Source of the DNA: Winogradskyella sp.
GTDB lineage: Bacteria > Fidelibacterota > Marinisomatia > Marinisomatales > AB-629-J13
NCBI GenBank assembly: GCA_964230865.1
Contig: CAXRJK010000024.1
Location: 3,246-67,245 of the forward strand
Direction: 5' to 3'
DNA length: 64,000 nt
Shown: piece by piece, positions 1-64,000 of the stretch
How the letters are laid out: the number at the start of each line of letters is the position of its first letter
Numbering within the stretch: the stretch's first letter is position 1
Program-made: the position numbers and the translations under genes
The notes under the pieces: generated by a model
Seen by the model: the letters and a program-made list of their open reading frames with translations, nothing else
Database searches by the model: none
What the model was told of the DNA's origin: nothing

Positions 1-1
1 A

Positions 2-1879
2 TTTACAATCGGCTGTGGAGGAGGCGAAAAGAAATCCAAAACAAGTTCTGTTTCAAAGACGGAGGTTATAGATAAGGATACATCTAAACCAGCAAATGAA
101 GGGGGATACGGATTTGAAAAATATGCAGAAAAACTGGGGTTTCAAACCTACGTGTGGTCAGAGGAAAAGGATGGAACATTTTTTGGTGACCCAACCGCCC
201 AAAAAGGAGGTAAAATACACTATATTCACTCCTTATTCCCAAGGACGCTGCGTGTGATTGGCCAAAACTCCAGTCAAGTTATAAATTCAAGAACAATCAG
301 CGCTCTATGTTATGAATCCTTGCTAGGACAACACCCTTCCACATTGGAGTTCGTACCAGGTTTGGCGTCTCACTGGTCTATTTCTGAAGATAAAATGACG
401 TTTAAGTACCGGATTAATCCTGACGCAAGATGGTCCGATGGGATACCTGTGACTGCGGACGATATTGTTGCGACTTGGGATTTGCGTATGGATGAAACAA
501 TTCTGATGCCCAGTGAGCAATTAACATTTAGTAAATATGAACGACCTGTAGCTGAAAGTAAATATATTGTTTCTGTTAAGGCTATAGAAGTGAACTGGAG
601 AAATTTTCTTTACATTTCCACCATGGTCGTTCACCCAAATCATATACTGAAAGATCTGGACGGAACAGCTTTCCTCGAAGAGTATACATTTTCTTTAATA
701 CCTGGGACAGGTCCATACATCATTCCTGAAAATAAAATACGTAATCAGGAATCTTATACATTAATACGTAGAGATGATTACTGGGCAAAGGATGATCCAT
801 TTAACCGATTTAAATATAATTTTGATGAAATTAAGATATCTGTTGTAAAAGATAATGATGCCCTTCAATATGAAAAATTCAAAAAAGGGGAACAAGACAT
901 ATTTACTGTAAGCCGTGCCCGACGGTGGGTAGAAGAATCTGACTTTGAAGCTACACAAAAAGGATGGATAAAAAAACAGCGTGTTTTCTCAGAGCGCCCA
1001 GCGGGCACATCGGGATATTTCTTTAATATGCGGAAGTGGCCTTTTGATGATAAACGTGTTCGATATGCGTTCTGCTATCTCTATAATAGGGAGAAAATGA
1101 ACAAAGAGATGTATTACAGTGAGTATGATATGATGAACTCAATGTTTGCAGGGTCCACATACGAAAATCCAAATAATAACCAATTTCATCACAGCCCGGA
1201 AAGAGCTGTTGAATTACTTAAAGAAGCTGGATATACTACAAGAAATGATGATGGCTGGCTTGTACATGAACCTACAGGCAAAGTATTATCATTTCAGTTG
1301 GATCTTCCAAAAACTTATGAATATATGGCGACACCGGTTCAACAAATGCTCAAAGATTATGGAATTGACATGCAAATTAAATTTGTGGATTACAACACCA
1401 TGATTAAAAATGTAAATGAACGAAACTTTACTATTGCTATGTTGGCATACAGTGGCCTTATTTATCCGAACCCTGAAACATCTTACCGCTCAACCCTCGC
1501 AGATAAAAATGATAACAACAATGTTTGGGGTTTCAAAAGTGAACGTGTTGATGAATTATTAGATGAATATGATATTTGTTTTGACCAAAAAAGACGGGTA
1601 GAAATTATTCAAGAGATTGATGGAATTGTGAGCGATGTCCACCCGACAGCATACAGTATCGCAAGGAACTACATTCGAACTATGTGGTGGGATAAATTTG
1701 GATATCCAGAGTGGAAACTATCGCGCTATGTTGGTGAATATTGGGATATTTTTTACTACTGGTGGATTGACGAAGACAAAGTGACCAGACTAAATAACGC
1801 AAAAGAAAATGATAAACAATTGGAAATCTTACCACTGGATATGACCTACTGGCCAGAACATTTGAAAGCGAACCAATAA
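2..1879 (+). CDS. ABC transporter substrate-binding lipoprotein, family 5 (peptide/nickel, YejA/OppA-like); 5' end lies outside the window
   Basis: The frame is open from nt 2 (FTIGCGGGEKKSKTSS: lipobox-like IGC plus a Gly/Ser linker), so the track's GTG at 152 is internal. About 600 aa. First gene of an SBP-permease-permease-ATPase-ATPase array. Confidence 0.8.
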   Translation, partial: FTIGCGGGEKKSKTSSVSKTEVIDKDTSKPANEGGYGFEKYAEKLGFQTYVWSEEKDGTFFGDPTAQKGGKIHYIHSLFPRTLRVIGQNSSQVINSRTISALCYESLLGQHPSTLEFVPGLASHWSISEDKMTFKYRINPDARWSDGIPVTADDIVATWDLRMDETILMPSEQLTFSKYERPVAESKYIVSVKAIEVNWRNFLYISTMVVHPNHILKDLDGTAFLEEYTFSLIPGTGPYIIPENKIRNQESYTLIRRDDYWAKDDPFNRFKYNFDEIKISVVKDNDALQYEKFKKGEQDIFTVSRARRWVEESDFEATQKGWIKKQRVFSERPAGTSGYFFNMRKWPFDDKRVRYAFCYLYNREKMNKEMYYSEYDMMNSMFAGSTYENPNNNQFHHSPERAVELLKEAGYTTRNDDGWLVHEPTGKVLSFQLDLPKTYEYMATPVQQMLKDYGIDMQIKFVDYNTMIKNVNERNFTIAMLAYSGLIYPNPETSYRSTLADKNDNNNVWGFKSERVDELLDEYDICFDQKRRVEIIQEIDGIVSDVHPTAYSIARNYIRTMWWDKFGYPEWKLSRYVGEYWDIFYYWWIDEDKVTRLNNAKENDKQLEILPLDMTYWPEHLKANQ

Positions 1880-1897
1880 CTTTATAGTGCCAGACAA

Positions 1898-3187
1898 ATG
1901 GCAACTTATTTTTTAAGACGACTCTTGTTAATGATTCCAACTTTTTTGGGATCGACCTTACTCGTATTCACTATACTTCAGTTGGCCCCAGGTGGTCCTT
2001 TAGAGCAGACCATATTGCAATTACAAATGGGAGGGCTCACAGGTGGTGGGGAAGGTGGCAGTGGATCAGCAGTGGGATTGGATGGAGGGAGCGTCCTACC
2101 AGAGTCTGCTTTAAAAGAATTGAAACGTTTTTATGGCTTCGATAAACCTATCTATCAAAGATATCTCATCTGGCTTGGGGTGTGGCCTAGGGAGATAAAA
2201 CATCGTGACTTTGAAGTTTTATCAACGTCCGCAGAGGTTGAGAAACGTGTGGGAAAGCGAGATGGTAGAATATGGAAAGTTGATATTAGGGTAGATGAAA
2301 ATAGTAAATTAATAGTCTATGAAAAAGATGGTACTAAGAGTGATATATGGGCCGCATCCATTGATAAGACTAAAGAAGATGGCACAAAAGAAGCTGTCAT
2401 TTTTCAAAGAGAATATTCAGGTATACTCACAGGTAATTTGGGAAAATCTTATACCTATCTAAAGCCAGTGACTGAGGTGATGAAACCAAGATTTCGTATT
2501 TCATTGTTTTTTGGATTGACAGGATTTTTTCTTTCTTATCTAATCTGTATCCCTCTGGGAATTCGTAAGGCTTTAAATCATGGGTCAGTTTTTGATTTTG
2601 GTTCTAGTGTTGCAATTTTTATTGCATATTCTATCCCAGGTTGGGCTTTAGGTGGTGTTCTTTTAGTATTGTTTGGAGGTGGAAGTTTTTGGGATATTTT
2701 CCCGCTTGGTGGATTCAGAAGTCCCATTGAAGTATGGGAAACATTAACTCCATTTGAAAAATTTATTGACCAGGTTCACCACATGGTTCTCCCAGTTATC
2801 GCATGGTCTATAAGTGGTTTCGCAACCTTAACTATTCTTATGAAAAACAGTTTGCTAGAGAATTTGAGCCAAGATTATATCCGAACCGCATTTGCAAAAG
2901 GATTACAAGAGAAGCGTGTTGTTTGGATTCATGCCATGAGAAATAGTGTAATTCCCATTGCCTCAGGGATTGGTCATATTCTTGGTGTGGTAATCGCTGG
3001 ATCTTATTTTATCGAGCGAGTTTTTAACATTGATGGCTTCGGGAGGTTAGCCTATGAGGCCATTTTATCTCGGGATTACCCAATTACCTTAGGATTTTTA
3101 GTTGTGGTAGTATTAATTAGATTAATCGGAAATATAATTAGCGACCTTGCTTTGGCAACCGTTGACCCAAGGATTCGTTTTAAATGA
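1898..3187 (+). CDS. ABC transporter permease, YejB/OppB-like, with an enlarged first periplasmic loop
   Basis: LAPGGPLEQ, RFYGFDKPIYQRY, IPLGIRKALNHGSVFD, SRDYPITLG and the C-terminal VDPRIRFK resemble YejB-type permeases. ATGA overlap with the next gene. Confidence 0.85.
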   Translation: MATYFLRRLLLMIPTFLGSTLLVFTILQLAPGGPLEQTILQLQMGGLTGGGEGGSGSAVGLDGGSVLPESALKELKRFYGFDKPIYQRYLIWLGVWPREIKHRDFEVLSTSAEVEKRVGKRDGRIWKVDIRVDENSKLIVYEKDGTKSDIWAASIDKTKEDGTKEAVIFQREYSGILTGNLGKSYTYLKPVTEVMKPRFRISLFFGLTGFFLSYLICIPLGIRKALNHGSVFDFGSSVAIFIAYSIPGWALGGVLLVLFGGGSFWDIFPLGGFRSPIEVWETLTPFEKFIDQVHHMVLPVIAWSISGFATLTILMKNSLLENLSQDYIRTAFAKGLQEKRVVWIHAMRNSVIPIASGIGHILGVVIAGSYFIERVFNIDGFGRLAYEAILSRDYPITLGFLVVVVLIRLIGNIISDLALATVDPRIRFK

Positions 3188-4245
3188 AGTTTCTAAAGAA
3201 ACAAGAAGATCAGCACATTTCTATTCTCCGAAAAAGGTGGTTGAAGTTTAAAACTTTAAAGAGAGGGTATTACTCTTTAATAACGCTGACAGTGTTGTAT
3301 GGCATTTCATTTTTCTTACCATTTCTTATTAACAACCGTGCATTATTGGTTGAATATGATGGTGAAATATATTTTCCTGTATTTAGTGGATATATCGCTG
3401 GAAAAACTTTTGGTCAGGACGTCCCCGGTGAAGCCCGATACCGTGAATTAAAAGAGCAGTTTAAAATGAAAAATAATGGAGACTGGGTTTTGATGCCCCC
3501 CTATCCTTATTCTCCATATGAAGATATTACGGTGGAGGGTAATAAAATGTATGAACCTCCTTCTACTAAACACTGGTTGGGAACTGATAATACGGGAAGA
3601 GATGTTTTCGCCCGATTATGCTATGCATTTAATATATCTATATCTTTTGCACTGATTTTGACCATTATCAACTACATTTTTGGTATTCTCATTGGAGGCT
3701 CTATGGGATATTTTGGTGGCAAATTTGATTTATTCTTCCAGAGGCTAATAGAAATATGGTCCAGCTTACCTATGCTCTTTGTCATCATCATTATCTCCTC
3801 AATTTTAAAACCATCCTTTTTACTCCTTGTTGGTATATATACAATGGTAAACTGGATAAGTATGACCTACCTTATGAGAGCAGAGTTCTACAGAGAAAAA
3901 GCGAAAGATTATGTTGCCGCAGCTTTAAGTATGGGTCAATCTAATTTCAAAGTTATGTTTAAACATATTTTCCCCAATGCACTGGTTCCGGTCATCACTT
4001 ACTTCCCATTTTCAATTGTCGCAGGAATTTCTGCTCTGGTAGGTTTAGACTATCTTGGTTTTGGGCTAGCTCCACCTACACCATCCTGGGGCCAAATGCT
4101 TGATGTTGGTTTACAAAATGTGACAAAATGGTGGATGGTATTTTCTCCGGTCTCTGCCCAGTTTTTGACTTTACTATCAATTGTATTTATTGGAGAGGGA
4201 GTTCGAGAAGCATTTGATCCTAAGGTCTATTCAAGGCTCCGATGA
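3184..4245 (+). CDS. ABC transporter permease, YejE/OppC-like
   Basis: HWLGTDNTGRDVFARL, IEIWSSLPMLFVIIII and the GEGVREAFDP tail. ATGA overlaps on both sides. Confidence 0.85.
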   Translation: MKFLKKQEDQHISILRKRWLKFKTLKRGYYSLITLTVLYGISFFLPFLINNRALLVEYDGEIYFPVFSGYIAGKTFGQDVPGEARYRELKEQFKMKNNGDWVLMPPYPYSPYEDITVEGNKMYEPPSTKHWLGTDNTGRDVFARLCYAFNISISFALILTIINYIFGILIGGSMGYFGGKFDLFFQRLIEIWSSLPMLFVIIIISSILKPSFLLLVGIYTMVNWISMTYLMRAEFYREKAKDYVAAALSMGQSNFKVMFKHIFPNALVPVITYFPFSIVAGISALVGLDYLGFGLAPPTPSWGQMLDVGLQNVTKWWMVFSPVSAQFLTLLSIVFIGEGVREAFDPKVYSRLR

Positions 4246-5717
4246 AAAACGGGAAACTACTAGAGATCAAAGGTTTGAAAACCCGATTCAAGATCGGGAA
4301 TCAATGGGCATCAGCCGTAAATGGAATAGATTTTGATATTTTCAAAGGAGAAACTTTAGGAATTGTTGGCGAATCTGGTTCAGGAAAATCTGTTTCAGTT
4401 TTATCACTTATTCAGCTGATTCCAAATCCACCTGGTGAAGTGAGCGAAGGTACAATAAAATTTAGGGATGAGATTATTTTTGATGGAAAAGATCTTGAAA
4501 AGATTAAAAAAATTCCAAATTTTAAATATTTTCCTAAATTAAAAGGTAAAAACCGGTCTTGGGTTACTCGATTGTTCTTTGCTAGTTGGATTGGGCTACA
4601 TTTACTATTACCGATTAAGGGAATAATCATATTCATTATCTCATTTTTAGCAGATGTTTTTGTAACTACTCATTTGTTTTTTAAATCTCCACAGAAGGAG
4701 GCATTTAAAAATTTTAGAGAAAAACTTTATAAAAAAATGAGAAATTATCGTGGGCGAGAAATAGCAATGATTTTTCAGGAACCAATGACTTCACTGAACC
4801 CAGTATTCACTGTTGGTATGCAAGTCACAGAAGCGATAAAACCAAAACGATTATTTGAATATATATTTGATAGCATTTTATCATCAGTCTCCACTCTTCT
4901 TGATATTCCTGTAATGTTGAGAATAAAAATATCTGTTATTTTTAGTTTAGTTACTATTATTTTTTCCCAATTGGTTGCAGGATGGAGTTTCTATGGGCTG
5001 GATATTTTCATCGCCTTACTTATTGGGATATCATTTCCTACAGTAATTGCCTATTTAATGATTGGAATTAGCAAGCTTATTTCAAAGGAATATAAAGAAA
5101 AACATGAAGAGCTATTTAATCTTGGAGCAGAACTTTTAAAAAGAGTTGGTATACCAGATGCGGAAAAAAGAATGAATGATTATCCCCATCAATTTTCGGG
5201 GGGAATGCGCCAAAGAGTGATGATCGCAATGGCTCTCGCGAAAAATCCATCTCTCCTGATTGCTGATGAACCCACAACTGCATTGGACGTTACCATTCAG
5301 GCACAAATACTTGAATTGATGTTAGAGCTAAAGGACCAAAATGAAGAGGCAGCTGTTATTTTAATTACACATGATTTAGCTGTAGTCGCGGAAACATGTG
5401 AGAGGGTGATAGTAATGTATGGTGGAATGATACAGGAGGTAGCGCCAGTAGAGATGTTATTTGAAAAACCACTTCATCCTTACACAAAAGGATTGCTCAA
5501 TTCAATTCCACATCCAGATGAACATAACCCTAAGGAAAAATTGGAAACAATTTCTGGAATGGTTCCAAATATCGTTGATATGCCATCTGGATGCAAATTT
5601 TGTACTAGATGCGATTGGGTAGAGGAACGGTGTAATACTGATGAACCTCCATTGAAGGAAATTGATCCAAATCATTTTGTTCGTTGTCATGTCGTTGCAG
5701 AGGGAGGATTAAGTTGA
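4242..5717 (+). CDS. ABC transporter ATP-binding protein (OppD / YejF N-half-like) with two hydrophobic insertions
   Basis: Walker [10 protein letters not shown]-loop IAMIFQEP, signature FSGGMRQR, Walker [18 protein letters not shown], and the oligopeptide C-terminal Cys motif. 491 aa instead of about 330. Confidence 0.85.
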
Positions 5718-6730
5718 GCGCTAAATCACTAGTAGATATTAGAAATTTATCAGTTAGTTTTCCGGTTTATGGTGGAATCCTTTCGAGAAAAGTTGCAGAA
5801 GTCAAGGCGGTAGATGATATTTCTTTCACTATTGGTAAAAGTGAGATTGTAGGATTGGTTGGAGAGTCAGGATGTGGAAAGACAACGGTCGGAAGAGCGC
5901 TGATCAATATTTTAAAATATGTAGCTCCGGATGTAGAAATTGGCGGTGAAATTATCTATCGCTTTGATGGTGAGGATATAGATTTCACCAAACTCTCTCC
6001 TAGGCAAATGAGAAAATATAGATCTCGAGTACAAATGATTTTTCAGGATCCCTATGCTTCTCTAAATCCTCGTATGACTGTCTCACAGATTATAGAAGAG
6101 CCATTGAAAATACATACAGATTTATCTCTAAAAGAGAGGGAAGAAAATGTGCATTCTCTTTTGGGGAAAGTTGGACTAAGGGTAGACCACGCTGGAAGAT
6201 TTCCTCATGAATTTTCAGGAGGTCAGAGACAGCGCGTTGGAATAGCCCGTGCTCTGGCGACCAATCCAGATTTGATTATCTGTGATGAACCAGTTTCTGC
6301 ATTGGATGTATCAATTCAAGCACAGGTAATTAACCTGATGATGGATATTCAGAAAGAATTTGACGTGTCCTTTTTATTTATAGCTCATGATTTATCTGTT
6401 GTGGAACATATTTCAGATAAGATTGCTGTCATGTATTTAGGTAATCTGGTAGAGTTTGGCGAAGCAGGTCAAATCTATCACCATCCCAGACATCCTTACA
6501 GTCGAGCTCTTCTTTCAGCTGTCCCTGTTCCTGATCCAAAGCAAAAAGAAAGAGAACGAATCGTTTTGAAAGGTGATGTTCCAACACCTATGAATAAGCC
6601 TTCAGGCTGTAGTTTTAGAACTAGATGTCCCTTGGCTGAACAAGCCTGTGCCGAAAAAATACCCAAATTAGAAACACATGCCTCAGACCATTGGGTAGCA
6701 TGTCCTATTGTAAAAAATGAAGGAGTATAA
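5714..6730 (+). CDS. ABC transporter ATP-binding protein (OppF / YejF C-half-like)
   Basis: GESGCGKTT, FSGGQRQRVGIARAL, LIICDEPVSALD. Start moved to TTG 5714 (TTGA overlap with the upstream stop, AGGGAGGA at 5701-5708), because the track start 5684 lies inside the upstream gene. Confidence 0.85.
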   Translation: MSAKSLVDIRNLSVSFPVYGGILSRKVAEVKAVDDISFTIGKSEIVGLVGESGCGKTTVGRALINILKYVAPDVEIGGEIIYRFDGEDIDFTKLSPRQMRKYRSRVQMIFQDPYASLNPRMTVSQIIEEPLKIHTDLSLKEREENVHSLLGKVGLRVDHAGRFPHEFSGGQRQRVGIARALATNPDLIICDEPVSALDVSIQAQVINLMMDIQKEFDVSFLFIAHDLSVVEHISDKIAVMYLGNLVEFGEAGQIYHHPRHPYSRALLSAVPVPDPKQKERERIVLKGDVPTPMNKPSGCSFRTRCPLAEQACAEKIPKLETHASDHWVACPIVKNEGV

Positions 6731-8421
6731 TGAAATATAGCGAATTTCCGTATAAAAGAATTTCAATTGAAACTCAAAAAGAATTCATGCAGAATTGGTT
6801 AAAGAGATTCAATGATGCAGAATCAGCTGAGGAACAAATTAAAGTATTGGAAGAAGTAAATACATCCATCAGTGAATACTCATCTTATGGTGCGATTGCA
6901 AGTTTAAACTTTAATCGCAATATACATGATGAAGAGGCCAAAGCAGAAAAAGAATATTATGATTCTATTGGACCTGATATACAAGAAATTTATAATGATT
7001 TAGATAAAGCAATAGACTCCTCAAAATTCAAATCAGAGCTCAGAGATAAATGGGGAAATACTTTTTTAAAGAGTATTGAAATGGATTTAAAAACTTTTCA
7101 TCCAAATATAATGGACATGATGAGAGAAGAAACAGACCTCAGAAATGATTACACAAAATTAATTGGGGGAGCACAAATAGAATTTGATGGAGAAACCTAC
7201 AATCTAGCCGGATTGGGTCCGTTTCACAAAGATAAAAGTCGCGCTATACGGAAACGATCTTATAAAGCCCGATTTGACTGGTTTGCTGAGAATTCAGATA
7301 AGTTTGATAACCTCTATGATAAATTGGTAAAACTTCGACATAAAATTGCTACTACACTTGGCTATAAAAATTTTATAGAGTTAGGTTATCTTCGGATGAG
7401 TCGTTCAGATTACGGGCCTGAAGAAGTAGCGAACTTCCGAAAACAAATTGTTGATTATGTTGTACCAATTGCTGACAAACTTTCGGAACAGAAAAAGAAA
7501 ATACTCGGATTAGAACATCTATATTTTTATGATGGGATAAATTTTATAGAAGGAGATCCAAAGCCGAAGGGTACACCAGATGAGTTGGTCAAAGGTGCCC
7601 AAAAAATGTACCATGATTTATCACCTGAGACAGGTGAGTTCTTTGATATAATGGTGAACGAGCAATTGATGGATTTAGTAAACCGTGATGGCAAAATGGC
7701 GGGGGGATTTTGTACAGCATTTCCAACATATGAGCGTCCTTATATTTTTTCCAATTTCAATGGAACTGACCATGATATAACAGTATTAACTCATGAAGCA
7801 GGGCACGCTTTTCAATGTTACTCTAGTCGTAAACAGCCACTAGTCAGTTATTTATGGCCAACAATGGAATCAGCAGAAATTCATTCTATGAGTATGGAAT
7901 TTTTTACATGGCCATGGATGGATACATTTTTCAAGGAAGAAACTGAACGATTCAAATATAAGCATATTGCGGGAAGTCTATCTTTTCTGCCTTATGGAGC
8001 ATGTGTAGATCACTTTCAGCATTGGGTATATGAGTACCCTGAAGCAACGCCAAAAGATAGGAAACAGAAATGGCTAGAATTAGAATCTATCTATTTACCA
8101 GACCGAGATTACGGTGACTTGGAATTTCCAAAGACTGGAGGTATATGGCAAGGTCAGCTTCATATTTATCAAATGCCGTTTTATTATATAGATTATACAT
8201 TGGCTCAAACCTGTGCATTTCAGTTCTGGATCAAAAACGAAGAAAACCATAAAAAAGCTTGGGAAGATTACTATCGCTTGTGCAAAGCAGGGGGCAGTTT
8301 ACCGTTTACAGAGTTGGTTAAGCTGGCAAAATTGAAATCTCCTTTTGAAGATGGATGTCTAAAGTCTGTTGTCAATAAAGTGTCAAACTGGCTGGATAAT
8401 ATTGACCCGTTGTCATTATAA
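6730..8421 (+). CDS. pepF: M3B oligoendopeptidase F
   Basis: HEAGHAF zinc motif (HEXXH). 563 aa, no signal peptide. TAATG 1-nt overlap with the ATPase gene. Confidence 0.8.
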   Translation: MKYSEFPYKRISIETQKEFMQNWLKRFNDAESAEEQIKVLEEVNTSISEYSSYGAIASLNFNRNIHDEEAKAEKEYYDSIGPDIQEIYNDLDKAIDSSKFKSELRDKWGNTFLKSIEMDLKTFHPNIMDMMREETDLRNDYTKLIGGAQIEFDGETYNLAGLGPFHKDKSRAIRKRSYKARFDWFAENSDKFDNLYDKLVKLRHKIATTLGYKNFIELGYLRMSRSDYGPEEVANFRKQIVDYVVPIADKLSEQKKKILGLEHLYFYDGINFIEGDPKPKGTPDELVKGAQKMYHDLSPETGEFFDIMVNEQLMDLVNRDGKMAGGFCTAFPTYERPYIFSNFNGTDHDITVLTHEAGHAFQCYSSRKQPLVSYLWPTMESAEIHSMSMEFFTWPWMDTFFKEETERFKYKHIAGSLSFLPYGACVDHFQHWVYEYPEATPKDRKQKWLELESIYLPDRDYGDLEFPKTGGIWQGQLHIYQMPFYYIDYTLAQTCAFQFWIKNEENHKKAWEDYYRLCKAGGSLPFTELVKLAKLKSPFEDGCLKSVVNKVSNWLDNIDPLSL

Positions 8422-8472
8422 TGACAACTCAAAAATGTTTGGCAATTTAAATTACTATTTAAATAAAGAAAA

Positions 8473-9171
8473 TTGGAAAAAGAAAAAGCAGTTGTTCTTT
8501 TAAGTGGAGGGCTGGATTCAGCTACTTCACTGGCAATTGCAGTTAAGAAGGGATATGAGGTTTTACCTCTAACTATTGACTACGGACAAAGACATAAATG
8601 GGAAATTGATTGCTCAAAAAAACTAATTCAATATTATAATCTAAATCACCATAAAATAATTGGGCTAGACTTAGCTTCTATTGGTGGATCAGCACTAACA
8701 GATAAATTTGATATTCCTAAAAACCGTCATATAGATGATATGAGTAGTGAGATTCCTATTACTTATGTCCCCGCTCGAAATACAATTTTTCTTTCCATCG
8801 CATTGGGATATGCAGAGGTCGTAAAAGCTCGACATATCTATATGGGAGTTAATGCCCTAGATTATAGCGGATATCCGGACTGTAGACCTGAATTCATCAA
8901 GTCTTTCGAAACTCTCGCAAACCTAGCAACAAAAATTAGCGTAGAAAACAAAATTAAATTCAAGATACATACACCCCTGATCCAAATGACAAAAAAAGAG
9001 ATCATAATAAAAGGCTGTGAGTTAGGGGTTGATTATTCCCTGACACACACTTGTTATGATCCAAACTCGATTGGAGACCCATGTGGATATTGTGATGCAT
9101 GTATGCTTCGCCTGAAGGGGTTTAAGGATGCCGGACTAAAGGATCCGTTAAATTATTCCAGTGAGTTATAA
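8473..9171 (+). CDS. queC: 7-cyano-7-deazaguanine synthase
   Basis: PP-loop VVLLSGGLDSAT and C-terminal zinc cysteines CYDP..CGYCDACMLR. 232 aa. TTG start. Confidence 0.9.
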   Translation: MEKEKAVVLLSGGLDSATSLAIAVKKGYEVLPLTIDYGQRHKWEIDCSKKLIQYYNLNHHKIIGLDLASIGGSALTDKFDIPKNRHIDDMSSEIPITYVPARNTIFLSIALGYAEVVKARHIYMGVNALDYSGYPDCRPEFIKSFETLANLATKISVENKIKFKIHTPLIQMTKKEIIIKGCELGVDYSLTHTCYDPNSIGDPCGYCDACMLRLKGFKDAGLKDPLNYSSEL

Positions 9172-9790
9172 AGTTAAAGAAGCATATTTAACAATTCAAG
9201 GAGAAGGATATCAAACAGGAAGAGTAGCGGTATTTTGCAGATTTGCGGGGTGTAATCTATGGAGCGGATTGGAAAAGGATCGAGAGACAGCTATTTGTGA
9301 TTTCTGTGACACCGATTTTGTTGGAATAAACGGCCCAGGCGGTGGTGTATTCTTTGATGCTAATTCATTGACAATTCACTTGCTTTCACTATGGAAAAGT
9401 ACCAAAAAACCATTCGTGGTATTTACCGGAGGGGAGCCTCTCCTTCAAATAGATGATACTCTAATTAAAGAGTTGAAGAGAAACAAAATTGAAATAGCTA
9501 TAGAAACCAATGGAACAATTCCTAAGCCAAGAGGTATAGACTGGGTGTGTGTAAGTCCTAAATCAGGAGCTGAAATTGTTCTAACTTCAGGTGAAGAATG
9601 TAAGGTAGTCTATCCTCAGAAAGATTTAGATTTGAATCAGTTTTTGGAAATGGATTTTAAGTATTTTAGCTTACAACCTATGGATGGAGATAATTTGGAC
9701 CGTAATATCGCAGAAACATTGGAATATTGCAGAAATAATCCAAAATGGAATTTAAGTTTACAGATTCATAAGCTTATTAATATCCCCTGA
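9161..9790 (+). CDS. queE: 7-carboxy-7-deazaguanine synthase (radical SAM)
   Basis: LTIQGEG N-terminus and Cys cluster C31-x14-C46-x2-C49. 209 aa. Sits between queC and queD. GTG start overlapping the queC end. Confidence 0.85.
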   Translation: MSYKVKEAYLTIQGEGYQTGRVAVFCRFAGCNLWSGLEKDRETAICDFCDTDFVGINGPGGGVFFDANSLTIHLLSLWKSTKKPFVVFTGGEPLLQIDDTLIKELKRNKIEIAIETNGTIPKPRGIDWVCVSPKSGAEIVLTSGEECKVVYPQKDLDLNQFLEMDFKYFSLQPMDGDNLDRNIAETLEYCRNNPKWNLSLQIHKLINIP

Positions 9791-9798
9791 GTAGTACC

Positions 9799-10155
9799 AT
9801 GGAAATCTATAAGAAATTTTCATTTGATTCAGCACATTACCTTCCAAATCTACCTGAAGAGCATAAATGTAGACGTATGCATGGACATACATTTTATGTG
9901 ACGATTTATATTCAAGGGCCAGTTGACCCAAAAGTGGGATGGATAAAAGATTTTTTTGAAATAAAGCAAATATTCCATCCTATTCTAGAACAATTAGATC
10001 ACCGTTTATTAAATGAAATTGATGGACTCGAGAATCCAACCAGTGAATATATATCAAAATGGATATGGGAAAGATTGGCTCCTAAATTACCAGAATTATC
10101 AAAAGTTGAAGTGGCAGAAACTTGTACTACTGGTTGTATTTATACAGGAGAGTAA
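9799..10155 (+). CDS. queD: 6-carboxy-5,6,7,8-tetrahydropterin synthase
   Basis: 118 aa with PTPS-type CRRMHGHTF zinc/His motif. Adjacent to queE. Confidence 0.85.
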   Translation: MEIYKKFSFDSAHYLPNLPEEHKCRRMHGHTFYVTIYIQGPVDPKVGWIKDFFEIKQIFHPILEQLDHRLLNEIDGLENPTSEYISKWIWERLAPKLPELSKVEVAETCTTGCIYTGE

Positions 10156-10177
10156 TTAAATCAAATAGTAATTTTTT

Positions 10178-10444
10178 ATGAAAATTTTAGTCAAACAAAT
10201 TTCTAAAGAAGATTTAACAAATATGGGAGTATTTAACTGGCCTATTTGGACTTGTGAGGTATCAGAGTTCCCTTGGACCTATTCCGATAATGAGTCATGT
10301 TTTATCATTGATGGAGAGATTGAAGTCAAAACTCAAGATGAATCTGTTCACATTGGACCTGGTGATTTTATAGTTTTTCCGAAAGGGCTGAGCTGTAAGT
10401 GGAAGGTAACCAAGCCAGTTCGTAAATACTATTCATTCGGTTGA
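10178..10444 (+). CDS. small cupin-domain protein (cupin_3/DUF861-like)
   Basis: 88 aa; GDFIVFPKGLSCKW beta-barrel signature. Confidence 0.5.
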   Translation: MKILVKQISKEDLTNMGVFNWPIWTCEVSEFPWTYSDNESCFIIDGEIEVKTQDESVHIGPGDFIVFPKGLSCKWKVTKPVRKYYSFG

Positions 10445-10665
10445 GTCAACTTGAAAAATATATTGGTTGGAAGCTGAGAATAGTAATTGCACTTTCATTG
10501 TTAATTGGTTCAATTATTTTTTTTATAAAAGGTTATTCTTTTCGTTCATCTGGAGAGGCCTTTAGTCAATATTGGGTATTAGGATTGCTCATGCTTTGGG
10601 GCTCTGTATCACAAATTTCTCCAGCAATAACTAATTATTCCAATACAGAAAACAATCCAAAATAA
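10441..10665 (+). CDS. small membrane protein, unknown function
   Basis: TTG start in a TTGA overlap with the cupin stop. Two hydrophobic segments. No recognisable family. Confidence 0.35.
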   Translation: MSQLEKYIGWKLRIVIALSLLIGSIIFFIKGYSFRSSGEAFSQYWVLGLLMLWGSVSQISPAITNYSNTENNPK

Positions 10666-10691
10666 TTTTACTCTGAGCGGTTATAAACCAA

Positions 10692-12068
10692 ATGCCTGCT
10701 AGACTACTCTCCATTAATCCTGCTACAAATCAAATCATAGAATCCCATACTCAGATGTCTACAAGGGAAGTTGAAAAAAAAATTAGTTTAGCCAATTCTC
10801 AATTTAATAAATGGAAAAGAACAACAATTGAATATAGACAAAAATTAGTTAAAAATTTATCCGATCTATTGGAAGAAAGAAAAAATGACCTAGCCTTACT
10901 TATGACAAATGAGATGGGTAAAATTATTAGGGAATCAGTTACTGAGATTGAAAAGTGCGCATGGGTTTGTGATTACTATTATGAAAATGCGATCAAATAT
11001 TTAAATCCAAAAGAATCTAAAATTGATGGATTTAACACCAAGGTTTTTTATAAACCATTGGGAATAATTTTAGGAATTATGCCATGGAATTTTCCATTCT
11101 GGCAGGTTTTTCGATTTTCAATTCCAACTATATTAGCAGGGAATACAATTCTATTAAAACACGCATCTAATGTACAAGGATGTTCAAAAATTATTGAAAA
11201 ATTATTTTATGATTCAGAGTTTCCTGAAGGAGTATTTCAGTCTTTAATCATCAGTTCCGATGAAATAAAAAAGGTGATATCACATCAATTTGTATCAGCT
11301 GTAACTCTCACAGGAAGTACCGAAGCTGGAAAATCTGTTGGAGAGATAGCTGGTAAATATTTAAAAAAAACGGTACTAGAATTGGGGGGGAACGATCCCT
11401 ACATCATTTTTGATGATGCAGATATTCCCAAATCAGTTGATGCATGTTTTGAAGGACGAATGCTGAATGGGGGACAAAGCTGTATTTCTGCAAAACGTAT
11501 TATTGTTATGGAGAATGTTCACCAATATTTCACCGAATTGTTTGTTAATCGGGTAAAACAAATAAAAATGGGAGATCCCACTCATGACCGTACTGACTTA
11601 GGTACATTGGTAAATAGAGACTCTAGAGAAATACTTCATCAGCAAGTAATTAAGAGTATTAATGCTGGTGCTGAGTGTCTCATTGGAGGAAAGGTTCCAC
11701 CTGGTGATGGAGCTTTTTATCCTCCTACAGTTCTGATAAAAGTGAAGCCAGGAATGCCTGCATTTAATGAAGAATTGTTTGGGCCTGTTGCTTCAATTAT
11801 TTCTGTAAAAAATGAGGAAGAAGCTATCACATTAGCTAATCAATCCCAGTTTGGGTTAGGAGCTGCTGTGTTTACTACAAACAAAAAAAGAGGAAGAAAA
11901 ATTGCTGAAGAAAAAATTGATTCTGGAATGTGCTTTGTGAATGACTTTGTAAGGTCAGATCCTCGCTTGCCTTTTGGAGGAATAAAGGAGTCTGGTTACG
12001 GTCGGGAGCTGGGTAAGGAGGGAATGCATGCATTTGTGAATCTAAAAACTGTGGTTGAAAAAATATAA
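10692..12068 (+). CDS. NAD(P)-dependent aldehyde dehydrogenase (succinate-semialdehyde dehydrogenase-like)
   Basis: 458 aa; ELGGNDP (catalytic Glu region), GQSCISAKR (catalytic Cys), PFGGIKESGYGRE tail. Confidence 0.8.
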   Translation: MPARLLSINPATNQIIESHTQMSTREVEKKISLANSQFNKWKRTTIEYRQKLVKNLSDLLEERKNDLALLMTNEMGKIIRESVTEIEKCAWVCDYYYENAIKYLNPKESKIDGFNTKVFYKPLGIILGIMPWNFPFWQVFRFSIPTILAGNTILLKHASNVQGCSKIIEKLFYDSEFPEGVFQSLIISSDEIKKVISHQFVSAVTLTGSTEAGKSVGEIAGKYLKKTVLELGGNDPYIIFDDADIPKSVDACFEGRMLNGGQSCISAKRIIVMENVHQYFTELFVNRVKQIKMGDPTHDRTDLGTLVNRDSREILHQQVIKSINAGAECLIGGKVPPGDGAFYPPTVLIKVKPGMPAFNEELFGPVASIISVKNEEEAITLANQSQFGLGAAVFTTNKKRGRKIAEEKIDSGMCFVNDFVRSDPRLPFGGIKESGYGRELGKEGMHAFVNLKTVVEKI

Positions 12069-12081
12069 TTGTGATAGGTCA

Positions 12082-13140
12082 ATGACTGAACATGAATTAA
12101 AAAATATTTTAAAGGAGATAGGTCATATATTTTTCCCAAAAAAAATTGGAAAAACTGGTGACGAGTGGGTGGTTTCAGGTCATCTTTCGCCAGAATCTCG
12201 AATGGAAAATCTGGCAAAAGAAATAAAGCACTATTCAATTAGTGTAAATATAAAAGAAAATGGCGAAAAGATAACCCTTTTTATTAAGGATAATAAAGTA
12301 CTACTCAACATTCCTAAGATTCCGAGGATAAATGTTATATTATTTTTTATTACCATACTCACAACTCTTTTTGCTGGTGCTATGATGGAGGGAGCAAATG
12401 TGTTTCAGACACCATTGGAAATTTTTAAAGGTTTTCCATTTTCAATTGCGTTGATGCTTATTTTAGGGACTCATGAGTTTGGGCACTATTATTATGCACA
12501 GAAACACGGTGTAGATGCAACATTCCCTTATTTTATCCCTGCACCTACTATCATAGGTACGTTTGGTGCATTTATTAAAATAAAATCTCCCATTTATAAA
12601 AAGGATGCCCTATTACAAATAGGAGCAGCCGGTCCTATTGCTGGATTTATTGTAGCAGTTCCGGCTCTGATTTTTGGGTTAACTCTCTCAACTGTGATTT
12701 CTTTGGATGACACCTTCGAGGGATTGCACTTGGGAGATTCGCTGTTGATGGTAGGTTTAACAAATATGATATATCCTGGACTGGAATCTCATCAAGATAT
12801 TCTACTTCATCCTATTGCCTTTGCCGGATGGATCGGATTATTGGTAACGATGTTAAACCTTTTGCCAATCGGTCAACTGGATGGAGGACATATTGCCTAT
12901 GCCATGCTAGGTGAGAAATATGATTATGTCGCTAAAATCGCACTTTTTTCATTACTTCCCTTAAGTTATTTTACTTTGAATTGGTTGATTTGGGGTGCAT
13001 TAATTTTGATTCTTATGAGAACCATAAAACATCCTCCCGTTATGAATATCAATGAGTCTTTGTCAAAACAGGATAGGAGAATTGGCTATATGTGTTTAGC
13101 TATTTTTATCCTTTGTTTTATCCCTGCTCCGTTTCATTGA
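12082..13140 (+). CDS. site-2 protease family (M50) membrane metalloprotease
   Basis: HEFGHYYYA (HExxH) in a TM segment and a later LLPIGQLDGGH motif. Multiple TM helices. ATG 12082 preferred over the TTG at 12055, which overlaps the upstream gene. Confidence 0.75.
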   Translation: MTEHELKNILKEIGHIFFPKKIGKTGDEWVVSGHLSPESRMENLAKEIKHYSISVNIKENGEKITLFIKDNKVLLNIPKIPRINVILFFITILTTLFAGAMMEGANVFQTPLEIFKGFPFSIALMLILGTHEFGHYYYAQKHGVDATFPYFIPAPTIIGTFGAFIKIKSPIYKKDALLQIGAAGPIAGFIVAVPALIFGLTLSTVISLDDTFEGLHLGDSLLMVGLTNMIYPGLESHQDILLHPIAFAGWIGLLVTMLNLLPIGQLDGGHIAYAMLGEKYDYVAKIALFSLLPLSYFTLNWLIWGALILILMRTIKHPPVMNINESLSKQDRRIGYMCLAIFILCFIPAPFH

Positions 13141-15494
13141 GGACTCTCTTAACCAAAATCGTCATTGTTCTTTTATTTTCTTTTTCTATTTCTCAAGAAA
13201 GAATAGGAGATTGGAACTGTTATACTTCAACCTTAAATATCAGGGATATTTCTATAATTAACCAATCTGTTTATTGTGCTACTGATGGAGGAATACTTAG
13301 ATTTGATTTACTGACTCATTTGTTTACGCCCTATACAAAATTAAATGGTTTAACTACTACAAATTTATCAGTAATCGAAACCGGAAAAGATGAGCTGCTC
13401 TGGATTGGAGGAAATTCCCCGGGCATTATTCAAAGGTTTGATCCTTCAAAAGAAATGGTTATTATGGAATTTCCTTATGAATTTTCTGAAATATCACACA
13501 TTGTTTCAGGAGACTCTATTGCTTATGCAGTTTATCGAGAGAATCAGGATTGGGGATTGGCAGAATATCGATTTGATAATTTTACTTATGAACATAAGGA
13601 CCTTTATCCGGATTGGATTTTGGCTGATAATGGAATTAATGACATTGAAATAATTGGTAATTCTGTATTTGTAGGGACAGAAATAGGATTATTTCAGGGC
13701 TATACAGGCGAAAATCCAAATTTATGGACTTTAGTTTCACAAGAGGTTCAGAGAAATATTACCGACTTAGAGGTTTTAGATGAGTCCCTTTTGATTATAA
13801 TGGATTCAGAAATATATTTGATTAATCTTGAATCATATGATTTGGTAAATCTTGAGAAAGATGATCTTTCTTTAATTGAGTCTACTTCATCCGGATTTCT
13901 ATGGGGAGTGAACTCTTCTAAAAATAAACTAATAGAGGTTGAGACAAATGATTGGATTGAGCTTCCCTCTAAGGCAAATTGTCTTGTAGCTGCTAATGAC
14001 TCTCTAATAATTGTAGGACTGGAAAGAGGAATTTTAATGAAAAACCTTTATGACTCTAGTTATAACATTTTTGTTCCCAATACACTTCCCACTAACCAAA
14101 TAAGTGCATTAACAATTTTAAATGATGGCAGACTGGTTGCTGGCTCCTATAAAGGACTCTCAATTTTAGAAAATGGGGTATGGCGAAATATAATTGAAAC
14201 AACTTCTGATGAAATTCTCATTCATGAATCATTTTCAGAAGAATATTTTTCTGCAGATACAATTCCTGTGGATTTTGGAGGTTACATTGCTGATATTGAA
14301 CAGGGACCAGATGGAAAAGTATATTGCGCAATTCGGGGGACTTATCCTGAACCTCGACGCCACGGTGGAGGAATAGTCATTGTGGATGTAGACTATCCAC
14401 AGGATTTTACACTTATTGACACAACATATTTAGATTATTTTAAAGATGAATATTTGGTTGTCAAAGATTTGAAATTTGATTATCACGGTAACCTTTGGGT
14501 AGCGGATGCTTACGCAACTACTCATTTTACACCTATTCATAAAATGACCCCTACGGGGGAGTGGACCTCTTACAGCTATGACGATTCAGATTATACATTT
14601 AGTCTCACACCCAATTCTATTGAAACTGACCAATGGGGGCGAATTTGGATTGGTTTTTTTACTGGTGAGGAAAATACAGTTGATGGAGTTGTATATCCTA
14701 ACGGAGGACTGATGATGATGGAAGAAAATGAAAACTCTACGGGAGTTTCAGTTCAGTCAATATCTCTTTCCTCAATTTATTCTAACAAATCATTTTGGTC
14801 TCTTGGTATAGTAAGAGACCGTTTGTTTAGTATAAGTCCTAATGGGTTAACCTATTTTGATTTGCAGAAAAATGATAATAATCCAATCAGGAGACAAGGT
14901 CCCACGGGAATAAATGGATCTCAATTTTCCTATTTCCCGCAGGTCTCTTTTGGAGGTCCAGATCCTAGTTCTAAATTAAAGGTCGATCCCCAAAATAATA
15001 TCTGGGTAGGATCCCCCTCACAGGGAGTTTATGTTTTATTAAATGATTCACGATATTGGCCTGATGCTGGAGGTATAAGAGAGTTTGATACACCACTGCT
15101 TTCGGATCAAATTACAGATATCGTTTTTGATTCAAACAATGGCGTTTCCTATATAGCTACCAATCGAGGAATAAACTCTCTGAAAATACCATTTTCTGCG
15201 AATAGAAATGACTATTCTCAATTAAAGGTTTTTCCAAGCCCTTTTTTTATTCCATCTGAAACCCCCTTGGTTATAGCTGGTGCTATACAATTTTCTTCAC
15301 TATTAGTAACAACAATTTCAGGTAAGGTTATTTATTCAAAGAGACACTCTGAAATGGGTGTCCACGGTGATCAAATTACCTGGGATGGGAGAGATAACAG
15401 TGGTAAGTGGGCCGGAAGCGGTGTATATCTATTATCAGTATATAGTGAGGATGGATCTCATACCGTAGAGAAAATCACGGTAGTTAGAAAGTAA
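13137..15494 (+). CDS. secreted beta-propeller repeat protein (two-component-regulator-propeller-like) with a C-terminal T9SS/FlgD-Ig-like sorting domain
   Basis: TTG 13137 (TTGA overlap with the M50 stop) gives the signal peptide (M)RTLLTKIVIVLLFSFSISQE. Repetitive G..W.G propeller-like blades. The C-terminus VFPSPFF...GVYLLSVYSEDG...ITVVRK resembles T9SS CTDs. Confidence 0.6.
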   Translation: MRTLLTKIVIVLLFSFSISQERIGDWNCYTSTLNIRDISIINQSVYCATDGGILRFDLLTHLFTPYTKLNGLTTTNLSVIETGKDELLWIGGNSPGIIQRFDPSKEMVIMEFPYEFSEISHIVSGDSIAYAVYRENQDWGLAEYRFDNFTYEHKDLYPDWILADNGINDIEIIGNSVFVGTEIGLFQGYTGENPNLWTLVSQEVQRNITDLEVLDESLLIIMDSEIYLINLESYDLVNLEKDDLSLIESTSSGFLWGVNSSKNKLIEVETNDWIELPSKANCLVAANDSLIIVGLERGILMKNLYDSSYNIFVPNTLPTNQISALTILNDGRLVAGSYKGLSILENGVWRNIIETTSDEILIHESFSEEYFSADTIPVDFGGYIADIEQGPDGKVYCAIRGTYPEPRRHGGGIVIVDVDYPQDFTLIDTTYLDYFKDEYLVVKDLKFDYHGNLWVADAYATTHFTPIHKMTPTGEWTSYSYDDSDYTFSLTPNSIETDQWGRIWIGFFTGEENTVDGVVYPNGGLMMMEENENSTGVSVQSISLSSIYSNKSFWSLGIVRDRLFSISPNGLTYFDLQKNDNNPIRRQGPTGINGSQFSYFPQVSFGGPDPSSKLKVDPQNNIWVGSPSQGVYVLLNDSRYWPDAGGIREFDTPLLSDQITDIVFDSNNGVSYIATNRGINSLKIPFSANRNDYSQLKVFPSPFFIPSETPLVIAGAIQFSSLLVTTISGKVIYSKRHSEMGVHGDQITWDGRDNSGKWAGSGVYLLSVYSEDGSHTVEKITVVRK

Positions 15495-15513
15495 CTAAAT
15501 AATAACTCCAATA

Positions 15514-16443
15514 GTGAAAATATCTTCCAAGAAAATAAAAAAATGGATGAAAGAGGCAGGATTTCAAACCGTAGGTATTGCTCAGGCTAAAGCTATTCCG
15601 AAAGCTCAGCACCAATTAAAAAAATGGCTCAGTCAGGGTAGGAACGGTACAATGCACTGGATGAAAAATAGGGAAGAGGAAAGGGGAGACCTTACCCAAT
15701 ATTTTCCTGAAGCGAAAACGGTTGTTTCTGTTGGATTGAATTATTTTTCTGGTACTACCCAAAGAGATATCAAGTCTGGTTTTAAATTTAGTAATTACGC
15801 ATGGGGGGATGATTATCATGAAGTGCTGAAATCCAAATTATTTGGAGTTTTGAAAAAAATTAAAGATGTTGATTCTAGTGTGAAGGGAATTGTATGTGTG
15901 GATACATCTCCTGTGATGGAAAAAGTATGGGCTCAACAAGCAGGCTTGGGATGGCAGGGTAAACACACCAATTTAATTACCAGAGATTATGGGAGTTGGA
16001 TATTTTTAGGTGAAATGATTCTGGATATTGATTTAGAAGTGGATGCTCCCTTTTCTGAAGACCTGTGTGGCACCTGTACCGCTTGCATAGATGCCTGTCC
16101 CACGCAGGCATTAAATGAATATCAGATTGATTCACGTAAATGTATTTCCTACCTAACGATTGAGCATCGTGGAGCATTTTCAATTCCAGATGAACAAAAA
16201 TTGGATCAATGGATTTATGGGTGTGATATATGCCAAGAAGTGTGTCCGTGGAATGAGAAATTTGGGAAGTCAACTAATGAAACATCCTTTTTCCCAAGAG
16301 AAGATATTTTACACTGGGATAGAGAAAAGTGGAGCTCAATAGATGAGGATGGTTTTCGTAAATTATTTAGAAATTCAGCTGTAAAGCGAACGAAGTATAC
16401 CGGTTTGAAAAGAAATATTAAATCAAATTTAAAAAATAAATAA
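15514..16443 (+). CDS. queG: epoxyqueuosine reductase
   Basis: Two 4Fe-4S motifs, CGTCTACIDACPT and CDICQEVCPWN, plus a YLTIEHRG segment. GTG start. Confidence 0.85.
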   Translation: MKISSKKIKKWMKEAGFQTVGIAQAKAIPKAQHQLKKWLSQGRNGTMHWMKNREEERGDLTQYFPEAKTVVSVGLNYFSGTTQRDIKSGFKFSNYAWGDDYHEVLKSKLFGVLKKIKDVDSSVKGIVCVDTSPVMEKVWAQQAGLGWQGKHTNLITRDYGSWIFLGEMILDIDLEVDAPFSEDLCGTCTACIDACPTQALNEYQIDSRKCISYLTIEHRGAFSIPDEQKLDQWIYGCDICQEVCPWNEKFGKSTNETSFFPREDILHWDREKWSSIDEDGFRKLFRNSAVKRTKYTGLKRNIKSNLKNK

Positions 16444-16456
16444 AGGAGATAAGTCT

Positions 16457-17116
16457 ATGACAAGAGTTGGAGTTGTTTTATCGGGGTGTGGGGTGAATGA
16501 TGGAGCTGAAATCCACGAATCAGTTATAACAATGCTCGCACTAGATAGAGCCGGGGTGGAGATGGTCCTAATGGCACCCAATATTGACCAGATGCATGTT
16601 ATGAATCATTACGCTGGCAGTGAAATGGACGAATCTCGAAATGTTCTGGTTGAATCCGCAAGAATTGCGAGAGGAAAGATAAGGGATATGGCAGAGGTAC
16701 ATGCAACGGACGTAGATGCCTTGATTTTTCCTGGTGGATTCGGTGTAGCTAAGAATCTGTGTGATTATGCTATGACGGGAGCGAATTGTTCAGTAAACCC
16801 GGATGTTAAACGAATCACAACCGATGTTCATAAGGCAGGAAAACCAATTGGAGTTATCTGTATCGCACCAGCTATGTTTGCAAAAATTATGCAGATTGCA
16901 GGAGATTCAGTTAAATTAACCATTGGAACGGATGAACGAACAGCATCTGATATTAATACAATGGGTTCAGACCATATTTCCTGTCCCGTAGAAGATATTG
17001 TTGTAGATAAGGATAACAAGATTGTATCCACTCCTGCCTATATGCTTGCAGGAAAAATCAGTGAAGCGGCAGAGGGAATTGAGAAATTGGTTAAAGAGGT
17101 ATTGGCAATGGTCTAA
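16457..17116 (+). CDS. elbB: DJ-1/PfpI-family isoprenoid biosynthesis protein ElbB
   Basis: N-terminus VGVVLSGCGVNDGAEIHESV matches ElbB as I recall the E. coli protein. ICIAP nucleophile elbow. AAGGAG Shine-Dalgarno upstream. Confidence 0.75.
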   Translation: MTRVGVVLSGCGVNDGAEIHESVITMLALDRAGVEMVLMAPNIDQMHVMNHYAGSEMDESRNVLVESARIARGKIRDMAEVHATDVDALIFPGGFGVAKNLCDYAMTGANCSVNPDVKRITTDVHKAGKPIGVICIAPAMFAKIMQIAGDSVKLTIGTDERTASDINTMGSDHISCPVEDIVVDKDNKIVSTPAYMLAGKISEAAEGIEKLVKEVLAMV

Positions 17117-17126
17117 TAGATGACCA

Positions 17127-19946
17127 TTATTTCTCGGGGTACAGAGTCACCTGTACAATATCTCCTGTGGAAAAATATTGGTTTGCGGTTGAGTGTATGG
17201 TATCCAGAGACAACCCCTCCACCAGATCATTAAATTGATATACTAGATCAAAATCCCAATCATTTTTATCCATCATTTCAGTCACTCCTAACCAATATTG
17301 GTTTTTTTCCATATCTGTTTCAAATCTCCTTTTTTGAGTCTCTTTAACTTTTTGTAAATATTTATCTGTGGTTCCACCATCCAAAAAAAGTTTTAATTCA
17401 TTTTTCACTGCTTCAGTCAGTTCTGTGACTCTCTCAGGGTCGCATCCAAACCCGATTGAAATAGAGTATGTTTCCTTTGGGATTTTGGACATATTTCCAG
17501 TGACGCGTACACCATAGACCCCGCCCATATCTTCGCGCAACACTTCTCTTAATTTTATACGTAGGACTTCAATCATAGAGTAAAAATTATAGCGTTCCTG
17601 CCGACTCCATTTACATTTTCCAGAATAGTAAATCTGAGTGAGACTTTTAGGTTCAATACCACGAAAAACAGATTTATTGATAAGGCCTTTAGGAGGAGAA
17701 ATGTTTCTGTCTACCCAGGACTCAATTCTCCTTTTTGTTGGTAGGCTACCTAAATAGGTTAACACTAATGGTTCGATATCTTCTATAGAAAAGTTACCCA
17801 CAAATACAAAAGTGAAATCTCCAGCGTCACCAAAACGATCATTGTAAAATTGAAAAGCAGAGTCGAGATCAATTTCAGAAAGTAGTTCTGCTGTTAGAGG
17901 GCGTTTTCTATGGTGATTCTGAGAAAGTGTAACTGCCAATGAATCTTGGAATACCGCTTCCGGTCTAGATTTCCAATTTTCCAACCATCCTTTACTTCGT
18001 GCTAAATATGCATTGAAACTAATTGAATCCAATCGAGGAGATGTCATTTTCATATGGATCAGTTTAAATAGGGTTTCCAAATCCTGTGGAGTTGTTGAGC
18101 CACTTAGACCCTCATAGTAATCTGATATATAGGGTGAAATATTTAATAGTTTTCCACTTAATTTTTTTTCCAATTGAACGGATGAAAAATTGGCTATTCC
18201 ACTCTCATCAACAATATCTGAAGCCATTTGAGCAGAAAGAAAATTATCATCTTCAGCTAAAGATGTACCACCTATACTATAGGCTTTGAATAAAATCTCA
18301 TCGTTTTTAAATTGTGTTGGTTTCAATAAAACCCTGACACCATTACCAAGAGTCCATTCTGTTAGTCCAACACTAGTATGAACGTAAGTATCAATAATAG
18401 ATCCGGAAGGAGGGATGTACGCTAAGAGTGGCTCATCTAAAACCTCATCAACATAGGGTTGGAGAGTTTTAGATCTCACTTGATCAAAAAGATCCAATAT
18501 TTCTATTTCAGTTGGTATAATAACATCTTCTTTTTCCGGTGCCATAACAGAAACAGATCGGTTTATGTCTGGCATCCAATCCTTGGTGTGAGAGTTGATT
18601 TCTGTTAGGGATATTTCTGGAAGAAATTCAGTGTGCATATTTAATTCTACTTCAATTCCTGGAATAGGTTCTCCTTTCAGATAGTTATATACATATTCTC
18701 TAACATAAGATCGGGATTCGGTTTTATCTTTTTCATTAAATGCTTTTTCCATTTGTCTCATTATCTGAGTTTTTTCTCTTTCCAATTCTGTTTGGGTAAA
18801 ACCGAATATTTTAATTCGTTGTCTTTCTTCAATTAAAGTTTGAATTCCCAAGAGGATATCATTATCATTAACCAAAGCAAATAACTCAAAACCATCTTTA
18901 GTTAAAATCATATTGTCGAAATTTGCAGAACCATAAATAAGCTTTGGTTTAGCTTCTTTTGTTAGTTCTACCAATCGGTTTTTTAACATTCCAGAAAAAA
19001 GATTTTTTTTAATTCTTGTTCTGTAATCATCTATTGTTACTTCTTGTTTTTTATCAAACTTATGTCCAACCACAACGGAAGTATAAGGAGCCTCAATATC
19101 TGTGGCAATTGCAACTAGGGTATTTTCATGATCTGGAACAGGATATTTTATTCTTTTTCGAGGATTTTCAGGCATCACTAAACGATTGAAATGACGGCGA
19201 ATCAAAATTTCCGTTTCAGTTTTGTCAAAATCTCCTACTGCTACAATTGCCATTAAGTCAGGTCGGTACCAATCTGTATAGTACTTTCTAATCGTACTAT
19301 AGTGCGCGGTATCAATAACCGCTTTTTTCCCAATGGGTAATCGGGAAGCATACTGTGAATTATTTAATACTATTGGGAGAATTTTATTGAACATTCTTTG
19401 TCTAGCCCCCTGTCCTAGTCTCCACTCTTCGCCTACCACAGGACGTTCTCCATCAATATCTTCTTCTTCGAATGAAATTCCATGAGCCCAGTCTTCCAAA
19501 ATTTGGATAGCTTGAGATATAATATCCTGATCATCCGTAGGAACTTCTATCATATAAACCGTTTCATCAAAAGATGTATAGGCATTCAAATCTGGGCCAA
19601 ATGCAACTCCAATGGTTTCAAAATAATCCACCAATTCTTGTTTTTTAAAATGTTTGGTCCCGTTAAATGCCATATGTTCAACTAAATGGGCAAGCCCTTG
19701 CTGATTTTCATCTTCTAGAACGGAACCTGCGTTAACAGCTAAATAAAAATTTGCTCTTTTTTCAGGTTTTCTGTTTTCCCTGATGTAATAGGTTAGTCCA
19801 TTATCTAGTTTTCCGATGGAAACATTTGGGTCAATTGTTAATTTTTCTCTGTTTTGTGGAGATTGTAAAAGTAAAACATTATCTTTTATGGAGCCGCACC
19901 CATTAATAGCAAATAAAAGGATTGAGAGTGCTAGATATTTTTTCAT
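17127..19946 (-). CDS. M16 (pitrilysin/insulinase) family zinc peptidase, lipoprotein, 939 aa
   Basis: Inverted zinc motif HLVEHMAFNGT (HxxEH). Lipobox LFAINGC. Duplicated M16 halves, judging by length. Confidence 0.85.
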   Translation of the reverse strand: MKKYLALSILLFAINGCGSIKDNVLLLQSPQNREKLTIDPNVSIGKLDNGLTYYIRENRKPEKRANFYLAVNAGSVLEDENQQGLAHLVEHMAFNGTKHFKKQELVDYFETIGVAFGPDLNAYTSFDETVYMIEVPTDDQDIISQAIQILEDWAHGISFEEEDIDGERPVVGEEWRLGQGARQRMFNKILPIVLNNSQYASRLPIGKKAVIDTAHYSTIRKYYTDWYRPDLMAIVAVGDFDKTETEILIRRHFNRLVMPENPRKRIKYPVPDHENTLVAIATDIEAPYTSVVVGHKFDKKQEVTIDDYRTRIKKNLFSGMLKNRLVELTKEAKPKLIYGSANFDNMILTKDGFELFALVNDNDILLGIQTLIEERQRIKIFGFTQTELEREKTQIMRQMEKAFNEKDKTESRSYVREYVYNYLKGEPIPGIEVELNMHTEFLPEISLTEINSHTKDWMPDINRSVSVMAPEKEDVIIPTEIEILDLFDQVRSKTLQPYVDEVLDEPLLAYIPPSGSIIDTYVHTSVGLTEWTLGNGVRVLLKPTQFKNDEILFKAYSIGGTSLAEDDNFLSAQMASDIVDESGIANFSSVQLEKKLSGKLLNISPYISDYYEGLSGSTTPQDLETLFKLIHMKMTSPRLDSISFNAYLARSKGWLENWKSRPEAVFQDSLAVTLSQNHHRKRPLTAELLSEIDLDSAFQFYNDRFGDAGDFTFVFVGNFSIEDIEPLVLTYLGSLPTKRRIESWVDRNISPPKGLINKSVFRGIEPKSLTQIYYSGKCKWSRQERYNFYSMIEVLRIKLREVLREDMGGVYGVRVTGNMSKIPKETYSISIGFGCDPERVTELTEAVKNELKLFLDGGTTDKYLQKVKETQKRRFETDMEKNQYWLGVTEMMDKNDWDFDLVYQFNDLVEGLSLDTIHSTANQYFSTGDIVQVTLYPEK

Positions 19947-19964
19947 GTTTATCTTCCTTATTGT

Positions 19965-19988
19965 ATAAAAAAAGCCCGTGAGGGCTTT
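19965..19988 (-). terminator. rho-independent terminator after rpmA
   Basis: The minus-strand RNA reads AAAGCCC-UCAC-GGGCUUU followed by UUUUAU. It lies 27 nt after the rpmA stop. Confidence 0.75.
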
Positions 19989-20015
19989 AAAATTATTATA
20001 GTATACCAGTTCTTA

Positions 20016-20267
20016 TCAGGAGATGACACTGACAGTTTTTCTGTTTTGTCCTTTCTTTTGAAACTTTACAACTCCCGAAGCAGTCGCAAATAAACTATCA
20101 TCCTGAGCTCTCTTAACATTAATACCCGGGTGAAATTTTGTCCCCCTTTGCTTTAATATAATTCCGCCAGAAAGTATGGATTGACCATCAGCTACCTTTA
20201 CACCTAAACGTTTTGCATTGGAATCACGTCCATTCCTTGAGCTTCCTTGACCTTTCTTATGTGCCAT
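20016..20267 (-). CDS. rpmA: 50S ribosomal protein L27
   Basis: [25 protein letters not shown]-terminus. Confidence 0.95.
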
Positions 20268-20677
20268 TATTCATCCTTTTTAGGTTTTTTAGCAGCTTTT
20301 TTTGTAGTGCTTTTTGCCTTTGTTTGTGTTTTAGTTTTTGCTGTTGTTTTTTTAGCAGGAGCTTTCTTGGCTTCTATTTTTTGAATTTCCAATATAGAGA
20401 ATCCCTGTCTATGGGTATTTTTATTTTCATATCCTTTTCTTCTCTTCTTCTTATATACAACAATTTTTTTGGTTCGTCCATGCTCCAGCAATTTTGCTGT
20501 TACTGTTGTATTTTTGACCATAGGGTTACCAACGGTTGTCTTTTTCCCATCATCAGTAAAATAGACATTTTCAAACACCACTTTGGCTCCTGGTTTGGAG
20601 TCAATAGTATCCGTCTGTATTTTGTCTCCTTTAGTGACTTTAAATTGTTTTCCTGCGATATCTACTATAGCGTACAT
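20267..20677 (-). CDS. rplU: 50S ribosomal protein L21 with a Lys/Ala/Thr-rich C-terminal tail
   Basis: [14 protein letters not shown] from ATG 20677; the track start 20689 is a TTG four codons upstream. TAATG overlap with rpmA. Confidence 0.9.
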
Positions 20678-20712
20678 TATTTTTCTCAAAAAAGCCGATG
20701 AATTTAATAGAG

Positions 20713-22245
20713 TTATTTATTCTTTCCAAGTTCTAGTTCTTCAGTTATATCAACATTTGTTTTAGGATGAATAAAACGAAATTCATCTCTAGATATTTCT
20801 GTATTTTCTTCAATCTTCAATTTGGTAAAATGTTTCCACATAAGCCCACGTAGCACTGTTTTTTTCTCGTTTATTATATAATCAGCGTTTTCCGGATGAA
20901 GTTGCAATCTTAATCTCAAATCATTTTTTTGGATTTTATAACGTCTAAGCCAGTGGTCAATCCTTGTAATCAAGGTATCTTTTGAGATAATACGACCAGA
21001 ACCAAAACATGTTGGGCATACTTCACTCATTGAATCCAAAAGACTTAGCCGGATTCTTTGACGAGTCATTTCAAGGATCCCAAAGTCAGAAATAGGAGAA
21101 ACTGCTACCTTCGCCCGATCTTTTTTCAATTCCTTACGCATTTCATTATATATTTTTCTTTTGTTATCCTCTTTAACCATATCAATAAAATCAATAACAA
21201 TTAATCCACTTAGATCTCTTAGACGTAATTGACGTGCTATCTCACGAGCGGCCTCAAGATTGATTTTGAATGAATTTTGTTCGTGTAATTTTTTCCCTAC
21301 AAATCGGCCACTATTTACATCAACTACTACCATTGCTTCAGTTTTTTCAATTATCAGGTATGCCCCGCTTTTTAACCATACTTTTGGACGCATTAACTTT
21401 GCAATTTCATCTTCTATGCCCATACTTTCAAAAATGGGAATTTTTAATTTATAACGCTGTATTCGATTCCCCATATTGGGAGTTACATCTTCAATGTAAT
21501 TTTGTAACCGTCGATATATTTTTTTAGAATCAATAATAATTTTATCCACATCAGATGTCAATAAATCTCGAATGACACTAGAAGCTGTTTCTAGGTCCTC
21601 ATAAACCAATGCCGGCGTTTTAGATTTTTTAGATTTTTCTTCTAGTTTTTTCCAGTGGGAGGTCAACATATCATAATCATTCTTGAGTATATCATCAGAT
21701 TTCCCCTCGGCTATTGTTCGAACAACGAGTCCAACCTTTTTTCCTCTCATTTTAGAACACAATTTTTTCAGTCTTCTACGTTCATATTTATCCCAAATTT
21801 TCTTTGAAAGACCAACATAATTAACTCCTGGGACTAAAACTAAGAATCGACCGGGGAGAGAAATCTCAGTGGTAACCCGTGGCCCTTTGCTAGCAAAAGG
21901 CTCTTTTATAACTTGAACGAAAATTTCCTGACCTGAAGTCAATTCAATATTACGATGGTTATCTTCTTCCTGTTTCTCAGATGTTTTTGAATCCAAAACT
22001 ACATCAGGGAGAAAAGAACTATTTTGGATTTCAGAAAAGGGGAGAAAAGCATTAATGGAGTACCCGATATCTACAAAAGCTGCCTGCATTCCAGGAATCA
22101 CATTTTCAACAACACCTTTATATATATTCCCGACCATTCGCTGTTGGTCTTGTTTTTCTACATAGACTTCTACAAGGCGGTCATCTTCCAATATTGCAAT
22201 TCGAGTCTCCCCCATACTCTCATTAATATAAATTTCTTTCTTCAT
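20713..22245 (-). CDS. rng: ribonuclease E/G family endoribonuclease
   Basis: N-terminal S1-like domain (GNIYKGVVENVIPGMQAAFVDIG), catalytic core VVVDVNSGRFVG, and CPTCFGSGRI zinc-link. 510 aa. Confidence 0.85.
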   Translation of the reverse strand: MKKEIYINESMGETRIAILEDDRLVEVYVEKQDQQRMVGNIYKGVVENVIPGMQAAFVDIGYSINAFLPFSEIQNSSFLPDVVLDSKTSEKQEEDNHRNIELTSGQEIFVQVIKEPFASKGPRVTTEISLPGRFLVLVPGVNYVGLSKKIWDKYERRRLKKLCSKMRGKKVGLVVRTIAEGKSDDILKNDYDMLTSHWKKLEEKSKKSKTPALVYEDLETASSVIRDLLTSDVDKIIIDSKKIYRRLQNYIEDVTPNMGNRIQRYKLKIPIFESMGIEDEIAKLMRPKVWLKSGAYLIIEKTEAMVVVDVNSGRFVGKKLHEQNSFKINLEAAREIARQLRLRDLSGLIVIDFIDMVKEDNKRKIYNEMRKELKKDRAKVAVSPISDFGILEMTRQRIRLSLLDSMSEVCPTCFGSGRIISKDTLITRIDHWLRRYKIQKNDLRLRLQLHPENADYIINEKKTVLRGLMWKHFTKLKIEENTEISRDEFRFIHPKTNVDITEELELGKNK

Positions 22246-22517
22246 AGCATATACCTGCCGTTAGATACTAAAATTAACCGCACCCCTAGGAGAAGAAGAT
22301 CAAATGACCAGTCCTAAACGGGATACAGTACTACCAGTTATTTTATAAGGTAAATTAAGAGGAAGGAAAAAATCTTATTGGGTATGGTGAAAAAAACTTT
22401 CTTAGTAAAAAAATAGTTAATGCCCCTTAATTAACCTATAAGCTAATGAAAAATTTAATTCCCTTAAAGTCCCACATCAAAGAATTTTGTTAAATTAAAA
22501 CAAAATTTGAGACTTTT

Positions 22518-23132
22518 GTGGAAAGGTATAAAGAAGATTCTTCAAAATTTTGGGAAAATATATATTTAGCGGGTGATACTGGATGGGATTTGGGTGGTCC
22601 GACTCCTGTCTTTCAGAAACTATCTGAAACAATGAGTCCAGGTAAAATATGTATACTTGGATGTGGTAAAGGATATGATGCTATAGAATTTTCTCAAAGA
22701 GGATTTGAGGTCACAGCAGTAGATTTTTCAAAAACAGCTGTTAATAGTCTCAAGACACTAGCATTAGCTAAAAATGTGGCGGTTAATGTAATTCAGGATA
22801 ATATCTTTTCTTTAATACCTAAGTACAGAAATAGTTTTGATTATATACTTGAGCAAACCTGCTTTTGTGCTATTAATCCAAACAGACGAATTGAATATGA
22901 AAAATTAGTATATTCACTTTTAAAATATTCTGGGAAATTAATAGGACTTTGGTTTCCATTAGATAAAAGTCTAGAAGAGGGAGGACCTCCATACGGAACT
23001 AAGGTGGATGAAGTGAAAAGTATTTTTAGTAATCCATGGAAAATTGAGGTGGATAAATTTTCTGAATTATCCATAAAATCCAGAAAAGAGAGGGAAAAAC
23101 TGATTATTTTTAAGAAGGAGAATAATGAATAA
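22518..23132 (+). CDS. TPMT-family SAM-dependent methyltransferase (thiopurine / halide-thiol methyltransferase-like)
   Basis: FWENIYLAGDTGWDLGGPTP followed by the SAM motif ILGCGKGYDAIEF..GFEVTAVDFS. GTG start. Confidence 0.6.
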   Translation: MERYKEDSSKFWENIYLAGDTGWDLGGPTPVFQKLSETMSPGKICILGCGKGYDAIEFSQRGFEVTAVDFSKTAVNSLKTLALAKNVAVNVIQDNIFSLIPKYRNSFDYILEQTCFCAINPNRRIEYEKLVYSLLKYSGKLIGLWFPLDKSLEEGGPPYGTKVDEVKSIFSNPWKIEVDKFSELSIKSRKEREKLIIFKKENNE

Positions 23133-23751
23133 TAAAGGACATGTTATTGCCATTGGCGGTGGGGGATTTGGAAGGAATCCTAAACATAATAAAATTGAAA
23201 AATACATTTTAGGCCTTATTGAAAAGAAAAAACCAAATATTGTTTTTTTACCAACGGCTAGCGCTGAGGATAAAGGATATATTGTAAATTATTACTCCTG
23301 TTTTTCAAAGTTGAGCTGTGAACCATCTCATGTTACATTTTTCCAGCGCACACCAAGATTAGAGGGTATTATCAATAAGGCAGATATTATTTATGTTGGA
23401 GGTGGGAACACAAAAAGTATGTTGGCAGTTTGGCGAGAGTGGAAATTGGATAAACTGCTATTGAAGGCTTACAATCAAGGAAAAGTTTTATGTGGAGTGA
23501 GCGCTGGAGCTATTTGCTGGTTTGAACAGGGAATCACGGACTCTTGGGCGAGTAACTTAAATACTCTAAATTGTTTAAATTTCATTTCAGGTATGTGCTG
23601 TCCTCATTATCAGGAAGAGGAAGAACGTCGCCCCAGCGTCCACAAAATGTTAAAAACAGAAAAATGTATGCCTGGTTGGGCAGTTGATGGAGGGGCAGCG
23701 TTACATTTTTGCAATGGAGAGTATTTTAAGTCAATTAAATTTTATAGATAA
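23125..23751 (+). CDS. S51 family peptidase (dipeptidase E-like)
   Basis: VGGGNTKSML and the nucleophile motif CGVSAGAICW. 208 aa. Confidence 0.7.
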   Translation: MNNKGHVIAIGGGGFGRNPKHNKIEKYILGLIEKKKPNIVFLPTASAEDKGYIVNYYSCFSKLSCEPSHVTFFQRTPRLEGIINKADIIYVGGGNTKSMLAVWREWKLDKLLLKAYNQGKVLCGVSAGAICWFEQGITDSWASNLNTLNCLNFISGMCCPHYQEEEERRPSVHKMLKTEKCMPGWAVDGGAALHFCNGEYFKSIKFYR

Positions 23752-23940
23752 TCCTTTGTATATTATGTTTCAATAGAAAAAGAGAGAGTCATCGAAAAAA
23801 AAATGAAAATGACTGTTTTATAAAATTATTTATTGTATAAATTAAAGAAGCCAAAACCTACATTCTAATTATTCAAAGCAGAAATACTGATTTGGTTTAT
23901 AAGGGCTTTTAATAATATTTTCCAACTGCTGGTATCAAAA

Positions 23941-25158
23941 TCAACTAAATCTATTTTGTGAAACTAATTGTTTGAAATATGAAATTTCATGCCGAGATAG
24001 TTTTCTGTTTCTTCTTTGCATTACTTTCTGTGCAGTTTCAATAAATTTATCAAACTGATATAAGGTTTGGTTACCATTTGCAATCCATGAAAAAGGTTCA
24101 ACATTTGAGGGAGAAAAACCGCTTGAGACAATACTGGAACATGGTCCAAAAACAGAGCCAGTATTCATTTGAGTTCCAATTCCTGTTTTTACATGATCAC
24201 CAATAAACGAACCAATAAATGGAGACCCTGTATTAACCTTTTGTCTATCTAAATTGATATATACATCAGAATAATTATTTTTCAAATTACTGTTGGTTGT
24301 TCCTGCCCCTAAATTAACCCACTCTCCTAAAAAAGAATTTCCCAAATGCCCATCGTGAACCTTGTTTGAATATCCTTGAAAAATGGATTTTGAAATTTCA
24401 CCTCCTACTTTACATACGGGACCGATCACTGATGATGATACATAGGTATGTGGTTTTACGGTTGTACCTTGTCCAATGATTAAAGGACCTTCTAAATATG
24501 TCAAAGATTGAACGAGAGTGTTATCCATAATCTTGACAGGCCCCTTTTCTGCATTTATTACAACTGTTGGCTCAACTATTGCTGAATCACTAATGTAAAT
24601 ATTTTCTTCTCCAACAATATGAAATGAATCTAAATGGGCTTTTTTATTGAAAACTGATTTAGTCTTATCTATTTCTTCGCTCAATGTTTTAGGAATCCTC
24701 TCTAAAATATCCCATAAATAAGAGGCTTTTTGACCGGTTATTTCATTTTGATTAAAATGTTCTGGGAAATTACTCTCAACAGGACCACCCATCTCCATCC
24801 ATAATTTTCCTGATTGCTCAGATAATTTAAATCCAACAACCTCATCTTTAATTAGCCAGCTTGACTCTTCCCCAGAATTAAGTTTCTCTAACATGTGTTT
24901 ATTCCAAAATATATGCCCAGCAAGCCAAATCCCTTCATTTATATTTTGGGGGTTTACCTCTAGTTCACTATGCTTTCCCCTTACTAGATCAGCTATTTCA
25001 TTTCTTACAAATATAGAAATTTTATCATCAGAGGAAACCAGTTTTTTAAATCTATCTAAGAATGTATCCATACCAATTCTGATATCCATGATGGACCGGG
25101 TGACAGATATTGGATAGAAATTTGTTGTTCTACAATTCTCAAATAAATAATAATTCAT
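23941..25158 (-). CDS. putative sugar-phosphate nucleotidyltransferase/acetyltransferase with a left-handed beta-helix (alternative GlmU-like)
   Basis: N-terminal nucleotidyltransferase-like fold (LFENCRTTNFYPISVTRS) and C-terminal hexapeptide repeats (GPVCKVGGEISKSIF..NKVHDGHLGNSFLGEWVNLGAG). Confidence 0.55.
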   Translation of the reverse strand: MNYYLFENCRTTNFYPISVTRSIMDIRIGMDTFLDRFKKLVSSDDKISIFVRNEIADLVRGKHSELEVNPQNINEGIWLAGHIFWNKHMLEKLNSGEESSWLIKDEVVGFKLSEQSGKLWMEMGGPVESNFPEHFNQNEITGQKASYLWDILERIPKTLSEEIDKTKSVFNKKAHLDSFHIVGEENIYISDSAIVEPTVVINAEKGPVKIMDNTLVQSLTYLEGPLIIGQGTTVKPHTYVSSSVIGPVCKVGGEISKSIFQGYSNKVHDGHLGNSFLGEWVNLGAGTTNSNLKNNYSDVYINLDRQKVNTGSPFIGSFIGDHVKTGIGTQMNTGSVFGPCSSIVSSGFSPSNVEPFSWIANGNQTLYQFDKFIETAQKVMQRRNRKLSRHEISYFKQLVSQNRFS

Positions 25159-25691
25159 AAAAGACCTAAAAGCTGATTTATTTGGTTATATTGCCTTTCA
25201 ATAAATCCACTGGAATCAATCCTCAGGGTAACATTATATAATTTATGAGACCAATTAGATTCAAACCCAATTTTTAGTGATGATTTTACTTTATTTATCA
25301 AAATAGCATGTACTGGGTCAAATTCCGGGTTTAAATCTACAATTGCATCACAATTCAATATATCTATTTGAGTAGCTGTGGTTTGTTCAGGCAATCCCCA
25401 CCAATTTAATTGCTTATCTGAAATAATAATTCCAGAGTGATTTATTGATGCTGAGTACATAGATGAAACCTCAGAATAGCAAATAAGTTTAAAATCTAAT
25501 TTGTGTTTACTAATATCTATTAAATATTGTACAACATATTGACTATATTTTTTAGATGTGGGTAGGAAGTACGCCACTGAAGCTATTTTGTTTTCTCCAG
25601 TTCCAAGTTTTAACGATTTAGAATGAGTTCTTTTTTTTTTATTCTTTAACATTAAGGTAAGTGCAATCCTTGTCTTACAAGAAATTTTCAT
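25155..25691 (-). CDS. hypothetical protein
   Basis: 178-aa ORF in an ATGA overlap with the downstream GlmU-like gene. No family recognised. Confidence 0.4.
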   Translation of the reverse strand: MKISCKTRIALTLMLKNKKKRTHSKSLKLGTGENKIASVAYFLPTSKKYSQYVVQYLIDISKHKLDFKLICYSEVSSMYSASINHSGIIISDKQLNWWGLPEQTTATQIDILNCDAIVDLNPEFDPVHAILINKVKSSLKIGFESNWSHKLYNVTLRIDSSGFIERQYNQINQLLGLL

Positions 25692-25769
25692 GGCTGAATA
25701 TAGCTTTTTCTCCAGAGTAATCCTGCTTAGTTTTACAGCTTATTTAGTATTTAATACAAAAGGTTTAAC

Positions 25770-26504
25770 ATGAGCTTAGGTAAAAAGTTATTATGGGGAA
25801 GCCTTGGATGGGTTGTAGGCGGTCCAATAGGTGGTATTTTAGGTTATGCTGCTGCATCTCTATACGGTCAGGAAAATTCATACAACAGCTATATTTCTGG
25901 GGGACAAAGAGCTTATCCCAGAACAAAACCAGGAGACTTTATGGTTTCTATGTTGGTTTTATTTGCGTCTGTAATGAAAGCGGACAAACAGTTATTGCAA
26001 TCTGAATTAGCTTATGTTAAAGAGTTTCTCATAAAACAATTTCGCACTAATGATGTTCAAGATTTCATGATATTGTTTAAAGATATTCTTGAGCAAGATT
26101 ATCCTCTAAGAGATGTATGCAGACAGATTCAACGATCAATGGACCATCCGAGCAGGTTAGAGTTAGTGCACGTTCTTTTTGGCTTATCTCAAGCAGATGG
26201 GCAAATACATAGCGATGAAATCAGAGTTATTCATACTATTGCAAGGTATATGAATATCAATGAAAATGATTTTATATCCATTAAAGCTATGTTCATCCGG
26301 GAGACTGATTCTGATTATAAAATTTTGGAAATATCATCAGAATCAACAGATGAAGAAGTAAAAAAAGCATACCGAAAAATGGCAAATAAATATCACCCAG
26401 ATAAAGTCAGCCATTTAGGTGAAGAACTTCAGAAGTTAGCTGAAGAAAAGTTCAAATCTGTTAGTGATGCCTACCAAGCGATTAAAAAGGAAAGGGGAAC
26501 GTAA
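25770..26504 (+). CDS. DjlA-like membrane co-chaperone (TM + TerB-like domain + C-terminal J domain)
   Basis: N-terminal Gly-rich TM segment. J domain YKILEISSESTDEEVKKAYRKMANKYHPDK. Confidence 0.7.
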   Translation: MSLGKKLLWGSLGWVVGGPIGGILGYAAASLYGQENSYNSYISGGQRAYPRTKPGDFMVSMLVLFASVMKADKQLLQSELAYVKEFLIKQFRTNDVQDFMILFKDILEQDYPLRDVCRQIQRSMDHPSRLELVHVLFGLSQADGQIHSDEIRVIHTIARYMNINENDFISIKAMFIRETDSDYKILEISSESTDEEVKKAYRKMANKYHPDKVSHLGEELQKLAEEKFKSVSDAYQAIKKERGT

Positions 26505-26516
26505 CATTTTTTAATT

Positions 26517-28013
26517 ATGACTAAGGAAAAACCAGGACAATTCCCCTACACCAGGGGCATTTATGAGGATATGTATAAAAAACGGTTGTGGACTATGCGT
26601 CAATATGCCGGATTTACCAGTGCAGGTGAGACCAATAAAAGATTTAAATATTTATTAAAAAATGGAGTAACCGGTCTTTCTGTTGCATTTGATCTTCCAA
26701 CTCAAATTGGATTCGATTCGGATGATCCGATGTCAGAGGGGGAAGTTGGAAAAGTAGGTGTCCCAATTACATCCAATCAAGATATGTTAAATTTATTTCA
26801 GGATATTCCTCTAAGTGAGGTATCTGTATCCATGACAATTAATTCAACTGCAGCAATAGTCTTAGCAAACTATATTGTTACTGCTGAAAAACAGAACACA
26901 TCTATAAGTCAGTTAAATGGGACAATACAAAACGATATATTGAAAGAATATATTTCTAGGGGTACCTATATTTTTCCTGTTAAACACTCACTGAGATTGG
27001 TTACCGATATTTTTGAGTTTTCATCTACACATATACCAAGATGGAATACGATTTCCATTTCCGGATATCATATTAGAGAAAGTGGAAGCACAGCAGCTCA
27101 GGAGTTGGCGTTTACCTTTGCTGATGCGATCTGCTATATAGAGACAGCAATAGAGCGTAATCTTAATCTAGAAACGTTTGGTAAACGGTTATCTTTTTTT
27201 TTCAACTCTCACAATGACTTTTTAACTGAAATAGCAAAATTTCGCGCAGCCAGAAAACTTTGGTCCACCATCCTCCATGAAAGATTTGGAGTTACCAATG
27301 ATAAGATTCTGAAATGTAGATTTCATACGCAAACTGGAGGTTCAACACTTACCGCTCAGCAAATTGATAACAATGTTGTACGGACAACCGTTCAGGCTAT
27401 GTCTGCTGTTTTAGGAGGGACCCAATCTTTACACACCAATAGTAGGGATGAAGCTCTTTCTCTGCCTACGGATGATTCTGTTACTCTTGCATTGAGGACT
27501 CAGCAAATTTTAGCACATGAGTCGGGTCTTACAAAACATCCTGATCCATTTGGTGGTAGTTATGTTGTGGAAGATCTGACGGATAAATTAGTAAATGAAG
27601 CAATGGATATAATTTCAAAGATAGACCAGTTAGGTGGTACAGTTTCTGCTATTGAGAGCGGGTGGATTCAAAGTGAAATTGCAAAAAGCGCTTATGATCA
27701 TCAACTGAAAATTGATTCCGGTGAAAAGATTATTGTTGGAATAAATAAATATCAGGAGGATGAAGAATTAGAGCCTAATTTGCAGGAGATCTCAGAGTCA
27801 TTGGTGAGTAATCAAATTAACAGTGTAAAAAAATTCAAACAAAATCGTGATAATAACTATGTTAAAAAAGTACTTAATGATTTGGAGAATAAATGTAAGA
27901 GTACAGAAAATTTAATCCCCTCAATAATTAACTGTGTGAAAGGTGACTGTACTCTGGGAGAAATCACACAAACTATGAAATCTGTTTTCGGAGAATATCA
28001 ACCTTTGGGATAA
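26517..28013 (+). CDS. methylmalonyl-CoA mutase-family large (substrate-binding TIM barrel) subunit without a B12-binding domain
   Basis: PGQFPYTRGIY, RQYAGF, GLSVAFDLPTQIG, HTQTGGSTLTAQQ. 498 aa. No DxHxxG cobalamin motif. Confidence 0.8.
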   Translation: MTKEKPGQFPYTRGIYEDMYKKRLWTMRQYAGFTSAGETNKRFKYLLKNGVTGLSVAFDLPTQIGFDSDDPMSEGEVGKVGVPITSNQDMLNLFQDIPLSEVSVSMTINSTAAIVLANYIVTAEKQNTSISQLNGTIQNDILKEYISRGTYIFPVKHSLRLVTDIFEFSSTHIPRWNTISISGYHIRESGSTAAQELAFTFADAICYIETAIERNLNLETFGKRLSFFFNSHNDFLTEIAKFRAARKLWSTILHERFGVTNDKILKCRFHTQTGGSTLTAQQIDNNVVRTTVQAMSAVLGGTQSLHTNSRDEALSLPTDDSVTLALRTQQILAHESGLTKHPDPFGGSYVVEDLTDKLVNEAMDIISKIDQLGGTVSAIESGWIQSEIAKSAYDHQLKIDSGEKIIVGINKYQEDEELEPNLQEISESLVSNQINSVKKFKQNRDNNYVKKVLNDLENKCKSTENLIPSIINCVKGDCTLGEITQTMKSVFGEYQPLG

Positions 28014-28016
28014 ACT

Positions 28017-28598
28017 TTGAAACGGAATATAGCGATCACCATTTCCTTTTTGTTTCATCCAATGCTAATATCTCTAGCAGTATTTGCGGTATTAATTTTT
28101 AGTAATCCACTTCCATCCCAAAGCTCAATCAAAATTCTAGCAATCTGTTTTATTTTTTCAAATCTAATTCCAATTACAACGGTTTTTGTATTAAAAAAAA
28201 CCGGTTGGATTGATGATTTAGATGCTTCTGTTAAAGACCAAAGACAATTTCCGTTACTTTTGGGTATAGGATATGCAGGATTAGGATTTGGTTTTCTTTT
28301 TTTTAATGGTGCAAACGCTTTAACACAAGGTCTGATGTTTTGTTATATATCAAATACAATTTTCACAATTTTGATTAATCGATATTGGAAAATATCGATT
28401 CATTCTATGGGAGTCTCTGCACCCGCAGCAGCGCTATGGACAAATGGAAATCAATTTCCAATTATCATGGGATTAATTATTATTGGAGTGAGCTGTTCCA
28501 GAGTTATTTTGAAAGCTCACACGCCAAGTCAAGTGGGTGCTGGAGCAATTTTGGGGTTTGGGAGCACATTTTTACAGCTAAAATGGTTTTTTTGCTAA
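28017..28598 (+). CDS. polytopic membrane protein, possibly a degenerate PAP2-like phosphatase
   Basis: Six hydrophobic segments. SIHSMG and SRVILKAHTPSQVGAG weakly resemble PAP2 motifs C2/C3. TTG start. Confidence 0.4.
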   Translation: MKRNIAITISFLFHPMLISLAVFAVLIFSNPLPSQSSIKILAICFIFSNLIPITTVFVLKKTGWIDDLDASVKDQRQFPLLLGIGYAGLGFGFLFFNGANALTQGLMFCYISNTIFTILINRYWKISIHSMGVSAPAAALWTNGNQFPIIMGLIIIGVSCSRVILKAHTPSQVGAGAILGFGSTFLQLKWFFC

Positions 28599-28646
28599 AT
28601 ACTTTTTTAGCTATTACATTGTAAAATATATGAATGAATTAAAATA

Positions 28647-30080
28647 ATGAGATTCCAAAATAAAAATAACACCTATTTTCAAGTTATAATTGTTCTATTA
28701 TCATTATTTTTTTTAAATAGTATAAAATATGCTCAGGTATTGCCATATGATAAACCTTCGATCTTTTCAAACAATCCACAGACTACCCCTAAAACAATAT
28801 CACTTAACGAGGATGAAATTCAAATATTAGATGACGATTGGAGAGTAGGTTCAAAAATTCTAGAGGGTGAAAATGTAATTTATTTTCTTCATTTTTCAAT
28901 GGAAAAAGAAATAAATATACAATTGCAATTGGATAAAAGTAGTTTTCCTGAAAACGGAAAACTATTTATCATCGACCCTAAAAATTGGGCTTGGGTGGGA
29001 CCTTATAAAAAGGAATATATAAGCACTGATTTTTCATATTACACAGGTAGAATTAAAACATCAGAATTTATCATAGAGTTTTCTATACCTGTAAAATATG
29101 AAAGTTTGTTACCAAAACTCTTAATTCAAATGCCTTCCTCAAATCCAGATGAACCTGAGACCATACCAAGATTTTTCCACCGTCCAAAGAGCAAAAGGGA
29201 AAATCCGGTAATTTTGCTCACTGGATATTGGCCTCCAACCAATGAAGCTGTAAGGCCTTTTAGTCAAAATTCCCTTTTAAATCCAGACGGGTGGATAGGA
29301 GATAACTGGGAAGAATTTGGTTTTGACATTATTTCATATTTTCCAACTTTTTTCCCTCCTGACTGTGAAAGCTGCGGACAGGGTAATGGAGATTTTGAGG
29401 TGGACTATCAGGATACATCAGAGGACTGGTGGAACATAGTAGACTCACTAAACCCTATTTCAATCATAACCTTTAGCCGAGGATACATAAATTATAGTTG
29501 GGAACTGGAATATAAATATTATAATTGGTTTAATTGGATTAATGATTTTACTCCACCTTATCAGCCTACGCCTACACCTCCAGATCAAGATTCTCCTGCT
29601 AATTCCATGCGATTTTCATCCCTGCCAATGACAGAAATTGTTGATGTTGTAAATGGTTCAGATTTGGGTTTAAACGCTTATATTGATTATGCAGCGGGAG
29701 CCGGACAGTATTTATCTGAATTCAAAGGATTTCATGGAGTGTGGTATAAAGCTCTCATGGAAAATATTGAAGATACACCATGCTATGTTGCTGGTCATGT
29801 CCATGTAGGTGGATTAGTTGATTGGGATACAGCTCATGAAGCAGTCAAGATTACACTGAGGGAAACCATAAACTATATTCAGGAAAACTATCTTAGCCCA
29901 GGTGATATAAATCGTGACGGTTTTATTAATTCCTTGGATCTAAATTTAATATTATCTCACATAAATGGATTCAATGAATTAACGGAGGATGAGGTGTTTT
30001 TTGCTGATATGGATCAAGATTCAGATATTACCTCACATGATGTTGTTTTACTGGTAAATTTGATGATTTATCAAAATTAA
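28647..30080 (+). CDS. secreted protein: N-terminal beta-rich region + pyroglutamyl-peptidase (C15)-like domain + C-terminal dockerin-like double Ca-loop
   Basis: Signal peptide. VILLTGYWPP, SWELEY, GQYLSEF and AGHVHVGG line up with the PGP-I landmarks TGF.PF, E, C and H. GDINRDGFINSLDLNLIL and ADMDQDSDITSHDVVLLV are dockerin-type loops. Confidence 0.45.
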   Translation: MRFQNKNNTYFQVIIVLLSLFFLNSIKYAQVLPYDKPSIFSNNPQTTPKTISLNEDEIQILDDDWRVGSKILEGENVIYFLHFSMEKEINIQLQLDKSSFPENGKLFIIDPKNWAWVGPYKKEYISTDFSYYTGRIKTSEFIIEFSIPVKYESLLPKLLIQMPSSNPDEPETIPRFFHRPKSKRENPVILLTGYWPPTNEAVRPFSQNSLLNPDGWIGDNWEEFGFDIISYFPTFFPPDCESCGQGNGDFEVDYQDTSEDWWNIVDSLNPISIITFSRGYINYSWELEYKYYNWFNWINDFTPPYQPTPTPPDQDSPANSMRFSSLPMTEIVDVVNGSDLGLNAYIDYAAGAGQYLSEFKGFHGVWYKALMENIEDTPCYVAGHVHVGGLVDWDTAHEAVKITLRETINYIQENYLSPGDINRDGFINSLDLNLILSHINGFNELTEDEVFFADMDQDSDITSHDVVLLVNLMIYQN

Positions 30081-31243
30081 AACCGGTGAAACGGTGATAT
30101 CTTAATATTGATTTCATATCCGGAGAATTTTTCCCCTAAATCCAATTTTAGTTCCTCACAGCATTCAATGATTTTTGATTGGGTCATACCAATTTTTGTA
30201 TTTATTCCAAAAAGAATTAAATGATGATTTTCGGTTTCCACAACCCTGATATCGTGGATATCAGTTATACGTTCATCAACACTCCAGTTTTGATTTAAGT
30301 AGTTCTGTACTTTTTTCACTAATGGGTTACCAGGATGAACGGGATCAATGTGGACAGTGGGTCCAACTCCCAAAGCATCTACAAGCCGTTCCTCCACTTC
30401 TTCAGAGATATCATGAGCTACTGCGGTTGTTTCGTTTGCATCAACCTCTGCATGAAGACTCACAAATTTATCATGTCCGTAGCTGTGAACAGTAATATCA
30501 TGCACACCCAAAACTCCCTGGACACTCATAACAATATTGCGGATATTTTCAACTTCTTCTGTTGTTGGTGGCTTCCCGATCAAGTCGTCCACAGCATCTT
30601 TGGCAATCTCAAAGCCAGTATAAAGTAAAAAAACTGCAACTCCCAAACCCGCCCAACCATCAACAGAAGAATACCCAAATATTCCTGAAACCATAGCACC
30701 TACAACTAAAAGACTAGATAGTGCGTCTGAGCGGTGGTGCCAGGCATCTGCGTGAAGAGTCCCTGAAGCGATTAGCGAAGATAAATAATCTGCATACCTT
30801 GCTGTAATTTCTTTAATAACTACGGTTAAACTTAACACAGCTACCATCCACCATTTTACATTCACCAAATCTGGGTTTTTGATTCTGTGGATAGATGTTT
30901 CGATAATTTCAATACCTGCTACACAGAGTAAAATTGCAATGATCAGTGTAGAAATATACTCAGCTCTTCCGTGTCCGTATGGATGTTCAACATCGGCTGG
31001 TTTTTCTGCCTGTTTAAATCCCCAAATAACAATGGACGAGGTTACAACATCCGAAAATGTGTGAACAGCGTCCGCGATTAAACTCACTGCACCAATCATA
31101 AATCCTAATATAATTTTTATGATAAATAAAAGTCCATTGACGCCTACAGAGATCCATCCTTGAAACACTCCAACTCTGGCTCGATATATTTGTGCTGATT
31201 CCTTTGTTTTTGGGATGAATCGGTCTGTAATTGATTTAAACAT
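30077..31243 (-). CDS. cation diffusion facilitator (CDF) family metal efflux transporter
   Basis: DAVHTFSDVVTS (TM2) and DAWHHRSDALSS (TM5) metal-site motifs, plus a C-terminal cytoplasmic domain. 388 aa. Confidence 0.85.
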   Translation of the reverse strand: MFKSITDRFIPKTKESAQIYRARVGVFQGWISVGVNGLLFIIKIILGFMIGAVSLIADAVHTFSDVVTSSIVIWGFKQAEKPADVEHPYGHGRAEYISTLIIAILLCVAGIEIIETSIHRIKNPDLVNVKWWMVAVLSLTVVIKEITARYADYLSSLIASGTLHADAWHHRSDALSSLLVVGAMVSGIFGYSSVDGWAGLGVAVFLLYTGFEIAKDAVDDLIGKPPTTEEVENIRNIVMSVQGVLGVHDITVHSYGHDKFVSLHAEVDANETTAVAHDISEEVEERLVDALGVGPTVHIDPVHPGNPLVKKVQNYLNQNWSVDERITDIHDIRVVETENHHLILFGINTKIGMTQSKIIECCEELKLDLGEKFSGYEINIKISPFHRF

Positions 31244-31270
31244 GTGGACTTAAATTAATGATTGTTTTAC

Positions 31271-31284
31271 AAATAAACATATGT
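31271..31284. repeat. left copy of a 14-nt direct repeat (AAATAAACATATGT) flanking the DUF1643 gene
   Basis: 13/14 identity with 31919-31932. Both copies are intergenic. Confidence 0.3.
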
Positions 31285-31342
31285 TCACACTTATATTTTA
31301 GATGTCTAAATATTATAAAAACCTAGTTAACCAAATCAATAG

Positions 31343-31903
31343 ATGAAAAAACCCACATATAAGTATCCCGAATTTGTAACAAAAGTTGAATTAGATAGTG
31401 AAAACGGAAAACGTTATTGGCTGTCTTTGCAGATTGCTAAAAACAAAACAAGCGGAATAACTGTAATTTTAAAAAACCCAAGTCGAGCAAATGAAATAAT
31501 TTCTGATAAAACAGTATTTAACGTATGTAATTATATTCACAGAAATCGCAAAAAATATCCTGTGTTTAATGAAATTGGAGAAATAATAATACTTAATCTA
31601 ATACCAATATATATGACAGAATCACGCGGGTTAAAAGAATTTAAAAAGACAATTATTGATAAGAAGAATGTTCAGACTTTAAATAATTATTGCAAGAAAA
31701 ATAGGAATGTAATTATTGCCTGGGGAAATCATCCTAGGGGACTTTACAATGAATATGAGGTGCTAAAAAGTGAAACGAAAAGAATATTGATAAAGAATAA
31801 AAATAATGTACATTATGTGGATAGATTGACAAAAGATGGAAACCCAAAGCACGGACAGATTTGGGGTTACAAAAATAAATTAATAAAAGTACTAAAATTG
31901 TAA
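31343..31903 (+). CDS. DUF1643-family protein
   Basis: ITVILKNPSRANE near the N-terminus and DGNPKHGQIW near the C-terminus resemble DUF1643 signatures (from memory). Very AT-rich. Confidence 0.55.
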   Translation: MKKPTYKYPEFVTKVELDSENGKRYWLSLQIAKNKTSGITVILKNPSRANEIISDKTVFNVCNYIHRNRKKYPVFNEIGEIIILNLIPIYMTESRGLKEFKKTIIDKKNVQTLNNYCKKNRNVIIAWGNHPRGLYNEYEVLKSETKRILIKNKNNVHYVDRLTKDGNPKHGQIWGYKNKLIKVLKL

Positions 31904-31918
31904 CTATTTTGGATATAG

Positions 31919-31932
31919 AAATAAACACATGT
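31919..31932. repeat. right copy of the 14-nt direct repeat (AAATAAACACATGT)
   Basis: See 31271-31284. Confidence 0.3.
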
Positions 31933-32005
31933 AAAACTCAGCAAACGCAATATTGGGTTTAGTGGAAAGGCAATGCAACATATACAAGCCGTTATAAGTA
32001 ATTGA

Positions 32006-32536
32006 ATGAAAAAAATATTAGAAACAGACAGATTACTAATCAGAGAAATTTCTGAAGATGACTACGAAGGTTTGTTTCAATTACATTCAAATCCAATTGT
32101 CCAAAAATACACGGGTGAGTCACCAGTACAAACAATTTCTGAAATTATAAAAGGAACAAAAGAAAGAACATTTAATGACTATAAAACATATGGTTTTGGC
32201 AGATGGGCAGTAATTCTTAAATCAACAGATCAATTTACAGGTTGGGCCGGCTTAAAATATTTAACAAATTTTAATGAAATAGATCTGGGCTATAGATTTT
32301 TACCTGAATTTTGGGGAAGAGGTATAGCTACAGAGGTATCTAAAGCAATTATAAAATATGGTTTTGAAGTTCTAAATATTGAAAAAATTATTGCAGTTGC
32401 AATGGTTGAAAATACTGCTTCTATAAAAGTAATGGAAAAAGCAGGGATGATCTTTGATAAAAAAGCACCTTATGAGGAAGGTGCCGAAGATGACATTTGG
32501 TATAAGATAGAAAATAAAAATTATGAGAATGATTAA
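32006..32536 (+). CDS. GNAT family N-acetyltransferase (RimJ/RimL-like)
   Basis: LLIREISEDD..., acetyl-CoA motif WGRGIATEVSKAI. 176 aa. Confidence 0.75.
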   Translation: MKKILETDRLLIREISEDDYEGLFQLHSNPIVQKYTGESPVQTISEIIKGTKERTFNDYKTYGFGRWAVILKSTDQFTGWAGLKYLTNFNEIDLGYRFLPEFWGRGIATEVSKAIIKYGFEVLNIEKIIAVAMVENTASIKVMEKAGMIFDKKAPYEEGAEDDIWYKIENKNYEND

Positions 32537-32593
32537 ACTTAATGAGGGTAGAGAAAAAATATCAGTATTTAAATAATTTAGATCTGTTCATCT

Positions 32594-33649
32594 ATGTATA
32601 GAAGATTTTTTATAATCCTATTTTTGTTTCTATTATCTTGTAGTAGAGTTGATAACTCAAAAACGCTCTCGGTTACAAAAATTGCTTTTGGTTCATGTGG
32701 GTGGGAAAAACATCCGCTCCCAATATTTAATCATGTAGTTGACCACACCCCAAACATGTTTATTTTTTTGGGAGATAATATTTATGGTGACACACAAAAC
32801 ATGGATACACTAAGAGCTAAGTATAAGCGGTTAGGAAACAAAAAATCATATCAAAATATGAAAAAATATGTCCCCATTTATGCGGTATGGGATGACCACG
32901 ATTATGGCTGGAATGATATTGGGAAATATTATCCATTCAAAGAGGAATCAAAAGAAATATTTCTTGATTTTTTTGATGAACCATTGACCTCATCCCGCAG
33001 GGGACACGAAGGGATTTACCATTCTTTTATACAAAATTATGGCAACCACAAACTTCAAATTATCCTGTTGGATGGACGAACATTCAGGGATGATTTAAAA
33101 CCATACAATGGTGAATTTGATCATGAGGGGAGATACAGTTATTATCGCAAAGATTATGCTCCACATACAGACCAATCGCCTACACTTTTGGGAGAGGAAC
33201 AGTGGGATTGGTTAGAAAAGGAATTTAAAAAAGAAGCAGATGTTAGAATTGTTTGCACAGGCACTCAATTTGGAATTGAATGGAACGGATATGAGGCATG
33301 GGCAAACTTTCCTCATGAGCAGAAAAAAATGATTAATTTGATCAAATCTACCAAAGCTAATGGTGTGATATTTATTTCAGGAGACGTTCATTATTCCGAA
33401 ATATCCAAATTGGAAACTAATTTTTATCCCATCTTTGATTTTACTGCAAGTGGGCTTTCATCTACATGGTACTTTGCAACACCCAATAAAAATAGAATAG
33501 AAGGTCCGATAATGGATAATCATTTTGGATTAATCACGCTAATCTGGGATGCCCAAAATACAACAATAAAAATGGAAACCTGGGACATTAACAAAAACAA
33601 AAGAATTGACCACACTCTTCGCTTAAGTGATCTCCAATTTGATGAGTGA
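32594..33649 (+). CDS. PhoD-like metallophosphatase lipoprotein
   Basis: Lipobox FLLSC. GDNIYGD, WDDHDYGWND and SGDVHYSE metallophosphoesterase motifs. Confidence 0.75.
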   Translation: MYRRFFIILFLFLLSCSRVDNSKTLSVTKIAFGSCGWEKHPLPIFNHVVDHTPNMFIFLGDNIYGDTQNMDTLRAKYKRLGNKKSYQNMKKYVPIYAVWDDHDYGWNDIGKYYPFKEESKEIFLDFFDEPLTSSRRGHEGIYHSFIQNYGNHKLQIILLDGRTFRDDLKPYNGEFDHEGRYSYYRKDYAPHTDQSPTLLGEEQWDWLEKEFKKEADVRIVCTGTQFGIEWNGYEAWANFPHEQKKMINLIKSTKANGVIFISGDVHYSEISKLETNFYPIFDFTASGLSSTWYFATPNKNRIEGPIMDNHFGLITLIWDAQNTTIKMETWDINKNKRIDHTLRLSDLQFDE

Positions 33650-33920
33650 ATCAAATAAATGGAATTTATCTGATATTTTTTTCAGTTTTATTTTTTTTGT
33701 CTTGGGAGCTTTGAATATAATCTTTATTCATATTGTTCCTGGTTTGCTTTATGCTACTATAGCTTTAATTTATTTTCCAAATTATGATATACTCCTCAAA
33801 CAGCAATTGGGGATTACTTTTCCAAGGTCTGCAAAGATTATTTTTGGAGCTATCGTTATATGGGGAACCTTAGCTGTGGGAGACCTAATGGAATTATTTG
33901 AATCTTATTTGCTAAAATAA
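33642..33920 (+). CDS. small membrane protein, unknown function
   Basis: ATG 33642 overlaps the PhoD-like stop. Three hydrophobic segments. Confidence 0.4.
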   Translation: MSESNKWNLSDIFFSFIFFVLGALNIIFIHIVPGLLYATIALIYFPNYDILLKQQLGITFPRSAKIIFGAIVIWGTLAVGDLMELFESYLLK

Positions 33921-33932
33921 TTAGAATAAACT

Positions 33933-34886
33933 TTATTTGATTAGTCCTTTGATCTTATGGAGTTTATTTTCCCCTGCTCGAGCTAGTGCATATTCAAAGC
34001 TCCATTTGATACAAGCTGATCCAATCTCTCCATCCTTCCTAATTGCGATATAGGCAATCTGAAAATCGGGATTCCCTTTGTGGGCTGCAATAACACGGTT
34101 CAGGGCTTCTCTGCAAGCTGAGGTTGGGTCATATCCCTGACGCATTAGCTCTACCACCAAAAAACTTCCTGTAGTTTTGATGACTTCTTCCCCCAGTCCT
34201 GTTGCTGCTGCACATCCTATCTCGTTATCCACAAACAGTCCAGCACCGATGATAGGGCTGTCTCCTACTCTGCCATGGAGTTTATAGGCCCAGCCGCTGG
34301 TGGTGCATGCACCGGAAAGGTCACCATTCTTATCTTGAACCAACACTGAAATTGTGTCGTGAGTTTCATGGGGTGTCATATCTCGTTTTTCCTGGTTCCA
34401 TTTTTTCCATGCTTTTCTAGATTCATCAGTGAGAAGGTTCATCTCTTCAAATCCATTTGAAATTGCAAACTGCCGCGCTCCTTCACCTACCAGCATTACA
34501 TGTTTGGACTCTTCCATTACTTTTCGAGCAACCGAAACGGGATGTTTTATATTTTGTAGAAATGCCACGGACCCAGCATTTCCGTAAGAATCCATTACAC
34601 AAGCGTCCAGTGTGACATTTCCCTTCTCATCTGGTAATCCCCCAAATCCAACTGACGTGATCTCTGGATCCGCTTCCGGTACCATAGCTCCCGCTTCAGC
34701 TGCATCCATAGCTGATCCCCCATTTTGAAGAATTTTCCATGCTGATTCATTTGCAGGTAGCCCGTGCTCCCATGTCGAAAGTATGATTGGGTCATTTAAA
34801 TTGGACTTCATAGATTCACTACTCATAAGTATTGATGGTGCGGTTATACCGATAGCACTTGTTTTAAGAAAATCTCGTCGCTTCAT
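33933..34886 (-). CDS. Ntn-hydrolase glycosylasparaginase / isoaspartyl peptidase with a Tat signal
   Basis: Twin-arginine MKRRDFLKTSAIG. Autoprocessing/nucleophile site HDTISVLV. GAGLFVD and AAATGLGEE. Confidence 0.75.
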   Translation of the reverse strand: MKRRDFLKTSAIGITAPSILMSSESMKSNLNDPIILSTWEHGLPANESAWKILQNGGSAMDAAEAGAMVPEADPEITSVGFGGLPDEKGNVTLDACVMDSYGNAGSVAFLQNIKHPVSVARKVMEESKHVMLVGEGARQFAISNGFEEMNLLTDESRKAWKKWNQEKRDMTPHETHDTISVLVQDKNGDLSGACTTSGWAYKLHGRVGDSPIIGAGLFVDNEIGCAAATGLGEEVIKTTGSFLVVELMRQGYDPTSACREALNRVIAAHKGNPDFQIAYIAIRKDGEIGSACIKWSFEYALARAGENKLHKIKGLIK

Positions 34887-34927
34887 TAAAAAGCGGATAA
34901 ATTATTTGAACACAGATAATTTAATTT

Positions 34928-36100
34928 CTACGAATCGTAAGCAGCTATACCTGTCACATCCTGCCCTAATATCAGTGTATGCATCTCATGGGTGCCTTCG
35001 TAAGTATATACCGATTCAATATTGGCCATGTGGCGAATGGGTGAATAGTCCTCCGTAATACCGTTTGCCCCTAATATCTCTCTAGATGTTTTGGCGATAT
35101 CCCGTGCCATAGCACAGTTATTTCTCTTTGCCATGGAGACCTGCTGAAAGGTCATGGTTCCTTCATCTTTTAATCTTCCCAGTCGAAAGACCATTAGCTG
35201 GGCTTCAGTAATTTGTGTGACCATATCCGCTAGTTTGGCCTGAGTTAGCTGATATCCTGCTATAGGCTTGGAGAATTGTTTCCGGTCCTTGGAATAATCC
35301 AATGCTGTATTGTAGCAGTCTGTTGCAGCACCGACCATACCCCAAGAAATACCATAGCGTGCTTGAGTCAGGCAGCTCAAGGGGCCCTTCAATCCTTCTA
35401 TATTGGGTAGACGGGCCGAATCGGGAACCCGGACATTCTCCATGACCAGTTCGGAAGTAACTGAGGCCCGGAGGCTCAATTTTCCGTGCTGTCCCAGTGA
35501 GGAAAATCCTTCCATTCCTTTTTCCAATAAAAATCCTCTGACGATTCCTTCTTCATCTTTCGCCCACACTAGAGCAACATCAGCCAATGAACCGTTGGTA
35601 ATCCACATTTTATTGCCGCTGATAAGCCACTCATCGCCATCTCTTATGGCTTTTGTAGACATTCCCCCGGGATTAGATCCAAAGTTTGGTTCTGTGAGCC
35701 CAAAACAACCTATTTTTTCGCCGGAGCCCAAAGCCGGAAGCCATGTGGCTCTTTGTTCATCAGAGCCAAAGGCGTGGATGGGATACATGACCAATGCACC
35801 TTGTACACTGGCAAAGGAGCGGAGGCCTGAATCACCTCGCTCAAGTTCATGGAGGATCAAACCATAGGCCACATTACTTACGCCAGCGCCACCGCTCTCT
35901 TCCGGGAGTGATGAGCCCATAAACCCTAGTTCACCTAGCTTGGGAACTAGCTCCATTGGGAAAGTGGCTTTTTCATAATGAGCACTTATAAGTGGCATAA
36001 ATTCCGTTTGTACGAAATCATAGGCTGTTTGCTGTATGAGCAACTCTTCTTCCGAAAGTAAATCAGTTATATTGTAATAATCAGGGCCATATTGTTTCAT
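34928..36100 (-). CDS. gcdH: glutaryl-CoA dehydrogenase (acyl-CoA dehydrogenase family)
   Basis: GCFGLTEPNFGSNPGGM and the C-terminal YEGTHEMHTLILG. 390 aa. Confidence 0.8.
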   Translation of the reverse strand: MKQYGPDYYNITDLLSEEELLIQQTAYDFVQTEFMPLISAHYEKATFPMELVPKLGELGFMGSSLPEESGGAGVSNVAYGLILHELERGDSGLRSFASVQGALVMYPIHAFGSDEQRATWLPALGSGEKIGCFGLTEPNFGSNPGGMSTKAIRDGDEWLISGNKMWITNGSLADVALVWAKDEEGIVRGFLLEKGMEGFSSLGQHGKLSLRASVTSELVMENVRVPDSARLPNIEGLKGPLSCLTQARYGISWGMVGAATDCYNTALDYSKDRKQFSKPIAGYQLTQAKLADMVTQITEAQLMVFRLGRLKDEGTMTFQQVSMAKRNNCAMARDIAKTSREILGANGITEDYSPIRHMANIESVYTYEGTHEMHTLILGQDVTGIAAYDS

Positions 36101-36145
36101 AGTTTACCTTTAAAAATTGGAAGAGAAATTACGGTACTCTGAGGT

Positions 36146-37162
36146 TTATTTCGAAACGATCTCACGCTGACTATTCATACCCATAGAGATAAGATATGGG
36201 TCGGATTTCTGATGAGTGGAAAATGTAGATTTGGTGTCCACATCCATCCAACTATTTTTGATCATGATCTGTCCGATGGCACCACCGAGCGTATTACCTG
36301 GACCCAGCAAAACCAGTTTATCCGGACAAAATTCTTTCATAGATACGGTTAGGGCTGTAGAAAAATCATAGGCTTTAGTTACCTGATAGCCTAGTGTGTA
36401 TTGATGGAGCTCTGATATTTCTGTTGAAAAAGGCGACCATATATGCCCCCTACCATCCACCAATGGTATAGATGGTTTCTGAAAAAAAGATTGTGGTAGA
36501 GCACCCATCCCTTTTTTAGATATCTTATTCATTAGGGGTGTATGAAAGGCGGCATGAAGAGGCAGCTGAAAAGGATATTTATCAATAGTGGGTAGTATTT
36601 TCAAAAGCGATTCCAGAGCAGATTGCTCACCGCCAATGACCAAATATCCTCCAAGATGAATTGATACATGTGCACCAAATTTTTCAATTTCATTAAGGAC
36701 CATTTCTTTTTTTATTTCATCGACCTGCCAGCTCTCGCTAACAATGGGATAAATGATCTGTCCGCCTATGATACCGTTTATCATCATGGAGCCCATGGTG
36801 TGGATAAGGTGATAGGCATTTTTGTAGGACAAAGCACTACCTAAAGCCAGCGCAATATACCAGCCCATGGAATTACCAGTAACGGCCACAATCTCATATT
36901 TATTTTGATCAATAGATAGAAAATCTGATAAACTACAGCCGTATATCAGAGGAGAGGCATGTTCTCCCGCCATATGAATCTTTGCCTTGAAGGGTAGTCT
37001 ATCCAGATCAGTTAGCGTTGGAAGCCCAGCAGATTTTCTCTGTCCATCCATCCAGGAAATATGTTCCTGAGCTGGCTTGCAGTAGGTTTTCAGATAGCTA
37101 GATGTTTCCCGTGTATAGGATCCACGTCCAGGACAGATGACAACAATTCGTTTTTTAGCCAT
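36146..37162 (-). CDS. FabD-like acyltransferase (malonyl-CoA:ACP transacylase superfamily)
   Basis: VICPGRGSYT (compare FPGQGSQ), nucleophile elbow VTGNSMGWYIAL (GxSxG), HAAFHTPLM. 8-nt overlap with the upstream E1 gene. Confidence 0.65.
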   Translation of the reverse strand: MAKKRIVVICPGRGSYTRETSSYLKTYCKPAQEHISWMDGQRKSAGLPTLTDLDRLPFKAKIHMAGEHASPLIYGCSLSDFLSIDQNKYEIVAVTGNSMGWYIALALGSALSYKNAYHLIHTMGSMMINGIIGGQIIYPIVSESWQVDEIKKEMVLNEIEKFGAHVSIHLGGYLVIGGEQSALESLLKILPTIDKYPFQLPLHAAFHTPLMNKISKKGMGALPQSFFQKPSIPLVDGRGHIWSPFSTEISELHQYTLGYQVTKAYDFSTALTVSMKEFCPDKLVLLGPGNTLGGAIGQIMIKNSWMDVDTKSTFSTHQKSDPYLISMGMNSQREIVSK

Positions 37163-39368
37163 TAACTAACTCTATAGCGTGTTCGATTATGGATTCCCTG
37201 CTTGGGAGAGTGGCGGTGGCGGCAACCCCCAACGAAATGAAGCTATCTTCTGCTGCATGGAGCCTAATACTAAAGGAACCCTCCGATAGAGTGACCAACT
37301 GGCTCAGCAGCCCCTCTCCGTGACATCCCGTTCTCCGACATTCATCTACAATAAGAACATTTTTACAACCTCCTATTGCTTTCAATAGTTTTGGTATATT
37401 AATCTCAGAGAGCCATCGCAGATCTATCACCTGGATCTTTTTCTTCAGTATTTTTTCGATCTCCTTTTGAGCTTGAAGGGACAGATATAAACCATTTCCA
37501 TAAGTAATAATTGTGAGGCACTTTCCCTTTCCATAGACAGCAAACTCCCCAATTGGAATCTGTTCCATTATGTCAGGATATTGAAAGTTCCACTGGCCGT
37601 CCTTTGGCCCATGGAGGTCTTTGGTCATGTATAGCGCGATGGGCTCGACAAAGACTACCACTCTTCCATTTTGATATGCTTCCTGTACCGATGTACGCAG
37701 CATTTTCACAGCGTCAGCTCCATTGGATGGCACAGCCAAAATCACTCCAGGTATATCTCGGAATATAGCTAGTGAATTATCATTGTGGTAGTGGCCACCA
37801 AATCCCTTTTGATATGCCAGTCCCGGTATCCGTAATATCATGGGATTGGTGAACCTTCCCTTGGAGAAAAAGGCCAGTGTAGCGGCCTCACCGCGGAGTT
37901 GATCTTCTGCATTATGGAGATATGCCAGAAACTGAATTTCGGGGATGGGTATGAAACCATTGTGCCCGAAGCCGATGCCAAAACCAATTATGGATGTCTC
38001 ATCCAGCGGACTGTTAAAAACACGTCGAACACCAAACTGCTTATAGAGGTCGGCTGTTACATGATATACACCGCCCTTTTGCGCCACATCTTCCCCAAAA
38101 ACCAGTACATTTTTATAGCGCAGCATAATATCCGAGAGAGCGTAATTAATTAGTTTAGCCATATGCTGTGGATTTTCCATTCTTTTAAATTCTTTTCCAA
38201 AAAGAGTCTCTCGCTTTTTTTTATCAGGCTGGGGAGGTAGGGTCCTAGTCAGCTGATTTGCAGTGATGGTGGACATCACACTCTCAGCGCTAAGCAATTT
38301 CGGCCTCTGTGTTGCAGTATCAAAAACATGATTTATTTGATTACCGGTTGAATCATATAGGTTTAATATATCTTCTGAAGACAGGCATTGGTTTTCAATT
38401 AAAATCCGTGCAGAATGGAGCAGAGGATCATTGAACTCATCCTTTTCAATATCTGATAGAGACCTGTAGCCCACTTCAACATCAGAGCCCGCATGGCCCA
38501 TGAGACGTACTGTTTTCATATGAAGAAAAACTGGAGAACGATTAACTCGGCAATTTTGATCTGCCTGACGAGATTTGAGCATAAGGTCAATGAGGTGTAG
38601 CCCATCTGTTTGAATATAGTTCATTCCCCTTTGCTGATTAAAATTTTGTTCGATCCAGTGGTCATCTGTAGGAACAGAAATTCCGGTACCGTTATCTTCA
38701 CAAATAAAAACGATGGGGACATGGCCACCTTTGCTCTTGACCCAATTGGCTGTGTTAAAAGCACTTAGGGCGGTGGCATGGTTAACGGTAGCGTCCCCAA
38801 AGCTGCAGATTATTATGCTGTTTCCATCTAGCTCACGTTCACTGATATCCAAATCTCTAGCTCGATCAATTGAAAAAGCAGTGCCAACTGCTTTTGGTAA
38901 ATGGCTAGCTATTGTGCTGGTTTGGGGGGGGATATTTAGCTCTTTACTTCCGATAACCTTGTGGCGACCACCACTTATAGGATCTTCAGATGACGCCATA
39001 AAAGATAGAGCTAAATCATAGATTGGAGTTGACCCATTTACTTGCTTAGACCTCTCAATGAAAAAAGGGTTGGAGCGGTAGTGAAGAAAAGCCATATCTG
39101 TAAATGGAAATACATAGCCAAAAACAGCATTTCCTTCATGCCCGGAGCAACCTATCGTATAGAAACATTTCCCCTTTTCTTTCAATAGCCGCGCCTTGAG
39201 ATCCATGTGGCGACTTAAAACCTGTGATTCAAATATAGATATTAGTTCGGAAGGTCTAATATCAGTTTGAGACAATTTTACCTGTGTCCTTGCCTGGGGA
39301 AGATTGCCAGACTTTACATTGGAAGAAAAGTTGGCATCGATTACTTCAGCTCTGTTAAATAAGAACAT
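37155..39368 (-). CDS. fused E1 alpha-beta thiamine-diphosphate-dependent 2-oxoacid dehydrogenase/decarboxylase component
   Basis: N-half TPP motif SFGDATVNH...FICEDNGTGIS. C-half transketolase-like pyrimidine-binding region (VFGEDVAQKGGVYHVT, FNSPLDETSIIGFGIG). 737 aa. No E2/E3 gene adjacent. Confidence 0.75.
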   Translation of the reverse strand: MFLFNRAEVIDANFSSNVKSGNLPQARTQVKLSQTDIRPSELISIFESQVLSRHMDLKARLLKEKGKCFYTIGCSGHEGNAVFGYVFPFTDMAFLHYRSNPFFIERSKQVNGSTPIYDLALSFMASSEDPISGGRHKVIGSKELNIPPQTSTIASHLPKAVGTAFSIDRARDLDISERELDGNSIIICSFGDATVNHATALSAFNTANWVKSKGGHVPIVFICEDNGTGISVPTDDHWIEQNFNQQRGMNYIQTDGLHLIDLMLKSRQADQNCRVNRSPVFLHMKTVRLMGHAGSDVEVGYRSLSDIEKDEFNDPLLHSARILIENQCLSSEDILNLYDSTGNQINHVFDTATQRPKLLSAESVMSTITANQLTRTLPPQPDKKKRETLFGKEFKRMENPQHMAKLINYALSDIMLRYKNVLVFGEDVAQKGGVYHVTADLYKQFGVRRVFNSPLDETSIIGFGIGFGHNGFIPIPEIQFLAYLHNAEDQLRGEAATLAFFSKGRFTNPMILRIPGLAYQKGFGGHYHNDNSLAIFRDIPGVILAVPSNGADAVKMLRTSVQEAYQNGRVVVFVEPIALYMTKDLHGPKDGQWNFQYPDIMEQIPIGEFAVYGKGKCLTIITYGNGLYLSLQAQKEIEKILKKKIQVIDLRWLSEINIPKLLKAIGGCKNVLIVDECRRTGCHGEGLLSQLVTLSEGSFSIRLHAAEDSFISLGVAATATLPSRESIIEHAIELVNG

Positions 39369-39445
39369 TTTAATTATTGTCAGAGATCAAAGAAGTTAAT
39401 AAATATTTTTTTGTATATGCCTCTTTGTACTCTGTGTATCCGAAG

Positions 39446-40408
39446 CTAGTTTTTCAAACTAACCAGCTTTGATTTGAATTCTCTGAGTTCCCGCACATTA
39501 CCTATCTCAATCTCACCGGAGTCCCACTTTAGGTGAAAATCTTTCTCTGAGTCAGAGCCACCTTGTTTCAGATAAAGTGGATAGAGGTCTACATCTTCCC
39601 GCGGTTTATTTTGGTGCAGAGTAGCAGTAAGCTGATAGGCAAGATCTTCGGAAATATCATCGATGATTCGGTCTGGAAGAGATCGCTCTAAGAGGCTCTG
39701 TTCAATGCGGGAGAAACGCATACCTTTTACCACATAGTCCTGGTACGCTTCCCAGGCAAATGGAGCTACATCTTTGACTGATTGTGCCATGGCATCTGAA
39801 AATACCCTAATCTCATATTGAGCGTGGCTATCAGAGCGGAGACCTATAAAGTGTAGTAAATTGTGGAGATCATTTTTCCAATACCACTCGGTGTATAGAT
39901 TAACAGGCAGAATCGCGCGGGCAAGCTCACGGGCGACACCGGCATCGTTCAGCTCAGAATACATGGCAAAGCTCTTTTCAGAGATCTCTTTAAAATAATC
40001 TTGCACCTTTTGCTTCAGCTCTTCCGGTATTTTCCCCATACGGCCCTGCTTGTTTAGTGCAGACTGGAACTGGATATGCTCTGGATCTGGATAGTAAAAC
40101 TCATCTCGTGCTTCAGAATAACGGAGCGAATATTCATTAATGTTAGCGGTCCGGTGGCGAACCCACTGACGAGCCACAAAAATGGGCATTTTGCAATGAA
40201 ACTTAAATTCGACCATTTCAAAGGGTGTGCTATGTCGGTGGCGCATAAGATAGCGAATGAGCCCTCGGTCCTGTGAGACCTTACTTGTCCCTTTTCCATA
40301 GCTTACCCGGGCGGCCTGAACAATGGCATTATCTCCACCCATGGAGTCCACGAGCCTGACAAAACCCTTATCTAAACATTTTATCGCACCATCTGGTATC
40401 TGTATCAT
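39446..40408 (-). CDS. thyX: FAD-dependent thymidylate synthase with a C-terminal extension
   Basis: ThyX motif RHRTANINEYSLRYS, plus RHRHSTPFE. 320 aa. Confidence 0.9.
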   Translation of the reverse strand: MIQIPDGAIKCLDKGFVRLVDSMGGDNAIVQAARVSYGKGTSKVSQDRGLIRYLMRHRHSTPFEMVEFKFHCKMPIFVARQWVRHRTANINEYSLRYSEARDEFYYPDPEHIQFQSALNKQGRMGKIPEELKQKVQDYFKEISEKSFAMYSELNDAGVARELARAILPVNLYTEWYWKNDLHNLLHFIGLRSDSHAQYEIRVFSDAMAQSVKDVAPFAWEAYQDYVVKGMRFSRIEQSLLERSLPDRIIDDISEDLAYQLTATLHQNKPREDVDLYPLYLKQGGSDSEKDFHLKWDSGEIEIGNVRELREFKSKLVSLKN

Positions 40409-40417
40409 TTCTATTCT

Positions 40418-41056
40418 CTAGCTCACTTTTCGATAGATCATTACCCCATCTCTAACAGGTAAAAGCAGGGGCTCTAATCTATGATTATTTTTTATCATCT
40501 CGGCAGTATCTTTCAGAGCTCTAGCATCATCATCTCTAGGGTTTAATACTGACCCACTCCAAAGCATATTATCAAAAACAGCTATCCCTCCGGGTTTGAG
40601 TAGGGCATTTCCTCGTTTGTAATAATCAGGATAAGCAGTTTTATCCGCATCTATGAACATCATGTCAAAGCTATCTACAGTGAAACTGTTCAGAGACTCC
40701 AGTGCCGGCCCTTGGTGAACATGGATTTTATGGTTGACCTTAGATTTTTTAAACCAGCTGGTTGCTGTTTTTATATGTTTATTCCTTAGTTCACAAGAGT
40801 GGATTTCACCATCATCAGGTAGAGCTTCTGCCATTTTTAAGGTGGAGTATCCGGTGAACATTCCAATTTCTAAGATTTTCTTCGCACCGGATATCTTTAC
40901 CAAAAATTGGAGTAATCCTCCCACCAATGAACCACAAAGCATTTGAGGAGTATCTTCAGTGGCCCATGTTTTTTTTGATAGTTCCTTAAGTAGTTCTGTA
41001 TCATCAAGTGAAAAGGATTTACAGTATTTTTCGATGTCATTTGATATTAATTTCAT
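40418..41056 (-). CDS. class I SAM-dependent O-methyltransferase (caffeoyl-CoA OMT / YrrM-like)
   Basis: ILEIGMFTGYSTL SAM motif, FDMMFIDADK, VFDNMLWSG. 212 aa. Confidence 0.75.
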   Translation of the reverse strand: MKLISNDIEKYCKSFSLDDTELLKELSKKTWATEDTPQMLCGSLVGGLLQFLVKISGAKKILEIGMFTGYSTLKMAEALPDDGEIHSCELRNKHIKTATSWFKKSKVNHKIHVHQGPALESLNSFTVDSFDMMFIDADKTAYPDYYKRGNALLKPGGIAVFDNMLWSGSVLNPRDDDARALKDTAEMIKNNHRLEPLLLPVRDGVMIYRKVS

Positions 41057-41103
41057 AATTATTTAAATGTTGATATTTTTTATTTATCTAATAATATAGC
41101 TAC

Positions 41104-41919
41104 TCATCGCTTCCTTAAAACTTCTAAAGTTTTGTCCACCGCATCTATATCCCCGGCAATAAGTCCTGGCTCTAGGAGTGTATTTAAACTATTATATTTT
41201 CGGGGTTTTCCATAGAGATCAATGAGTTTTCCTCCAGCCTCATTGATAATACAATTTCCAGCACAGATATCCCATTCATTTTTTGGTCGGAGTGACGCAA
41301 AAATATCCGCCTGACCAGCCGCAGTGAGACCCAATTTATAGGCCACAGAACCTATAGCTTTTAGTTCACCGAACATTCCGTCATATGGTGACCAAAGTCC
41401 GCGGCGTGTTTCAGAGCGACTGTTTAATATAACCATATCAGCTAAGTCATTTTTTGTGGCGCACCGGATTGACTCGCCATTAAGAAACGCGCCCTCACCT
41501 TTTGCAGCAGTAAAAGTTTCTTTTGTCACCGGATTAAACAATACTCCTACAATTGGCACACCATTTTCCACACAAGCAACGCTAACAACAAAATGGGGGA
41601 CACCTTCCACAAACTCCTTGGTCCCATCTAGTGGATCCACCACCCACACTCTGTCTTTTTTTAGTCGTTCAGGAGAGTCCACTGTTTCTTCAGAGAGCCA
41701 CCCGTATTCTGGGCAAGCATTAATGAGAACTTCTTTCAAATGGGTATCCGCTTCAAGGTCGGCAGTGGTAACGGGGTTATGATATCCTTTCTCTTTTATC
41801 TCATAATCTGCTTTATAATAATTTAAAATCAGTGATCCCGCGTCAATAGCAGCTTCTTTGGCGAGTTTTAAAATAAAATTCATAGGGTGGAAGTTAGAAA
41901 ATATCATGTTAATGCTCAT
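41104..41919 (-). CDS. inositol monophosphatase / CysQ-family phosphatase
   Basis: WVVDPLDGTKEF and WDICAG motifs. The true start may be the internal MNFILK (41883). Confidence 0.8.
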   Translation of the reverse strand: MSINMIFSNFHPMNFILKLAKEAAIDAGSLILNYYKADYEIKEKGYHNPVTTADLEADTHLKEVLINACPEYGWLSEETVDSPERLKKDRVWVVDPLDGTKEFVEGVPHFVVSVACVENGVPIVGVLFNPVTKETFTAAKGEGAFLNGESIRCATKNDLADMVILNSRSETRRGLWSPYDGMFGELKAIGSVAYKLGLTAAGQADIFASLRPKNEWDICAGNCIINEAGGKLIDLYGKPRKYNSLNTLLEPGLIAGDIDAVDKTLEVLRKR

Positions 41920-42127
41920 TGATAATTCCTTTTAATAGATATTTTATAATCATTCTTGAAGTGTTAATAATCTCCTGATACGCATCTGTGGATTTTCCTT
42001 AAATAACAGAGATTTTAAAACCTTCCATGTTATTTATTTTTTGCGGTGAAAAAAAATCATTGAACATTTTATTGCTCATGGGACTTTCGTCTATTATATT
42101 TACGCCCGATTTTTAAAGGAAAATTAA

Positions 42128-42514
42128 ATGTTAGAAGGTATAATCTGCCCTGTTTGCGAATCCACTTTAGATGATACTAAACTGAAAGAGTCACTTGTTT
42201 GTGTATTTTGCCGGACCGATTTGAAAGATCGGAAATTTCTTGATTTCCTAGAATATTTAATGACAAATGGAATTGTCAAAAATCTAGACTTTTTTGATAT
42301 AGAGGTTTACAGCGAAGATATCGAGCGATTGAGTCCTGAAGATGAGGAAGAAGTTGATCCTGCTGAATTTGAAAAAAAGAAAGATAATTTTAATTTTTAT
42401 GAAAATGAAGTTGTTCATAATAATAAGAAGGATGACGAACCAGATTATGAGGAGTTTGATGGGTTAAACGAGGATTGGGAAGAGTTTAACCAAAGAGAAT
42501 TTGAAGGATTTTAA
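42128..42514 (+). CDS. zinc-ribbon protein with a long acidic tail, unknown function
   Basis: CPVC...CVFC in the first 30 aa, then a Glu/Asp-rich C-terminal half. Confidence 0.45.
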   Translation: MLEGIICPVCESTLDDTKLKESLVCVFCRTDLKDRKFLDFLEYLMTNGIVKNLDFFDIEVYSEDIERLSPEDEEEVDPAEFEKKKDNFNFYENEVVHNNKKDDEPDYEEFDGLNEDWEEFNQREFEGF

Positions 42515-42526
42515 AGTGAGATTATA

Positions 42527-42850
42527 ATGAGTGATAAGAAAACAAAAACACAACAGATCAATATTGAGCTTGATGAGAAAGTCAGCAGCGGGGAGTATTC
42601 AAACTTTGTCGTAGTGACCCACTCTCCAGCTGAGTTTGTAATGGATTTTACACGGTTACTGCCAGGTGTTCCGAAGGCAAAAGTTCATTCTAGGATTGTC
42701 ATGGCACCTCCCCATGCGAAGGCGTTTATGATGGCACTAAAAGATAATTTGGTTAAATTTGAGGGAAAGCACGGTGAGATAAAATCACCGGGACAGGACT
42801 CATTCACCAGCTACGGCGTAAAACCTCCAAAGGATACCCTGCCAAACTAA
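42527..42850 (+). CDS. DUF3467-family protein
   Basis: GEYSNFVVVTHSPAEFVMDF and RIVMAPPHAKAFMMAL resemble the DUF3467 core (from memory). 107 aa. Confidence 0.55.
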   Translation: MSDKKTKTQQINIELDEKVSSGEYSNFVVVTHSPAEFVMDFTRLLPGVPKAKVHSRIVMAPPHAKAFMMALKDNLVKFEGKHGEIKSPGQDSFTSYGVKPPKDTLPN

Positions 42851-43437
42851 TTCTGTTTTCCGGAATCGTACATTACCCAGGTACGGTTTCTCTTTAATTC
42901 CCGCATTTTTATAATTACCCATCCGCTTAAAATTATCCAAGCGATTCCATATCCATATAGCGCTCCGCCGATTATATCAGCGGGGTAGTGAACTCCCACG
43001 TAGACTCGGCTAAGGGCAACAAGGGAAGCAAATAGAAAGATCCACTTAAGTTTTCTTCCATAAAAATAGTGGATAACAACCGCCAATGCAAAAGTATTGG
43101 CTGAGTGGTTTGATATAAATGAATATAAACCACCCGGTCTAACCAGAAGGTTGATGGATTCGCTCATTGCGTGAGAGGGCCTGATTCTGCCGACCCAGGG
43201 TTTTATGATTTGGGCAGCTGTTACATCCACTATCAAGATTGTGATAAGCAAAATTCCAGCAGCTATTTTTCCTCTATTACCATCAAATGAAAACATCCAA
43301 ATAAGTAGGATAAATATAGGAACAATCCAATTATTTTGATTGGTAACAAACACCATAAGGACATCCAATATTGGATGGGAAATATCGGTGTTAATTATAT
43401 GAAATATAGTGTGGTCAATTTTTCGAATGAGTTCCAA
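42847..43437 (-). CDS. PAP2 family lipid phosphatase
   Basis: All three PAP2 motifs are present: KPWVGRIRP, SNHS, SRVYVGVHYPADIIGG. Confidence 0.8.
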   Translation of the reverse strand: MELIRKIDHTIFHIINTDISHPILDVLMVFVTNQNNWIVPIFILLIWMFSFDGNRGKIAAGILLITILIVDVTAAQIIKPWVGRIRPSHAMSESINLLVRPGGLYSFISNHSANTFALAVVIHYFYGRKLKWIFLFASLVALSRVYVGVHYPADIIGGALYGYGIAWIILSGWVIIKMRELKRNRTWVMYDSGKQN

Positions 43438-43539
43438 AAACCATAGCCCTGTTATATGAAAATAATTTCTCTCTTATTAGGAAAAATCACTTAAAATAAT
43501 ATTGAAAACGTAATTAGTTATTCTTAATAATTATTGTTT

Positions 43540-46500
43540 TTAGAGACTTGCTTGCAGTCTCAATACTATCATTTGACCCATCTCAGGTCCTCCCATGATT
43601 TCGGTATGTCTGTGGTTCAGAACGTTATTGATAGTAAGATTTAATTTTAGTTTGTCGTTGAACTCATAACCTGAGTGGAGATCAAAAATTGTGTAGGCAT
43701 CGATCTGTCCATAGTATATACCTGAGGACCATCGAAATGCATCCACATAGCGGGCGTTAAGGGTGAAATTCATAGGTAATTTTCTAGGTATGTATTGCAA
43801 CTGCATACCCGCTTTGTGCTTGGGAGCATTGATGGGATCATAAGCATTTGTTATGGGATTCAAGAATTCATTCATCCCAAGGTGAGAGTAGGTCAAATTT
43901 AATGACCACTCTCGACTAAGGAATATTGCGAGGCTTGCGTCTAGACCCCACAGGTCAACCTCTCCATAATTAATAAAGCCAACTACTACCGGCGGTGTAC
44001 TCCCACTGCTTTCTTCCATTGCTGTTATTCCATTCAAACCACTTAACCATTTATCAAGTGATATATCCAGGTCTTCTGAGTCTGCAATAATATTGTTGTC
44101 CATATCATTGATATTATTGGTGATACCATTGTTGTTATGATCAATCTCTAATCCTGAGGTAGGATTGTATTTATCTAAAATGATTGGGGTAATAAATGTT
44201 GCACCGCTGACAAAGCTATTATAGTGGCTCGCATAGAGATCGAGGGTGCCAAAAATATTCGGGGTTAACCGGCCCTTGTAGCCAAACTCCAGTGTCTGGA
44301 CTATCTCCGGTGATACTCCGGGGAGGTCGTCAGCGTTTCCTCTGTAGTAGCCTTTGATTTTTGGATCTACTGATGGATAGAAGAGAACGCTTTTTTCTGG
44401 ATCATACCAACTGTAGGTGTATGAGTCCACATTAAAATAACGAATCTGATCATACAGTGGATTTAGTGTATCCGAGAAAGCTTCACCTTCATCCCAAACA
44501 TTGTTAAAATTAGAATCATCCCAATTTTCAGAGACATCAACTCCCTTAGTAAAAACGCCGTCCTGATTTTGATCAACCCAGTTCCACTCACCTTCCTGCC
44601 AAACATCTTGATTCCTTATATAATTATATCCACCATCTGCTCCACGAGCATATACCTTAAAAATAGATACCCTTGTAATGTATATATCTAGAAAGAGTGA
44701 GTTGTTTGAGGGGGTATTAAATGCCTGAGCCCAGGTTAATCTGAAGTTCTGGTGTTCCCTTGGTTTGTACGCCAGCCCGATTTTTGGAGAGACCTGGATA
44801 CCATCCGTTTTATCAAAATCAAATTTCCATTTGAACGGACTATAATTATAATCTTGTTGATTATCAAACTCTACAAAATCTGAGAGCCTATCATGAACAT
44901 CAAAGCGTGTTGCCTGAATCAATTCAAATTTTTTGGAAAGTTTCCAGTTTAGCTGATAATAAAGTCCCAGCTCATTGACCACATATCGATTATCTTCCGC
45001 AGGCTCATCAATCCCTTCATCTATATTCTCATCAATATTTCCATCCCCGTTATTATCAATCCCATCTGCATAAACATAAAAGTTATCCTCACCAGCCCAT
45101 CTGACCCCTGGTTCAGCCTCACCATAGTCACAGACCCCATTGCCATTCTCATCGATATAATCGGGGATTCCGTTGCCGTTTAAATCTGAAAAATCATTAC
45201 TATCACCGTCATTGTCCAGGCCGTCTGCATATGCTCCCTGTACATTATCAGTTAATATATCACTTTTATTTTTTAGATAGTCAACACCGGGGTCATAATA
45301 ATAGTCAATATATCCAAGTGGCTCTACTAGACCCGTTAGAGAGCCCCCCTCTCCGTTTCCATTGTTATCTCTTAGATCGTTTCCAGCTTTATCAGACAAT
45401 ATGGTCCCCCGGGTGTCTGGCATTGTGAGAAAATAGTCTAGCCCCCAAACAAAACGGAAGTTACCATCAAAATACTCTAAAGCATGCTGAAACTGAGCAG
45501 AGAACTTTTTTGATCTATCATATATTCGTCTTCCGGTGGCAAGACTTCGTGTAGGTTTTTTGGGATTACCGGAGTAGCTTGAGTTAAGATATGTTTGAAA
45601 AAAGAAATTCTTAAAACGGAGCCTACCCTGATAGTATTTATATATCCATCCGTCTGCAAGATACCGTGCAATAGGTGTAATGTTTATATTTCTGGCATAG
45701 GCATAGCCGTGGTTTACACTGAGACTGATATCGTTATTTGGTTCCCAGTCAGCACGGATATCATAGCGATAGTTGCGGACGTTAAAATCTGGATAATCAT
45801 TTACTCCATCATCATTGGCGTCCATCAAAACATTTGGTAGGTTCCCGTAATTTAGATTAAAGTCGCCTTCATCTGGCTCATCAACTCCAATCTCTCCTAT
45901 GGATGGTAGACCATTACCATCAATGTCATTTAACTCAAACTGGTCCCAGACTCCGTTTCCATTTATATCATCGAGTGACTCATTGGGGTCCCATATTCCG
46001 TTTCCATTTGAATCGACAAAATACTCTGAGTCAGAATATTCTCCATCACCGTTTAAATCCTCAAAAGGCTCTGCGGGGTCCCACTCCCCGTCCCCATCAT
46101 AATCAGTCCATGGAAATAGAAAATCACCTTCGTCAAAAACCTCATTACCATTGTTATCTGCGAATGACTCTTCACTCTGCCATCCCTCAACCCCGTTTTG
46201 CTCTGTATATGGCTCTGCATCATCCCAGACGCCATTAAAATTTGCATCAGCTAAAAACTCTCCCTCATCCCAGATACCATTAGAGTTCAGATCCTCAAAC
46301 TCTTCTTGAGCGATATCCCAGGGATTCCCTGATTCATCAAAATATGGTGCCCAGTCGCCATCATTATCTAAACCGTCAGCTCCCCAGTTGTCACCGTATA
46401 CTCCATTTTTGTTACTGTCAAACAATATATTTCCATCTTCATCATACTCATATTCACCGAAACCGCCTCCGTCAACGGTCCAATTGTTTGTAAAGTCCCC

Positions 46501-47868
46501 AAACCTGCCTAGCCATTCACTTCCCTGTTCATCGGACTCATCAATTTCTCCATCATTGTCATTGTCTACACCATCGATCCAGACCTCTGCATAGTCATCT
46601 ATACCCTCATCAATTCCATTGTCAATTTGCCCATCTCCGTCATTGTCAATACCGTCAGCGTAGCCTTGCCCCAACATTTCCTGGGTGACAAACCAGAGGG
46701 TGATATTTGTTCCAGGTACAGTGTATCTTTGAAATTGATCAGAGGCTGCCTCGTCAATCATTTCTTGGGTTATTGTGGGTGAGCCAGCTTCTGCGTCATT
46801 ACCGAAGTTACTAATACCATCAGAAAACATAAGTGAGTCTTCGACCCATGAGGGATCTGAATTTTCCCAGACATTTAGCATTTCTTCTGTAAAGATAGGA
46901 TTATTTTGTTCCCAGGCATTATTATTATTATCAATCTTATCGTGTCTTAGACTGTGTCTTCCAAGAAACGCCGGGTCATGACCCTCGTACTCATCGGAGT
47001 TGAAGTGTTTCCAGTCGCTTCCTCTTAGAGCTACTCCGGAAATTTTAAATCCAAATTTTCCAAAGCTGTGAGCTGTACGAAATGTAATTTTTTGTAGTGG
47101 GTCTGTGTCTGCCTGTGATATAGCTCCTCCCATTACATTGAGAGAGGTCCCCTGTGATCTGAGTGGAGAGCTAGAAATAATATTTAAAACACCGCTATGA
47201 GCGTTTGGTCCATAAAGGGCAGAGGAGGGCCCTAGAACCACCTCAATTTGCTCAACATCATCAAAGCTCACAGGTATAACATTATACGCTGTCAATCTTA
47301 GAGAGGGGACATTTGCCATTCTTCCATCCGTAAGGGTCATAAGCCTAGAACTGAATGAGGAATTAAATCCTCTTGCTGTGATATTGTAGCTGTCAATACC
47401 TGACTGAGTAAAATCAAGCCCCTTTGTGGTTTTTAAGTAATCACCAAGATTTGTGTTACTCTCTCTTCGAATATCTTGTTTGGTAATAACGGAGATGGCA
47501 GCGGGAGCATCTTCGATCCTTTCTCTTCGCCGCGATGCTGTTACAACATACTCTTCCATTTGAATGGTAGACGTTAGAAGTTCAAAATCAAGTCGGTTAT
47601 TGATTCCTGCTTCAACCACGATAGTTTTTTCCATAGGCTCATATCCCATATAGTGGGTGGCTACAAGATAAGTCCCGGCAGGAACATTGGGTATAAAAAA
47701 AGCTCCCTTTACATCTGTAGCGGCCCCCATCGTTGTCCCTTTTACTATAACGTTAGCACCGATTAAAGGCCTATCGCTATCTGCATCTTTTACGTTGCCT
47801 GAGATAGATGTTTGGGCAAGAATGCTATTTAGAATTATGATATTGAAAATGAATACAAGTTTGGCCAT
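43540..47868 (-). CDS. giant TonB-dependent-receptor-like outer membrane protein (CarboxypepD_reg + plug + barrel) with acidic Ca-loop repeat insertions
   Basis: Signal peptide. GNVKDADSDRPLIGANVIVKGT (CarboxypepD_reg-like). EEYVVTASRR...IEVVLGPSSALYGPNAHSGVLNI (plug). Barrel-like alternating pattern through to the end. GGAG Shine-Dalgarno upstream. 1442 aa. Confidence 0.75.
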   Translation of the reverse strand: MAKLVFIFNIIILNSILAQTSISGNVKDADSDRPLIGANVIVKGTTMGAATDVKGAFFIPNVPAGTYLVATHYMGYEPMEKTIVVEAGINNRLDFELLTSTIQMEEYVVTASRRRERIEDAPAAISVITKQDIRRESNTNLGDYLKTTKGLDFTQSGIDSYNITARGFNSSFSSRLMTLTDGRMANVPSLRLTAYNVIPVSFDDVEQIEVVLGPSSALYGPNAHSGVLNIISSSPLRSQGTSLNVMGGAISQADTDPLQKITFRTAHSFGKFGFKISGVALRGSDWKHFNSDEYEGHDPAFLGRHSLRHDKIDNNNNAWEQNNPIFTEEMLNVWENSDPSWVEDSLMFSDGISNFGNDAEAGSPTITQEMIDEAASDQFQRYTVPGTNITLWFVTQEMLGQGYADGIDNDGDGQIDNGIDEGIDDYAEVWIDGVDNDNDGEIDESDEQGSEWLGRFGDFTNNWTVDGGGFGEYEYDEDGNILFDSNKNGVYGDNWGADGLDNDGDWAPYFDESGNPWDIAQEEFEDLNSNGIWDEGEFLADANFNGVWDDAEPYTEQNGVEGWQSEESFADNNGNEVFDEGDFLFPWTDYDGDGEWDPAEPFEDLNGDGEYSDSEYFVDSNGNGIWDPNESLDDINGNGVWDQFELNDIDGNGLPSIGEIGVDEPDEGDFNLNYGNLPNVLMDANDDGVNDYPDFNVRNYRYDIRADWEPNNDISLSVNHGYAYARNINITPIARYLADGWIYKYYQGRLRFKNFFFQTYLNSSYSGNPKKPTRSLATGRRIYDRSKKFSAQFQHALEYFDGNFRFVWGLDYFLTMPDTRGTILSDKAGNDLRDNNGNGEGGSLTGLVEPLGYIDYYYDPGVDYLKNKSDILTDNVQGAYADGLDNDGDSNDFSDLNGNGIPDYIDENGNGVCDYGEAEPGVRWAGEDNFYVYADGIDNNGDGNIDENIDEGIDEPAEDNRYVVNELGLYYQLNWKLSKKFELIQATRFDVHDRLSDFVEFDNQQDYNYSPFKWKFDFDKTDGIQVSPKIGLAYKPREHQNFRLTWAQAFNTPSNNSLFLDIYITRVSIFKVYARGADGGYNYIRNQDVWQEGEWNWVDQNQDGVFTKGVDVSENWDDSNFNNVWDEGEAFSDTLNPLYDQIRYFNVDSYTYSWYDPEKSVLFYPSVDPKIKGYYRGNADDLPGVSPEIVQTLEFGYKGRLTPNIFGTLDLYASHYNSFVSGATFITPIILDKYNPTSGLEIDHNNNGITNNINDMDNNIIADSEDLDISLDKWLSGLNGITAMEESSGSTPPVVVGFINYGEVDLWGLDASLAIFLSREWSLNLTYSHLGMNEFLNPITNAYDPINAPKHKAGMQLQYIPRKLPMNFTLNARYVDAFRWSSGIYYGQIDAYTIFDLHSGYEFNDKLKLNLTINNVLNHRHTEIMGGPEMGQMIVLRLQASL
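44995..45234 (-). repeat. second coding array of acidic Ca-loop motifs inside the receptor gene (aa ~879-958)
   Basis: YADGLDNDGDS, DLNGNGIPDYID, DENGNGVCDYGE, YADGIDNNGDGNIDENIDEGIDE. Confidence 0.8.
45784..46662 (-). repeat. first and largest coding array of acidic Ca-loop motifs inside the receptor gene (aa ~403-695)
   Basis: YADGIDNDGDGQIDNGIDEGIDD, DGVDNDNDGEID, DGLDNDGDW, then eight 12-residue D-x-N-x-N-G-x-W-D-x-x-E type loops. Confidence 0.85.
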
Positions 47869-47900
47869 TCAATTTTTCTCCATAATGTGGTTTGAGATTA

Positions 47901-47933
47901 TAAAAAGAAACAGCCAGCAAAAGCTGACTGTTT
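47901..47933 (-). terminator. rho-independent terminator/attenuator between the T9SS cargo gene and the receptor gene
   Basis: Minus-strand RNA AAACAGUCAGC-UUUU-GCUGGCUGUUU (11-bp stem with one G-U) followed by CUUUUUA. It starts 34 nt after the cargo stop and ends 32 nt before the receptor ATG. Confidence 0.7.
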
Positions 47934-47967
47934 CAGATAATTCAAGGGTTGAATGTTAAGTACAGAC

Positions 47968-50877
47968 CTATTTCATTAGCAACATTTTCTTGGTGGCCTG
48001 ATAAGGTCCTGCATCTACACGGTAAAAATACATTCCGCTTGCCAGTTGATCTCCATTGAAAGAGAATGTATGTATACCGGCACTCAAGTCACCGCTGTGC
48101 AGTGTCTCAACCATTTGACCAGCGAGTGTCCAAACTGATACAGTTGTGTGCTGGTCTTCCGGTAATTGAATTGCAATTTGGGTTACCGGATTGAATGGGT
48201 TGGGGAAATTCTGCTTTAGCGCAAATGATCCAGGGAGTGCTTCCGTACCAGCTTTTCTCATGGTTAGCTCAGAGACATCTCCAGTAATTATGAGTTCACC
48301 TGAGCCCTCAAGAGTATACTGCTGTGATCCCGATAATATCCATTGAGACCCGTCCACAATTTCATATGTAATAGTGAGCTCTTTTGAGTTATCACTGACA
48401 AATAAAACACCTGAGTTTTCAATGTATCTCATGTCATTTTCAAAGCGGATATCAAACGCACCAACAGCTTCAGGTGGCGCGGGTGGTAACCCATAACTGA
48501 GTTTTTCTTTTTCATCAGCAATGGCCAATCCAAAATACAGAGGCATAGAATTCAGACCCATACCATTTGTAAGCTGAATAGTGTTTGCTGTCTGTCTCTG
48601 GAATTCCCTTGTCTTTCCAGATGAGGCCCCCTTTGTGAAGGTTACATCAGATGTCTCAGATGCGCGTACCCAGTAACCTCTTCCAGGGACAATAGCCTGA
48701 GCATCTGCATAGGTTCCCGCAAAATCATATAGAGACCCTGGTACAATGACACCATTGGGATCGGTAATCTCATTCAGATACATTACCTCAGAAATACCAG
48801 ATATCATGTTCCAACCTTCAGTTAATGTATGGGTAATTGTCAACCTGTCATACCCCTGAAATAATGCAATATGGTCTGTGGTAGAGCGCAGCCAGTAGCC
48901 TTTTCCTGCTACAGGGGCAACGGCAGGAACATAGGTTCCATTAAACTCATATAGAGACCCGGGAACTGTTTCAATACCATCCGCTGTTGGATCACCGAAA
49001 AGATCAAGGTCCGGGATCTCATCTCCGTCCACATCGTATAGGTAGGGTAGCCCGCTGGTCTCAATGGGAAGTCCCGCTAGGTTCCAGCCTTCATTGATCT
49101 GTGCCAACCCTGGGTTACCGTTGGTTGCTAGACAAACGCCTGTACAATAATCTACACAATTATCCTGAGTTTCTCCACCGCCCATACACTCTGCGACGCA
49201 GGTGGGTAGTTCAGTTGCAACACAGGTACCAAAACCTACCTGGTCAAGCCAGCGAAAGTTTTCTGTGTTTTGAAAACGCGCTGTGACTTCCTGAGTTTCA
49301 ATAACAGGAATACATAGGTTGTCAGCTTGAAAGGTCAGCCGACCACCATTAGCAGAATAGGGAGAGTCTGGTACGCCATCGCCATCTGTATCAATAAAGG
49401 TAAGATCATTTACTAAGTCAATTTCATGGCCGGAATCATCAGGAAATGACCAGGCACCGCCTGTAGCATATTCAGCTGCACCAATGCACCAGATCAAACC
49501 CTCAAGTACACAATCCATTGGGTCACCACCCGTACCGAGACAGGGAAGTATGACCTCATTGTATGCGCCCGCTGAGACAGCTCCTGCAGTTCCAGCATCC
49601 AATCCAAATGTTGTTAGGATAGCAGCTCCCGCATCATCAGCACACTCCTCAACAGATAAAAAAGTACAGTTAGCAACACAGCTTTCTTGATCTGTACCTC
49701 CTGCCATACACTCTGCAACACATCCGGGAACAAATGCGTTGGCACATCCCTCGAATGTTCCCACACCTGTTCCATATGCAACCATAAAGTTATAGGTAAA
49801 ATAGTATCCGGTAAACTGTAGGGGCTCATCACCATTCATGGGAACGCCATCTGCGCCCACTGGGTCAAAAAGCTGTGCCCACTCACCCCAGTTTTCACTG
49901 GTTGGGTCAAAAATTGGATTTCCATCCATTGGGTTTGTTCCAATGGGAGCATTTGCAGAGCCTAAAACACCGTTATAAAAGCCAGCTTCTTCTTCAACAT
50001 ATGCATCGTCAGTTGGGTCCACAACATTGATATTGCTGGAGGGGCCATCTGTGGCTGACCAGCCCACACCAAAGTCCTGGACAGTTGAAAAATCATCATT
50101 GTAGGTTACCTGCATGTAGCCCCAGCTTGGGTTGGGTGTATGGTGTGGAGCAGAGGTTCCCTCTTCTCTCCAAGGGAAATCAGTAAAGTCAACTGAGTTT
50201 CCAATCTGACCATAGTCAACTCCAGGTACATCATTTAAAAGGTCGACAGCTGAAAATTCTGCAAATGTTCCGGATAGGGTGATTCCCCAGCCCTGATTCA
50301 GCTGATTGCGAAACTCATCTACGAACGTTCCTGCGCTGGTCCATGTGCCATCCTCATTGACCGGGAGAACTTCCTGACCTGTAACGCAGTCCGCTGTAAC
50401 AGTTGTGGGATAGTTACTGCCGTGTCTATAAAAAGGTGGAGGCTCGATACCATCAGATCCGTCACCATTAAAGAAATCATTTGAGGCATCATTAATGTGA
50501 AATGTTCCATCATCGTTAAAGTCAACATTCATGGAAATCCAGCCATATGGAAATCCAGCTAACTGGAGCAGCCCCCAAAGAGGAACCGGTAGAGTTCTAG
50601 CTGTGTCTCCAATAGCAAAAGATACAATTGGGTAGCTAAAAAGCGGGTTTGCGCTGCTGGGCCAGCTTACGGTAAAATCATATCCACCCTGAGCGTTAAA
50701 TGGGTTGGAAGGATCGGATAGAACTGGCTCAAGGTCAGTTGTTGCATCCGGAGGGCGAACAACCCAGGTGTAGTCTACATTTATGTAATCAACCTGATAG
50801 TTTCCTGTAAGTGACTGGGAGAGGACCAGGGAGGTTAAAAACAAGGTGTAAACTGATAGTTTGTAAAACTGATTCAT
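47968..50877 (-). CDS. 969-aa secreted protein of unknown function with duplicated Cys motifs and a T9SS C-terminal sorting domain
   Basis: Signal peptide LFLTSLVLSQS. C-terminus LKQNFPNPFNPVTQIAIQLP...GMYFYRVDAG...KKMLLMK. AAGGAG Shine-Dalgarno upstream. Confidence 0.7.
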   Translation of the reverse strand: MNQFYKLSVYTLFLTSLVLSQSLTGNYQVDYINVDYTWVVRPPDATTDLEPVLSDPSNPFNAQGGYDFTVSWPSSANPLFSYPIVSFAIGDTARTLPVPLWGLLQLAGFPYGWISMNVDFNDDGTFHINDASNDFFNGDGSDGIEPPPFYRHGSNYPTTVTADCVTGQEVLPVNEDGTWTSAGTFVDEFRNQLNQGWGITLSGTFAEFSAVDLLNDVPGVDYGQIGNSVDFTDFPWREEGTSAPHHTPNPSWGYMQVTYNDDFSTVQDFGVGWSATDGPSSNINVVDPTDDAYVEEEAGFYNGVLGSANAPIGTNPMDGNPIFDPTSENWGEWAQLFDPVGADGVPMNGDEPLQFTGYYFTYNFMVAYGTGVGTFEGCANAFVPGCVAECMAGGTDQESCVANCTFLSVEECADDAGAAILTTFGLDAGTAGAVSAGAYNEVILPCLGTGGDPMDCVLEGLIWCIGAAEYATGGAWSFPDDSGHEIDLVNDLTFIDTDGDGVPDSPYSANGGRLTFQADNLCIPVIETQEVTARFQNTENFRWLDQVGFGTCVATELPTCVAECMGGGETQDNCVDYCTGVCLATNGNPGLAQINEGWNLAGLPIETSGLPYLYDVDGDEIPDLDLFGDPTADGIETVPGSLYEFNGTYVPAVAPVAGKGYWLRSTTDHIALFQGYDRLTITHTLTEGWNMISGISEVMYLNEITDPNGVIVPGSLYDFAGTYADAQAIVPGRGYWVRASETSDVTFTKGASSGKTREFQRQTANTIQLTNGMGLNSMPLYFGLAIADEKEKLSYGLPPAPPEAVGAFDIRFENDMRYIENSGVLFVSDNSKELTITYEIVDGSQWILSGSQQYTLEGSGELIITGDVSELTMRKAGTEALPGSFALKQNFPNPFNPVTQIAIQLPEDQHTTVSVWTLAGQMVETLHSGDLSAGIHTFSFNGDQLASGMYFYRVDAGPYQATKKMLLMK

Positions 50878-51277
50878 TGTTGACTCCTTTTATTAAATTT
50901 AAAGGTGACGCGCAAAATTGCGTATTTGATGTTTAGATAACACATACAAAGAGGTCAAAAAATACTCAGAGTTGGCAAAATTCGCAAGCGCTTTTTTGTA
51001 TAATGTGAGTTGTATCACAAAATAAATGTTTATTCTAGCTCCAACAAAATATTTTATTTCCTCTCAAACCACCTTCTAAGGCTCCATAGCAGTAGAAGGA
51101 TACCAGCTGTAAACATTAAGTTTATGAGTACTTCAATAGTTAGCCTTGACATGATTGATATAAAATTACGTTTAAAAGTAGAATTAACTGTGAAATTATT
51201 TATCCGAAGTACAACTAGAACGTAAATTAAACCTAATATTTAACAAATCAAACAACTGACTCAGAGGATATCATTAA

Positions 51278-52057
51278 ATGAAAATAGCGGTATTGATTAA
51301 GCAGGTTCCGGTAAGTGATTCTACGTTTCGACCTGCGGAAAATGAATTATGGATTGAAGAAGGACAAATTCAATATGAAATGAATGAGAATGATTCATTT
51401 GCATTGGAGGAGGCACTTTTGATAAAAGAAAAGCGGGGAGAGGGAGAGGTAGTGGTAGTCTGCATGGGACCCTCTGGAAGAGCGCCAAGGGTCATACGAG
51501 AGGCTTTAGCAAAGGGCGCAGACAGAGCGGTGCATATTGTGGAAGAAGGCCCTTTTGAAACAGACCCACATCAAATTGCGCATATTTTGTTTGAAAGTAT
51601 TCGATCTGAGTCCTTTGACCTGATATTTTCGGGTCTGCAGTCAGTTGACCTGGGCATGGGGCAAACCGGGGTTTTATTGGGAGCAATGCTGGGGATGTCA
51701 ACAGCGACCTTGGCAATGTCAACTGAAATACAGGAGGATAAAATTAGGGTCAAGCGTGAGCTGGAGTCTGGCTGGTTTCAATGGGTAACTCTACCACTTC
51801 CGGCCTCTGTTTCCATTCAATCAGGAATAAACACTCCCAGATATCCATCTCTAAAAGGGATAATGGGTGCAAAGAAAAAAGAGATAAAGACCGTAAATAA
51901 AACTGATCTGAATTTGAGTGAGGGTCTACAAAAAGTAACCCGGATCTACAATCTAGAGACAGATAAACAAACCGAATATATTGAGGGAGATCCGGATGTA
52001 CAGGTAGCACGGCTGATGGATATTTTAAAATCAGAAGTAAAAGTTTTAGGAGCATAA
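51278..52057 (+). CDS. etfB: electron transfer flavoprotein beta subunit
   Basis: MKIAVLIKQVP N-terminus. 259 aa. Immediately followed by etfA. Confidence 0.9.
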   Translation: MKIAVLIKQVPVSDSTFRPAENELWIEEGQIQYEMNENDSFALEEALLIKEKRGEGEVVVVCMGPSGRAPRVIREALAKGADRAVHIVEEGPFETDPHQIAHILFESIRSESFDLIFSGLQSVDLGMGQTGVLLGAMLGMSTATLAMSTEIQEDKIRVKRELESGWFQWVTLPLPASVSIQSGINTPRYPSLKGIMGAKKKEIKTVNKTDLNLSEGLQKVTRIYNLETDKQTEYIEGDPDVQVARLMDILKSEVKVLGA

Positions 52058-52060
52058 GCG

Positions 52061-53032
52061 ATGGGAATACTCGTAATCTTAGAGCAAAAGGGAAATTCAA
52101 TCCATGGCATGAGTTTAGAGGCGGTCGCTGCCGCTCAGGATATGGCTGAAAAGTTGAATTCCAAGCTCTCAATTTTAGTAATGGGGAATGATATTGATCC
52201 TCTAACTCAACAAGCTAAGAGTCTTGAAGCGAGCGAGGTGATCGCTGTGAACCATGAGCTATTAAAGGAATACTCTTGCGATGGTTTTGCCGAGATCACA
52301 AAACAGGTTGTAGAGATAGAGTCTCCTGAGTTTGTTGTAATGGCACACACATATATGGTGAGAGATTTCTTACCATCTGTCAGTGTGTTTACCGGGGCAC
52401 CATTTATTGCCGATGTGATCTCTTTTAGAGCTGAAGATGGGAATTCCGTTTTTACTAAACAAATGTTCAATTCTAAACTAGGCTCTGATATTGTTGTCAG
52501 AGGAGGCAGTTGTGGCCTTGTCAGTTTTCAGTCTGCTGCCTATCAGGCAAGCGCTGTCAAAAGGGGAGACACTCCAGTTCGCCAAATTGAGTTATCCTTA
52601 TCTGAAGAACAAGTTCGCTCTAAAAGTGAAGAACCATTTCAGGAATCTTCAGGTGGCGTTGATTTAACCAGCGCAGATGTGATAGTATCTGTTGGAAGGG
52701 GGATTGGAGAGGATACAAAAATTCCAATGGTGGAGGAATTAGCAAAAGCAATGGGGGCAGAAATTGCTGCGTCGAGACCGGTAATAGATTCCGGTTGGCT
52801 TCCGCCTTTCAGGCAGGTTGGTAGCTCAGGTCAGAATGTCTCACCTAAGCTCTATTTTTCAGTTGGAATTTCTGGGGCTATTCAGCATGTTGTTGGAATG
52901 AAAGGGTCCCAAAGTATTATCGCAATCAACAAAGACCCAGATGCACCAATTTTTGAGCTCGCAGATTACGCGGTTGTGGGAGATTTGAATGAGATTGTAC
53001 CTAAGCTCACCGAGGCACTCCAAAACCAATAA
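52061..53032 (+). CDS. etfA: electron transfer flavoprotein alpha subunit
   Basis: C-terminal FAD-binding region SRPVIDSGWLP..QVGSSGQNVSPKLYFSVGISGAIQHVVGM. Confidence 0.9.
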   Translation: MGILVILEQKGNSIHGMSLEAVAAAQDMAEKLNSKLSILVMGNDIDPLTQQAKSLEASEVIAVNHELLKEYSCDGFAEITKQVVEIESPEFVVMAHTYMVRDFLPSVSVFTGAPFIADVISFRAEDGNSVFTKQMFNSKLGSDIVVRGGSCGLVSFQSAAYQASAVKRGDTPVRQIELSLSEEQVRSKSEEPFQESSGGVDLTSADVIVSVGRGIGEDTKIPMVEELAKAMGAEIAASRPVIDSGWLPPFRQVGSSGQNVSPKLYFSVGISGAIQHVVGMKGSQSIIAINKDPDAPIFELADYAVVGDLNEIVPKLTEALQNQ

Positions 53033-53046
53033 TTTTGAGATAGCCA

Positions 53047-54888
53047 ATGCATTTTTCTTTTTTTGAACAAGTAATTTTACTTGTGTTCGTCATTTTCTCA
53101 GTTAGCTCTTTTACATATGAAATTTGGAAGAGAATTTCTATCATAATAAAAGGAACTGGGACTTTACCTATTGACAGAATTGGAGAGCGGTGTCTTCGGT
53201 TTTTCAGGGAAGTTCTGCTACAAGAGAAGGTTATACGAGAGCGATTTCTTCCGGGACTCATGCACGCGCTGGTGTTTTGGGGATTCATGGCATTTGGAGT
53301 TATAACTTTAGACCATTTTGTCAGAGGGTTTAATGGGAGATTGTTGGGAGAAACTGCCTACTCGATCTACAGTTGGGTCGCTGCTCCATTTGCTGTTTTG
53401 GTGATAATTGGAATTCTGTATTTAGCCTATCGAAGATTTTATCTAAAGCCCAAAGAGCTGGGAAAGAAATCTATTACGTCTGGGCTTGTTGCTATATTTA
53501 TTACTCTTCTAATGGCAACATATATGTTAACAGAATTAGATCTCCCTGAAAATATTGAAAAATTAAATTGGTGGGGACATTCGTTTCTCATACTAGCGTT
53601 TTTATTTCTTATCCCGAGATCCAAACACTTGCACCTAGTGCTGGCTCCAGTCAATATATTTTTTCGCTCGTTTACTGTCCCAGACCATGATACTGTAGAA
53701 ATAGATATGGAGGCCTCTGAAGAGGAATTAGACTCCATGCTGAGCGGTCTGACAAAAATGAGTAAAAAACAGGCACTGGATATTTTTAGTTGTGTGGAGT
53801 GTGGTCGCTGTACTGAGGTCTGTCCAGCAAATCGTGGGGGAGGATTGTTAGACCCTAAACATCATTTTATTTTGGACTTGAAAGACCCTATGCTCCATTC
53901 CTCAGGTGTGGATGTGTTGGGGCAGATTAATGTGGAAGCAGGGTGGGAGTGTACTACCTGCCAGGCCTGCACAGATATTTGTCCGGTTGGAAATCACGTG
54001 GAAAAATCTGATGAAATTCGAAGGCACCAGGTTTTGGTGGAAGGTCAGGTTCCTCAGGAATATCAAAAAGTTTTTCGCAATCTCCAGGAATCTGGAAATA
54101 CAGAGGGAGCTTTTCAATCGCCCCTAGCTGATTCATTGCCTGATTATACACCTGATAAAGACTATTTGCTCTGGCTGGGTTGTTTTGCTCGATATGGTCT
54201 AGACCCTGATTTTGAAAATTCCGTTAGGAGTTTTACAAAAATATTGGATGAGGCCGGTGTCACCTATGGGGTTTTGACCGAAGAGATGTGTTCCGGAGAT
54301 CCTGCAAACAGGCTAGGCGATAAGCTAACCTATCAAATGCTAATGGAGCAAAATAAAGAACAGCTCGAGGGTGTAAAAAAAGTTACCAGTCTATGCCCGC
54401 ATTGTGTTGTGAATTTAGATCAGGAATATAAAAAATATGGTGAGGTCTCCTACAAAGTTGAACACCACACACAGGTTATCTCTAAGCTGATTGATTCAAA
54501 AAAAATATCGGTAAGCCGCTCGTCATCTGAAAAGTTAACCTATCACGACCCATGTAATCTCTCTCGAACTTTGGATGAGATAGACGCTCCACGTAATGCA
54601 CTAAATGCCTCCTCTTCCAAATATTTTGAGATGGAAGAACATGGAAATAAAACCTTGTGCTGCGGTGCAGGCGGTGGGCTCTGGTGGAAAAAAGAAACCA
54701 AGGGACGAACTCATCTAGTTAGAGCACAGCAGGTGGTTGATTCGGGTGCAGAAACTGTAGCCACAGGCTGTAATTTTTGTTTTGGAATGATGAAGCAGGG
54801 GCTGGGCCCGTTGACACCTGATGACCAAAAAGAAATTCAGGTAAAGGATATTGCTGATATTGTAGCGGAAAACTTGGTTGCAAATTAG
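53047..54888 (+). CDS. membrane-anchored Fe-S oxidoreductase (NarI/HdrE-like TM domain + 2x[4Fe-4S] + two CCG domains; HdrD/GlpC/DUF224-like), candidate ETF:quinone oxidoreductase
   Basis: Five N-terminal hydrophobic helices with conserved His. CVECGRCTEVCP and CTTCQACTDICP. CCG-domain cysteines (LGCFARY..CSGDP..LCPHC; HDPCNL..LCCGAGGG..TGCNFC). Confidence 0.8.
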   Translation: MHFSFFEQVILLVFVIFSVSSFTYEIWKRISIIIKGTGTLPIDRIGERCLRFFREVLLQEKVIRERFLPGLMHALVFWGFMAFGVITLDHFVRGFNGRLLGETAYSIYSWVAAPFAVLVIIGILYLAYRRFYLKPKELGKKSITSGLVAIFITLLMATYMLTELDLPENIEKLNWWGHSFLILAFLFLIPRSKHLHLVLAPVNIFFRSFTVPDHDTVEIDMEASEEELDSMLSGLTKMSKKQALDIFSCVECGRCTEVCPANRGGGLLDPKHHFILDLKDPMLHSSGVDVLGQINVEAGWECTTCQACTDICPVGNHVEKSDEIRRHQVLVEGQVPQEYQKVFRNLQESGNTEGAFQSPLADSLPDYTPDKDYLLWLGCFARYGLDPDFENSVRSFTKILDEAGVTYGVLTEEMCSGDPANRLGDKLTYQMLMEQNKEQLEGVKKVTSLCPHCVVNLDQEYKKYGEVSYKVEHHTQVISKLIDSKKISVSRSSSEKLTYHDPCNLSRTLDEIDAPRNALNASSSKYFEMEEHGNKTLCCGAGGGLWWKKETKGRTHLVRAQQVVDSGAETVATGCNFCFGMMKQGLGPLTPDDQKEIQVKDIADIVAENLVAN

Positions 54889-54926
54889 TTCCAATTAGAG
54901 GGGTCTGACACCCCAGCACTTTATTG

Positions 54927-56696
54927 ATGAAAACCAATCACTATTATCTGCCCTTTGAAAATAACGGTGCTTTTGAATACACAAAAGAAAATTTAAATGC
55001 CCTAACCGAATACGAAAAATATCAGCTCTCCTTTCACCCTGAACGTCCAAAGTTTTTAGATTTTCTTTCCCTTTTTGAAAATGTAAAGGTCTGCCTTGAT
55101 TCGGAAGAACATGGTACATCTCTCATTCAAACATTTAGAGCTGACTTGAAAATAGATTCTAAAAATATTCCGGTTATGTTGGTTGGACAGCAGTCTAGCC
55201 CCACATCAAATTATCCTGAGATGGTAGCTCTAATGAAAAGCCCCAAAGAAGTCCACAAATGGAATAACGGTATGCCAACACCAAAATCTTATGAGAGGGC
55301 TTACGATGCTATAAAGCTTGGAAACAAAGAAAACCGGTTAATTATAGTTTTTGTGGATACTCCCGGAGCTGACCCAACTGAAGAGTCAGAGGCGGGAGGA
55401 ATAGCCTGGCGAATTGGTAACACCATTCAGGCACTGGTGGAGTCAACTACACCAACCATTGCGGTTATTTTAAATCGTGGATGTAGCGGTGGTGCGATAG
55501 CTCTTACCGGATGTGATACAGTCCTTGCGTTGGAAAACTCTACCTATTTAGTCATTTCTCCTGAGGCGTGCTCATCCATTTTATTTCACACACGCCAAAG
55601 AGCAAGTGAGGCGGCCGAGGTCTCACAAATAACCTCAAAAGAGGGATTATCTCATGGGATTGTCGATGAGCTAATATCTGAGCCCAAGGGGCCAGCTCAT
55701 CGATACCCTGAAGAAACAAAACACTCTGTCTATAAAATCTTATCAAAATATGCAAAAGCTCTATCTGAAAAATCTGTGGATTCACTATTAAAAATGAGAG
55801 ACTCAAGGTGGAAAAAAATGGGTCATTGGGATATAATTACAGAGAAAAAATCTCAAGCATTCACTAACAAAAATACAAGACTTCCTAAGCCAAATAAGGA
55901 GGGATTTATCCCACGCCACAGGGGATGCTATGATTTAAGTAATAAAAGGGTGTTTGACCCCGTTCAATTCAGAGAATTGGTTAATAATAATTTTCACTGT
56001 GCAACCTGCGGAAAAAGATATGCTCGTCCCTCTATATGGGATTATATGAACTACATATTGGATAGAGACTCATTTAAGGAACATGACTCTACACGCTATA
56101 TTGTAGATAAAGATATTTTAGAATTTCCAGAGTACAATCAAAAGCTAAACGAAACTCAACTTAAAACTGGATTAGCATCAGCAATGCTCACAGGAGGGGG
56201 GAGTATAAATAACAACCAAGTGATCTACTGCGGTACTGAATTTGGATTTTTTGGAGGTTCATACTGTATGAGCTCCGGTGAGAAAATTTGGCAGGCATCA
56301 AAAATTGCTTTAGATCAAAATCTACCCATGGTTATTCAAGCGTGTGGCGGTGGAGCTAGAATGCACGAGGGATGTTCATCAATGGTCTCTATTCCAAAAG
56401 CTCACCTAGCTTTATCTCATGTGGAGAAGGTTGGATTACCGGTGATAACTATCATAACAGACCCAACTCTGGGTGGGGTCGCCATTGGAATTGGTTCTCG
56501 TGGGATTCAGATATTTGAATCCAGCGCTGGAAATATTGGATTTTCAGGTCGGCGTGTTATTGAGCAGTATGTTGGTCATGAACTACCAACGGACTTTCAA
56601 ACTACACCGTGGCTGAAAAATAAGGGCCACGTGGAATATTCAGTTTCTCTATTGAATTTAAGAAAAAAAATTGGAGAGATCTTAAACAGCAAATAG
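54927..56696 (+). CDS. fused acetyl-CoA carboxylase carboxyltransferase, AccA-like N-half + AccD-like C-half
   Basis: N-half: HPERPKFLDF, VFVDTPGADP, NRGCSGGAIAL, STYLVISPEACSSILF. C-half: CATCGKRY zinc-ribbon remnant, FGFFGGSYCMSSGEK, ACGGGARMHEG. Confidence 0.75.
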   Translation: MKTNHYYLPFENNGAFEYTKENLNALTEYEKYQLSFHPERPKFLDFLSLFENVKVCLDSEEHGTSLIQTFRADLKIDSKNIPVMLVGQQSSPTSNYPEMVALMKSPKEVHKWNNGMPTPKSYERAYDAIKLGNKENRLIIVFVDTPGADPTEESEAGGIAWRIGNTIQALVESTTPTIAVILNRGCSGGAIALTGCDTVLALENSTYLVISPEACSSILFHTRQRASEAAEVSQITSKEGLSHGIVDELISEPKGPAHRYPEETKHSVYKILSKYAKALSEKSVDSLLKMRDSRWKKMGHWDIITEKKSQAFTNKNTRLPKPNKEGFIPRHRGCYDLSNKRVFDPVQFRELVNNNFHCATCGKRYARPSIWDYMNYILDRDSFKEHDSTRYIVDKDILEFPEYNQKLNETQLKTGLASAMLTGGGSINNNQVIYCGTEFGFFGGSYCMSSGEKIWQASKIALDQNLPMVIQACGGGARMHEGCSSMVSIPKAHLALSHVEKVGLPVITIITDPTLGGVAIGIGSRGIQIFESSAGNIGFSGRRVIEQYVGHELPTDFQTTPWLKNKGHVEYSVSLLNLRKKIGEILNSK

Positions 56697-57128
56697 CTTT
56701 TTTTTACGATCTTTAAATGCTTTGAACTCCAAGGCATTACCGCTTGGATCATAAAAGAACATAGTTGCTTGTTCTCCCTTATCTCCCTTAAATCGTACGG
56801 TGGGCTCAACAGTAAATGCTAGGTTCTTTTTTTGAAGTATTTCAGCTAGTTTATACCACTGGTCTAACTCGAGTACAACCCCAAAGTGAGGAACTGGGAT
56901 CGTATGTCCATCCACGGGATTTGTGTGTGAAATAACTTTTCCGTTTGGACCTAGGTCTTGGTTCAAATGACAGACCAACTGATGGCCGAACAAATTAAAA
57001 TCCACCCAAATTTCAGAGCTTCTACCTTCAGGACAATCTAAAAGAGAGCCATAGAACTCTCTTGCCTCAGATAAGCATCTGACCTGAATCGCTAAATGAA
57101 ACGGCTGTAAGTCGGGAGAATGAATCAT
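56682..57128 (-). CDS. VOC (glyoxalase/bleomycin resistance/dioxygenase) family protein
   Basis: PFHLAIQVRCLSEAREFYGSLL and HFGVVL. Start set at ATG 57128 (ATGA overlap with the SDR stop) rather than the track's 57191. Confidence 0.6.
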   Translation of the reverse strand: MIHSPDLQPFHLAIQVRCLSEAREFYGSLLDCPEGRSSEIWVDFNLFGHQLVCHLNQDLGPNGKVISHTNPVDGHTIPVPHFGVVLELDQWYKLAEILQKKNLAFTVEPTVRFKGDKGEQATMFFYDPSGNALEFKAFKDRKKKLFAV

Positions 57129-57874
57129 ACTGAAAATTTTGTTATAAGCCATCTCGGAACAGATTTCATCAGAGGAACGATCAACCTCCACTGCCAGGGT
57201 AAAATATATGTTCGCTTTCCGGCATCCATAGCGCTCACTATTTTTTCTGCAGCAGTAAGCGAGTCCATGAGGAACGACATTTTAAATTTTATATTTTCTG
57301 TCATCTCTGTTGCAATCCATCCGGGGAATATGGTTGAAATCGAAATATTATTTTTGTTCAGTTGATAGCCCCATGAGTCAGCTAAAAATTTAACCGCAGA
57401 TTTAGATGCAGCATATCCTCCGTGTCCCAAGAATCCTCTAGTGCTTGCAATCGAGCTGATAATTCCAATTTGACCAGACTGTTGATCTTTTAAGGTAGGG
57501 AGAAACGGTAAGATTGAATTGGTAACTCCTATAATATTAGTGGTTAGTATGTGGTTGATCGCGCTTGAGCTACCGGAAAATAATTCGTCACTCCCACCAA
57601 CTCCCGCGTTTGCAATGACAGTATTTATTCCTCCAGCTTTATCAATAAAATGGTCAGCAGAATTTTTACACTCTTGCTGATTTTTTACATCGAGCACAAA
57701 TGAAATAGGATTACCGCCTAATTCTCTACACTTTTCGCTTACCATTTCCAGCCTATCTTGTCTCCGCCCTGAAATGCCTACGGTTGCTTTTCGTTTGGAA
57801 TAAACATATGCCAGTGATTCGCCAATACCACTGGTAGCACCTGTTATAAAAACTTTGAGCTGAGAATCAGTCAT
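57125..57874 (-). CDS. short-chain dehydrogenase/reductase (SDR)
   Basis: ITGATSGIGESLA cofactor motif and the YAASKSAV catalytic YxxxK. Confidence 0.8.
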   Translation of the reverse strand: MTDSQLKVFITGATSGIGESLAYVYSKRKATVGISGRRQDRLEMVSEKCRELGGNPISFVLDVKNQQECKNSADHFIDKAGGINTVIANAGVGGSDELFSGSSSAINHILTTNIIGVTNSILPFLPTLKDQQSGQIGIISSIASTRGFLGHGGYAASKSAVKFLADSWGYQLNKNNISISTIFPGWIATEMTENIKFKMSFLMDSLTAAEKIVSAMDAGKRTYILPWQWRLIVPLMKSVPRWLITKFSV

Positions 57875-59690
57875 CCAATTTTTTTATCAAAAAGTGCCAA
57901 AGATAAATGAACCCACCAATAGATAAAATAGTTAAAATTATCCACTGAGTTGTGTTTCCAAATAGCCAATGACCAATTGCAAATGTCATCCCGTGTATAA
58001 AGCAAACTCCTGCAATCCAATTCAGAAAAAATCCTTTTGTAACAGAGGATAGCGGTGTATTTACATTTTCCGCAATTGGATTCCACCAACCTCCCGGGTG
58101 AACTCTTTTATAAAACCGGGTCAGGGTATCTGTTGGCTCAGGTTTAGTGAGAAACGTAACTGAGACCCATATCAGAACAGCAGAGGGAACGATGATTAAA
58201 AGCTTGTGATGCATTTGTAGAGATATCCCAAATAATACTGGAGCTTTATCAAATAACATGTACTCTTGTCCGGAGCTTGTGGTCTGAAACCAGGCAATGA
58301 CTTCCAAAATAATTGTGATTGAAATTGACGTAAGTAGTGCTGAGATTTCCGTCCAGGCATTGATCCTCCACCAAAACCAGCGCAGGATGAGTACCAACCC
58401 TATTCCCGCTCCCATGGCAAAAATAAACTCCCATGCCTTGGATATACTTTGCATGTTTACCGCAACAAATGCAGAGCAAACCATAAGTAAAACCGTGATA
58501 ATTCTACCAACGATAACTAAGTGTTTTTCAGTGGAATCCTTTTTGATAAAACGAGCATAAACATCATTAATTAAATAGGATGTGCCCCAGTTCAAATGAG
58601 TGTCAATTGTAGACATGAATGCCGCCAAGAATGATACAATTAAAAGTCCCTTTAATCCCGGACCTAGATATAGATCCATAACTAGAGAATATCCTGCCTT
58701 CTCACCTAGCTCTGAAAACTCATGAGGGATAGTCGGAAAAACAATGATGGAAACAAGAGCTACCGCGATCCATGGCCAAACTCTTAACGCATAGTGAGCA
58801 AAATTATACCACAATGTCGCGAGCAAAGCATGTCTTTCATTTTTAGCTGAGGACATACGTTGGATGATATATCCACCTCCATCAGTGCCATGGTGAGACC
58901 ACCACATTACGGTGATAAAAATGAGAAATTTTGAGAAAGGAGACTCCCAAAATATTTTAGAGCTGATATCTGCATCGGGGATTGGAGGGATAAATTTAAG
59001 GGTGTTTTTGTAATCAGGATTTGATTGGGTCAAACCTTTGAGCTGGTCCATAAGAGATTCCAATCCACCCACATTGTTAACTGCAATCACAGCAAGAATG
59101 ATAGAGCCACCCATTGCAATAAAAAATTGCACTAAGTCTGTAATAACTACTCCCCAAAACCCAGAAAGCAGTGCATAGATCAACGCGATAAATACACACA
59201 CCCAAACAGCAGTCCACTTATCAATATCTAGCATCACCGCCGCAATAGATGCCATCGCATTGATAACCCATCCCATAACAATAAAGTTGTATAGAACAGC
59301 AAAATATCCTGCTTTAAAAAAACGGAGAATTGCAGCCGGTTTTCCAGAATATCTAATTTCTAAAAGTTCGTTGTCTGTCAAGACCCTCGCTCTACGCCAG
59401 AGTCTGGAAAATAGAAGCGCACCTAACAGTCCCGATAAGAGGAGATTCCACCAGAACCAATTTTGCCATATACCCGATCCTCTTACAAATTCAGTGATCG
59501 CTAGTGGTGTATCTGCGGCAAAGGTAGTAGCTACCATGGATGTCCCAACGACCCACCATGGAAGCGAGCGTCCGCTTAAGAAAAATTCTTCAGGACTTTT
59601 TCCTGCTCTTCGAGCAAAAAATATTCCTATTGCTAACGAAAACAGGATGTAAACAAAAATGATGCCCCAATCTAGATAGGTGAGTGACAT
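57867..59690 (-). CDS. sodium:solute symporter (SSS) family transporter, 607 aa
   Basis: EEFFLSGRSLPWWVVGTSMVATTFAADTPL N-terminal SSS signature. About 13-14 hydrophobic segments. Confidence 0.8.
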   Translation of the reverse strand: MSLTYLDWGIIFVYILFSLAIGIFFARRAGKSPEEFFLSGRSLPWWVVGTSMVATTFAADTPLAITEFVRGSGIWQNWFWWNLLLSGLLGALLFSRLWRRARVLTDNELLEIRYSGKPAAILRFFKAGYFAVLYNFIVMGWVINAMASIAAVMLDIDKWTAVWVCVFIALIYALLSGFWGVVITDLVQFFIAMGGSIILAVIAVNNVGGLESLMDQLKGLTQSNPDYKNTLKFIPPIPDADISSKIFWESPFSKFLIFITVMWWSHHGTDGGGYIIQRMSSAKNERHALLATLWYNFAHYALRVWPWIAVALVSIIVFPTIPHEFSELGEKAGYSLVMDLYLGPGLKGLLIVSFLAAFMSTIDTHLNWGTSYLINDVYARFIKKDSTEKHLVIVGRIITVLLMVCSAFVAVNMQSISKAWEFIFAMGAGIGLVLILRWFWWRINAWTEISALLTSISITIILEVIAWFQTTSSGQEYMLFDKAPVLFGISLQMHHKLLIIVPSAVLIWVSVTFLTKPEPTDTLTRFYKRVHPGGWWNPIAENVNTPLSSVTKGFFLNWIAGVCFIHGMTFAIGHWLFGNTTQWIILTILSIGGFIYLWHFLIKKLDD

Positions 59691-59697
59691 ATGGCAG

Positions 59698-60951
59698 TTA
59701 GTATATTTTTTTTAATAAAGTCCCCTGAAAATAATGACTAAGAATTTCTTGTGCAGAATAATCATTTAACGCCATTCCAAGTGCTCCGATCTGACACATC
59801 CCTACACCGTGCCCCCATCCGCCACCGATAAGTTCAATATTTGACTCATCTAATTTTAGGATAAAAGCTGAGCTATATAGAAAGGATGGATGTAAGGTGC
59901 TGCGGATATCATATTCACTATTGAGAATTAAAGATTTTTTAGAACCGTCATCTAATTGATATTTCAAATTTAGTTTATTTATCCTACCTGATTCTCCTCT
60001 ATTTAAAATATCTATATTTTTGATGTGTGATACACTCTCATTTATTTTTTTTGAGAAAAATTCACAAAATATTTGTTGTGTGTAGCAGTTTTTCCATCTG
60101 AAATATTGTCTGCTTTCATCTACATTTCCTAAAAACTTCGTCAAATATTTTTCATCAATATATTTTGGACTGCAAAATGAATTCTGAGGTTCTGAAAGCC
60201 AGCAATCCCAATCAACCGTTTGCAAACGATTTTGTCCATCGAAAACGCTTTTTAAGTATGGTTTAGGAGCCATATTCCAGACATTCTCACAATTTTCAGT
60301 GATACCTCCACAAGATTTTGAATATCGTGCATCACAAATTTTATTGTCAAAGGTCAGGACCTGACCACAGGTTTTTTCTACGGTTTTGATCGATTGGATA
60401 CTCTGCTGAGAAATCCCTTGATATCGCTGGCAGCAGTCATCGTTGCAGGCATCCAATCCTAGGTTGGAATGTTTTTTTTCAGTTCCAGCTAATATCCAAG
60501 AGCGAGCTGTGATTGATTGAGCAATTAAAAATTCATCTGGACATGAGCTGCTCATTTCAGAGACTGCCACAGAGGCAAGGTACTGCTCAAGAGGTACCAA
60601 ATTTATAACCATCAATTTATCATTCCGATTTGTAATGAAAAGATTTCCAGGTAGTGTTACATCAATAAATTTCTTCCAATGAAAATTTCGTCCCGCAGGT
60701 ACATCATGTATGGTAACTCCATTGGTACTGTTATTCATTTTTATTTTATTGATTTTGATATCACCATCATGAACTGAAACAGTTAGCTTTTCAGATGTAT
60801 GGGGTTTTTTGGGTTTTTGAAAATTTATCGAATAATCTTCCGGATTCGAAAAGTAGAAACTCACGGTTCTTCGATTGTCCTGAGGTAAAATTATCCCTAT
60901 GGCTAAAATAGGTTCTTTATTTAGCATTAAAGTAAGCACGCGCTCCAGCAC
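59698..60951 (-). CDS. SpoIID/LytB-domain protein (peptidoglycan lytic transglycosylase / amidase-enhancer family)
   Basis: ARSWIL, CNDDCCQRYQG, ARYSKSCGGITEN, GHGVGMCQIGA. Confidence 0.75.
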   Translation of the reverse strand: MLERVLTLMLNKEPILAIGIILPQDNRRTVSFYFSNPEDYSINFQKPKKPHTSEKLTVSVHDGDIKINKIKMNNSTNGVTIHDVPAGRNFHWKKFIDVTLPGNLFITNRNDKLMVINLVPLEQYLASVAVSEMSSSCPDEFLIAQSITARSWILAGTEKKHSNLGLDACNDDCCQRYQGISQQSIQSIKTVEKTCGQVLTFDNKICDARYSKSCGGITENCENVWNMAPKPYLKSVFDGQNRLQTVDWDCWLSEPQNSFCSPKYIDEKYLTKFLGNVDESRQYFRWKNCYTQQIFCEFFSKKINESVSHIKNIDILNRGESGRINKLNLKYQLDDGSKKSLILNSEYDIRSTLHPSFLYSSAFILKLDESNIELIGGGWGHGVGMCQIGALGMALNDYSAQEILSHYFQGTLLKKIY

Positions 60952-62002
60952 CTATAACAGGAGCATGTGGGAGCTTTGATAATACAATTCTATTATTTTC
61001 TATATAATGGTTTTTAGAAGCACGATTTAAAATTGAAGAATTAAAAATCATTTGTTTTGTTGATTCAGTGATGTTTTGGAGTAATTCAGGAATTTCATTT
61101 AACAGTTGTATAAACCGTAACCCTAAAACAATTTTATCAAATAATTTACTTGAGTTTTTAGAAAATAAACACTCAATTCGTTGAACTATAAGAAGGGATA
61201 TTGTTGAAATGAAATTTGATTTGATCGAGCCAGCATTTTCTATCTTTAAAAACTGCTCGGGGAAGTTTTTCTCTTTTACTAATTTTGAAAATGGGATATC
61301 TTTAAGGATACTGTATTGGTCTATTAATCCTTTATAGCTTATAATCGACTCAATGGGGGTTCCCTCTTTATTTTTTAATTGCCATGTTTTAGGCATCCAA
61401 GATTCAATATCATCAAATGAAGTGAGACTCCCATTTAGTAATATTGCATCAGAAATTCCAGTGCCTGAACCGATAAATATTCCATTTTCAATTTCCCTGA
61501 ATGATCCAGATTTAGCATACAATTCTCCCACACCGCAACAGTCGCTGTCATTTTCTAGTGTATCAATTGGATGATGGTCCAATCCATTTAGCTTTAAGCG
61601 GTGTTCTAAAACATCTAGGAATCGGGGTATTCGCGGACCATTTTTTACTACATTGATACCTCTTTTTTCTACAGATTTAATTCCTGGAATACAGATTCCA
61701 ATCAGTGGATTATTATTTTTTATGTTTTCAATAATTTCGCAAATTAAATTTTCATAATTTTGTAAAATAGCTAAGGCTTGCTTTTCTTCAGAAATTTTTA
61801 GATTTGGATCGTCTATTTCCTCTGTTTGTATAGTCAGGTCAACAGGCTGATAATGGAGATCAAAAAGAGGATTTTCTGTATGAAAAAATGTAACTGGTTC
61901 TCCAGATAGAGTAAATGTGTACTCATCAATTTGTTTTAAAAGTGCACCGGAAACTTTGGTTGCTCCTCCATCAATTCCGATTATCAGTTGTTTATTTTTC
62001 AA
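60917..62002 (-). CDS. BadF/BadG/BcrA/BcrD-type ATPase, N-acetylglucosamine-kinase-like sugar kinase
   Basis: IGIDGGATKVSG phosphate-1 motif, GSGTGISD. 4-nt overlap with nagZ. Confidence 0.6.
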   Translation of the reverse strand: MKNKQLIIGIDGGATKVSGALLKQIDEYTFTLSGEPVTFFHTENPLFDLHYQPVDLTIQTEEIDDPNLKISEEKQALAILQNYENLICEIIENIKNNNPLIGICIPGIKSVEKRGINVVKNGPRIPRFLDVLEHRLKLNGLDHHPIDTLENDSDCCGVGELYAKSGSFREIENGIFIGSGTGISDAILLNGSLTSFDDIESWMPKTWQLKNKEGTPIESIISYKGLIDQYSILKDIPFSKLVKEKNFPEQFLKIENAGSIKSNFISTISLLIVQRIECLFSKNSSKLFDKIVLGLRFIQLLNEIPELLQNITESTKQMIFNSSILNRASKNHYIENNRIVLSKLPHAPVIGAGARAYFNAK

Positions 62003-63060
62003 AATAAATTGGATTTCAGGTTTAATATTCGATGAAAAGATTCTTTAATTCGAACCATGGGAATTTTTCCATTTTGGACCTGAGATACAATCGTTTTAAT
62101 AGAATCTATAATTAGATTTTCTCGATATGGCTCTAGATTGTTTCCCAGGCAAATAAGGTCAACTCCAGCGTTGATCATTAGTTCAAAAATCTCATCCCAG
62201 CTGTAGTGATCTGAGATGGCTTTCATAACAGGGTCATCACAAATAACCACTCCATTGAATCCCATTTTTTTTCGCAATAGATTTGAAATAATTTTTGTTG
62301 AAAGAGATGCAGGATAGTCTTTATCTAGTGATTGAATAAATACATGTCCCACCATAATTGCATTTAAATCATTTGATTGAATCAGCTTAGAATATGGAAT
62401 TAATTCTGACTCATCCCATGTGTCCGATATATCTGTCATCTCATTGTGGGCGTCTTGTACCGCGCTGCCCTGTCCAGGGAAGTGTTTTCCCACGGTACCA
62501 ATTTGTTTTTTTCTGTGTTCTTCTATAAAAATTCTGGATTGGTCAATTACTTCATTATAATTACCTGAGATACATCTACCTTCACCTCCAATCATTGAAT
62601 CTGAGCTATTCTGAATATCTAGTACGGGAGCTAAATTTAGGTTAATGCCACCTTGATGTAGTGTGTCAGCTACTAAATAAGAGAAAGACCTGGTTTTTTC
62701 AAAATCATTTAGTTCTCCGATCTCTTTCCATGAAGAAAAGTGTGAAAACCCATATTCTGATGTAAGTCTCGCACAGTTGCCGCCTTCCTGGTCTATAGCA
62801 ATAAACATTGGAGTTCTTGAAAAACTCTGAAGATTTTGTGTCAATTCCCTCAGCTGGTCAGGAGAATCAATATTTCGTTTTCCGGGAGGTTTTTGGGTCA
62901 TTTCCATATCATACAGAATAACGCCTCCAATGTTAAATGAGTCAATCCACTGTGTAATTTCTGAATTCTCTGATACAGTTTTTCCCCTGAACCCTGCTAG
63001 AATCATTTGACCAACCATTTGTTCCAGTGGCAAAGATTGATTTGAAATGATTGGATTCAT
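61999..63060 (-). CDS. nagZ: beta-N-acetylhexosaminidase, GH3
   Basis: IAIDQEGG, KHFPGQGSAVQDAH, MVGHV. 353 aa, no signal peptide. Confidence 0.85.
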   Translation of the reverse strand: MNPIISNQSLPLEQMVGQMILAGFRGKTVSENSEITQWIDSFNIGGVILYDMEMTQKPPGKRNIDSPDQLRELTQNLQSFSRTPMFIAIDQEGGNCARLTSEYGFSHFSSWKEIGELNDFEKTRSFSYLVADTLHQGGINLNLAPVLDIQNSSDSMIGGEGRCISGNYNEVIDQSRIFIEEHRKKQIGTVGKHFPGQGSAVQDAHNEMTDISDTWDESELIPYSKLIQSNDLNAIMVGHVFIQSLDKDYPASLSTKIISNLLRKKMGFNGVVICDDPVMKAISDHYSWDEIFELMINAGVDLICLGNNLEPYRENLIIDSIKTIVSQVQNGKIPMVRIKESFHRILNLKSNLF

Positions 63061-63126
63061 GTAATAAAATTAACGATTTAATACCATTTCAGATTTAATT
63101 TTCGTCATTATGAAAATCCGTAATTG

Positions 63127-63954
63127 ATGTCTACTAAATTCAGTTTTCTGATTATTTTTCTAAGTGTATTGGTATATAGCGGGTGCCAAAATAATTTGGA
63201 TTGGGTTGGTACGTTACCCAAGCCATGGACACTCTCTGAGTCAGAGGTATCAAAATTACTTCCAGAATTTCACTCAAGATTCCCCGATTTTCATGATAGG
63301 TTGAAGGCGTTTGCTACCTGGCAAGTAGGTAAGCCATATGAAATTTTCAAACTAGGAGAAGAAAAAGAGCCCGACCCAGATCCGATTATTCGCCTAGATG
63401 TTTCAGACTGTACGGTTCATGTATTGACCAGCTTAGCATTTGTTAAAAGCAAATCTTGGCAGGAGGCCAAAGAAAATATGATACACCTGCACTATAAGGA
63501 TCACAAACCAGATTTTACTACCCGCTGGCACTTTACATCAGACAGAATTTTATCACATCCGGAGACAGTAGATATTTCGCAGACCCTCTTGCCAATTGAA
63601 AAATTAAGAAATGTTCAAGTTATTTTAAATCAAAAGGAAAGTGGAGAAGAATTATTAGATTTGGATTGGAAAAGGGAAGTTGAAACTTATTACATTCCTA
63701 ATGACCAAATTAATGAAAGCTTGTTGAAGAATTTACCTGAAATTTGCGGTGTTGCATTTGTGAAAAAATCATTTTTTAATTCAGGAATAATAATTGGTCA
63801 CGAAGGTATGTTGATTGACAACACAAATCTCCTTCATGCTTCAACGGCTGAAGGAGAGACTGTCAATGTAAAATTTCTAGATTATTATTTCTCCAACCCA
63901 GAGGGCGTTTTTGATGGAGTGATGATTTATGAGTTTAAAGTGGAGAGAAAATAA
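63127..63954 (+). CDS. DUF1460 (AmiA-like, NlpC/P60-fold) lipoprotein, candidate anhydro-MurNAc-L-Ala amidase
   Basis: Lipobox LVYSGC. RLDVSDCTVHVLTSLAF candidate Cys nucleophile region. About 275 aa, typical of the family. Genomic context is NagZ and SpoIID. Confidence 0.5.
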   Translation: MSTKFSFLIIFLSVLVYSGCQNNLDWVGTLPKPWTLSESEVSKLLPEFHSRFPDFHDRLKAFATWQVGKPYEIFKLGEEKEPDPDPIIRLDVSDCTVHVLTSLAFVKSKSWQEAKENMIHLHYKDHKPDFTTRWHFTSDRILSHPETVDISQTLLPIEKLRNVQVILNQKESGEELLDLDWKREVETYYIPNDQINESLLKNLPEICGVAFVKKSFFNSGIIIGHEGMLIDNTNLLHASTAEGETVNVKFLDYYFSNPEGVFDGVMIYEFKVERK

Positions 63955-64000
63955 TTATAATTACTTAAGGTCTTTAAAAAAAGTAGTTTTTCCAAACCAA

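Follow-up and report, generated by a model that had tools for sequence, protein, structure and literature searches.

The nucleotide-binding domain (NBD) of an ABC transporter is its textbook soluble engine, contact with the membrane being left to separate permease domains. Nucleotide state is signalled to the coupling helices of the permease by the Q-loop. In the helical subdomain, the part bearing the 'structurally diverse region' varies between ABC proteins, and in ABCF proteins a helical hairpin of this subdomain, the 'arm', provides a new interaction surface. Among the peptide importers, OppD of Mtb reportedly binds an Fe-S cluster through conserved C-terminal cysteines. The solved OppD and DppD proteins of E. 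coli and Mtb (8z21, 8z1v-8z1z, 8j5q-t, 8wd9-b) are soluble chains of 323-336 aa or fused double NBDs. [quoted passage not shown] Here, we describe an OppD in which two hydrophobic helical hairpins, resembling transmembrane (TM) segments, are inserted into the NBD. The operon belongs to a Fidelibacterota (Marinimicrobia/SAR406) bacterium and lies in a stretch of 64,000 nucleotides, referred to as the window.

Results

Organization of the importer operon

The genes of the operon form a five-part family-5 peptide importer composed of a binding protein, YejB-like and YejE-like permeases, OppD and OppF (Table 1). The order SBP_bac_5, two BPD_transp_1 permeases, OppD and OppF was repeated in 16 loci of the phylum. 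The oligoendopeptidase gene that follows has a counterpart at locus L091, where an M3 enzyme is likewise encoded downstream of the importer genes. The YejE-like permease spans positions 9-338 of the 341 of the NCBIfam microcin C permease model, with 276.9 bits against a cut-off of 439. Five hydrophobic peaks above the threshold of 1.5 were seen in this protein, and six Kyte-Doolittle (KD) peaks in the YejB-like permease. Measured against the YejB and YejE models, both proteins are of full length, so no permease helix seems to be missing.

Table 1. Positions of the importer genes and of the segments of OppD in the window
Feature	Position	Strand	Basis or remark
Family-5 substrate-binding protein	2..1879	+	Pfam SBP_bac_5, E 1.7e-58; 5' end truncated by window edge
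YejB-like permease, 429 aa	1898..3187	+	BPD_transp_1; NCBIfam YejB 259.7 bits, cut-off 445
YejE-like permease, 353 aa	3184..4245	+	BPD_transp_1; ATGA overlap with ATPase gene
OppD/DppD-type ABC ATPase, 491 aa, both inserts	4242..5717	+	Pfam ABC_tran 85.4 bits, oligo_HPY 69.4 bits
N-terminal NBD part, aa 1-85	4242..4496	+	beta-subdomain strands, Walker A and helix; aligns with residues 3-77 of solved OppD/DppD
Insert 1, aa 86-165	4497..4736	+	between last beta-subdomain strand and Q-loop strand; unaligned in PDB search
Hairpin 1, first apolar helix, aa 102-122	4545..4607	+	AlphaFold2 helix, pLDDT of blocks 89-93
Turn 1, aa 123-127, consensus L-P-I-x-G	4608..4622	+	P124 and G127 conserved
Hairpin 1, second apolar helix, aa 128-147	4623..4682	+	AlphaFold2 helix
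Charged return helix, aa 150-172, into Q-loop strand	4689..4757	+	AlphaFold2 helix; after invariant S149 and P150
Q-loop block, aa 166-200, conserved island between inserts	4737..4841	+	aligns with residues 82-117 of solved chains; family identity 0.78
Insert 2, aa 201-294	4842..5123	+	variable part of helical subdomain, between Q-loop and signature; unaligned in PDB search
Amphipathic stalk helix, aa 204-219	4851..4898	+	AlphaFold2 helix; muH 0.30, 26% charged
Hairpin 2, first apolar helix, aa 224-245	4911..4976	+	AlphaFold2 helix; R227 nearly invariant at start; ends in FSQLxxGW motif
Turn 2, aa 246-251, G-W-S/T-F	4977..4994	+	invariant W248; K+R 0.15 per sequence over aa 244-254
Hairpin 2, second apolar helix, aa 252-279	4995..5078	+	AlphaFold2 helix; invariant G262, conserved P266
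C-terminal NBD core and oligo_HPY region	5124..5714	+	signature, Walker B, H-loop; aligns with residues 132-317 of solved chains
OppF/DppF-type partner ATPase, 338 aa, without inserts	5714..6730	+	NCBIfam OppF 399.4 bits, one aligned stretch
M3-family oligoendopeptidase, coupled downstream	6730..8421	+	TIGR02289 626 bits, above cut-off 442

All the NBD motifs of OppD occur in canonical order and are invariant across the insert-bearing family: Walker A GESGSGKS (G43-S50), the Q-loop (I174-P181), the signature FSGGMRQR (F318-R325), Walker B (L338-E343) and the H-loop (I375-L379). The ORF list and the alignment agree in this with the motif positions and order given in an earlier note on this DNA. 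As judged from the sequence, the catalytic domain is intact. Pfam ABC_tran (PF00005) was matched well above its threshold of 25 bits, the match being split in two by insert 2, and oligo_HPY (PF08352, threshold 27.1 bits) was matched at aa 399-464. In the family alignment, the C-terminal region has four invariant cysteines (C451, C457, C464 and C482) and a nearly invariant one (C454). The protein scores below the cut-offs of the DppD/OppD equivalog models (NF008246, 314.8 against 541; NF007010, 306.6 against 575), and is classed here as a member of the same superfamily as E. coli DppD/OppD, not as an equivalog.

Two inserts in the NBD of OppD

The earlier note had pointed to two extra blocks inside the NBD, within 4503-5111 (OppD aa 88-290), that are absent from the partner ATPase. 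When OppD was compared by phmmer with the solved chains of Mtb Rv1281c, Mtb DppD and E. coli DppD and OppD, it aligned in three pieces (q5-85, q164-200 and q295-484), leaving two blocks unaligned. Insert-less relatives have 5 residues ('LSYDE') at the first site and 13 residues ('KHEGLSWDEANER') at the second, giving a net insertion of ~75 aa for insert 1 and ~81 aa for insert 2. Both blocks are thus real, and the alignment of the partner ATPase (5714-6730) contains neither of them.

The size of the inserts is nearly constant, with essentially no gaps: insert 1 is 80 aa long in 118 of 120 sequences and insert 2 is 94 aa long in all 120. At the same time they are the fastest-evolving part of OppD, with a pairwise identity of 0.43 for insert 1 and 0.38 for insert 2, against 0.80-0.85 for the core (0.80 in the N-terminal NBD part and 0.85 in the C-terminal core at aa 295-395).

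The G+C content dips by ~10 points over the blocks, and the hand counts of the earlier note (12/60 for 4501-4560, 29/60 for 5221-5280) proved exact. Such a local dip could speak for an artefact, such as a mis-assembled or chimeric sequence, a pseudogene with a frameshift, or an inserted mobile element or intein. The dip comes mostly from codon positions 1 and 2 (GC1 of 0.31-0.36 in the blocks against 0.48-0.56), the gap being smaller at position 3 (GC3 of 0.21-0.22 against 0.25-0.31). It therefore reflects an amino-acid composition rich in Ile, Phe, Leu and Lys, and foreign DNA as its source is ruled out by the codon-position pattern. No intein or transposase model of Pfam or NCBIfam matched, and the opposite strand holds no ORF of 80 aa or more. 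More than 120 clusters, drawn from four sources, and 44 genomes share this architecture, in each case within one open frame. By this conservation across assemblies an artefact is effectively refuted, including the mis-assembly that the earlier note had wanted excluded.

Distribution and origin of the inserts

The protein clusters sharing both inserts, drawn from NCBI, ENA, JGI and Logan, show 59-74% identity and all measure 483-494 aa. Among 201 sampled genomes of the phylum, the 44 with both inserts belong to 12 families of Fidelibacterota (Marinimicrobia). Their insert-bearing frames were open and nearly all of 495-515 aa, the exceptions being a frame of 565 aa and a truncated one of 426 aa. 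The insert-bearing family is real and, from its conservation, evidently under selection. In a tree built on core columns only, insert columns being excluded, the insert-bearing proteins formed one clade with support 100/99, and by this phylogeny both inserts were gained once.

A profile search covering 1.84 billion cluster representatives returned a single representative for the whole insert family, the rest being ordinary or fused ATPases. A singleton from the same search, P0183, has a hairpin at site 2 only; homology of this hairpin to insert 2 was rejected, as its hhalign score of 12.4 is within the range of shuffled sequences (7.5-16.1). A motif scan of genome contigs gave at least three Fidelibacterota loci among the matches listed. 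The two inserts are not duplicates of each other (hhalign probability 0.6%), and their derivation from permease helices was also rejected (0.2-18%, none significant). No Pfam domain matched the inserts even at E 10, and in NCBIfam there was one sub-threshold match only (E 0.0077, 16 bits against a cut-off of 275).

Anatomy and membrane-like features of the hairpins

AlphaFold2 predicted both blocks to be all-helical with a pLDDT of 85-93, comprising apolar helices at aa 102-122, 128-147, 224-245 and 252-279 and stalk helices at aa 150-172, 204-219 and 282-301. In each block, two apolar helices of ~20-28 residues form a hairpin, with an uncharged turn of 5-6 residues between them. The predicted helices and the hydropathy of the family bear out the description in the earlier note of two apolar helices and a short turn per block.

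In the first helix of hairpin 1, R105 is invariant near the predicted cytoplasmic start, and FF112-113 and W116 are nearly invariant. The KD mean over 19 residues (KD19) exceeds 1.6 at this helix in 68% of the family (mean family KD 0.68; hydrophobic moment, muH, 0.16). Turn 1 is essentially uncharged throughout the family, with 0.06 K+R per sequence over aa 121-129. The second helix passes the same KD19 value in 95% of members and has a charged fraction of 0.04 and a muH of 0.19; the return helix that follows is 41% charged, and the C-flank of the hairpin has a net charge of +3.3. Hairpin 2 is preceded by a flank of net charge +3.4. Its first helix exceeds KD19 1.6 in 66% of the family (mean family KD 1.20; muH 0.12) and its second in 98%, the latter with a sum of -0.47 kcal/mol on the Hessa central-position scale over aa 255-273. 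Net charges at the four flanks of the hairpins are +2.4, +3.3, +3.4 and -0.5; three of the four conform to the positive-inside rule, the C-flank of hairpin 2 not being positive.

KD19 peaks of 2.1-2.3 were obtained for OppD of the window and of 1.8-2.5 for the TM helices of the neighbouring permeases, and OppF has none above 1.5. At least four segments above 1.6 are present in 97 of 121 members of the insert family; of 267 other proteins of the OppD family, 225 have no such segment and 38 have one marginal segment. The apolar segments have a low muH (0.09-0.19) and a charged fraction of 0.04-0.15, against a muH of 0.30-0.42 in the flanking stalk helices. The polar fraction stays at 0.09-0.23 despite a column entropy of 1.8-2.1 bits, so that hydrophobicity outlasts the turnover of sequence, a pattern that would be expected of lipid-facing helices. 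Taken together, the hydropathy and charge pattern is the signature of putative transmembrane hairpins with both ends inside (N-in/C-in). The proposal of the earlier note that both ends of each block are cytoplasmic fits the scarcity of K+R in the turns (0.06 and 0.15) and the net charge of +2.4 to +3.4 at three of four flanks.

On these features we lean, with some reserve, towards a reading in which both hairpins cross the cytoplasmic membrane, N-in/C-in, at the lipid-exposed edge of the permeases and serve as an accessory anchor. The hairpins could instead be monotopic, lying as re-entrant hairpins or interfacial helices in the cytoplasmic leaflet and tethering the ATPase to the membrane surface. 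Several features would suit such an arrangement: the turns are very short and Pro/Gly-rich; no periplasmic loop would have to be translocated; in both hairpins the first helix has only marginal hydrophobicity, with KD19 above 1.6 in about two thirds of members; and three of the four segments of the window protein have a positive sum on the Hessa scale (+1.5 to +3.7 kcal/mol). The Wzt gate helix is, moreover, an NBD element at the water-lipid interface (PMC6379404). However, the apolar stretches of ~18-23 residues have the length to span a bilayer, their low muH argues that they are not amphipathic surface helices, and the invariant Trp in turn 2 fits an interface on the far side of the membrane. 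A monotopic arrangement therefore seems rather unlikely.

A further alternative is that the seven extra helices form a cytosolic, largely hydrophobic domain atop the NBD, which could serve to dimerise, to bind a hydrophobic ligand or a lipid, or to dock a regulator. The addition modelled by AlphaFold2 is compact, confidently predicted and entirely helical, as such a domain would be, and both sites tolerate cytosolic decorations in other lineages. The haloarchaeal proteins P0122 and P0211 have ~150 acidic residues at site 1, with no KD19 window above 1.6, and the Thermoplasmatota OppD L012 has ~110 residues at site 2 that on reading the sequence are polar, being Lys/Glu-rich or acidic. The OppD and OppF models of Mollicutes are extended at site 1 by ~220 and ~320 positions respectively, as known from model positions alone. 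But the four apolar helices, unlike the stalk and core helices, have no polar face, and a cytosolic protein exposing ~80 apolar residues would presumably aggregate. The charges obey the positive-inside rule, and fast turnover with retained hydrophobicity would be unlike the packed core of a soluble domain. We consider a cytosolic domain unlikely.

Permeases paired with insert-less ATPases

The earlier note had suggested that the hairpins could insert into the membrane beside the permeases or act as a gating or regulatory element. Taken further, the hairpins might intercalate among the permease helices and contribute to gating or to the substrate path, the ATPase then moving membrane helices directly. 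Both inserts flank the Q-loop, their lengths are strictly fixed phylum-wide, and R105, S149, W248, G262, FSQL and P266 are conserved, all of which would agree with such a role. Against this, four operons (L014, L090, L091 and L092) have orthologous permeases, permC being 67-86% identical, but an ATPase without inserts. The ATPases of these operons group with a paralogous operon type with support 100/97, which indicates that the D/F pair was swapped and rules out loss of the inserts in situ. Between the two independent swap lineages, a number that makes this a weak test, no conserved position of permC shifts in both, and in permB only three scattered positions change in both. No compensating changes are thus seen in the permeases that work with an insert-less ATPase, both window permeases appear to lack no helix, and the inserts evolve fastest in OppD. 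A place in the transport path is quite improbable, and packing beside the permeases by specific contacts is not borne out. With orthologous permeases paired to insert-less ATPases and no co-variation in step, we read the hairpins as probable lipid-facing anchors or modulators outside the transport path. These operons constitute a natural control that would ease swap experiments.

Discussion

A course of events that would account for these observations is as follows. In the ancestor of one clade, two unrelated all-helical modules would have been added to the loops flanking the Q-loop, each consisting of charged or amphipathic stalk helices that carry an apolar hairpin. OppD would thereby have become a membrane-anchored subunit with four membrane helices, whose hairpins may lie at the lipid-exposed rim of the permease bundle, where they would anchor or stabilise the complex or help it to assemble, with perhaps a modulating role as well. 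One module would be borne by the RecA-like core and the other by the helical subdomain, on opposite sides of the Q-loop, so that the ATP-driven rotation would shift the hairpins relative to each other in the bilayer. Such relative motion could tie the kinetics of the ATPase to the state of the membrane. The strongest form of this proposal, in which OppD is a polytopic membrane protein whose rotation across the Q-loop is mechanically coupled to the bilayer, lipids, tension or potential tuning import, is put forward only as a tentative and doubtful extension.

We know of no precedent for a catalytic domain that is twice interrupted by membrane hairpins, which would pose a problem of folding and biogenesis. 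Should the membrane reading hold, OppD would be a natural test case for a soluble domain folding around co-translationally inserted membrane segments. A selected, phylum-wide ATPase with four TM-like helices in its NBD would represent a new way of building an ABC transporter, and raises the questions of how the NBD folds round the hairpins and whether these anchor, stabilise or regulate the complex. Marinimicrobia/SAR406 are abundant in the dark ocean. The inserts are part of an ecologically relevant uptake system, since the Marinimicrobia/SAR406 genomes studied here carry peptide importers, and lipid composition, membrane tension or potential could, on the same premise, tune peptide import in these deep-ocean bacteria. 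There is also a hazard for annotation, as OppD will be taken for a membrane protein by TM predictors and is broken up by domain models.

The PDB was searched by sequence and by fold; no chain covers either insert or has TM-like segments inside an NBD, and the best query-normalised TM-score (<=0.58) reflects NBD cores only. In the literature on NBD insertions, on TM hairpins in ABC ATPases and on peptide transporters of Marinimicrobia, the feature was not found described. The earlier note knew of no described precedent, and for hydrophobic hairpins in an NBD this has stood. Its expectation that the two sites would lack comparable variable regions did not hold to the same extent, because length does vary there and both sites take insertions in other lineages. 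TM-like hairpins in an ABC NBD appear to be new, no precedent having been found.

Among described systems, OppD/DppD of E. coli and Mtb are the nearest. They share with the window protein the NBD fold, the order of motifs, the transporter family, the operon logic and an oligo_HPY region with conserved cysteines, and provide the best sequence matches (E 1e-95 to 1e-70) and the best folds (target-normalised TM-score ~0.8), but they have 5 and 13 residues where the window OppD has 80 and 94. In the microcin C/peptide importer YejABEF, YejB and YejE are the best-scoring models for the window permeases and YejF for the N-terminus of OppD, although all scores are below the cut-offs (YejB, 259.7 against 445; YejE, 276.9 against 439; YejF, 241.4 against 834). 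YejF is a fused double ATPase, whereas the window operon has two separate ATPase genes, and the YejF model is extended at neither site, its positions 83/84 and 120/137 being contiguous with the blocks that flank the inserts. The OppD model of Mollicutes (NF043079) does have an insertion at site 1, its N-terminal block ending at 72 and its Q-loop starting at 297, as does the OppF model (NF043078; 73 and 395). These insertions comprise 220-320 positions against ~75 here, and Mollicutes OppD has no site-2 insert; the window OppD scored 306.9 against the NF043079 cut-off of 740, and insert 1 alone did not match that model.

The gate helix of Wzt/TarH, the exporters of O-antigen and teichoic acid, is a precedent for an NBD loop that reaches the membrane surface: like the OppD inserts, it is a helical addition to such a loop, and it adjoins the membrane domain (PMC6379404). 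It is, however, a single short helix, placed between beta-strands 1 and 2, that creates an electropositive pocket where a lipid-linked substrate is accommodated and that does not cross the membrane (PMC6379404). The OppD inserts follow the beta-subdomain and the Q-loop and are thus outside the gate-helix site. The polar insertions of P0122 and P0211 (site 1) and of L012 (site 2) use the same two insertion-tolerant loops, but differ in content. Variable NBD regions of other ABC proteins include the regulatory insertion and the 'structurally diverse region' of CFTR, and site 2 falls in the part of the helical subdomain that varies between ABC proteins. The CFTR and ABCF elements are polar and cytosolic and serve regulation or ribosome contact, whereas the OppD inserts are apolar and of TM length.

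Importer operon and identity of the ATPase

The 491-aa ATPase is encoded in an operon of six translationally coupled genes (2-8421). All the nucleotide-binding domain (NBD) motifs read by the earlier note were recovered by alignment at the residues it gave, and by each defining feature tested the protein is a member of the Opp/Dpp family. Scores below the curated cut-offs show that it is no equivalog of DppD or OppD from E. coli. YejABEF is likewise ruled out, both by scores below the cut-offs and by the presence of two unfused ATPases.

Compared with the YejB and YejE models, the two permeases are full length. The YejB-like one exceeds its model by about 65 aa and the match is split into two stretches, pointing to an additional segment ahead of residue 181 (window 2183-2422). 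A parallel to the large periplasmic P1 'scoop' loop of M. tuberculosis DppB, which enters the binding protein (PMC10954201), is possible. Between the importer and the M3 oligoendopeptidase gene the stop and start codons overlap (TAATG), and at another locus (L091) an M3 oligoendopeptidase 73% identical to that of the window is likewise found downstream of the importer. The arrangement suggests co-expression of an enzyme that would cleave the imported oligopeptides.

Genes of the importer operon (window coordinates) and helices predicted in the inserts (residues of the 491-aa ATPase)
Feature	Position	Remark
Family-5 binding protein	2-1879	truncated by the window edge
YejB-like permease (permB)	1898-3187	
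YejE-like permease (permC)	3184-4245	
491-aa ATPase with both inserts	4242-5717	
OppF-type ATPase, 338 aa	5714-6730	
M3 oligoendopeptidase	6730-8421	TIGR02289, 626 bits
Insert 1 helices	aa 102-122, 128-147, 150-172	AlphaFold2
Insert 2 helices	aa 204-219, 224-245, 252-279, 282-301	AlphaFold2

Extent and conservation of the two inserts

In phmmer comparisons with all PDB chains, the alignments of the ATPase to the DppD and OppD subunits of E. coli and the OppD and DppD subunits of M. tuberculosis broke into three segments (q5-85, q164-200 and q295-484), leaving unaligned both of the extra blocks described earlier. Insert 1 (aa 86-165; site 1, before the Q-loop) and insert 2 (aa 201-294; site 2, after the Q-loop in the helical subdomain) correspond to 5 and 13 residues, respectively, of insert-less relatives in a joint alignment, giving net insertions of about 75 and 81 aa. 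The G+C counts made by hand in the earlier note were exact on recount. The G+C dip across the blocks is seen in codon positions 1 and 2 and hardly in position 3, and is thus a consequence of the Ile/Phe/Leu/Lys-rich sequence.

The two-insert feature is a real clade character, maintained across the phylum. A search of 5.8 billion proteins yielded more than 120 clusters with 59-74% identity, all of 483-494 aa; their labels are Marinimicrobia, Neomarinimicrobiota or FCB group, names placed by NCBI in the phylum Fidelibacterota. By six-frame search the form was present in 44 of 201 Fidelibacterota genomes, in 12 families and always as a single open frame, with one copy in the window's own 1.56-Mb genome bin. 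An artefact is ruled out by this recurrence across clusters and genomes, always in open frame. The 120 aligned members are essentially gapless over the inserts: insert 1 is 80 aa in 118 and insert 2 is 94 aa in all. Pairwise identity is 0.43 in insert 1 and 0.38 in insert 2, against 0.80-0.85 in the core.

A single representative (P0121) stands for the whole insert family in a profile search of 1.84 billion cluster representatives, and both inserts together were not found there in another lineage. Neither insert gave a significant match to Pfam or NCBIfam models, and no similarity was detected between the two or to the operon permeases. Two other OppD entries (P0147 and P0223; 466 and 494 aa) carry stretches of about 150-200 residues that are repeated exactly within the protein. 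These repeats are probably errors of assembly or gene calling rather than genuine inserts, so that length by itself is an unsafe screen for insert-bearing forms.

Predicted structure and membrane-like features

AlphaFold2, run on the 120-sequence alignment (mean pLDDT 81, pTM 0.72), predicted both inserts to be all-helical with pLDDT mostly 85-93. In Foldseek searches of the PDB only NBD cores were matched (E. coli OppD 8z21_C, E. coli DppD 8z1v_C, M. tuberculosis OppD 8j5q_D), with query-normalised TM-scores of at most 0.58, so that the additions are covered by no solved chain.

Each insert contains a hairpin of two apolar helices with charged neighbours. Across the family the four apolar helices have a mean Kyte-Doolittle value of 0.7-2.0, a charged fraction of 0.04-0.15 and a hydrophobic moment of 0.09-0.19; in the three charged helices the charged fraction is 0.26-0.41, and the moment is 0.30-0.42 in two. 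In order along the protein, the four apolar helices have a best 19-residue mean above 1.6 in 68%, 95%, 66% and 98% of members. Members typically have four such windows; among 267 other OppD-family proteins, 225 have none and 38 a single marginal one. Hydropathy peaks of the window ATPase (2.1-2.3) match those of the operon permease helices (1.8-2.5), and OppF has none. The turns (consensus L-P-I-x-G and G-W-S/T-F, with W248 of the second invariant) contain 0.06 and 0.15 Lys+Arg per sequence, respectively. Net charges of the hairpin flanks are +2.4, +3.3, +3.4 and -0.5. R105 is invariant and R227 nearly so; each lies close to where the first helix of its hairpin begins. By sequence, the case for signatures of membrane hairpins within this ABC catalytic domain is strong.

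Apolar, non-amphipathic helices of transmembrane length, short turns nearly without Lys or Arg, basic flanks, and fast turnover with length and hydrophobicity strictly kept point together to insertion of helical hairpins into the membrane, in which the N and C ends of each hairpin would be cytoplasmic. Helices 150-172, 204-219 and 282-301, which are charged, have sufficient length for putative stalks from the bilayer to the NBD core. Monotopic association of the hairpins with the membrane appears unlikely, and a hydrophobic domain residing in the cytosol slightly less likely still.

Distribution, origin and proposed role

The 24 Fidelibacterota loci fetched were sorted into three operon types. 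Type A has the ATPase with inserts. Type C is a paralogous operon (permC 54-60% identical to that of the window) with an insert-less ATPase. Type B (L014 [5995-7856], L090, L091 and L092) has type-A permeases (permC 67-86%, permB 63-77% identical), an insert-less OppD of 334 aa and an OppF shortened to 293-311 aa, without the Cys-rich C-terminal part. In a maximum-likelihood tree of the ATPases with insert columns left out, the insert-bearing proteins formed one clade (support 100/99), indicating that the inserts were gained once. Type-B ATPases clustered with type C (100/97). This result rules out trimming of the inserts in place and indicates that, by a swap between operons, an ATPase pair of the paralogous kind took the place of the original one in type B. 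Many genomes have a type-A operon plus an ordinary Opp-type ATPase.

In permC, no position with a type-A conservation of 90% or more is changed in both of the two independent swap lineages of type B; in permB, three scattered ones are. Since the same permeases also pair with an ATPase that lacks the inserts and show no compensating change, and since both are full length against their models, an integral gating role of the hairpins is very improbable. We infer that they would lie at the lipid-exposed periphery, outside the translocation pathway, as an anchor, stabiliser or modulator, and lean slightly towards full membrane insertion with such a peripheral role. As the hairpins flank the Q-loop, hairpin 2 would shift relative to hairpin 1 when the helical subdomain rotates with the nucleotide state; coupling of bilayer and ATPase through this movement is speculative. 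Type-B operons offer an insert-less natural control for direct tests.

Comparison with known systems

In other lineages, both sites behave as loops that tolerate insertions. Site 2 falls in a part of the helical subdomain that varies, which we take to be the 'structurally diverse region' of CFTR papers. At site 1, the family models for OppD and OppF of Mollicutes are longer by about 220 and 320 positions, respectively. In haloarchaeal-looking fused double ATPases (P0122, P0211), site 1 of the first NBD is occupied by about 150 acidic, Asp/Ala-rich residues, and in a Thermoplasmatota OppD of 454 aa (L012, 3543-6203) site 2 contains about 110 aa of Lys/Glu-rich, helical-looking sequence. Both insertions are polar, unlike the apolar hairpins of the window ATPase. 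A small basic insert is also present at site 1 of the Thermoplasmatota OppD. With 428 aa, the OppF next to it exceeds that of the window by about 90 aa, the surplus being apparently C-terminal. The closest insert-less relatives outside the phylum (P0188, P0272-P0274, P0280, P0294, P0301 and P0328, one labelled Planctomycetota) have about 85-125 aa of Lys/Arg/Gln-rich sequence added at the N terminus, before the NBD.

An apolar hairpin at site 2 only is present in P0183 (L110, 982-2298), an OppD found as a singleton in metagenomic data, with a core like those of Planctomycetota. Its segment is exactly 94 residues, the length of insert 2, and no sequence similarity between the two was detected; either convergence or ancient homology would account for it.

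No description of transmembrane-like segments or insertions of this kind inside an ABC NBD was found in the literature searched, nor one of a two-insert ATPase in that on Marinimicrobia peptide transporters. Functionally, the nearest precedent for contact between an NBD element and the membrane is the gate helix of Wzt, which lies at the water-lipid interface and consists of one helix between beta-strands 1 and 2 (PMC6379404).

Follow-up and report, generated by a model that had tools for sequence, protein, structure and literature searches.

Several TonB-dependent receptors or transporters (TBDRs, TBDTs) carry an N-terminal extension (NTE) ahead of the plug, and SusC- and Oar-type TBDTs have an extension of the same class as the protein described here; the Pfam domain order CarboxypepD_reg-Plug-barrel is identical in SusC/RagA of Bacteroidota, in Oar of Myxococcus and in our protein (PMC6434023). 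SusC and our protein have a common FCB-group ancestry, and both are genetically paired with a cell-surface protein, but the latter lacks a SusD-like lipoprotein gene and is paired instead with an upstream T9SS-sorted protein. Its match to TIGR04056 (SusC/RagA) spans aa 21-228 only and scores 76.6 bits, where the cut-off is 368, and the SusC signature is unmatched (E=0.17). Moreover, its loops L2, L5, L7 and L8 have Ca-site-like arrays, none of which we found described for SusC or Oar. In BtuB, the cobalamin transporter of E. coli, a cage of aspartates binds Ca2+, which restrains L2, with a ~1000-fold gain in affinity for the substrate (PMC7360065). Like our protein, BtuB (PDB 1nqg) is a 22-strand TBDT, and the largest acidic insert of our protein also lies in L2. 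However, BtuB has 594 aa, short loops and two Ca2+, whereas the L2 described here has by itself 411 aa, a net charge of -103 and roughly a dozen candidate sites, and sequence similarity between the two is limited to the plug.

A TonB-dependent receptor family of Marinimicrobia

The gene was found in the window, the whole stretch of 64,000 nucleotides that was analysed (Table 1), on the minus strand, which the initial annotation left unstated. Its 1442-aa product has more than 1900 homologs, named as TonB-dependent receptors of Candidatus Marinimicrobia/Neomarinimicrobiota. Because full-length relatives with 81-86% identity occur in independent ENA, JGI and NCBI assemblies, MAG UBA2986 holds a copy at 98% identity, and the DNA of the gene has no tandem repeats hinting at recent duplication or misassembly, the gene is real and an assembly artefact is excluded. 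Its architecture, far from a one-off, is the norm for an orthologous family present throughout Marinimicrobia (Fidelibacterota/Neomarinimicrobiota), a phylum of abundant, uncultured ocean bacteria; members range from 1164 to 1442 aa.

The protein is a genuine TBDR of the NTE class. As the initial annotation had claimed, the CarboxypepD_reg domain, the plug and the barrel are all present, each with a Pfam match, the best stretch of TonB_dep_Rec_b-barrel being aa 1169-1416 (E=2e-12). The plug is the best-conserved region, with 82-99% identity to homologs. The segment EEYVVTA, almost invariant across the family consensus (ETYVVTASRRRE), is a putative TonB box by its likeness to the consensus of such boxes. 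AlphaFold (AF2) predicts the 22-strand barrel that had been anticipated, with 22 long strands and even-to-odd connections that are all 2-6 residues long, and the prediction is backed by Foldseek matches of the barrel to PfeA, CirA, BtuB, FrpB and OprC (E down to 3.5e-18, others to 1e-13). Our literature searches found no characterised family with the same architecture and a defined substrate, and every NCBIfam match of the protein fell far under its cut-off.

Table 1. Features of the transporter gene and its upstream region (positions in the window; aa, residues of the encoded protein)
Feature	Position	Strand	Basis
TonB-dependent transporter gene	43540..47868	minus	ATG-to-stop ORF, 1442 aa plus stop; Pfam domains; homologs
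Putative signal peptide, aa 1-18 (MAKLVFIFNIIILNSILA, followed by Q)	47815..47868	minus	read off translation
NTE, CarboxypepD_reg-like domain, aa 22-109	47542..47805	minus	CarbopepD_reg_2 PF13715 E=3e-22; PF13620 E=4e-15
TonB-box-like segment EEYVVTA, aa 105-111	47536..47556	minus	sequence reading; family consensus ETYVVTASRRRE
Plug domain, aa 118-227	47188..47517	minus	Pfam PF07715 E=4e-19; PDB sequence matches, CirA/BtuB plugs
Predicted extracellular loop L2 (strand 3->4), aa 285-695, 411 aa, net charge -103	45784..47016	minus	AF2 topology
Paired Cys-less MopE-like motifs, aa 403-452 (YADGIDNDGDGQIDNGIDEGIDD ... IDGVDNDNDGEIDESDE)	46513..46662	minus	invariant alignment columns
Tandem array, ~9 EF-loop-like units, period ~15 residues, aa 521-662	45883..46308	minus	motif positions and spacing
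Predicted extracellular loop L5 (strand 9->10), aa 819-963, net charge -28	44980..45414	minus	AF2 topology
Predicted extracellular loop L7 (strand 13->14), aa 1052-1187	44308..44715	minus	AF2 topology
L7 lineage-specific acidic insert, 51 aa, ~aa 1090-1135	44464..44601	minus	ortholog comparison
Predicted extracellular loop L8 (strand 15->16), aa 1217-1303, DHNNNG site at aa 1243	43960..44220	minus	AF2 topology
Intergenic stem-loop between cargo and TBDR genes, 12-bp stem then T-run	47907..47934	minus	terminator-like site
Upstream partner gene, 969 aa, net charge -97	47968..50877	minus	Pfam Por_Secre_tail, TIGR04183

Acidic loops and their motifs

Every insert sits in an odd-to-even strand connection of the AF2 topology. 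To our knowledge, such connections are extracellular loops in every solved TBDR, and on this model, which combines strand counts from the DSSP string with universal TBDR topology, the inserts are therefore predicted to be extracellular, as first proposed. By the predicted topology, the three acidic inserts originally described (~403-695, ~879-958 and ~1098-1130) are wider than first given, and a fourth enlarged loop, the one with the DHNNNG site, had been overlooked. Together L2, L5, L7 and L8 have a net charge of -154, against +6 for the remainder of the protein. L5 contains two EF-like loops, and the 51-aa insert of L7 is limited to this protein and its nearest relatives. Modelled separately, L2 reached a pLDDT of 82-97 at aa 294-524, where there is very little secondary structure, and at aa 634-684, and a Foldseek search of the PDB with this model gave zero matches. 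The tandem array in L2 had a pLDDT of 38-64 in AF2; since values for the tandem arrays and for the second and third inserts were <50, these parts could be disordered. AlphaFold models contain no ions.

All 11 EF-loop-like 12-mers of the initial annotation were located, at aa 526, 541, 571, 589, 604, 619, 634, 648, 895, 906 and 1118. Composition-preserving shuffles yielded 0.008 such motifs for the whole protein and 0.02 for the first insert (8 observed), so that they are far above chance, acidic composition notwithstanding. They bear the canonical ligand positions 1, 3, 5, 9 and 12, with Gly at 6, and eight of them, spaced by 14-18 residues, make up the tandem array, whose unit is [FY]-x-D-x-N-x-N-G-x-W-D-x-x-E. 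The likeness to EF-hand/DxDxDG sites is close (D1, [DN]3, [DN]5, G6, a hydrophobic residue at 8, D9, E12), and, as in TSP3 repeats, the loops are successive with almost no secondary structure between them. However, EF-hands and dockerins both require flanking helices, for which a period of only 15 residues leaves no space, and the disulfides of eukaryotic TSP3 are missing. Membership in these families is rejected: even at E<=10, Pfam gave no EF-hand, Dockerin_1, TSP_3, TSP3_bac or other match on the inserts, and the strict PROSITE EF-hand pattern failed because of the Trp at position 8. The Pfam dockerin model does pick out a true dockerin elsewhere in the window. Motif geometry and the net charge of the loops suggest that they may bind Ca2+.

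As to the second motif family, both near-identical 23-mers were found, at aa 403 and 933 (530 aa apart), the second directly preceding strand 10. Four of the five reported copies of ADG[ILV]DN[DN][GN]D are exact, and the fifth is IDGVDNDND (aa 432). These motifs resemble PF11617, Cu-binding_MopE (C-D-G-x-D-N-D-C-D-G-x-x-D-E): with the same paired spacing, the pair at aa 403-452 matches, in register, the repeats of P0133, a protein with 35 copies of PF11617 (48-57% identity, pairwise E=1e-8). Here, however, both Cys are replaced, one by Ala/Ile and the other by Gly/Asn, the PF11617 model gives no score, and the context is a barrel loop instead of a Cys-rich secreted protein.

The family has seven DxDxDG sites, which in 67 species-level orthologs show 90-100% conservation (99-100% for all but one), and three Cys-less MopE-like motifs (D-G-x-D-N-D-x-D-G-x-x-D-E) are invariant across the family. 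Sites 834 and 938 in L5 are ~100% conserved, and the DHNNNG site of L8 is kept in 67/67 orthologs. The array is the most plastic region, with 52-58 aa indels and 43-85% identity; it is absent from short orthologs and longest in the lineage of our protein. The number of 12-mer loops varies between 1 and 12 among orthologs, and ortholog length follows motif count (rho=0.77). The same 15-residue arrays appear in further NTE-TBDRs, unrelated to ours, and in numerous proteins that are not TBDRs, the module being found in many unrelated large proteins, and every Ca-ligand position and the aromatic residue at position 8 are kept in very distant bearers of the repeat.

On one reading, the substrate binds at the acidic loops themselves: these would trap cations and enrich some scarce metal (Fe3+, Cu, Zn or a lanthanide) at the entrance to the barrel, the transporter being a metal importer. 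The kinship with a family named 'Cu-binding_MopE / putative metal-binding motif' would agree with this, as would the nearest solved barrels (PfeA, CirA and OprC are siderophore/copper transporters), the invariant pair H288 and H297 where L2 begins, and the Asp at loop position 9 together with the carboxylate density of L2 (110 D+E), which would suit highly charged cations. The automatic JGI name is 'outer membrane receptor protein involved in Fe transport', but it reads as a generic label on many homologs and is no proof of iron transport. Seawater contains ~10 mM Ca2+ and 50 mM Mg2+, with which ordinary carboxylate loops would fill, the Cys that define MopE-type repeats are missing, and a defined binding site would hardly be expected to vary so much in loop number. 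Genes for siderophores, metal regulators or periplasmic metal-binding proteins are absent from the neighbourhood. We regard metal import as quite improbable. Sensing or buffering of Ca2+, as the initial annotation had considered, is implausible at the calcium concentration of seawater.

The variability of the array could also mean that it is a fast-evolving polyanionic brush or spacer with no specific ligand or partner, the conserved core alone serving transport. Such a brush might hide or raise an abundant protein of the cell surface, as an escape from phages and grazers or as a means of reaching out past T9SS-anchored proteins and LPS. Its plasticity relative to the plug, the low AF2 confidence over it and the reuse of the repeat in unrelated large proteins and other TBDR families are consistent with this idea, but the retention of ligand positions and of the position-8 aromatic across very distant proteins favours a folded metal-dependent unit, and a brush leaves the invariant core and the conserved partner gene unexplained. 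We consider it unlikely; it is partly compatible with the explanation that we prefer, from which it departs mainly over a specific function for the array.

The upstream T9SS-sorted partner

The link to the upstream T9SS cargo suggested by the initial annotation has strong genomic support. An ortholog of the partner, with orthology confirmed, lies directly upstream of the TBDR gene on the same strand in all 51 loci with enough upstream sequence to see it. The partner ends in a T9SS type A C-terminal sorting domain (aa 891-965) and begins with a phylum-specific domain that has 97 homologs, every named one from Marinimicrobia; Pfam gave no match to this domain in any of the 97. Expansion of the two proteins goes together at clade level: an extra middle domain occurs in the partner solely in the clade whose TBDRs are largest. 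The partner equals the loops in acidity, which makes simple electrostatic docking between the two proteins unlikely. Co-transcription is not assured either, since a terminator-like hairpin is conserved between the genes: stems of at least 10 bp were found in 58/58 related loci and in 1/58 shuffled controls, and their sequence varies among lineages while pairing is kept. The gene neighbours are housekeeping (ETF, PAP2, DUF3467) and so give no clue to the substrate.

Strict adjacency to the gene of a secreted protein might indicate a TBDT working in reverse, needed for releasing or exporting its neighbour over the outer membrane; Oar, of the same NTE-plug-barrel class, is required for PopC secretion in Myxococcus (PMC6434023). 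However, the sorting domain of the neighbour already provides a dedicated export route, Myxococcus itself has no T9SS (PMC6434023), and membership of our protein in an Oar family is, by sequence, at best putative, so that we give this possibility very little credence.

A proposed calcium-riveted importer in the ocean

The explanation that we favour, and hold to be rather probable, is that of a TonB importer with an acidic, Ca-riveted loop crown and array, working with the upstream T9SS protein. It comprises a putative signal peptide, the NTE, a putative TonB box, the plug and the predicted 22-strand barrel, with L2, L5, L7 and L8 hypertrophied and extremely acidic. The core common to all members, seven DxDxDG sites and three MopE-like motifs at the bases of L2, L5 and L8, is confidently predicted by AlphaFold to fold as a compact domain almost without secondary structure. 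With a net charge near -100, it would be stable only with divalent cations bound, and in seawater it would be permanently loaded with Ca2+, calcium acting as a structural rivet and not as a signal. The two Ca2+ on loop L2 in BtuB do likewise, at a scale about ten times smaller. The 15-residue EF-loop-like array that tops this core, with a copy number that depends on lineage and is highest here, may be an adjustable calcium-rigidified extension that heightens or widens the extracellular vestibule.

TBDR transcripts and proteins of Marinimicrobia are plentiful in the ocean (PMC13096325; PMC5776962). In the importer proposed here, the transporter would cooperate with the surface-attached, T9SS-sorted protein encoded directly upstream, which may capture or process a nutrient and pass it to the barrel, as do the surface partners of SusC-like and other TBDTs.

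A TonB-dependent transporter with enlarged acidic loops

The Pfam search detected both a plug and a β-barrel above the family cut-offs in the 1442-aa receptor (see table below), in agreement with the initial annotation, which had read the protein as a TonB-dependent receptor on appearance. The family consensus retains a TonB-box-like EEYVVTA (aa 105-111), and the likeness of the receptor sequence to solved structures is confined to the plug, which matches the plugs of CirA and BtuB in the PDB sequence search. With its plug N-terminal to the barrel, and a barrel that is recognised by PF00593 and Foldseek and has 22 strands in the AF2 model, the protein is a member of the TonB-dependent transporter (TBDT) superfamily, in the architectural class with an N-terminal extension (NTE) that is common to SusC and Oar. 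Membership of SusC/RagA itself was rejected: TIGR04056 scores 76.6 bits against a cut-off of 368 and matches in the N-terminal region only, and the SusC signature TIGR04057 gives E=0.17 (11.7 bits vs 46.2). The receptor reaches no NCBIfam equivalog cut-off, and no susD-like gene was found in its neighbourhood. Tandem Repeats Finder found no DNA tandem repeats in the gene that correspond to the protein arrays described below, which rejects recent duplication or assembly slippage as their origin; since full-length relatives with 81-98% identity also occur in independent assemblies, the gene is no artefact, and at the DNA level the arrays are old.

Features of the receptor, its cassette and other genes of the window (nt, window position; aa, receptor residue)
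Feature	Position	Strand	Basis or description
Receptor gene	nt 43540..47868	minus	ATG-to-stop ORF, 1442 aa
CarbopepD_reg_2	aa 22-109	minus	Pfam E=3e-22
Plug (PF07715)	aa 118-227	minus	Pfam E=4.2e-19, 69.5 bits vs cut-off 23.9
TonB_dep_Rec_b-barrel (PF00593)	aa 1169-1416 (best stretch)		Pfam E=2e-12, 48 bits vs cut-off 27
Loop L2	aa 285-695 (411 aa)		predicted extracellular, AF2 topology
Loop L5	aa 819-963		predicted extracellular, AF2 topology
Loop L7	aa 1052-1187		predicted extracellular, AF2 topology
Loop L8	aa 1217-1303		predicted extracellular, AF2 topology
Spacer stem-loop	nt 47907..47934	minus	between partner and receptor genes
Partner gene	nt 47968..50877	minus	969 aa, T9SS type A sorting domain
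Acidic ORF	nt 42128..42514	plus	128 aa, net charge -25 (-0.195 per residue), no Pfam match
Dockerin protein	nt 28647..30080	plus	477 aa, net charge -37; C-terminal Dockerin_1 (its aa 418-471), E=2.4e-10
Peptide-related genes	nt 152..8421 and 17127..25158		SBP_bac_5 oligopeptide-type solute-binding protein; peptidases M3, M16, M50, S51

The AF2 model, which covers aa 243-1442 without the plug and was built on a 72-sequence family alignment, has a mean pLDDT of 69.8 and contains 22 long strands as assigned by DSSP. All even-to-odd strand connections are 2-6 residues long, which in this predicted barrel is the signature of periplasmic turns, and the long connections are all odd-to-even. To our knowledge strand 1 rises from the periplasm in every solved TBDT, so that odd-to-even connections are the extracellular loops L1-L11; the acidic inserts noticed at the outset lie in such connections and are therefore assigned to predicted extracellular loops, as had been supposed. 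Against the PDB, the model retrieves classical 22-strand TBDTs (PfeA, 3.5e-18; also CirA, BtuB, FrpB and OprC).

The four enlarged loops L2, L5, L7 and L8 carry a net charge of -154, as against +6 for the remaining 663 residues, and L2 by itself carries -103 (110 D+E vs 7 K+R). Per residue, the charge of the receptor is -0.10, compared with a mean of -0.009 for the other ORFs of the window. We know of no solved TBDT whose extracellular loops approach those of this receptor family in size and acidity. A model of L2 by itself, from the same alignment, gave pLDDT 82-97 for aa 294-524 and 634-684, with almost no helices or strands, and pLDDT 38-64 for the tandem array at aa 529-629. Because the L2-only model has no Foldseek neighbour in the PDB at E<=10, its fold stays without assignment, though confidently predicted. 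AlphaFold places no ions, and we therefore infer the role of cations from the shape and charge of the model: a confident, irregular and hyper-acidic L2 would be as expected for a fold held together by bound cations.

Two motif families with calcium-ligand geometry

All eleven 12-residue loops claimed in the initial annotation were located in the receptor with the pattern D-x-[DN]-x-[DN]-[GNE]-x-[WFYPC]-[DS]-x-x-[ED], compared with 0.008 per protein in 5000 composition-preserving shuffles; within insert 1 (aa ~403-695) there are 8, compared with 0.02 in such shuffles. Eight of the loops are spaced 14-18 residues apart and so make up a tandem array, in which the unit [FY]-x-D-x-N-x-N-G-x-W-D-x-x-E recurs every ~15 residues. 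The two nearly identical 23-mers were found as described, at aa 403 and 933; of the five copies reported for the second motif, ADG[ILV]DN[DN][GN]D, four are exact and the fifth is a variant, IDGVDNDND. These comparisons show that the motifs are non-random and have calcium-ligand geometry.

The likeness of the loops to EF-hands, dockerins and thrombospondin type 3 repeats did not translate into family membership. No Pfam model, those for EF-hand, Dockerin_1 and TSP3 included, matched the three isolated inserts at E<=10, and none of these domains occurs in the precomputed Pfam annotation of the best 120 homologs. The negative result is meaningful, since the same library recovered the true dockerin encoded elsewhere in the window (the N-terminal ~415 aa of that protein match no Pfam model). 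For EF-hands, the strict PROSITE pattern PS00018 has 0 matches because Trp occupies position 8, and the 15-residue period leaves three linker residues, so that the flanking helices have no room; AF2 predicts no helices in the array. Dockerin type I (PF00404), a paired 22-residue calcium loop and helix, does not match the receptor either. Eukaryotic TSP3 repeats are linked by disulfides, whereas the whole 1442-aa protein has a single Cys. Searches with insert 1 gave only a sub-threshold NCBIfam match to an ‘acidic double-disulfide repeat’ (E=0.025) and nothing in PDB sequences at E<=10. The second motif family aligns in register, at 48-57% identity and a pairwise E=1e-8, with the PF11617 repeats (Cu-binding_MopE, ‘putative metal-binding motif’) of P0133, a protein from the homology searches that holds 35 copies of them. 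However, PF11617 has the form C-D-G-x-D-N-D-C-D-G-x-x-D-E with conserved Cys, both Cys positions are replaced in the receptor, and the Pfam model does not score it; at the level of sequence this is a resemblance and no membership. One alternative reading of the loops, a crown that traps metal, would sit beside this resemblance and the acidity of the loops.

An exhaustive HMMER search with insert 1 retrieved 571 representative proteins at E<=1e-3, most of them matching on the tandem array. These array-matching proteins are large (up to 5755 aa), mostly without annotation, and contain long runs of the 15-residue unit, as in P0122 (...EPYTDSDTNGVWDPAEPLIDS...); very long arrays of the unit [FY]-x-D-x-N-x-N-G-x-W-D-x-x-E occur in hundreds of environmental proteins (P0121 and P0122 among them). 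Ten other carriers of the repeat have almost no Pfam annotation and obtain almost no names by cluster look-up. The 15-residue unit thus looks like an uncurated calcium-loop repeat family, with no match in the Pfam copy searched. Like the MopE-like motif without Cys, this repeat is of a widespread type for which the Pfam and NCBIfam copies searched contain no matching model, and both would deserve family models of their own.

Three further proteins with NTE, plug and in part barrel (P0160, P0207 and P0253), ~30% identical to the receptor in NTE and plug, bear long arrays of the 15-residue repeat inside their barrel regions, which indicates that calcium-loop arrays in TBDT loops are recurrent and not peculiar to our receptor. 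P0160 (1226 aa; encoded in the locus L085:6001-15681, JGI metagenome 3300034152) is an unrelated NTE receptor with ~17 copies of the repeat, followed downstream on one long contig by an 805-aa protein of no assigned function, a PorV homolog and two FlgD_ig/CHU_C proteins. Domains of the latter kind are found in cargo of type IX secretion systems (T9SS), and judged by gene content this locus is a second, independent tie between array-bearing receptors and type IX secretion.

A conserved receptor family paired with a type IX secretion substrate

Of the relatives that the protein search with the receptor retrieved, over 1900 in number, the 120 best measure 1171-1447 aa, except for one truncated 846-aa entry, and the named ones among them are TonB-dependent receptors of Candidatus Marinimicrobia/Neomarinimicrobiota. 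With one genome scanned per GTDB species, 147 relatives were found; among the best 80 of these, every record that names a phylum names this one (NCBI: Fidelibacterota, FCB group). The MAG UBA2986 carries a 98%-identical copy. In 67 full-length species-level orthologs, of 1164-1442 aa with our lineage the longest, the number of DxDxDG motifs ranges from 7 to 17 and rises with length (rho=0.77).

The plug is the best-conserved part (82-99% identity to homologs). Seven DxDxDG sites are essentially invariant, at aa 408, 435, 484 and 683 in L2, 834 and 938 in L5 and 1243 in L8, as are three D-G-x-D-N-D-x-D-G-x-x-D-E motifs. About half of the orthologs have the tandem array; the short ones lack it, and even between close relatives it differs by indels of 52-58 aa. 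The acidic insert of L7 is confined to the clade of our receptor. The alignments divide the loops into an acidic core that is conserved and, as a second layer, a tandem extension that is plastic. A rival reading, in which the variable arrays are a non-specific, fast-evolving brush or shield, has to be set beside both the indels of the array and the invariant sites of the core.

The gene directly upstream on the same strand encodes the T9SS-sorted partner. Its ~540-aa N-terminal domain has 97 detectable homologs, of which all named ones are from Marinimicrobia and none bears a Pfam annotation on this domain. In all 51 related loci that extend 2.5 kb or more upstream of the receptor gene, the gene directly upstream, on the same strand, encodes an ortholog comprising N-domain and sorting domain. 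Only in the clade with the largest receptors does the partner have a further middle domain, of ~340 aa. In the partner, segments at aa ~375-460 and ~550-580 are rich in Cys and contain a motif that repeats (VPGCVAECMAGGTDQESCVANC ... LPTCVAECMGGGETQDNCVDYC); shorter orthologs lack these segments. With a net charge of -97, the partner equals the receptor in acidity; this argues against simple electrostatic docking, and charge complementarity, with loops and partner of the same sign, was rejected as the docking principle.

The ~81-nt spacer between the two genes contains a strong stem-loop that recurs in 58 of 58 loci (among L001-L084), as compared with 1 of 58 shuffled controls. Its stem sequences show co-variation across lineages, and an A-run often lies 5' and a T-run 3'; from sequence, it resembles an intrinsic terminator or attenuator. 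By ending or damping transcription, the hairpin could set the expression ratio of cargo and receptor, which are perhaps not simply co-transcribed.

The other neighbours of the receptor have housekeeping roles (ETF alpha/beta, PAP2, DUF3467, inositol monophosphatase) that say nothing about its substrate. Distant relatives (L001 and L003) keep the small acidic ORF, there 131-134 aa long, as a neighbour of the DUF3467 gene, a short way downstream of the cassette. The peptide-oriented genes elsewhere in the window fit a proteolytic lifestyle, with no synteny link to the cassette.

A possible calcium-riveted vestibule

Motif geometry, charge and conservation make the loops candidates for Ca2+ binding. 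The acidic core would then be a cation-riveted domain, permanently loaded in seawater, and the tandem array an adjustable rigid extension, while the T9SS partner would capture or process a nutrient for the barrel. The initial suggestion that the loops buffer or sense Ca2+ was rejected on environmental grounds, as seawater Ca2+ is saturating. A small-scale precedent for such a core is BtuB, whose L2 is restrained by Ca2+ in a cage of aspartates, with a ~1000-fold gain in affinity for cobalamin (PMC7360065). The NTE is shared with Oar, and an Oar-like export function has to be considered (PMC6434023); it is improbable, given that the neighbour carries a T9SS signal of its own. Our broader reading, which we advance tentatively and think rather improbable as it stands, is that transporter and upstream T9SS protein form a previously undescribed surface nutrient-capture machine, universal in Marinimicrobia, in which a calcium-riveted loop dome of several hundred residues, and not a SusD-like lipoprotein lid, builds an extracellular vestibule and docks the T9SS-anchored partner.

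In the open-access literature as searched here, Marinimicrobia TonB-dependent receptors are mentioned only generically and calcium-loop arrays in TBDT loops are not described, nor does ‘TonB-dependent’ co-occur there with ‘DxDxDG’ or an aspartate cage. Judged by title and abstract, co-mentions with thrombospondin type 3 are irrelevant, and none of the literature matches listed deals with EF-hand-like loops within a TBDT.

Few uncultured heterotrophs of the dark and low-oxygen ocean are as abundant as Marinimicrobia (SAR406), and we know of no substrate or structure for any of their TonB-dependent receptors. Genes for these receptors are among those that they express most (PMC13096325, PMC5776962). 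As an apparent core machine of the outer membrane throughout the phylum, the family probably depends on seawater calcium for its structure and seems obligately paired, at the level of the genome, with a type IX secretion substrate; it is of interest as core surface machinery, highly expressed, in an uncultured phylum that is abundant worldwide. If the broader reading is true, the recurrence of the arrays in unrelated NTE receptors near PorV and T9SS cargo would speak for a design principle, general and so far unrecognised, among the outer-membrane transporters of bacteria with a T9SS. Confirmation of what is proposed for the family would add to the ways known for TBDTs to construct their outer face, and the two-gene cassette would offer a molecular handle on what Marinimicrobia eat.
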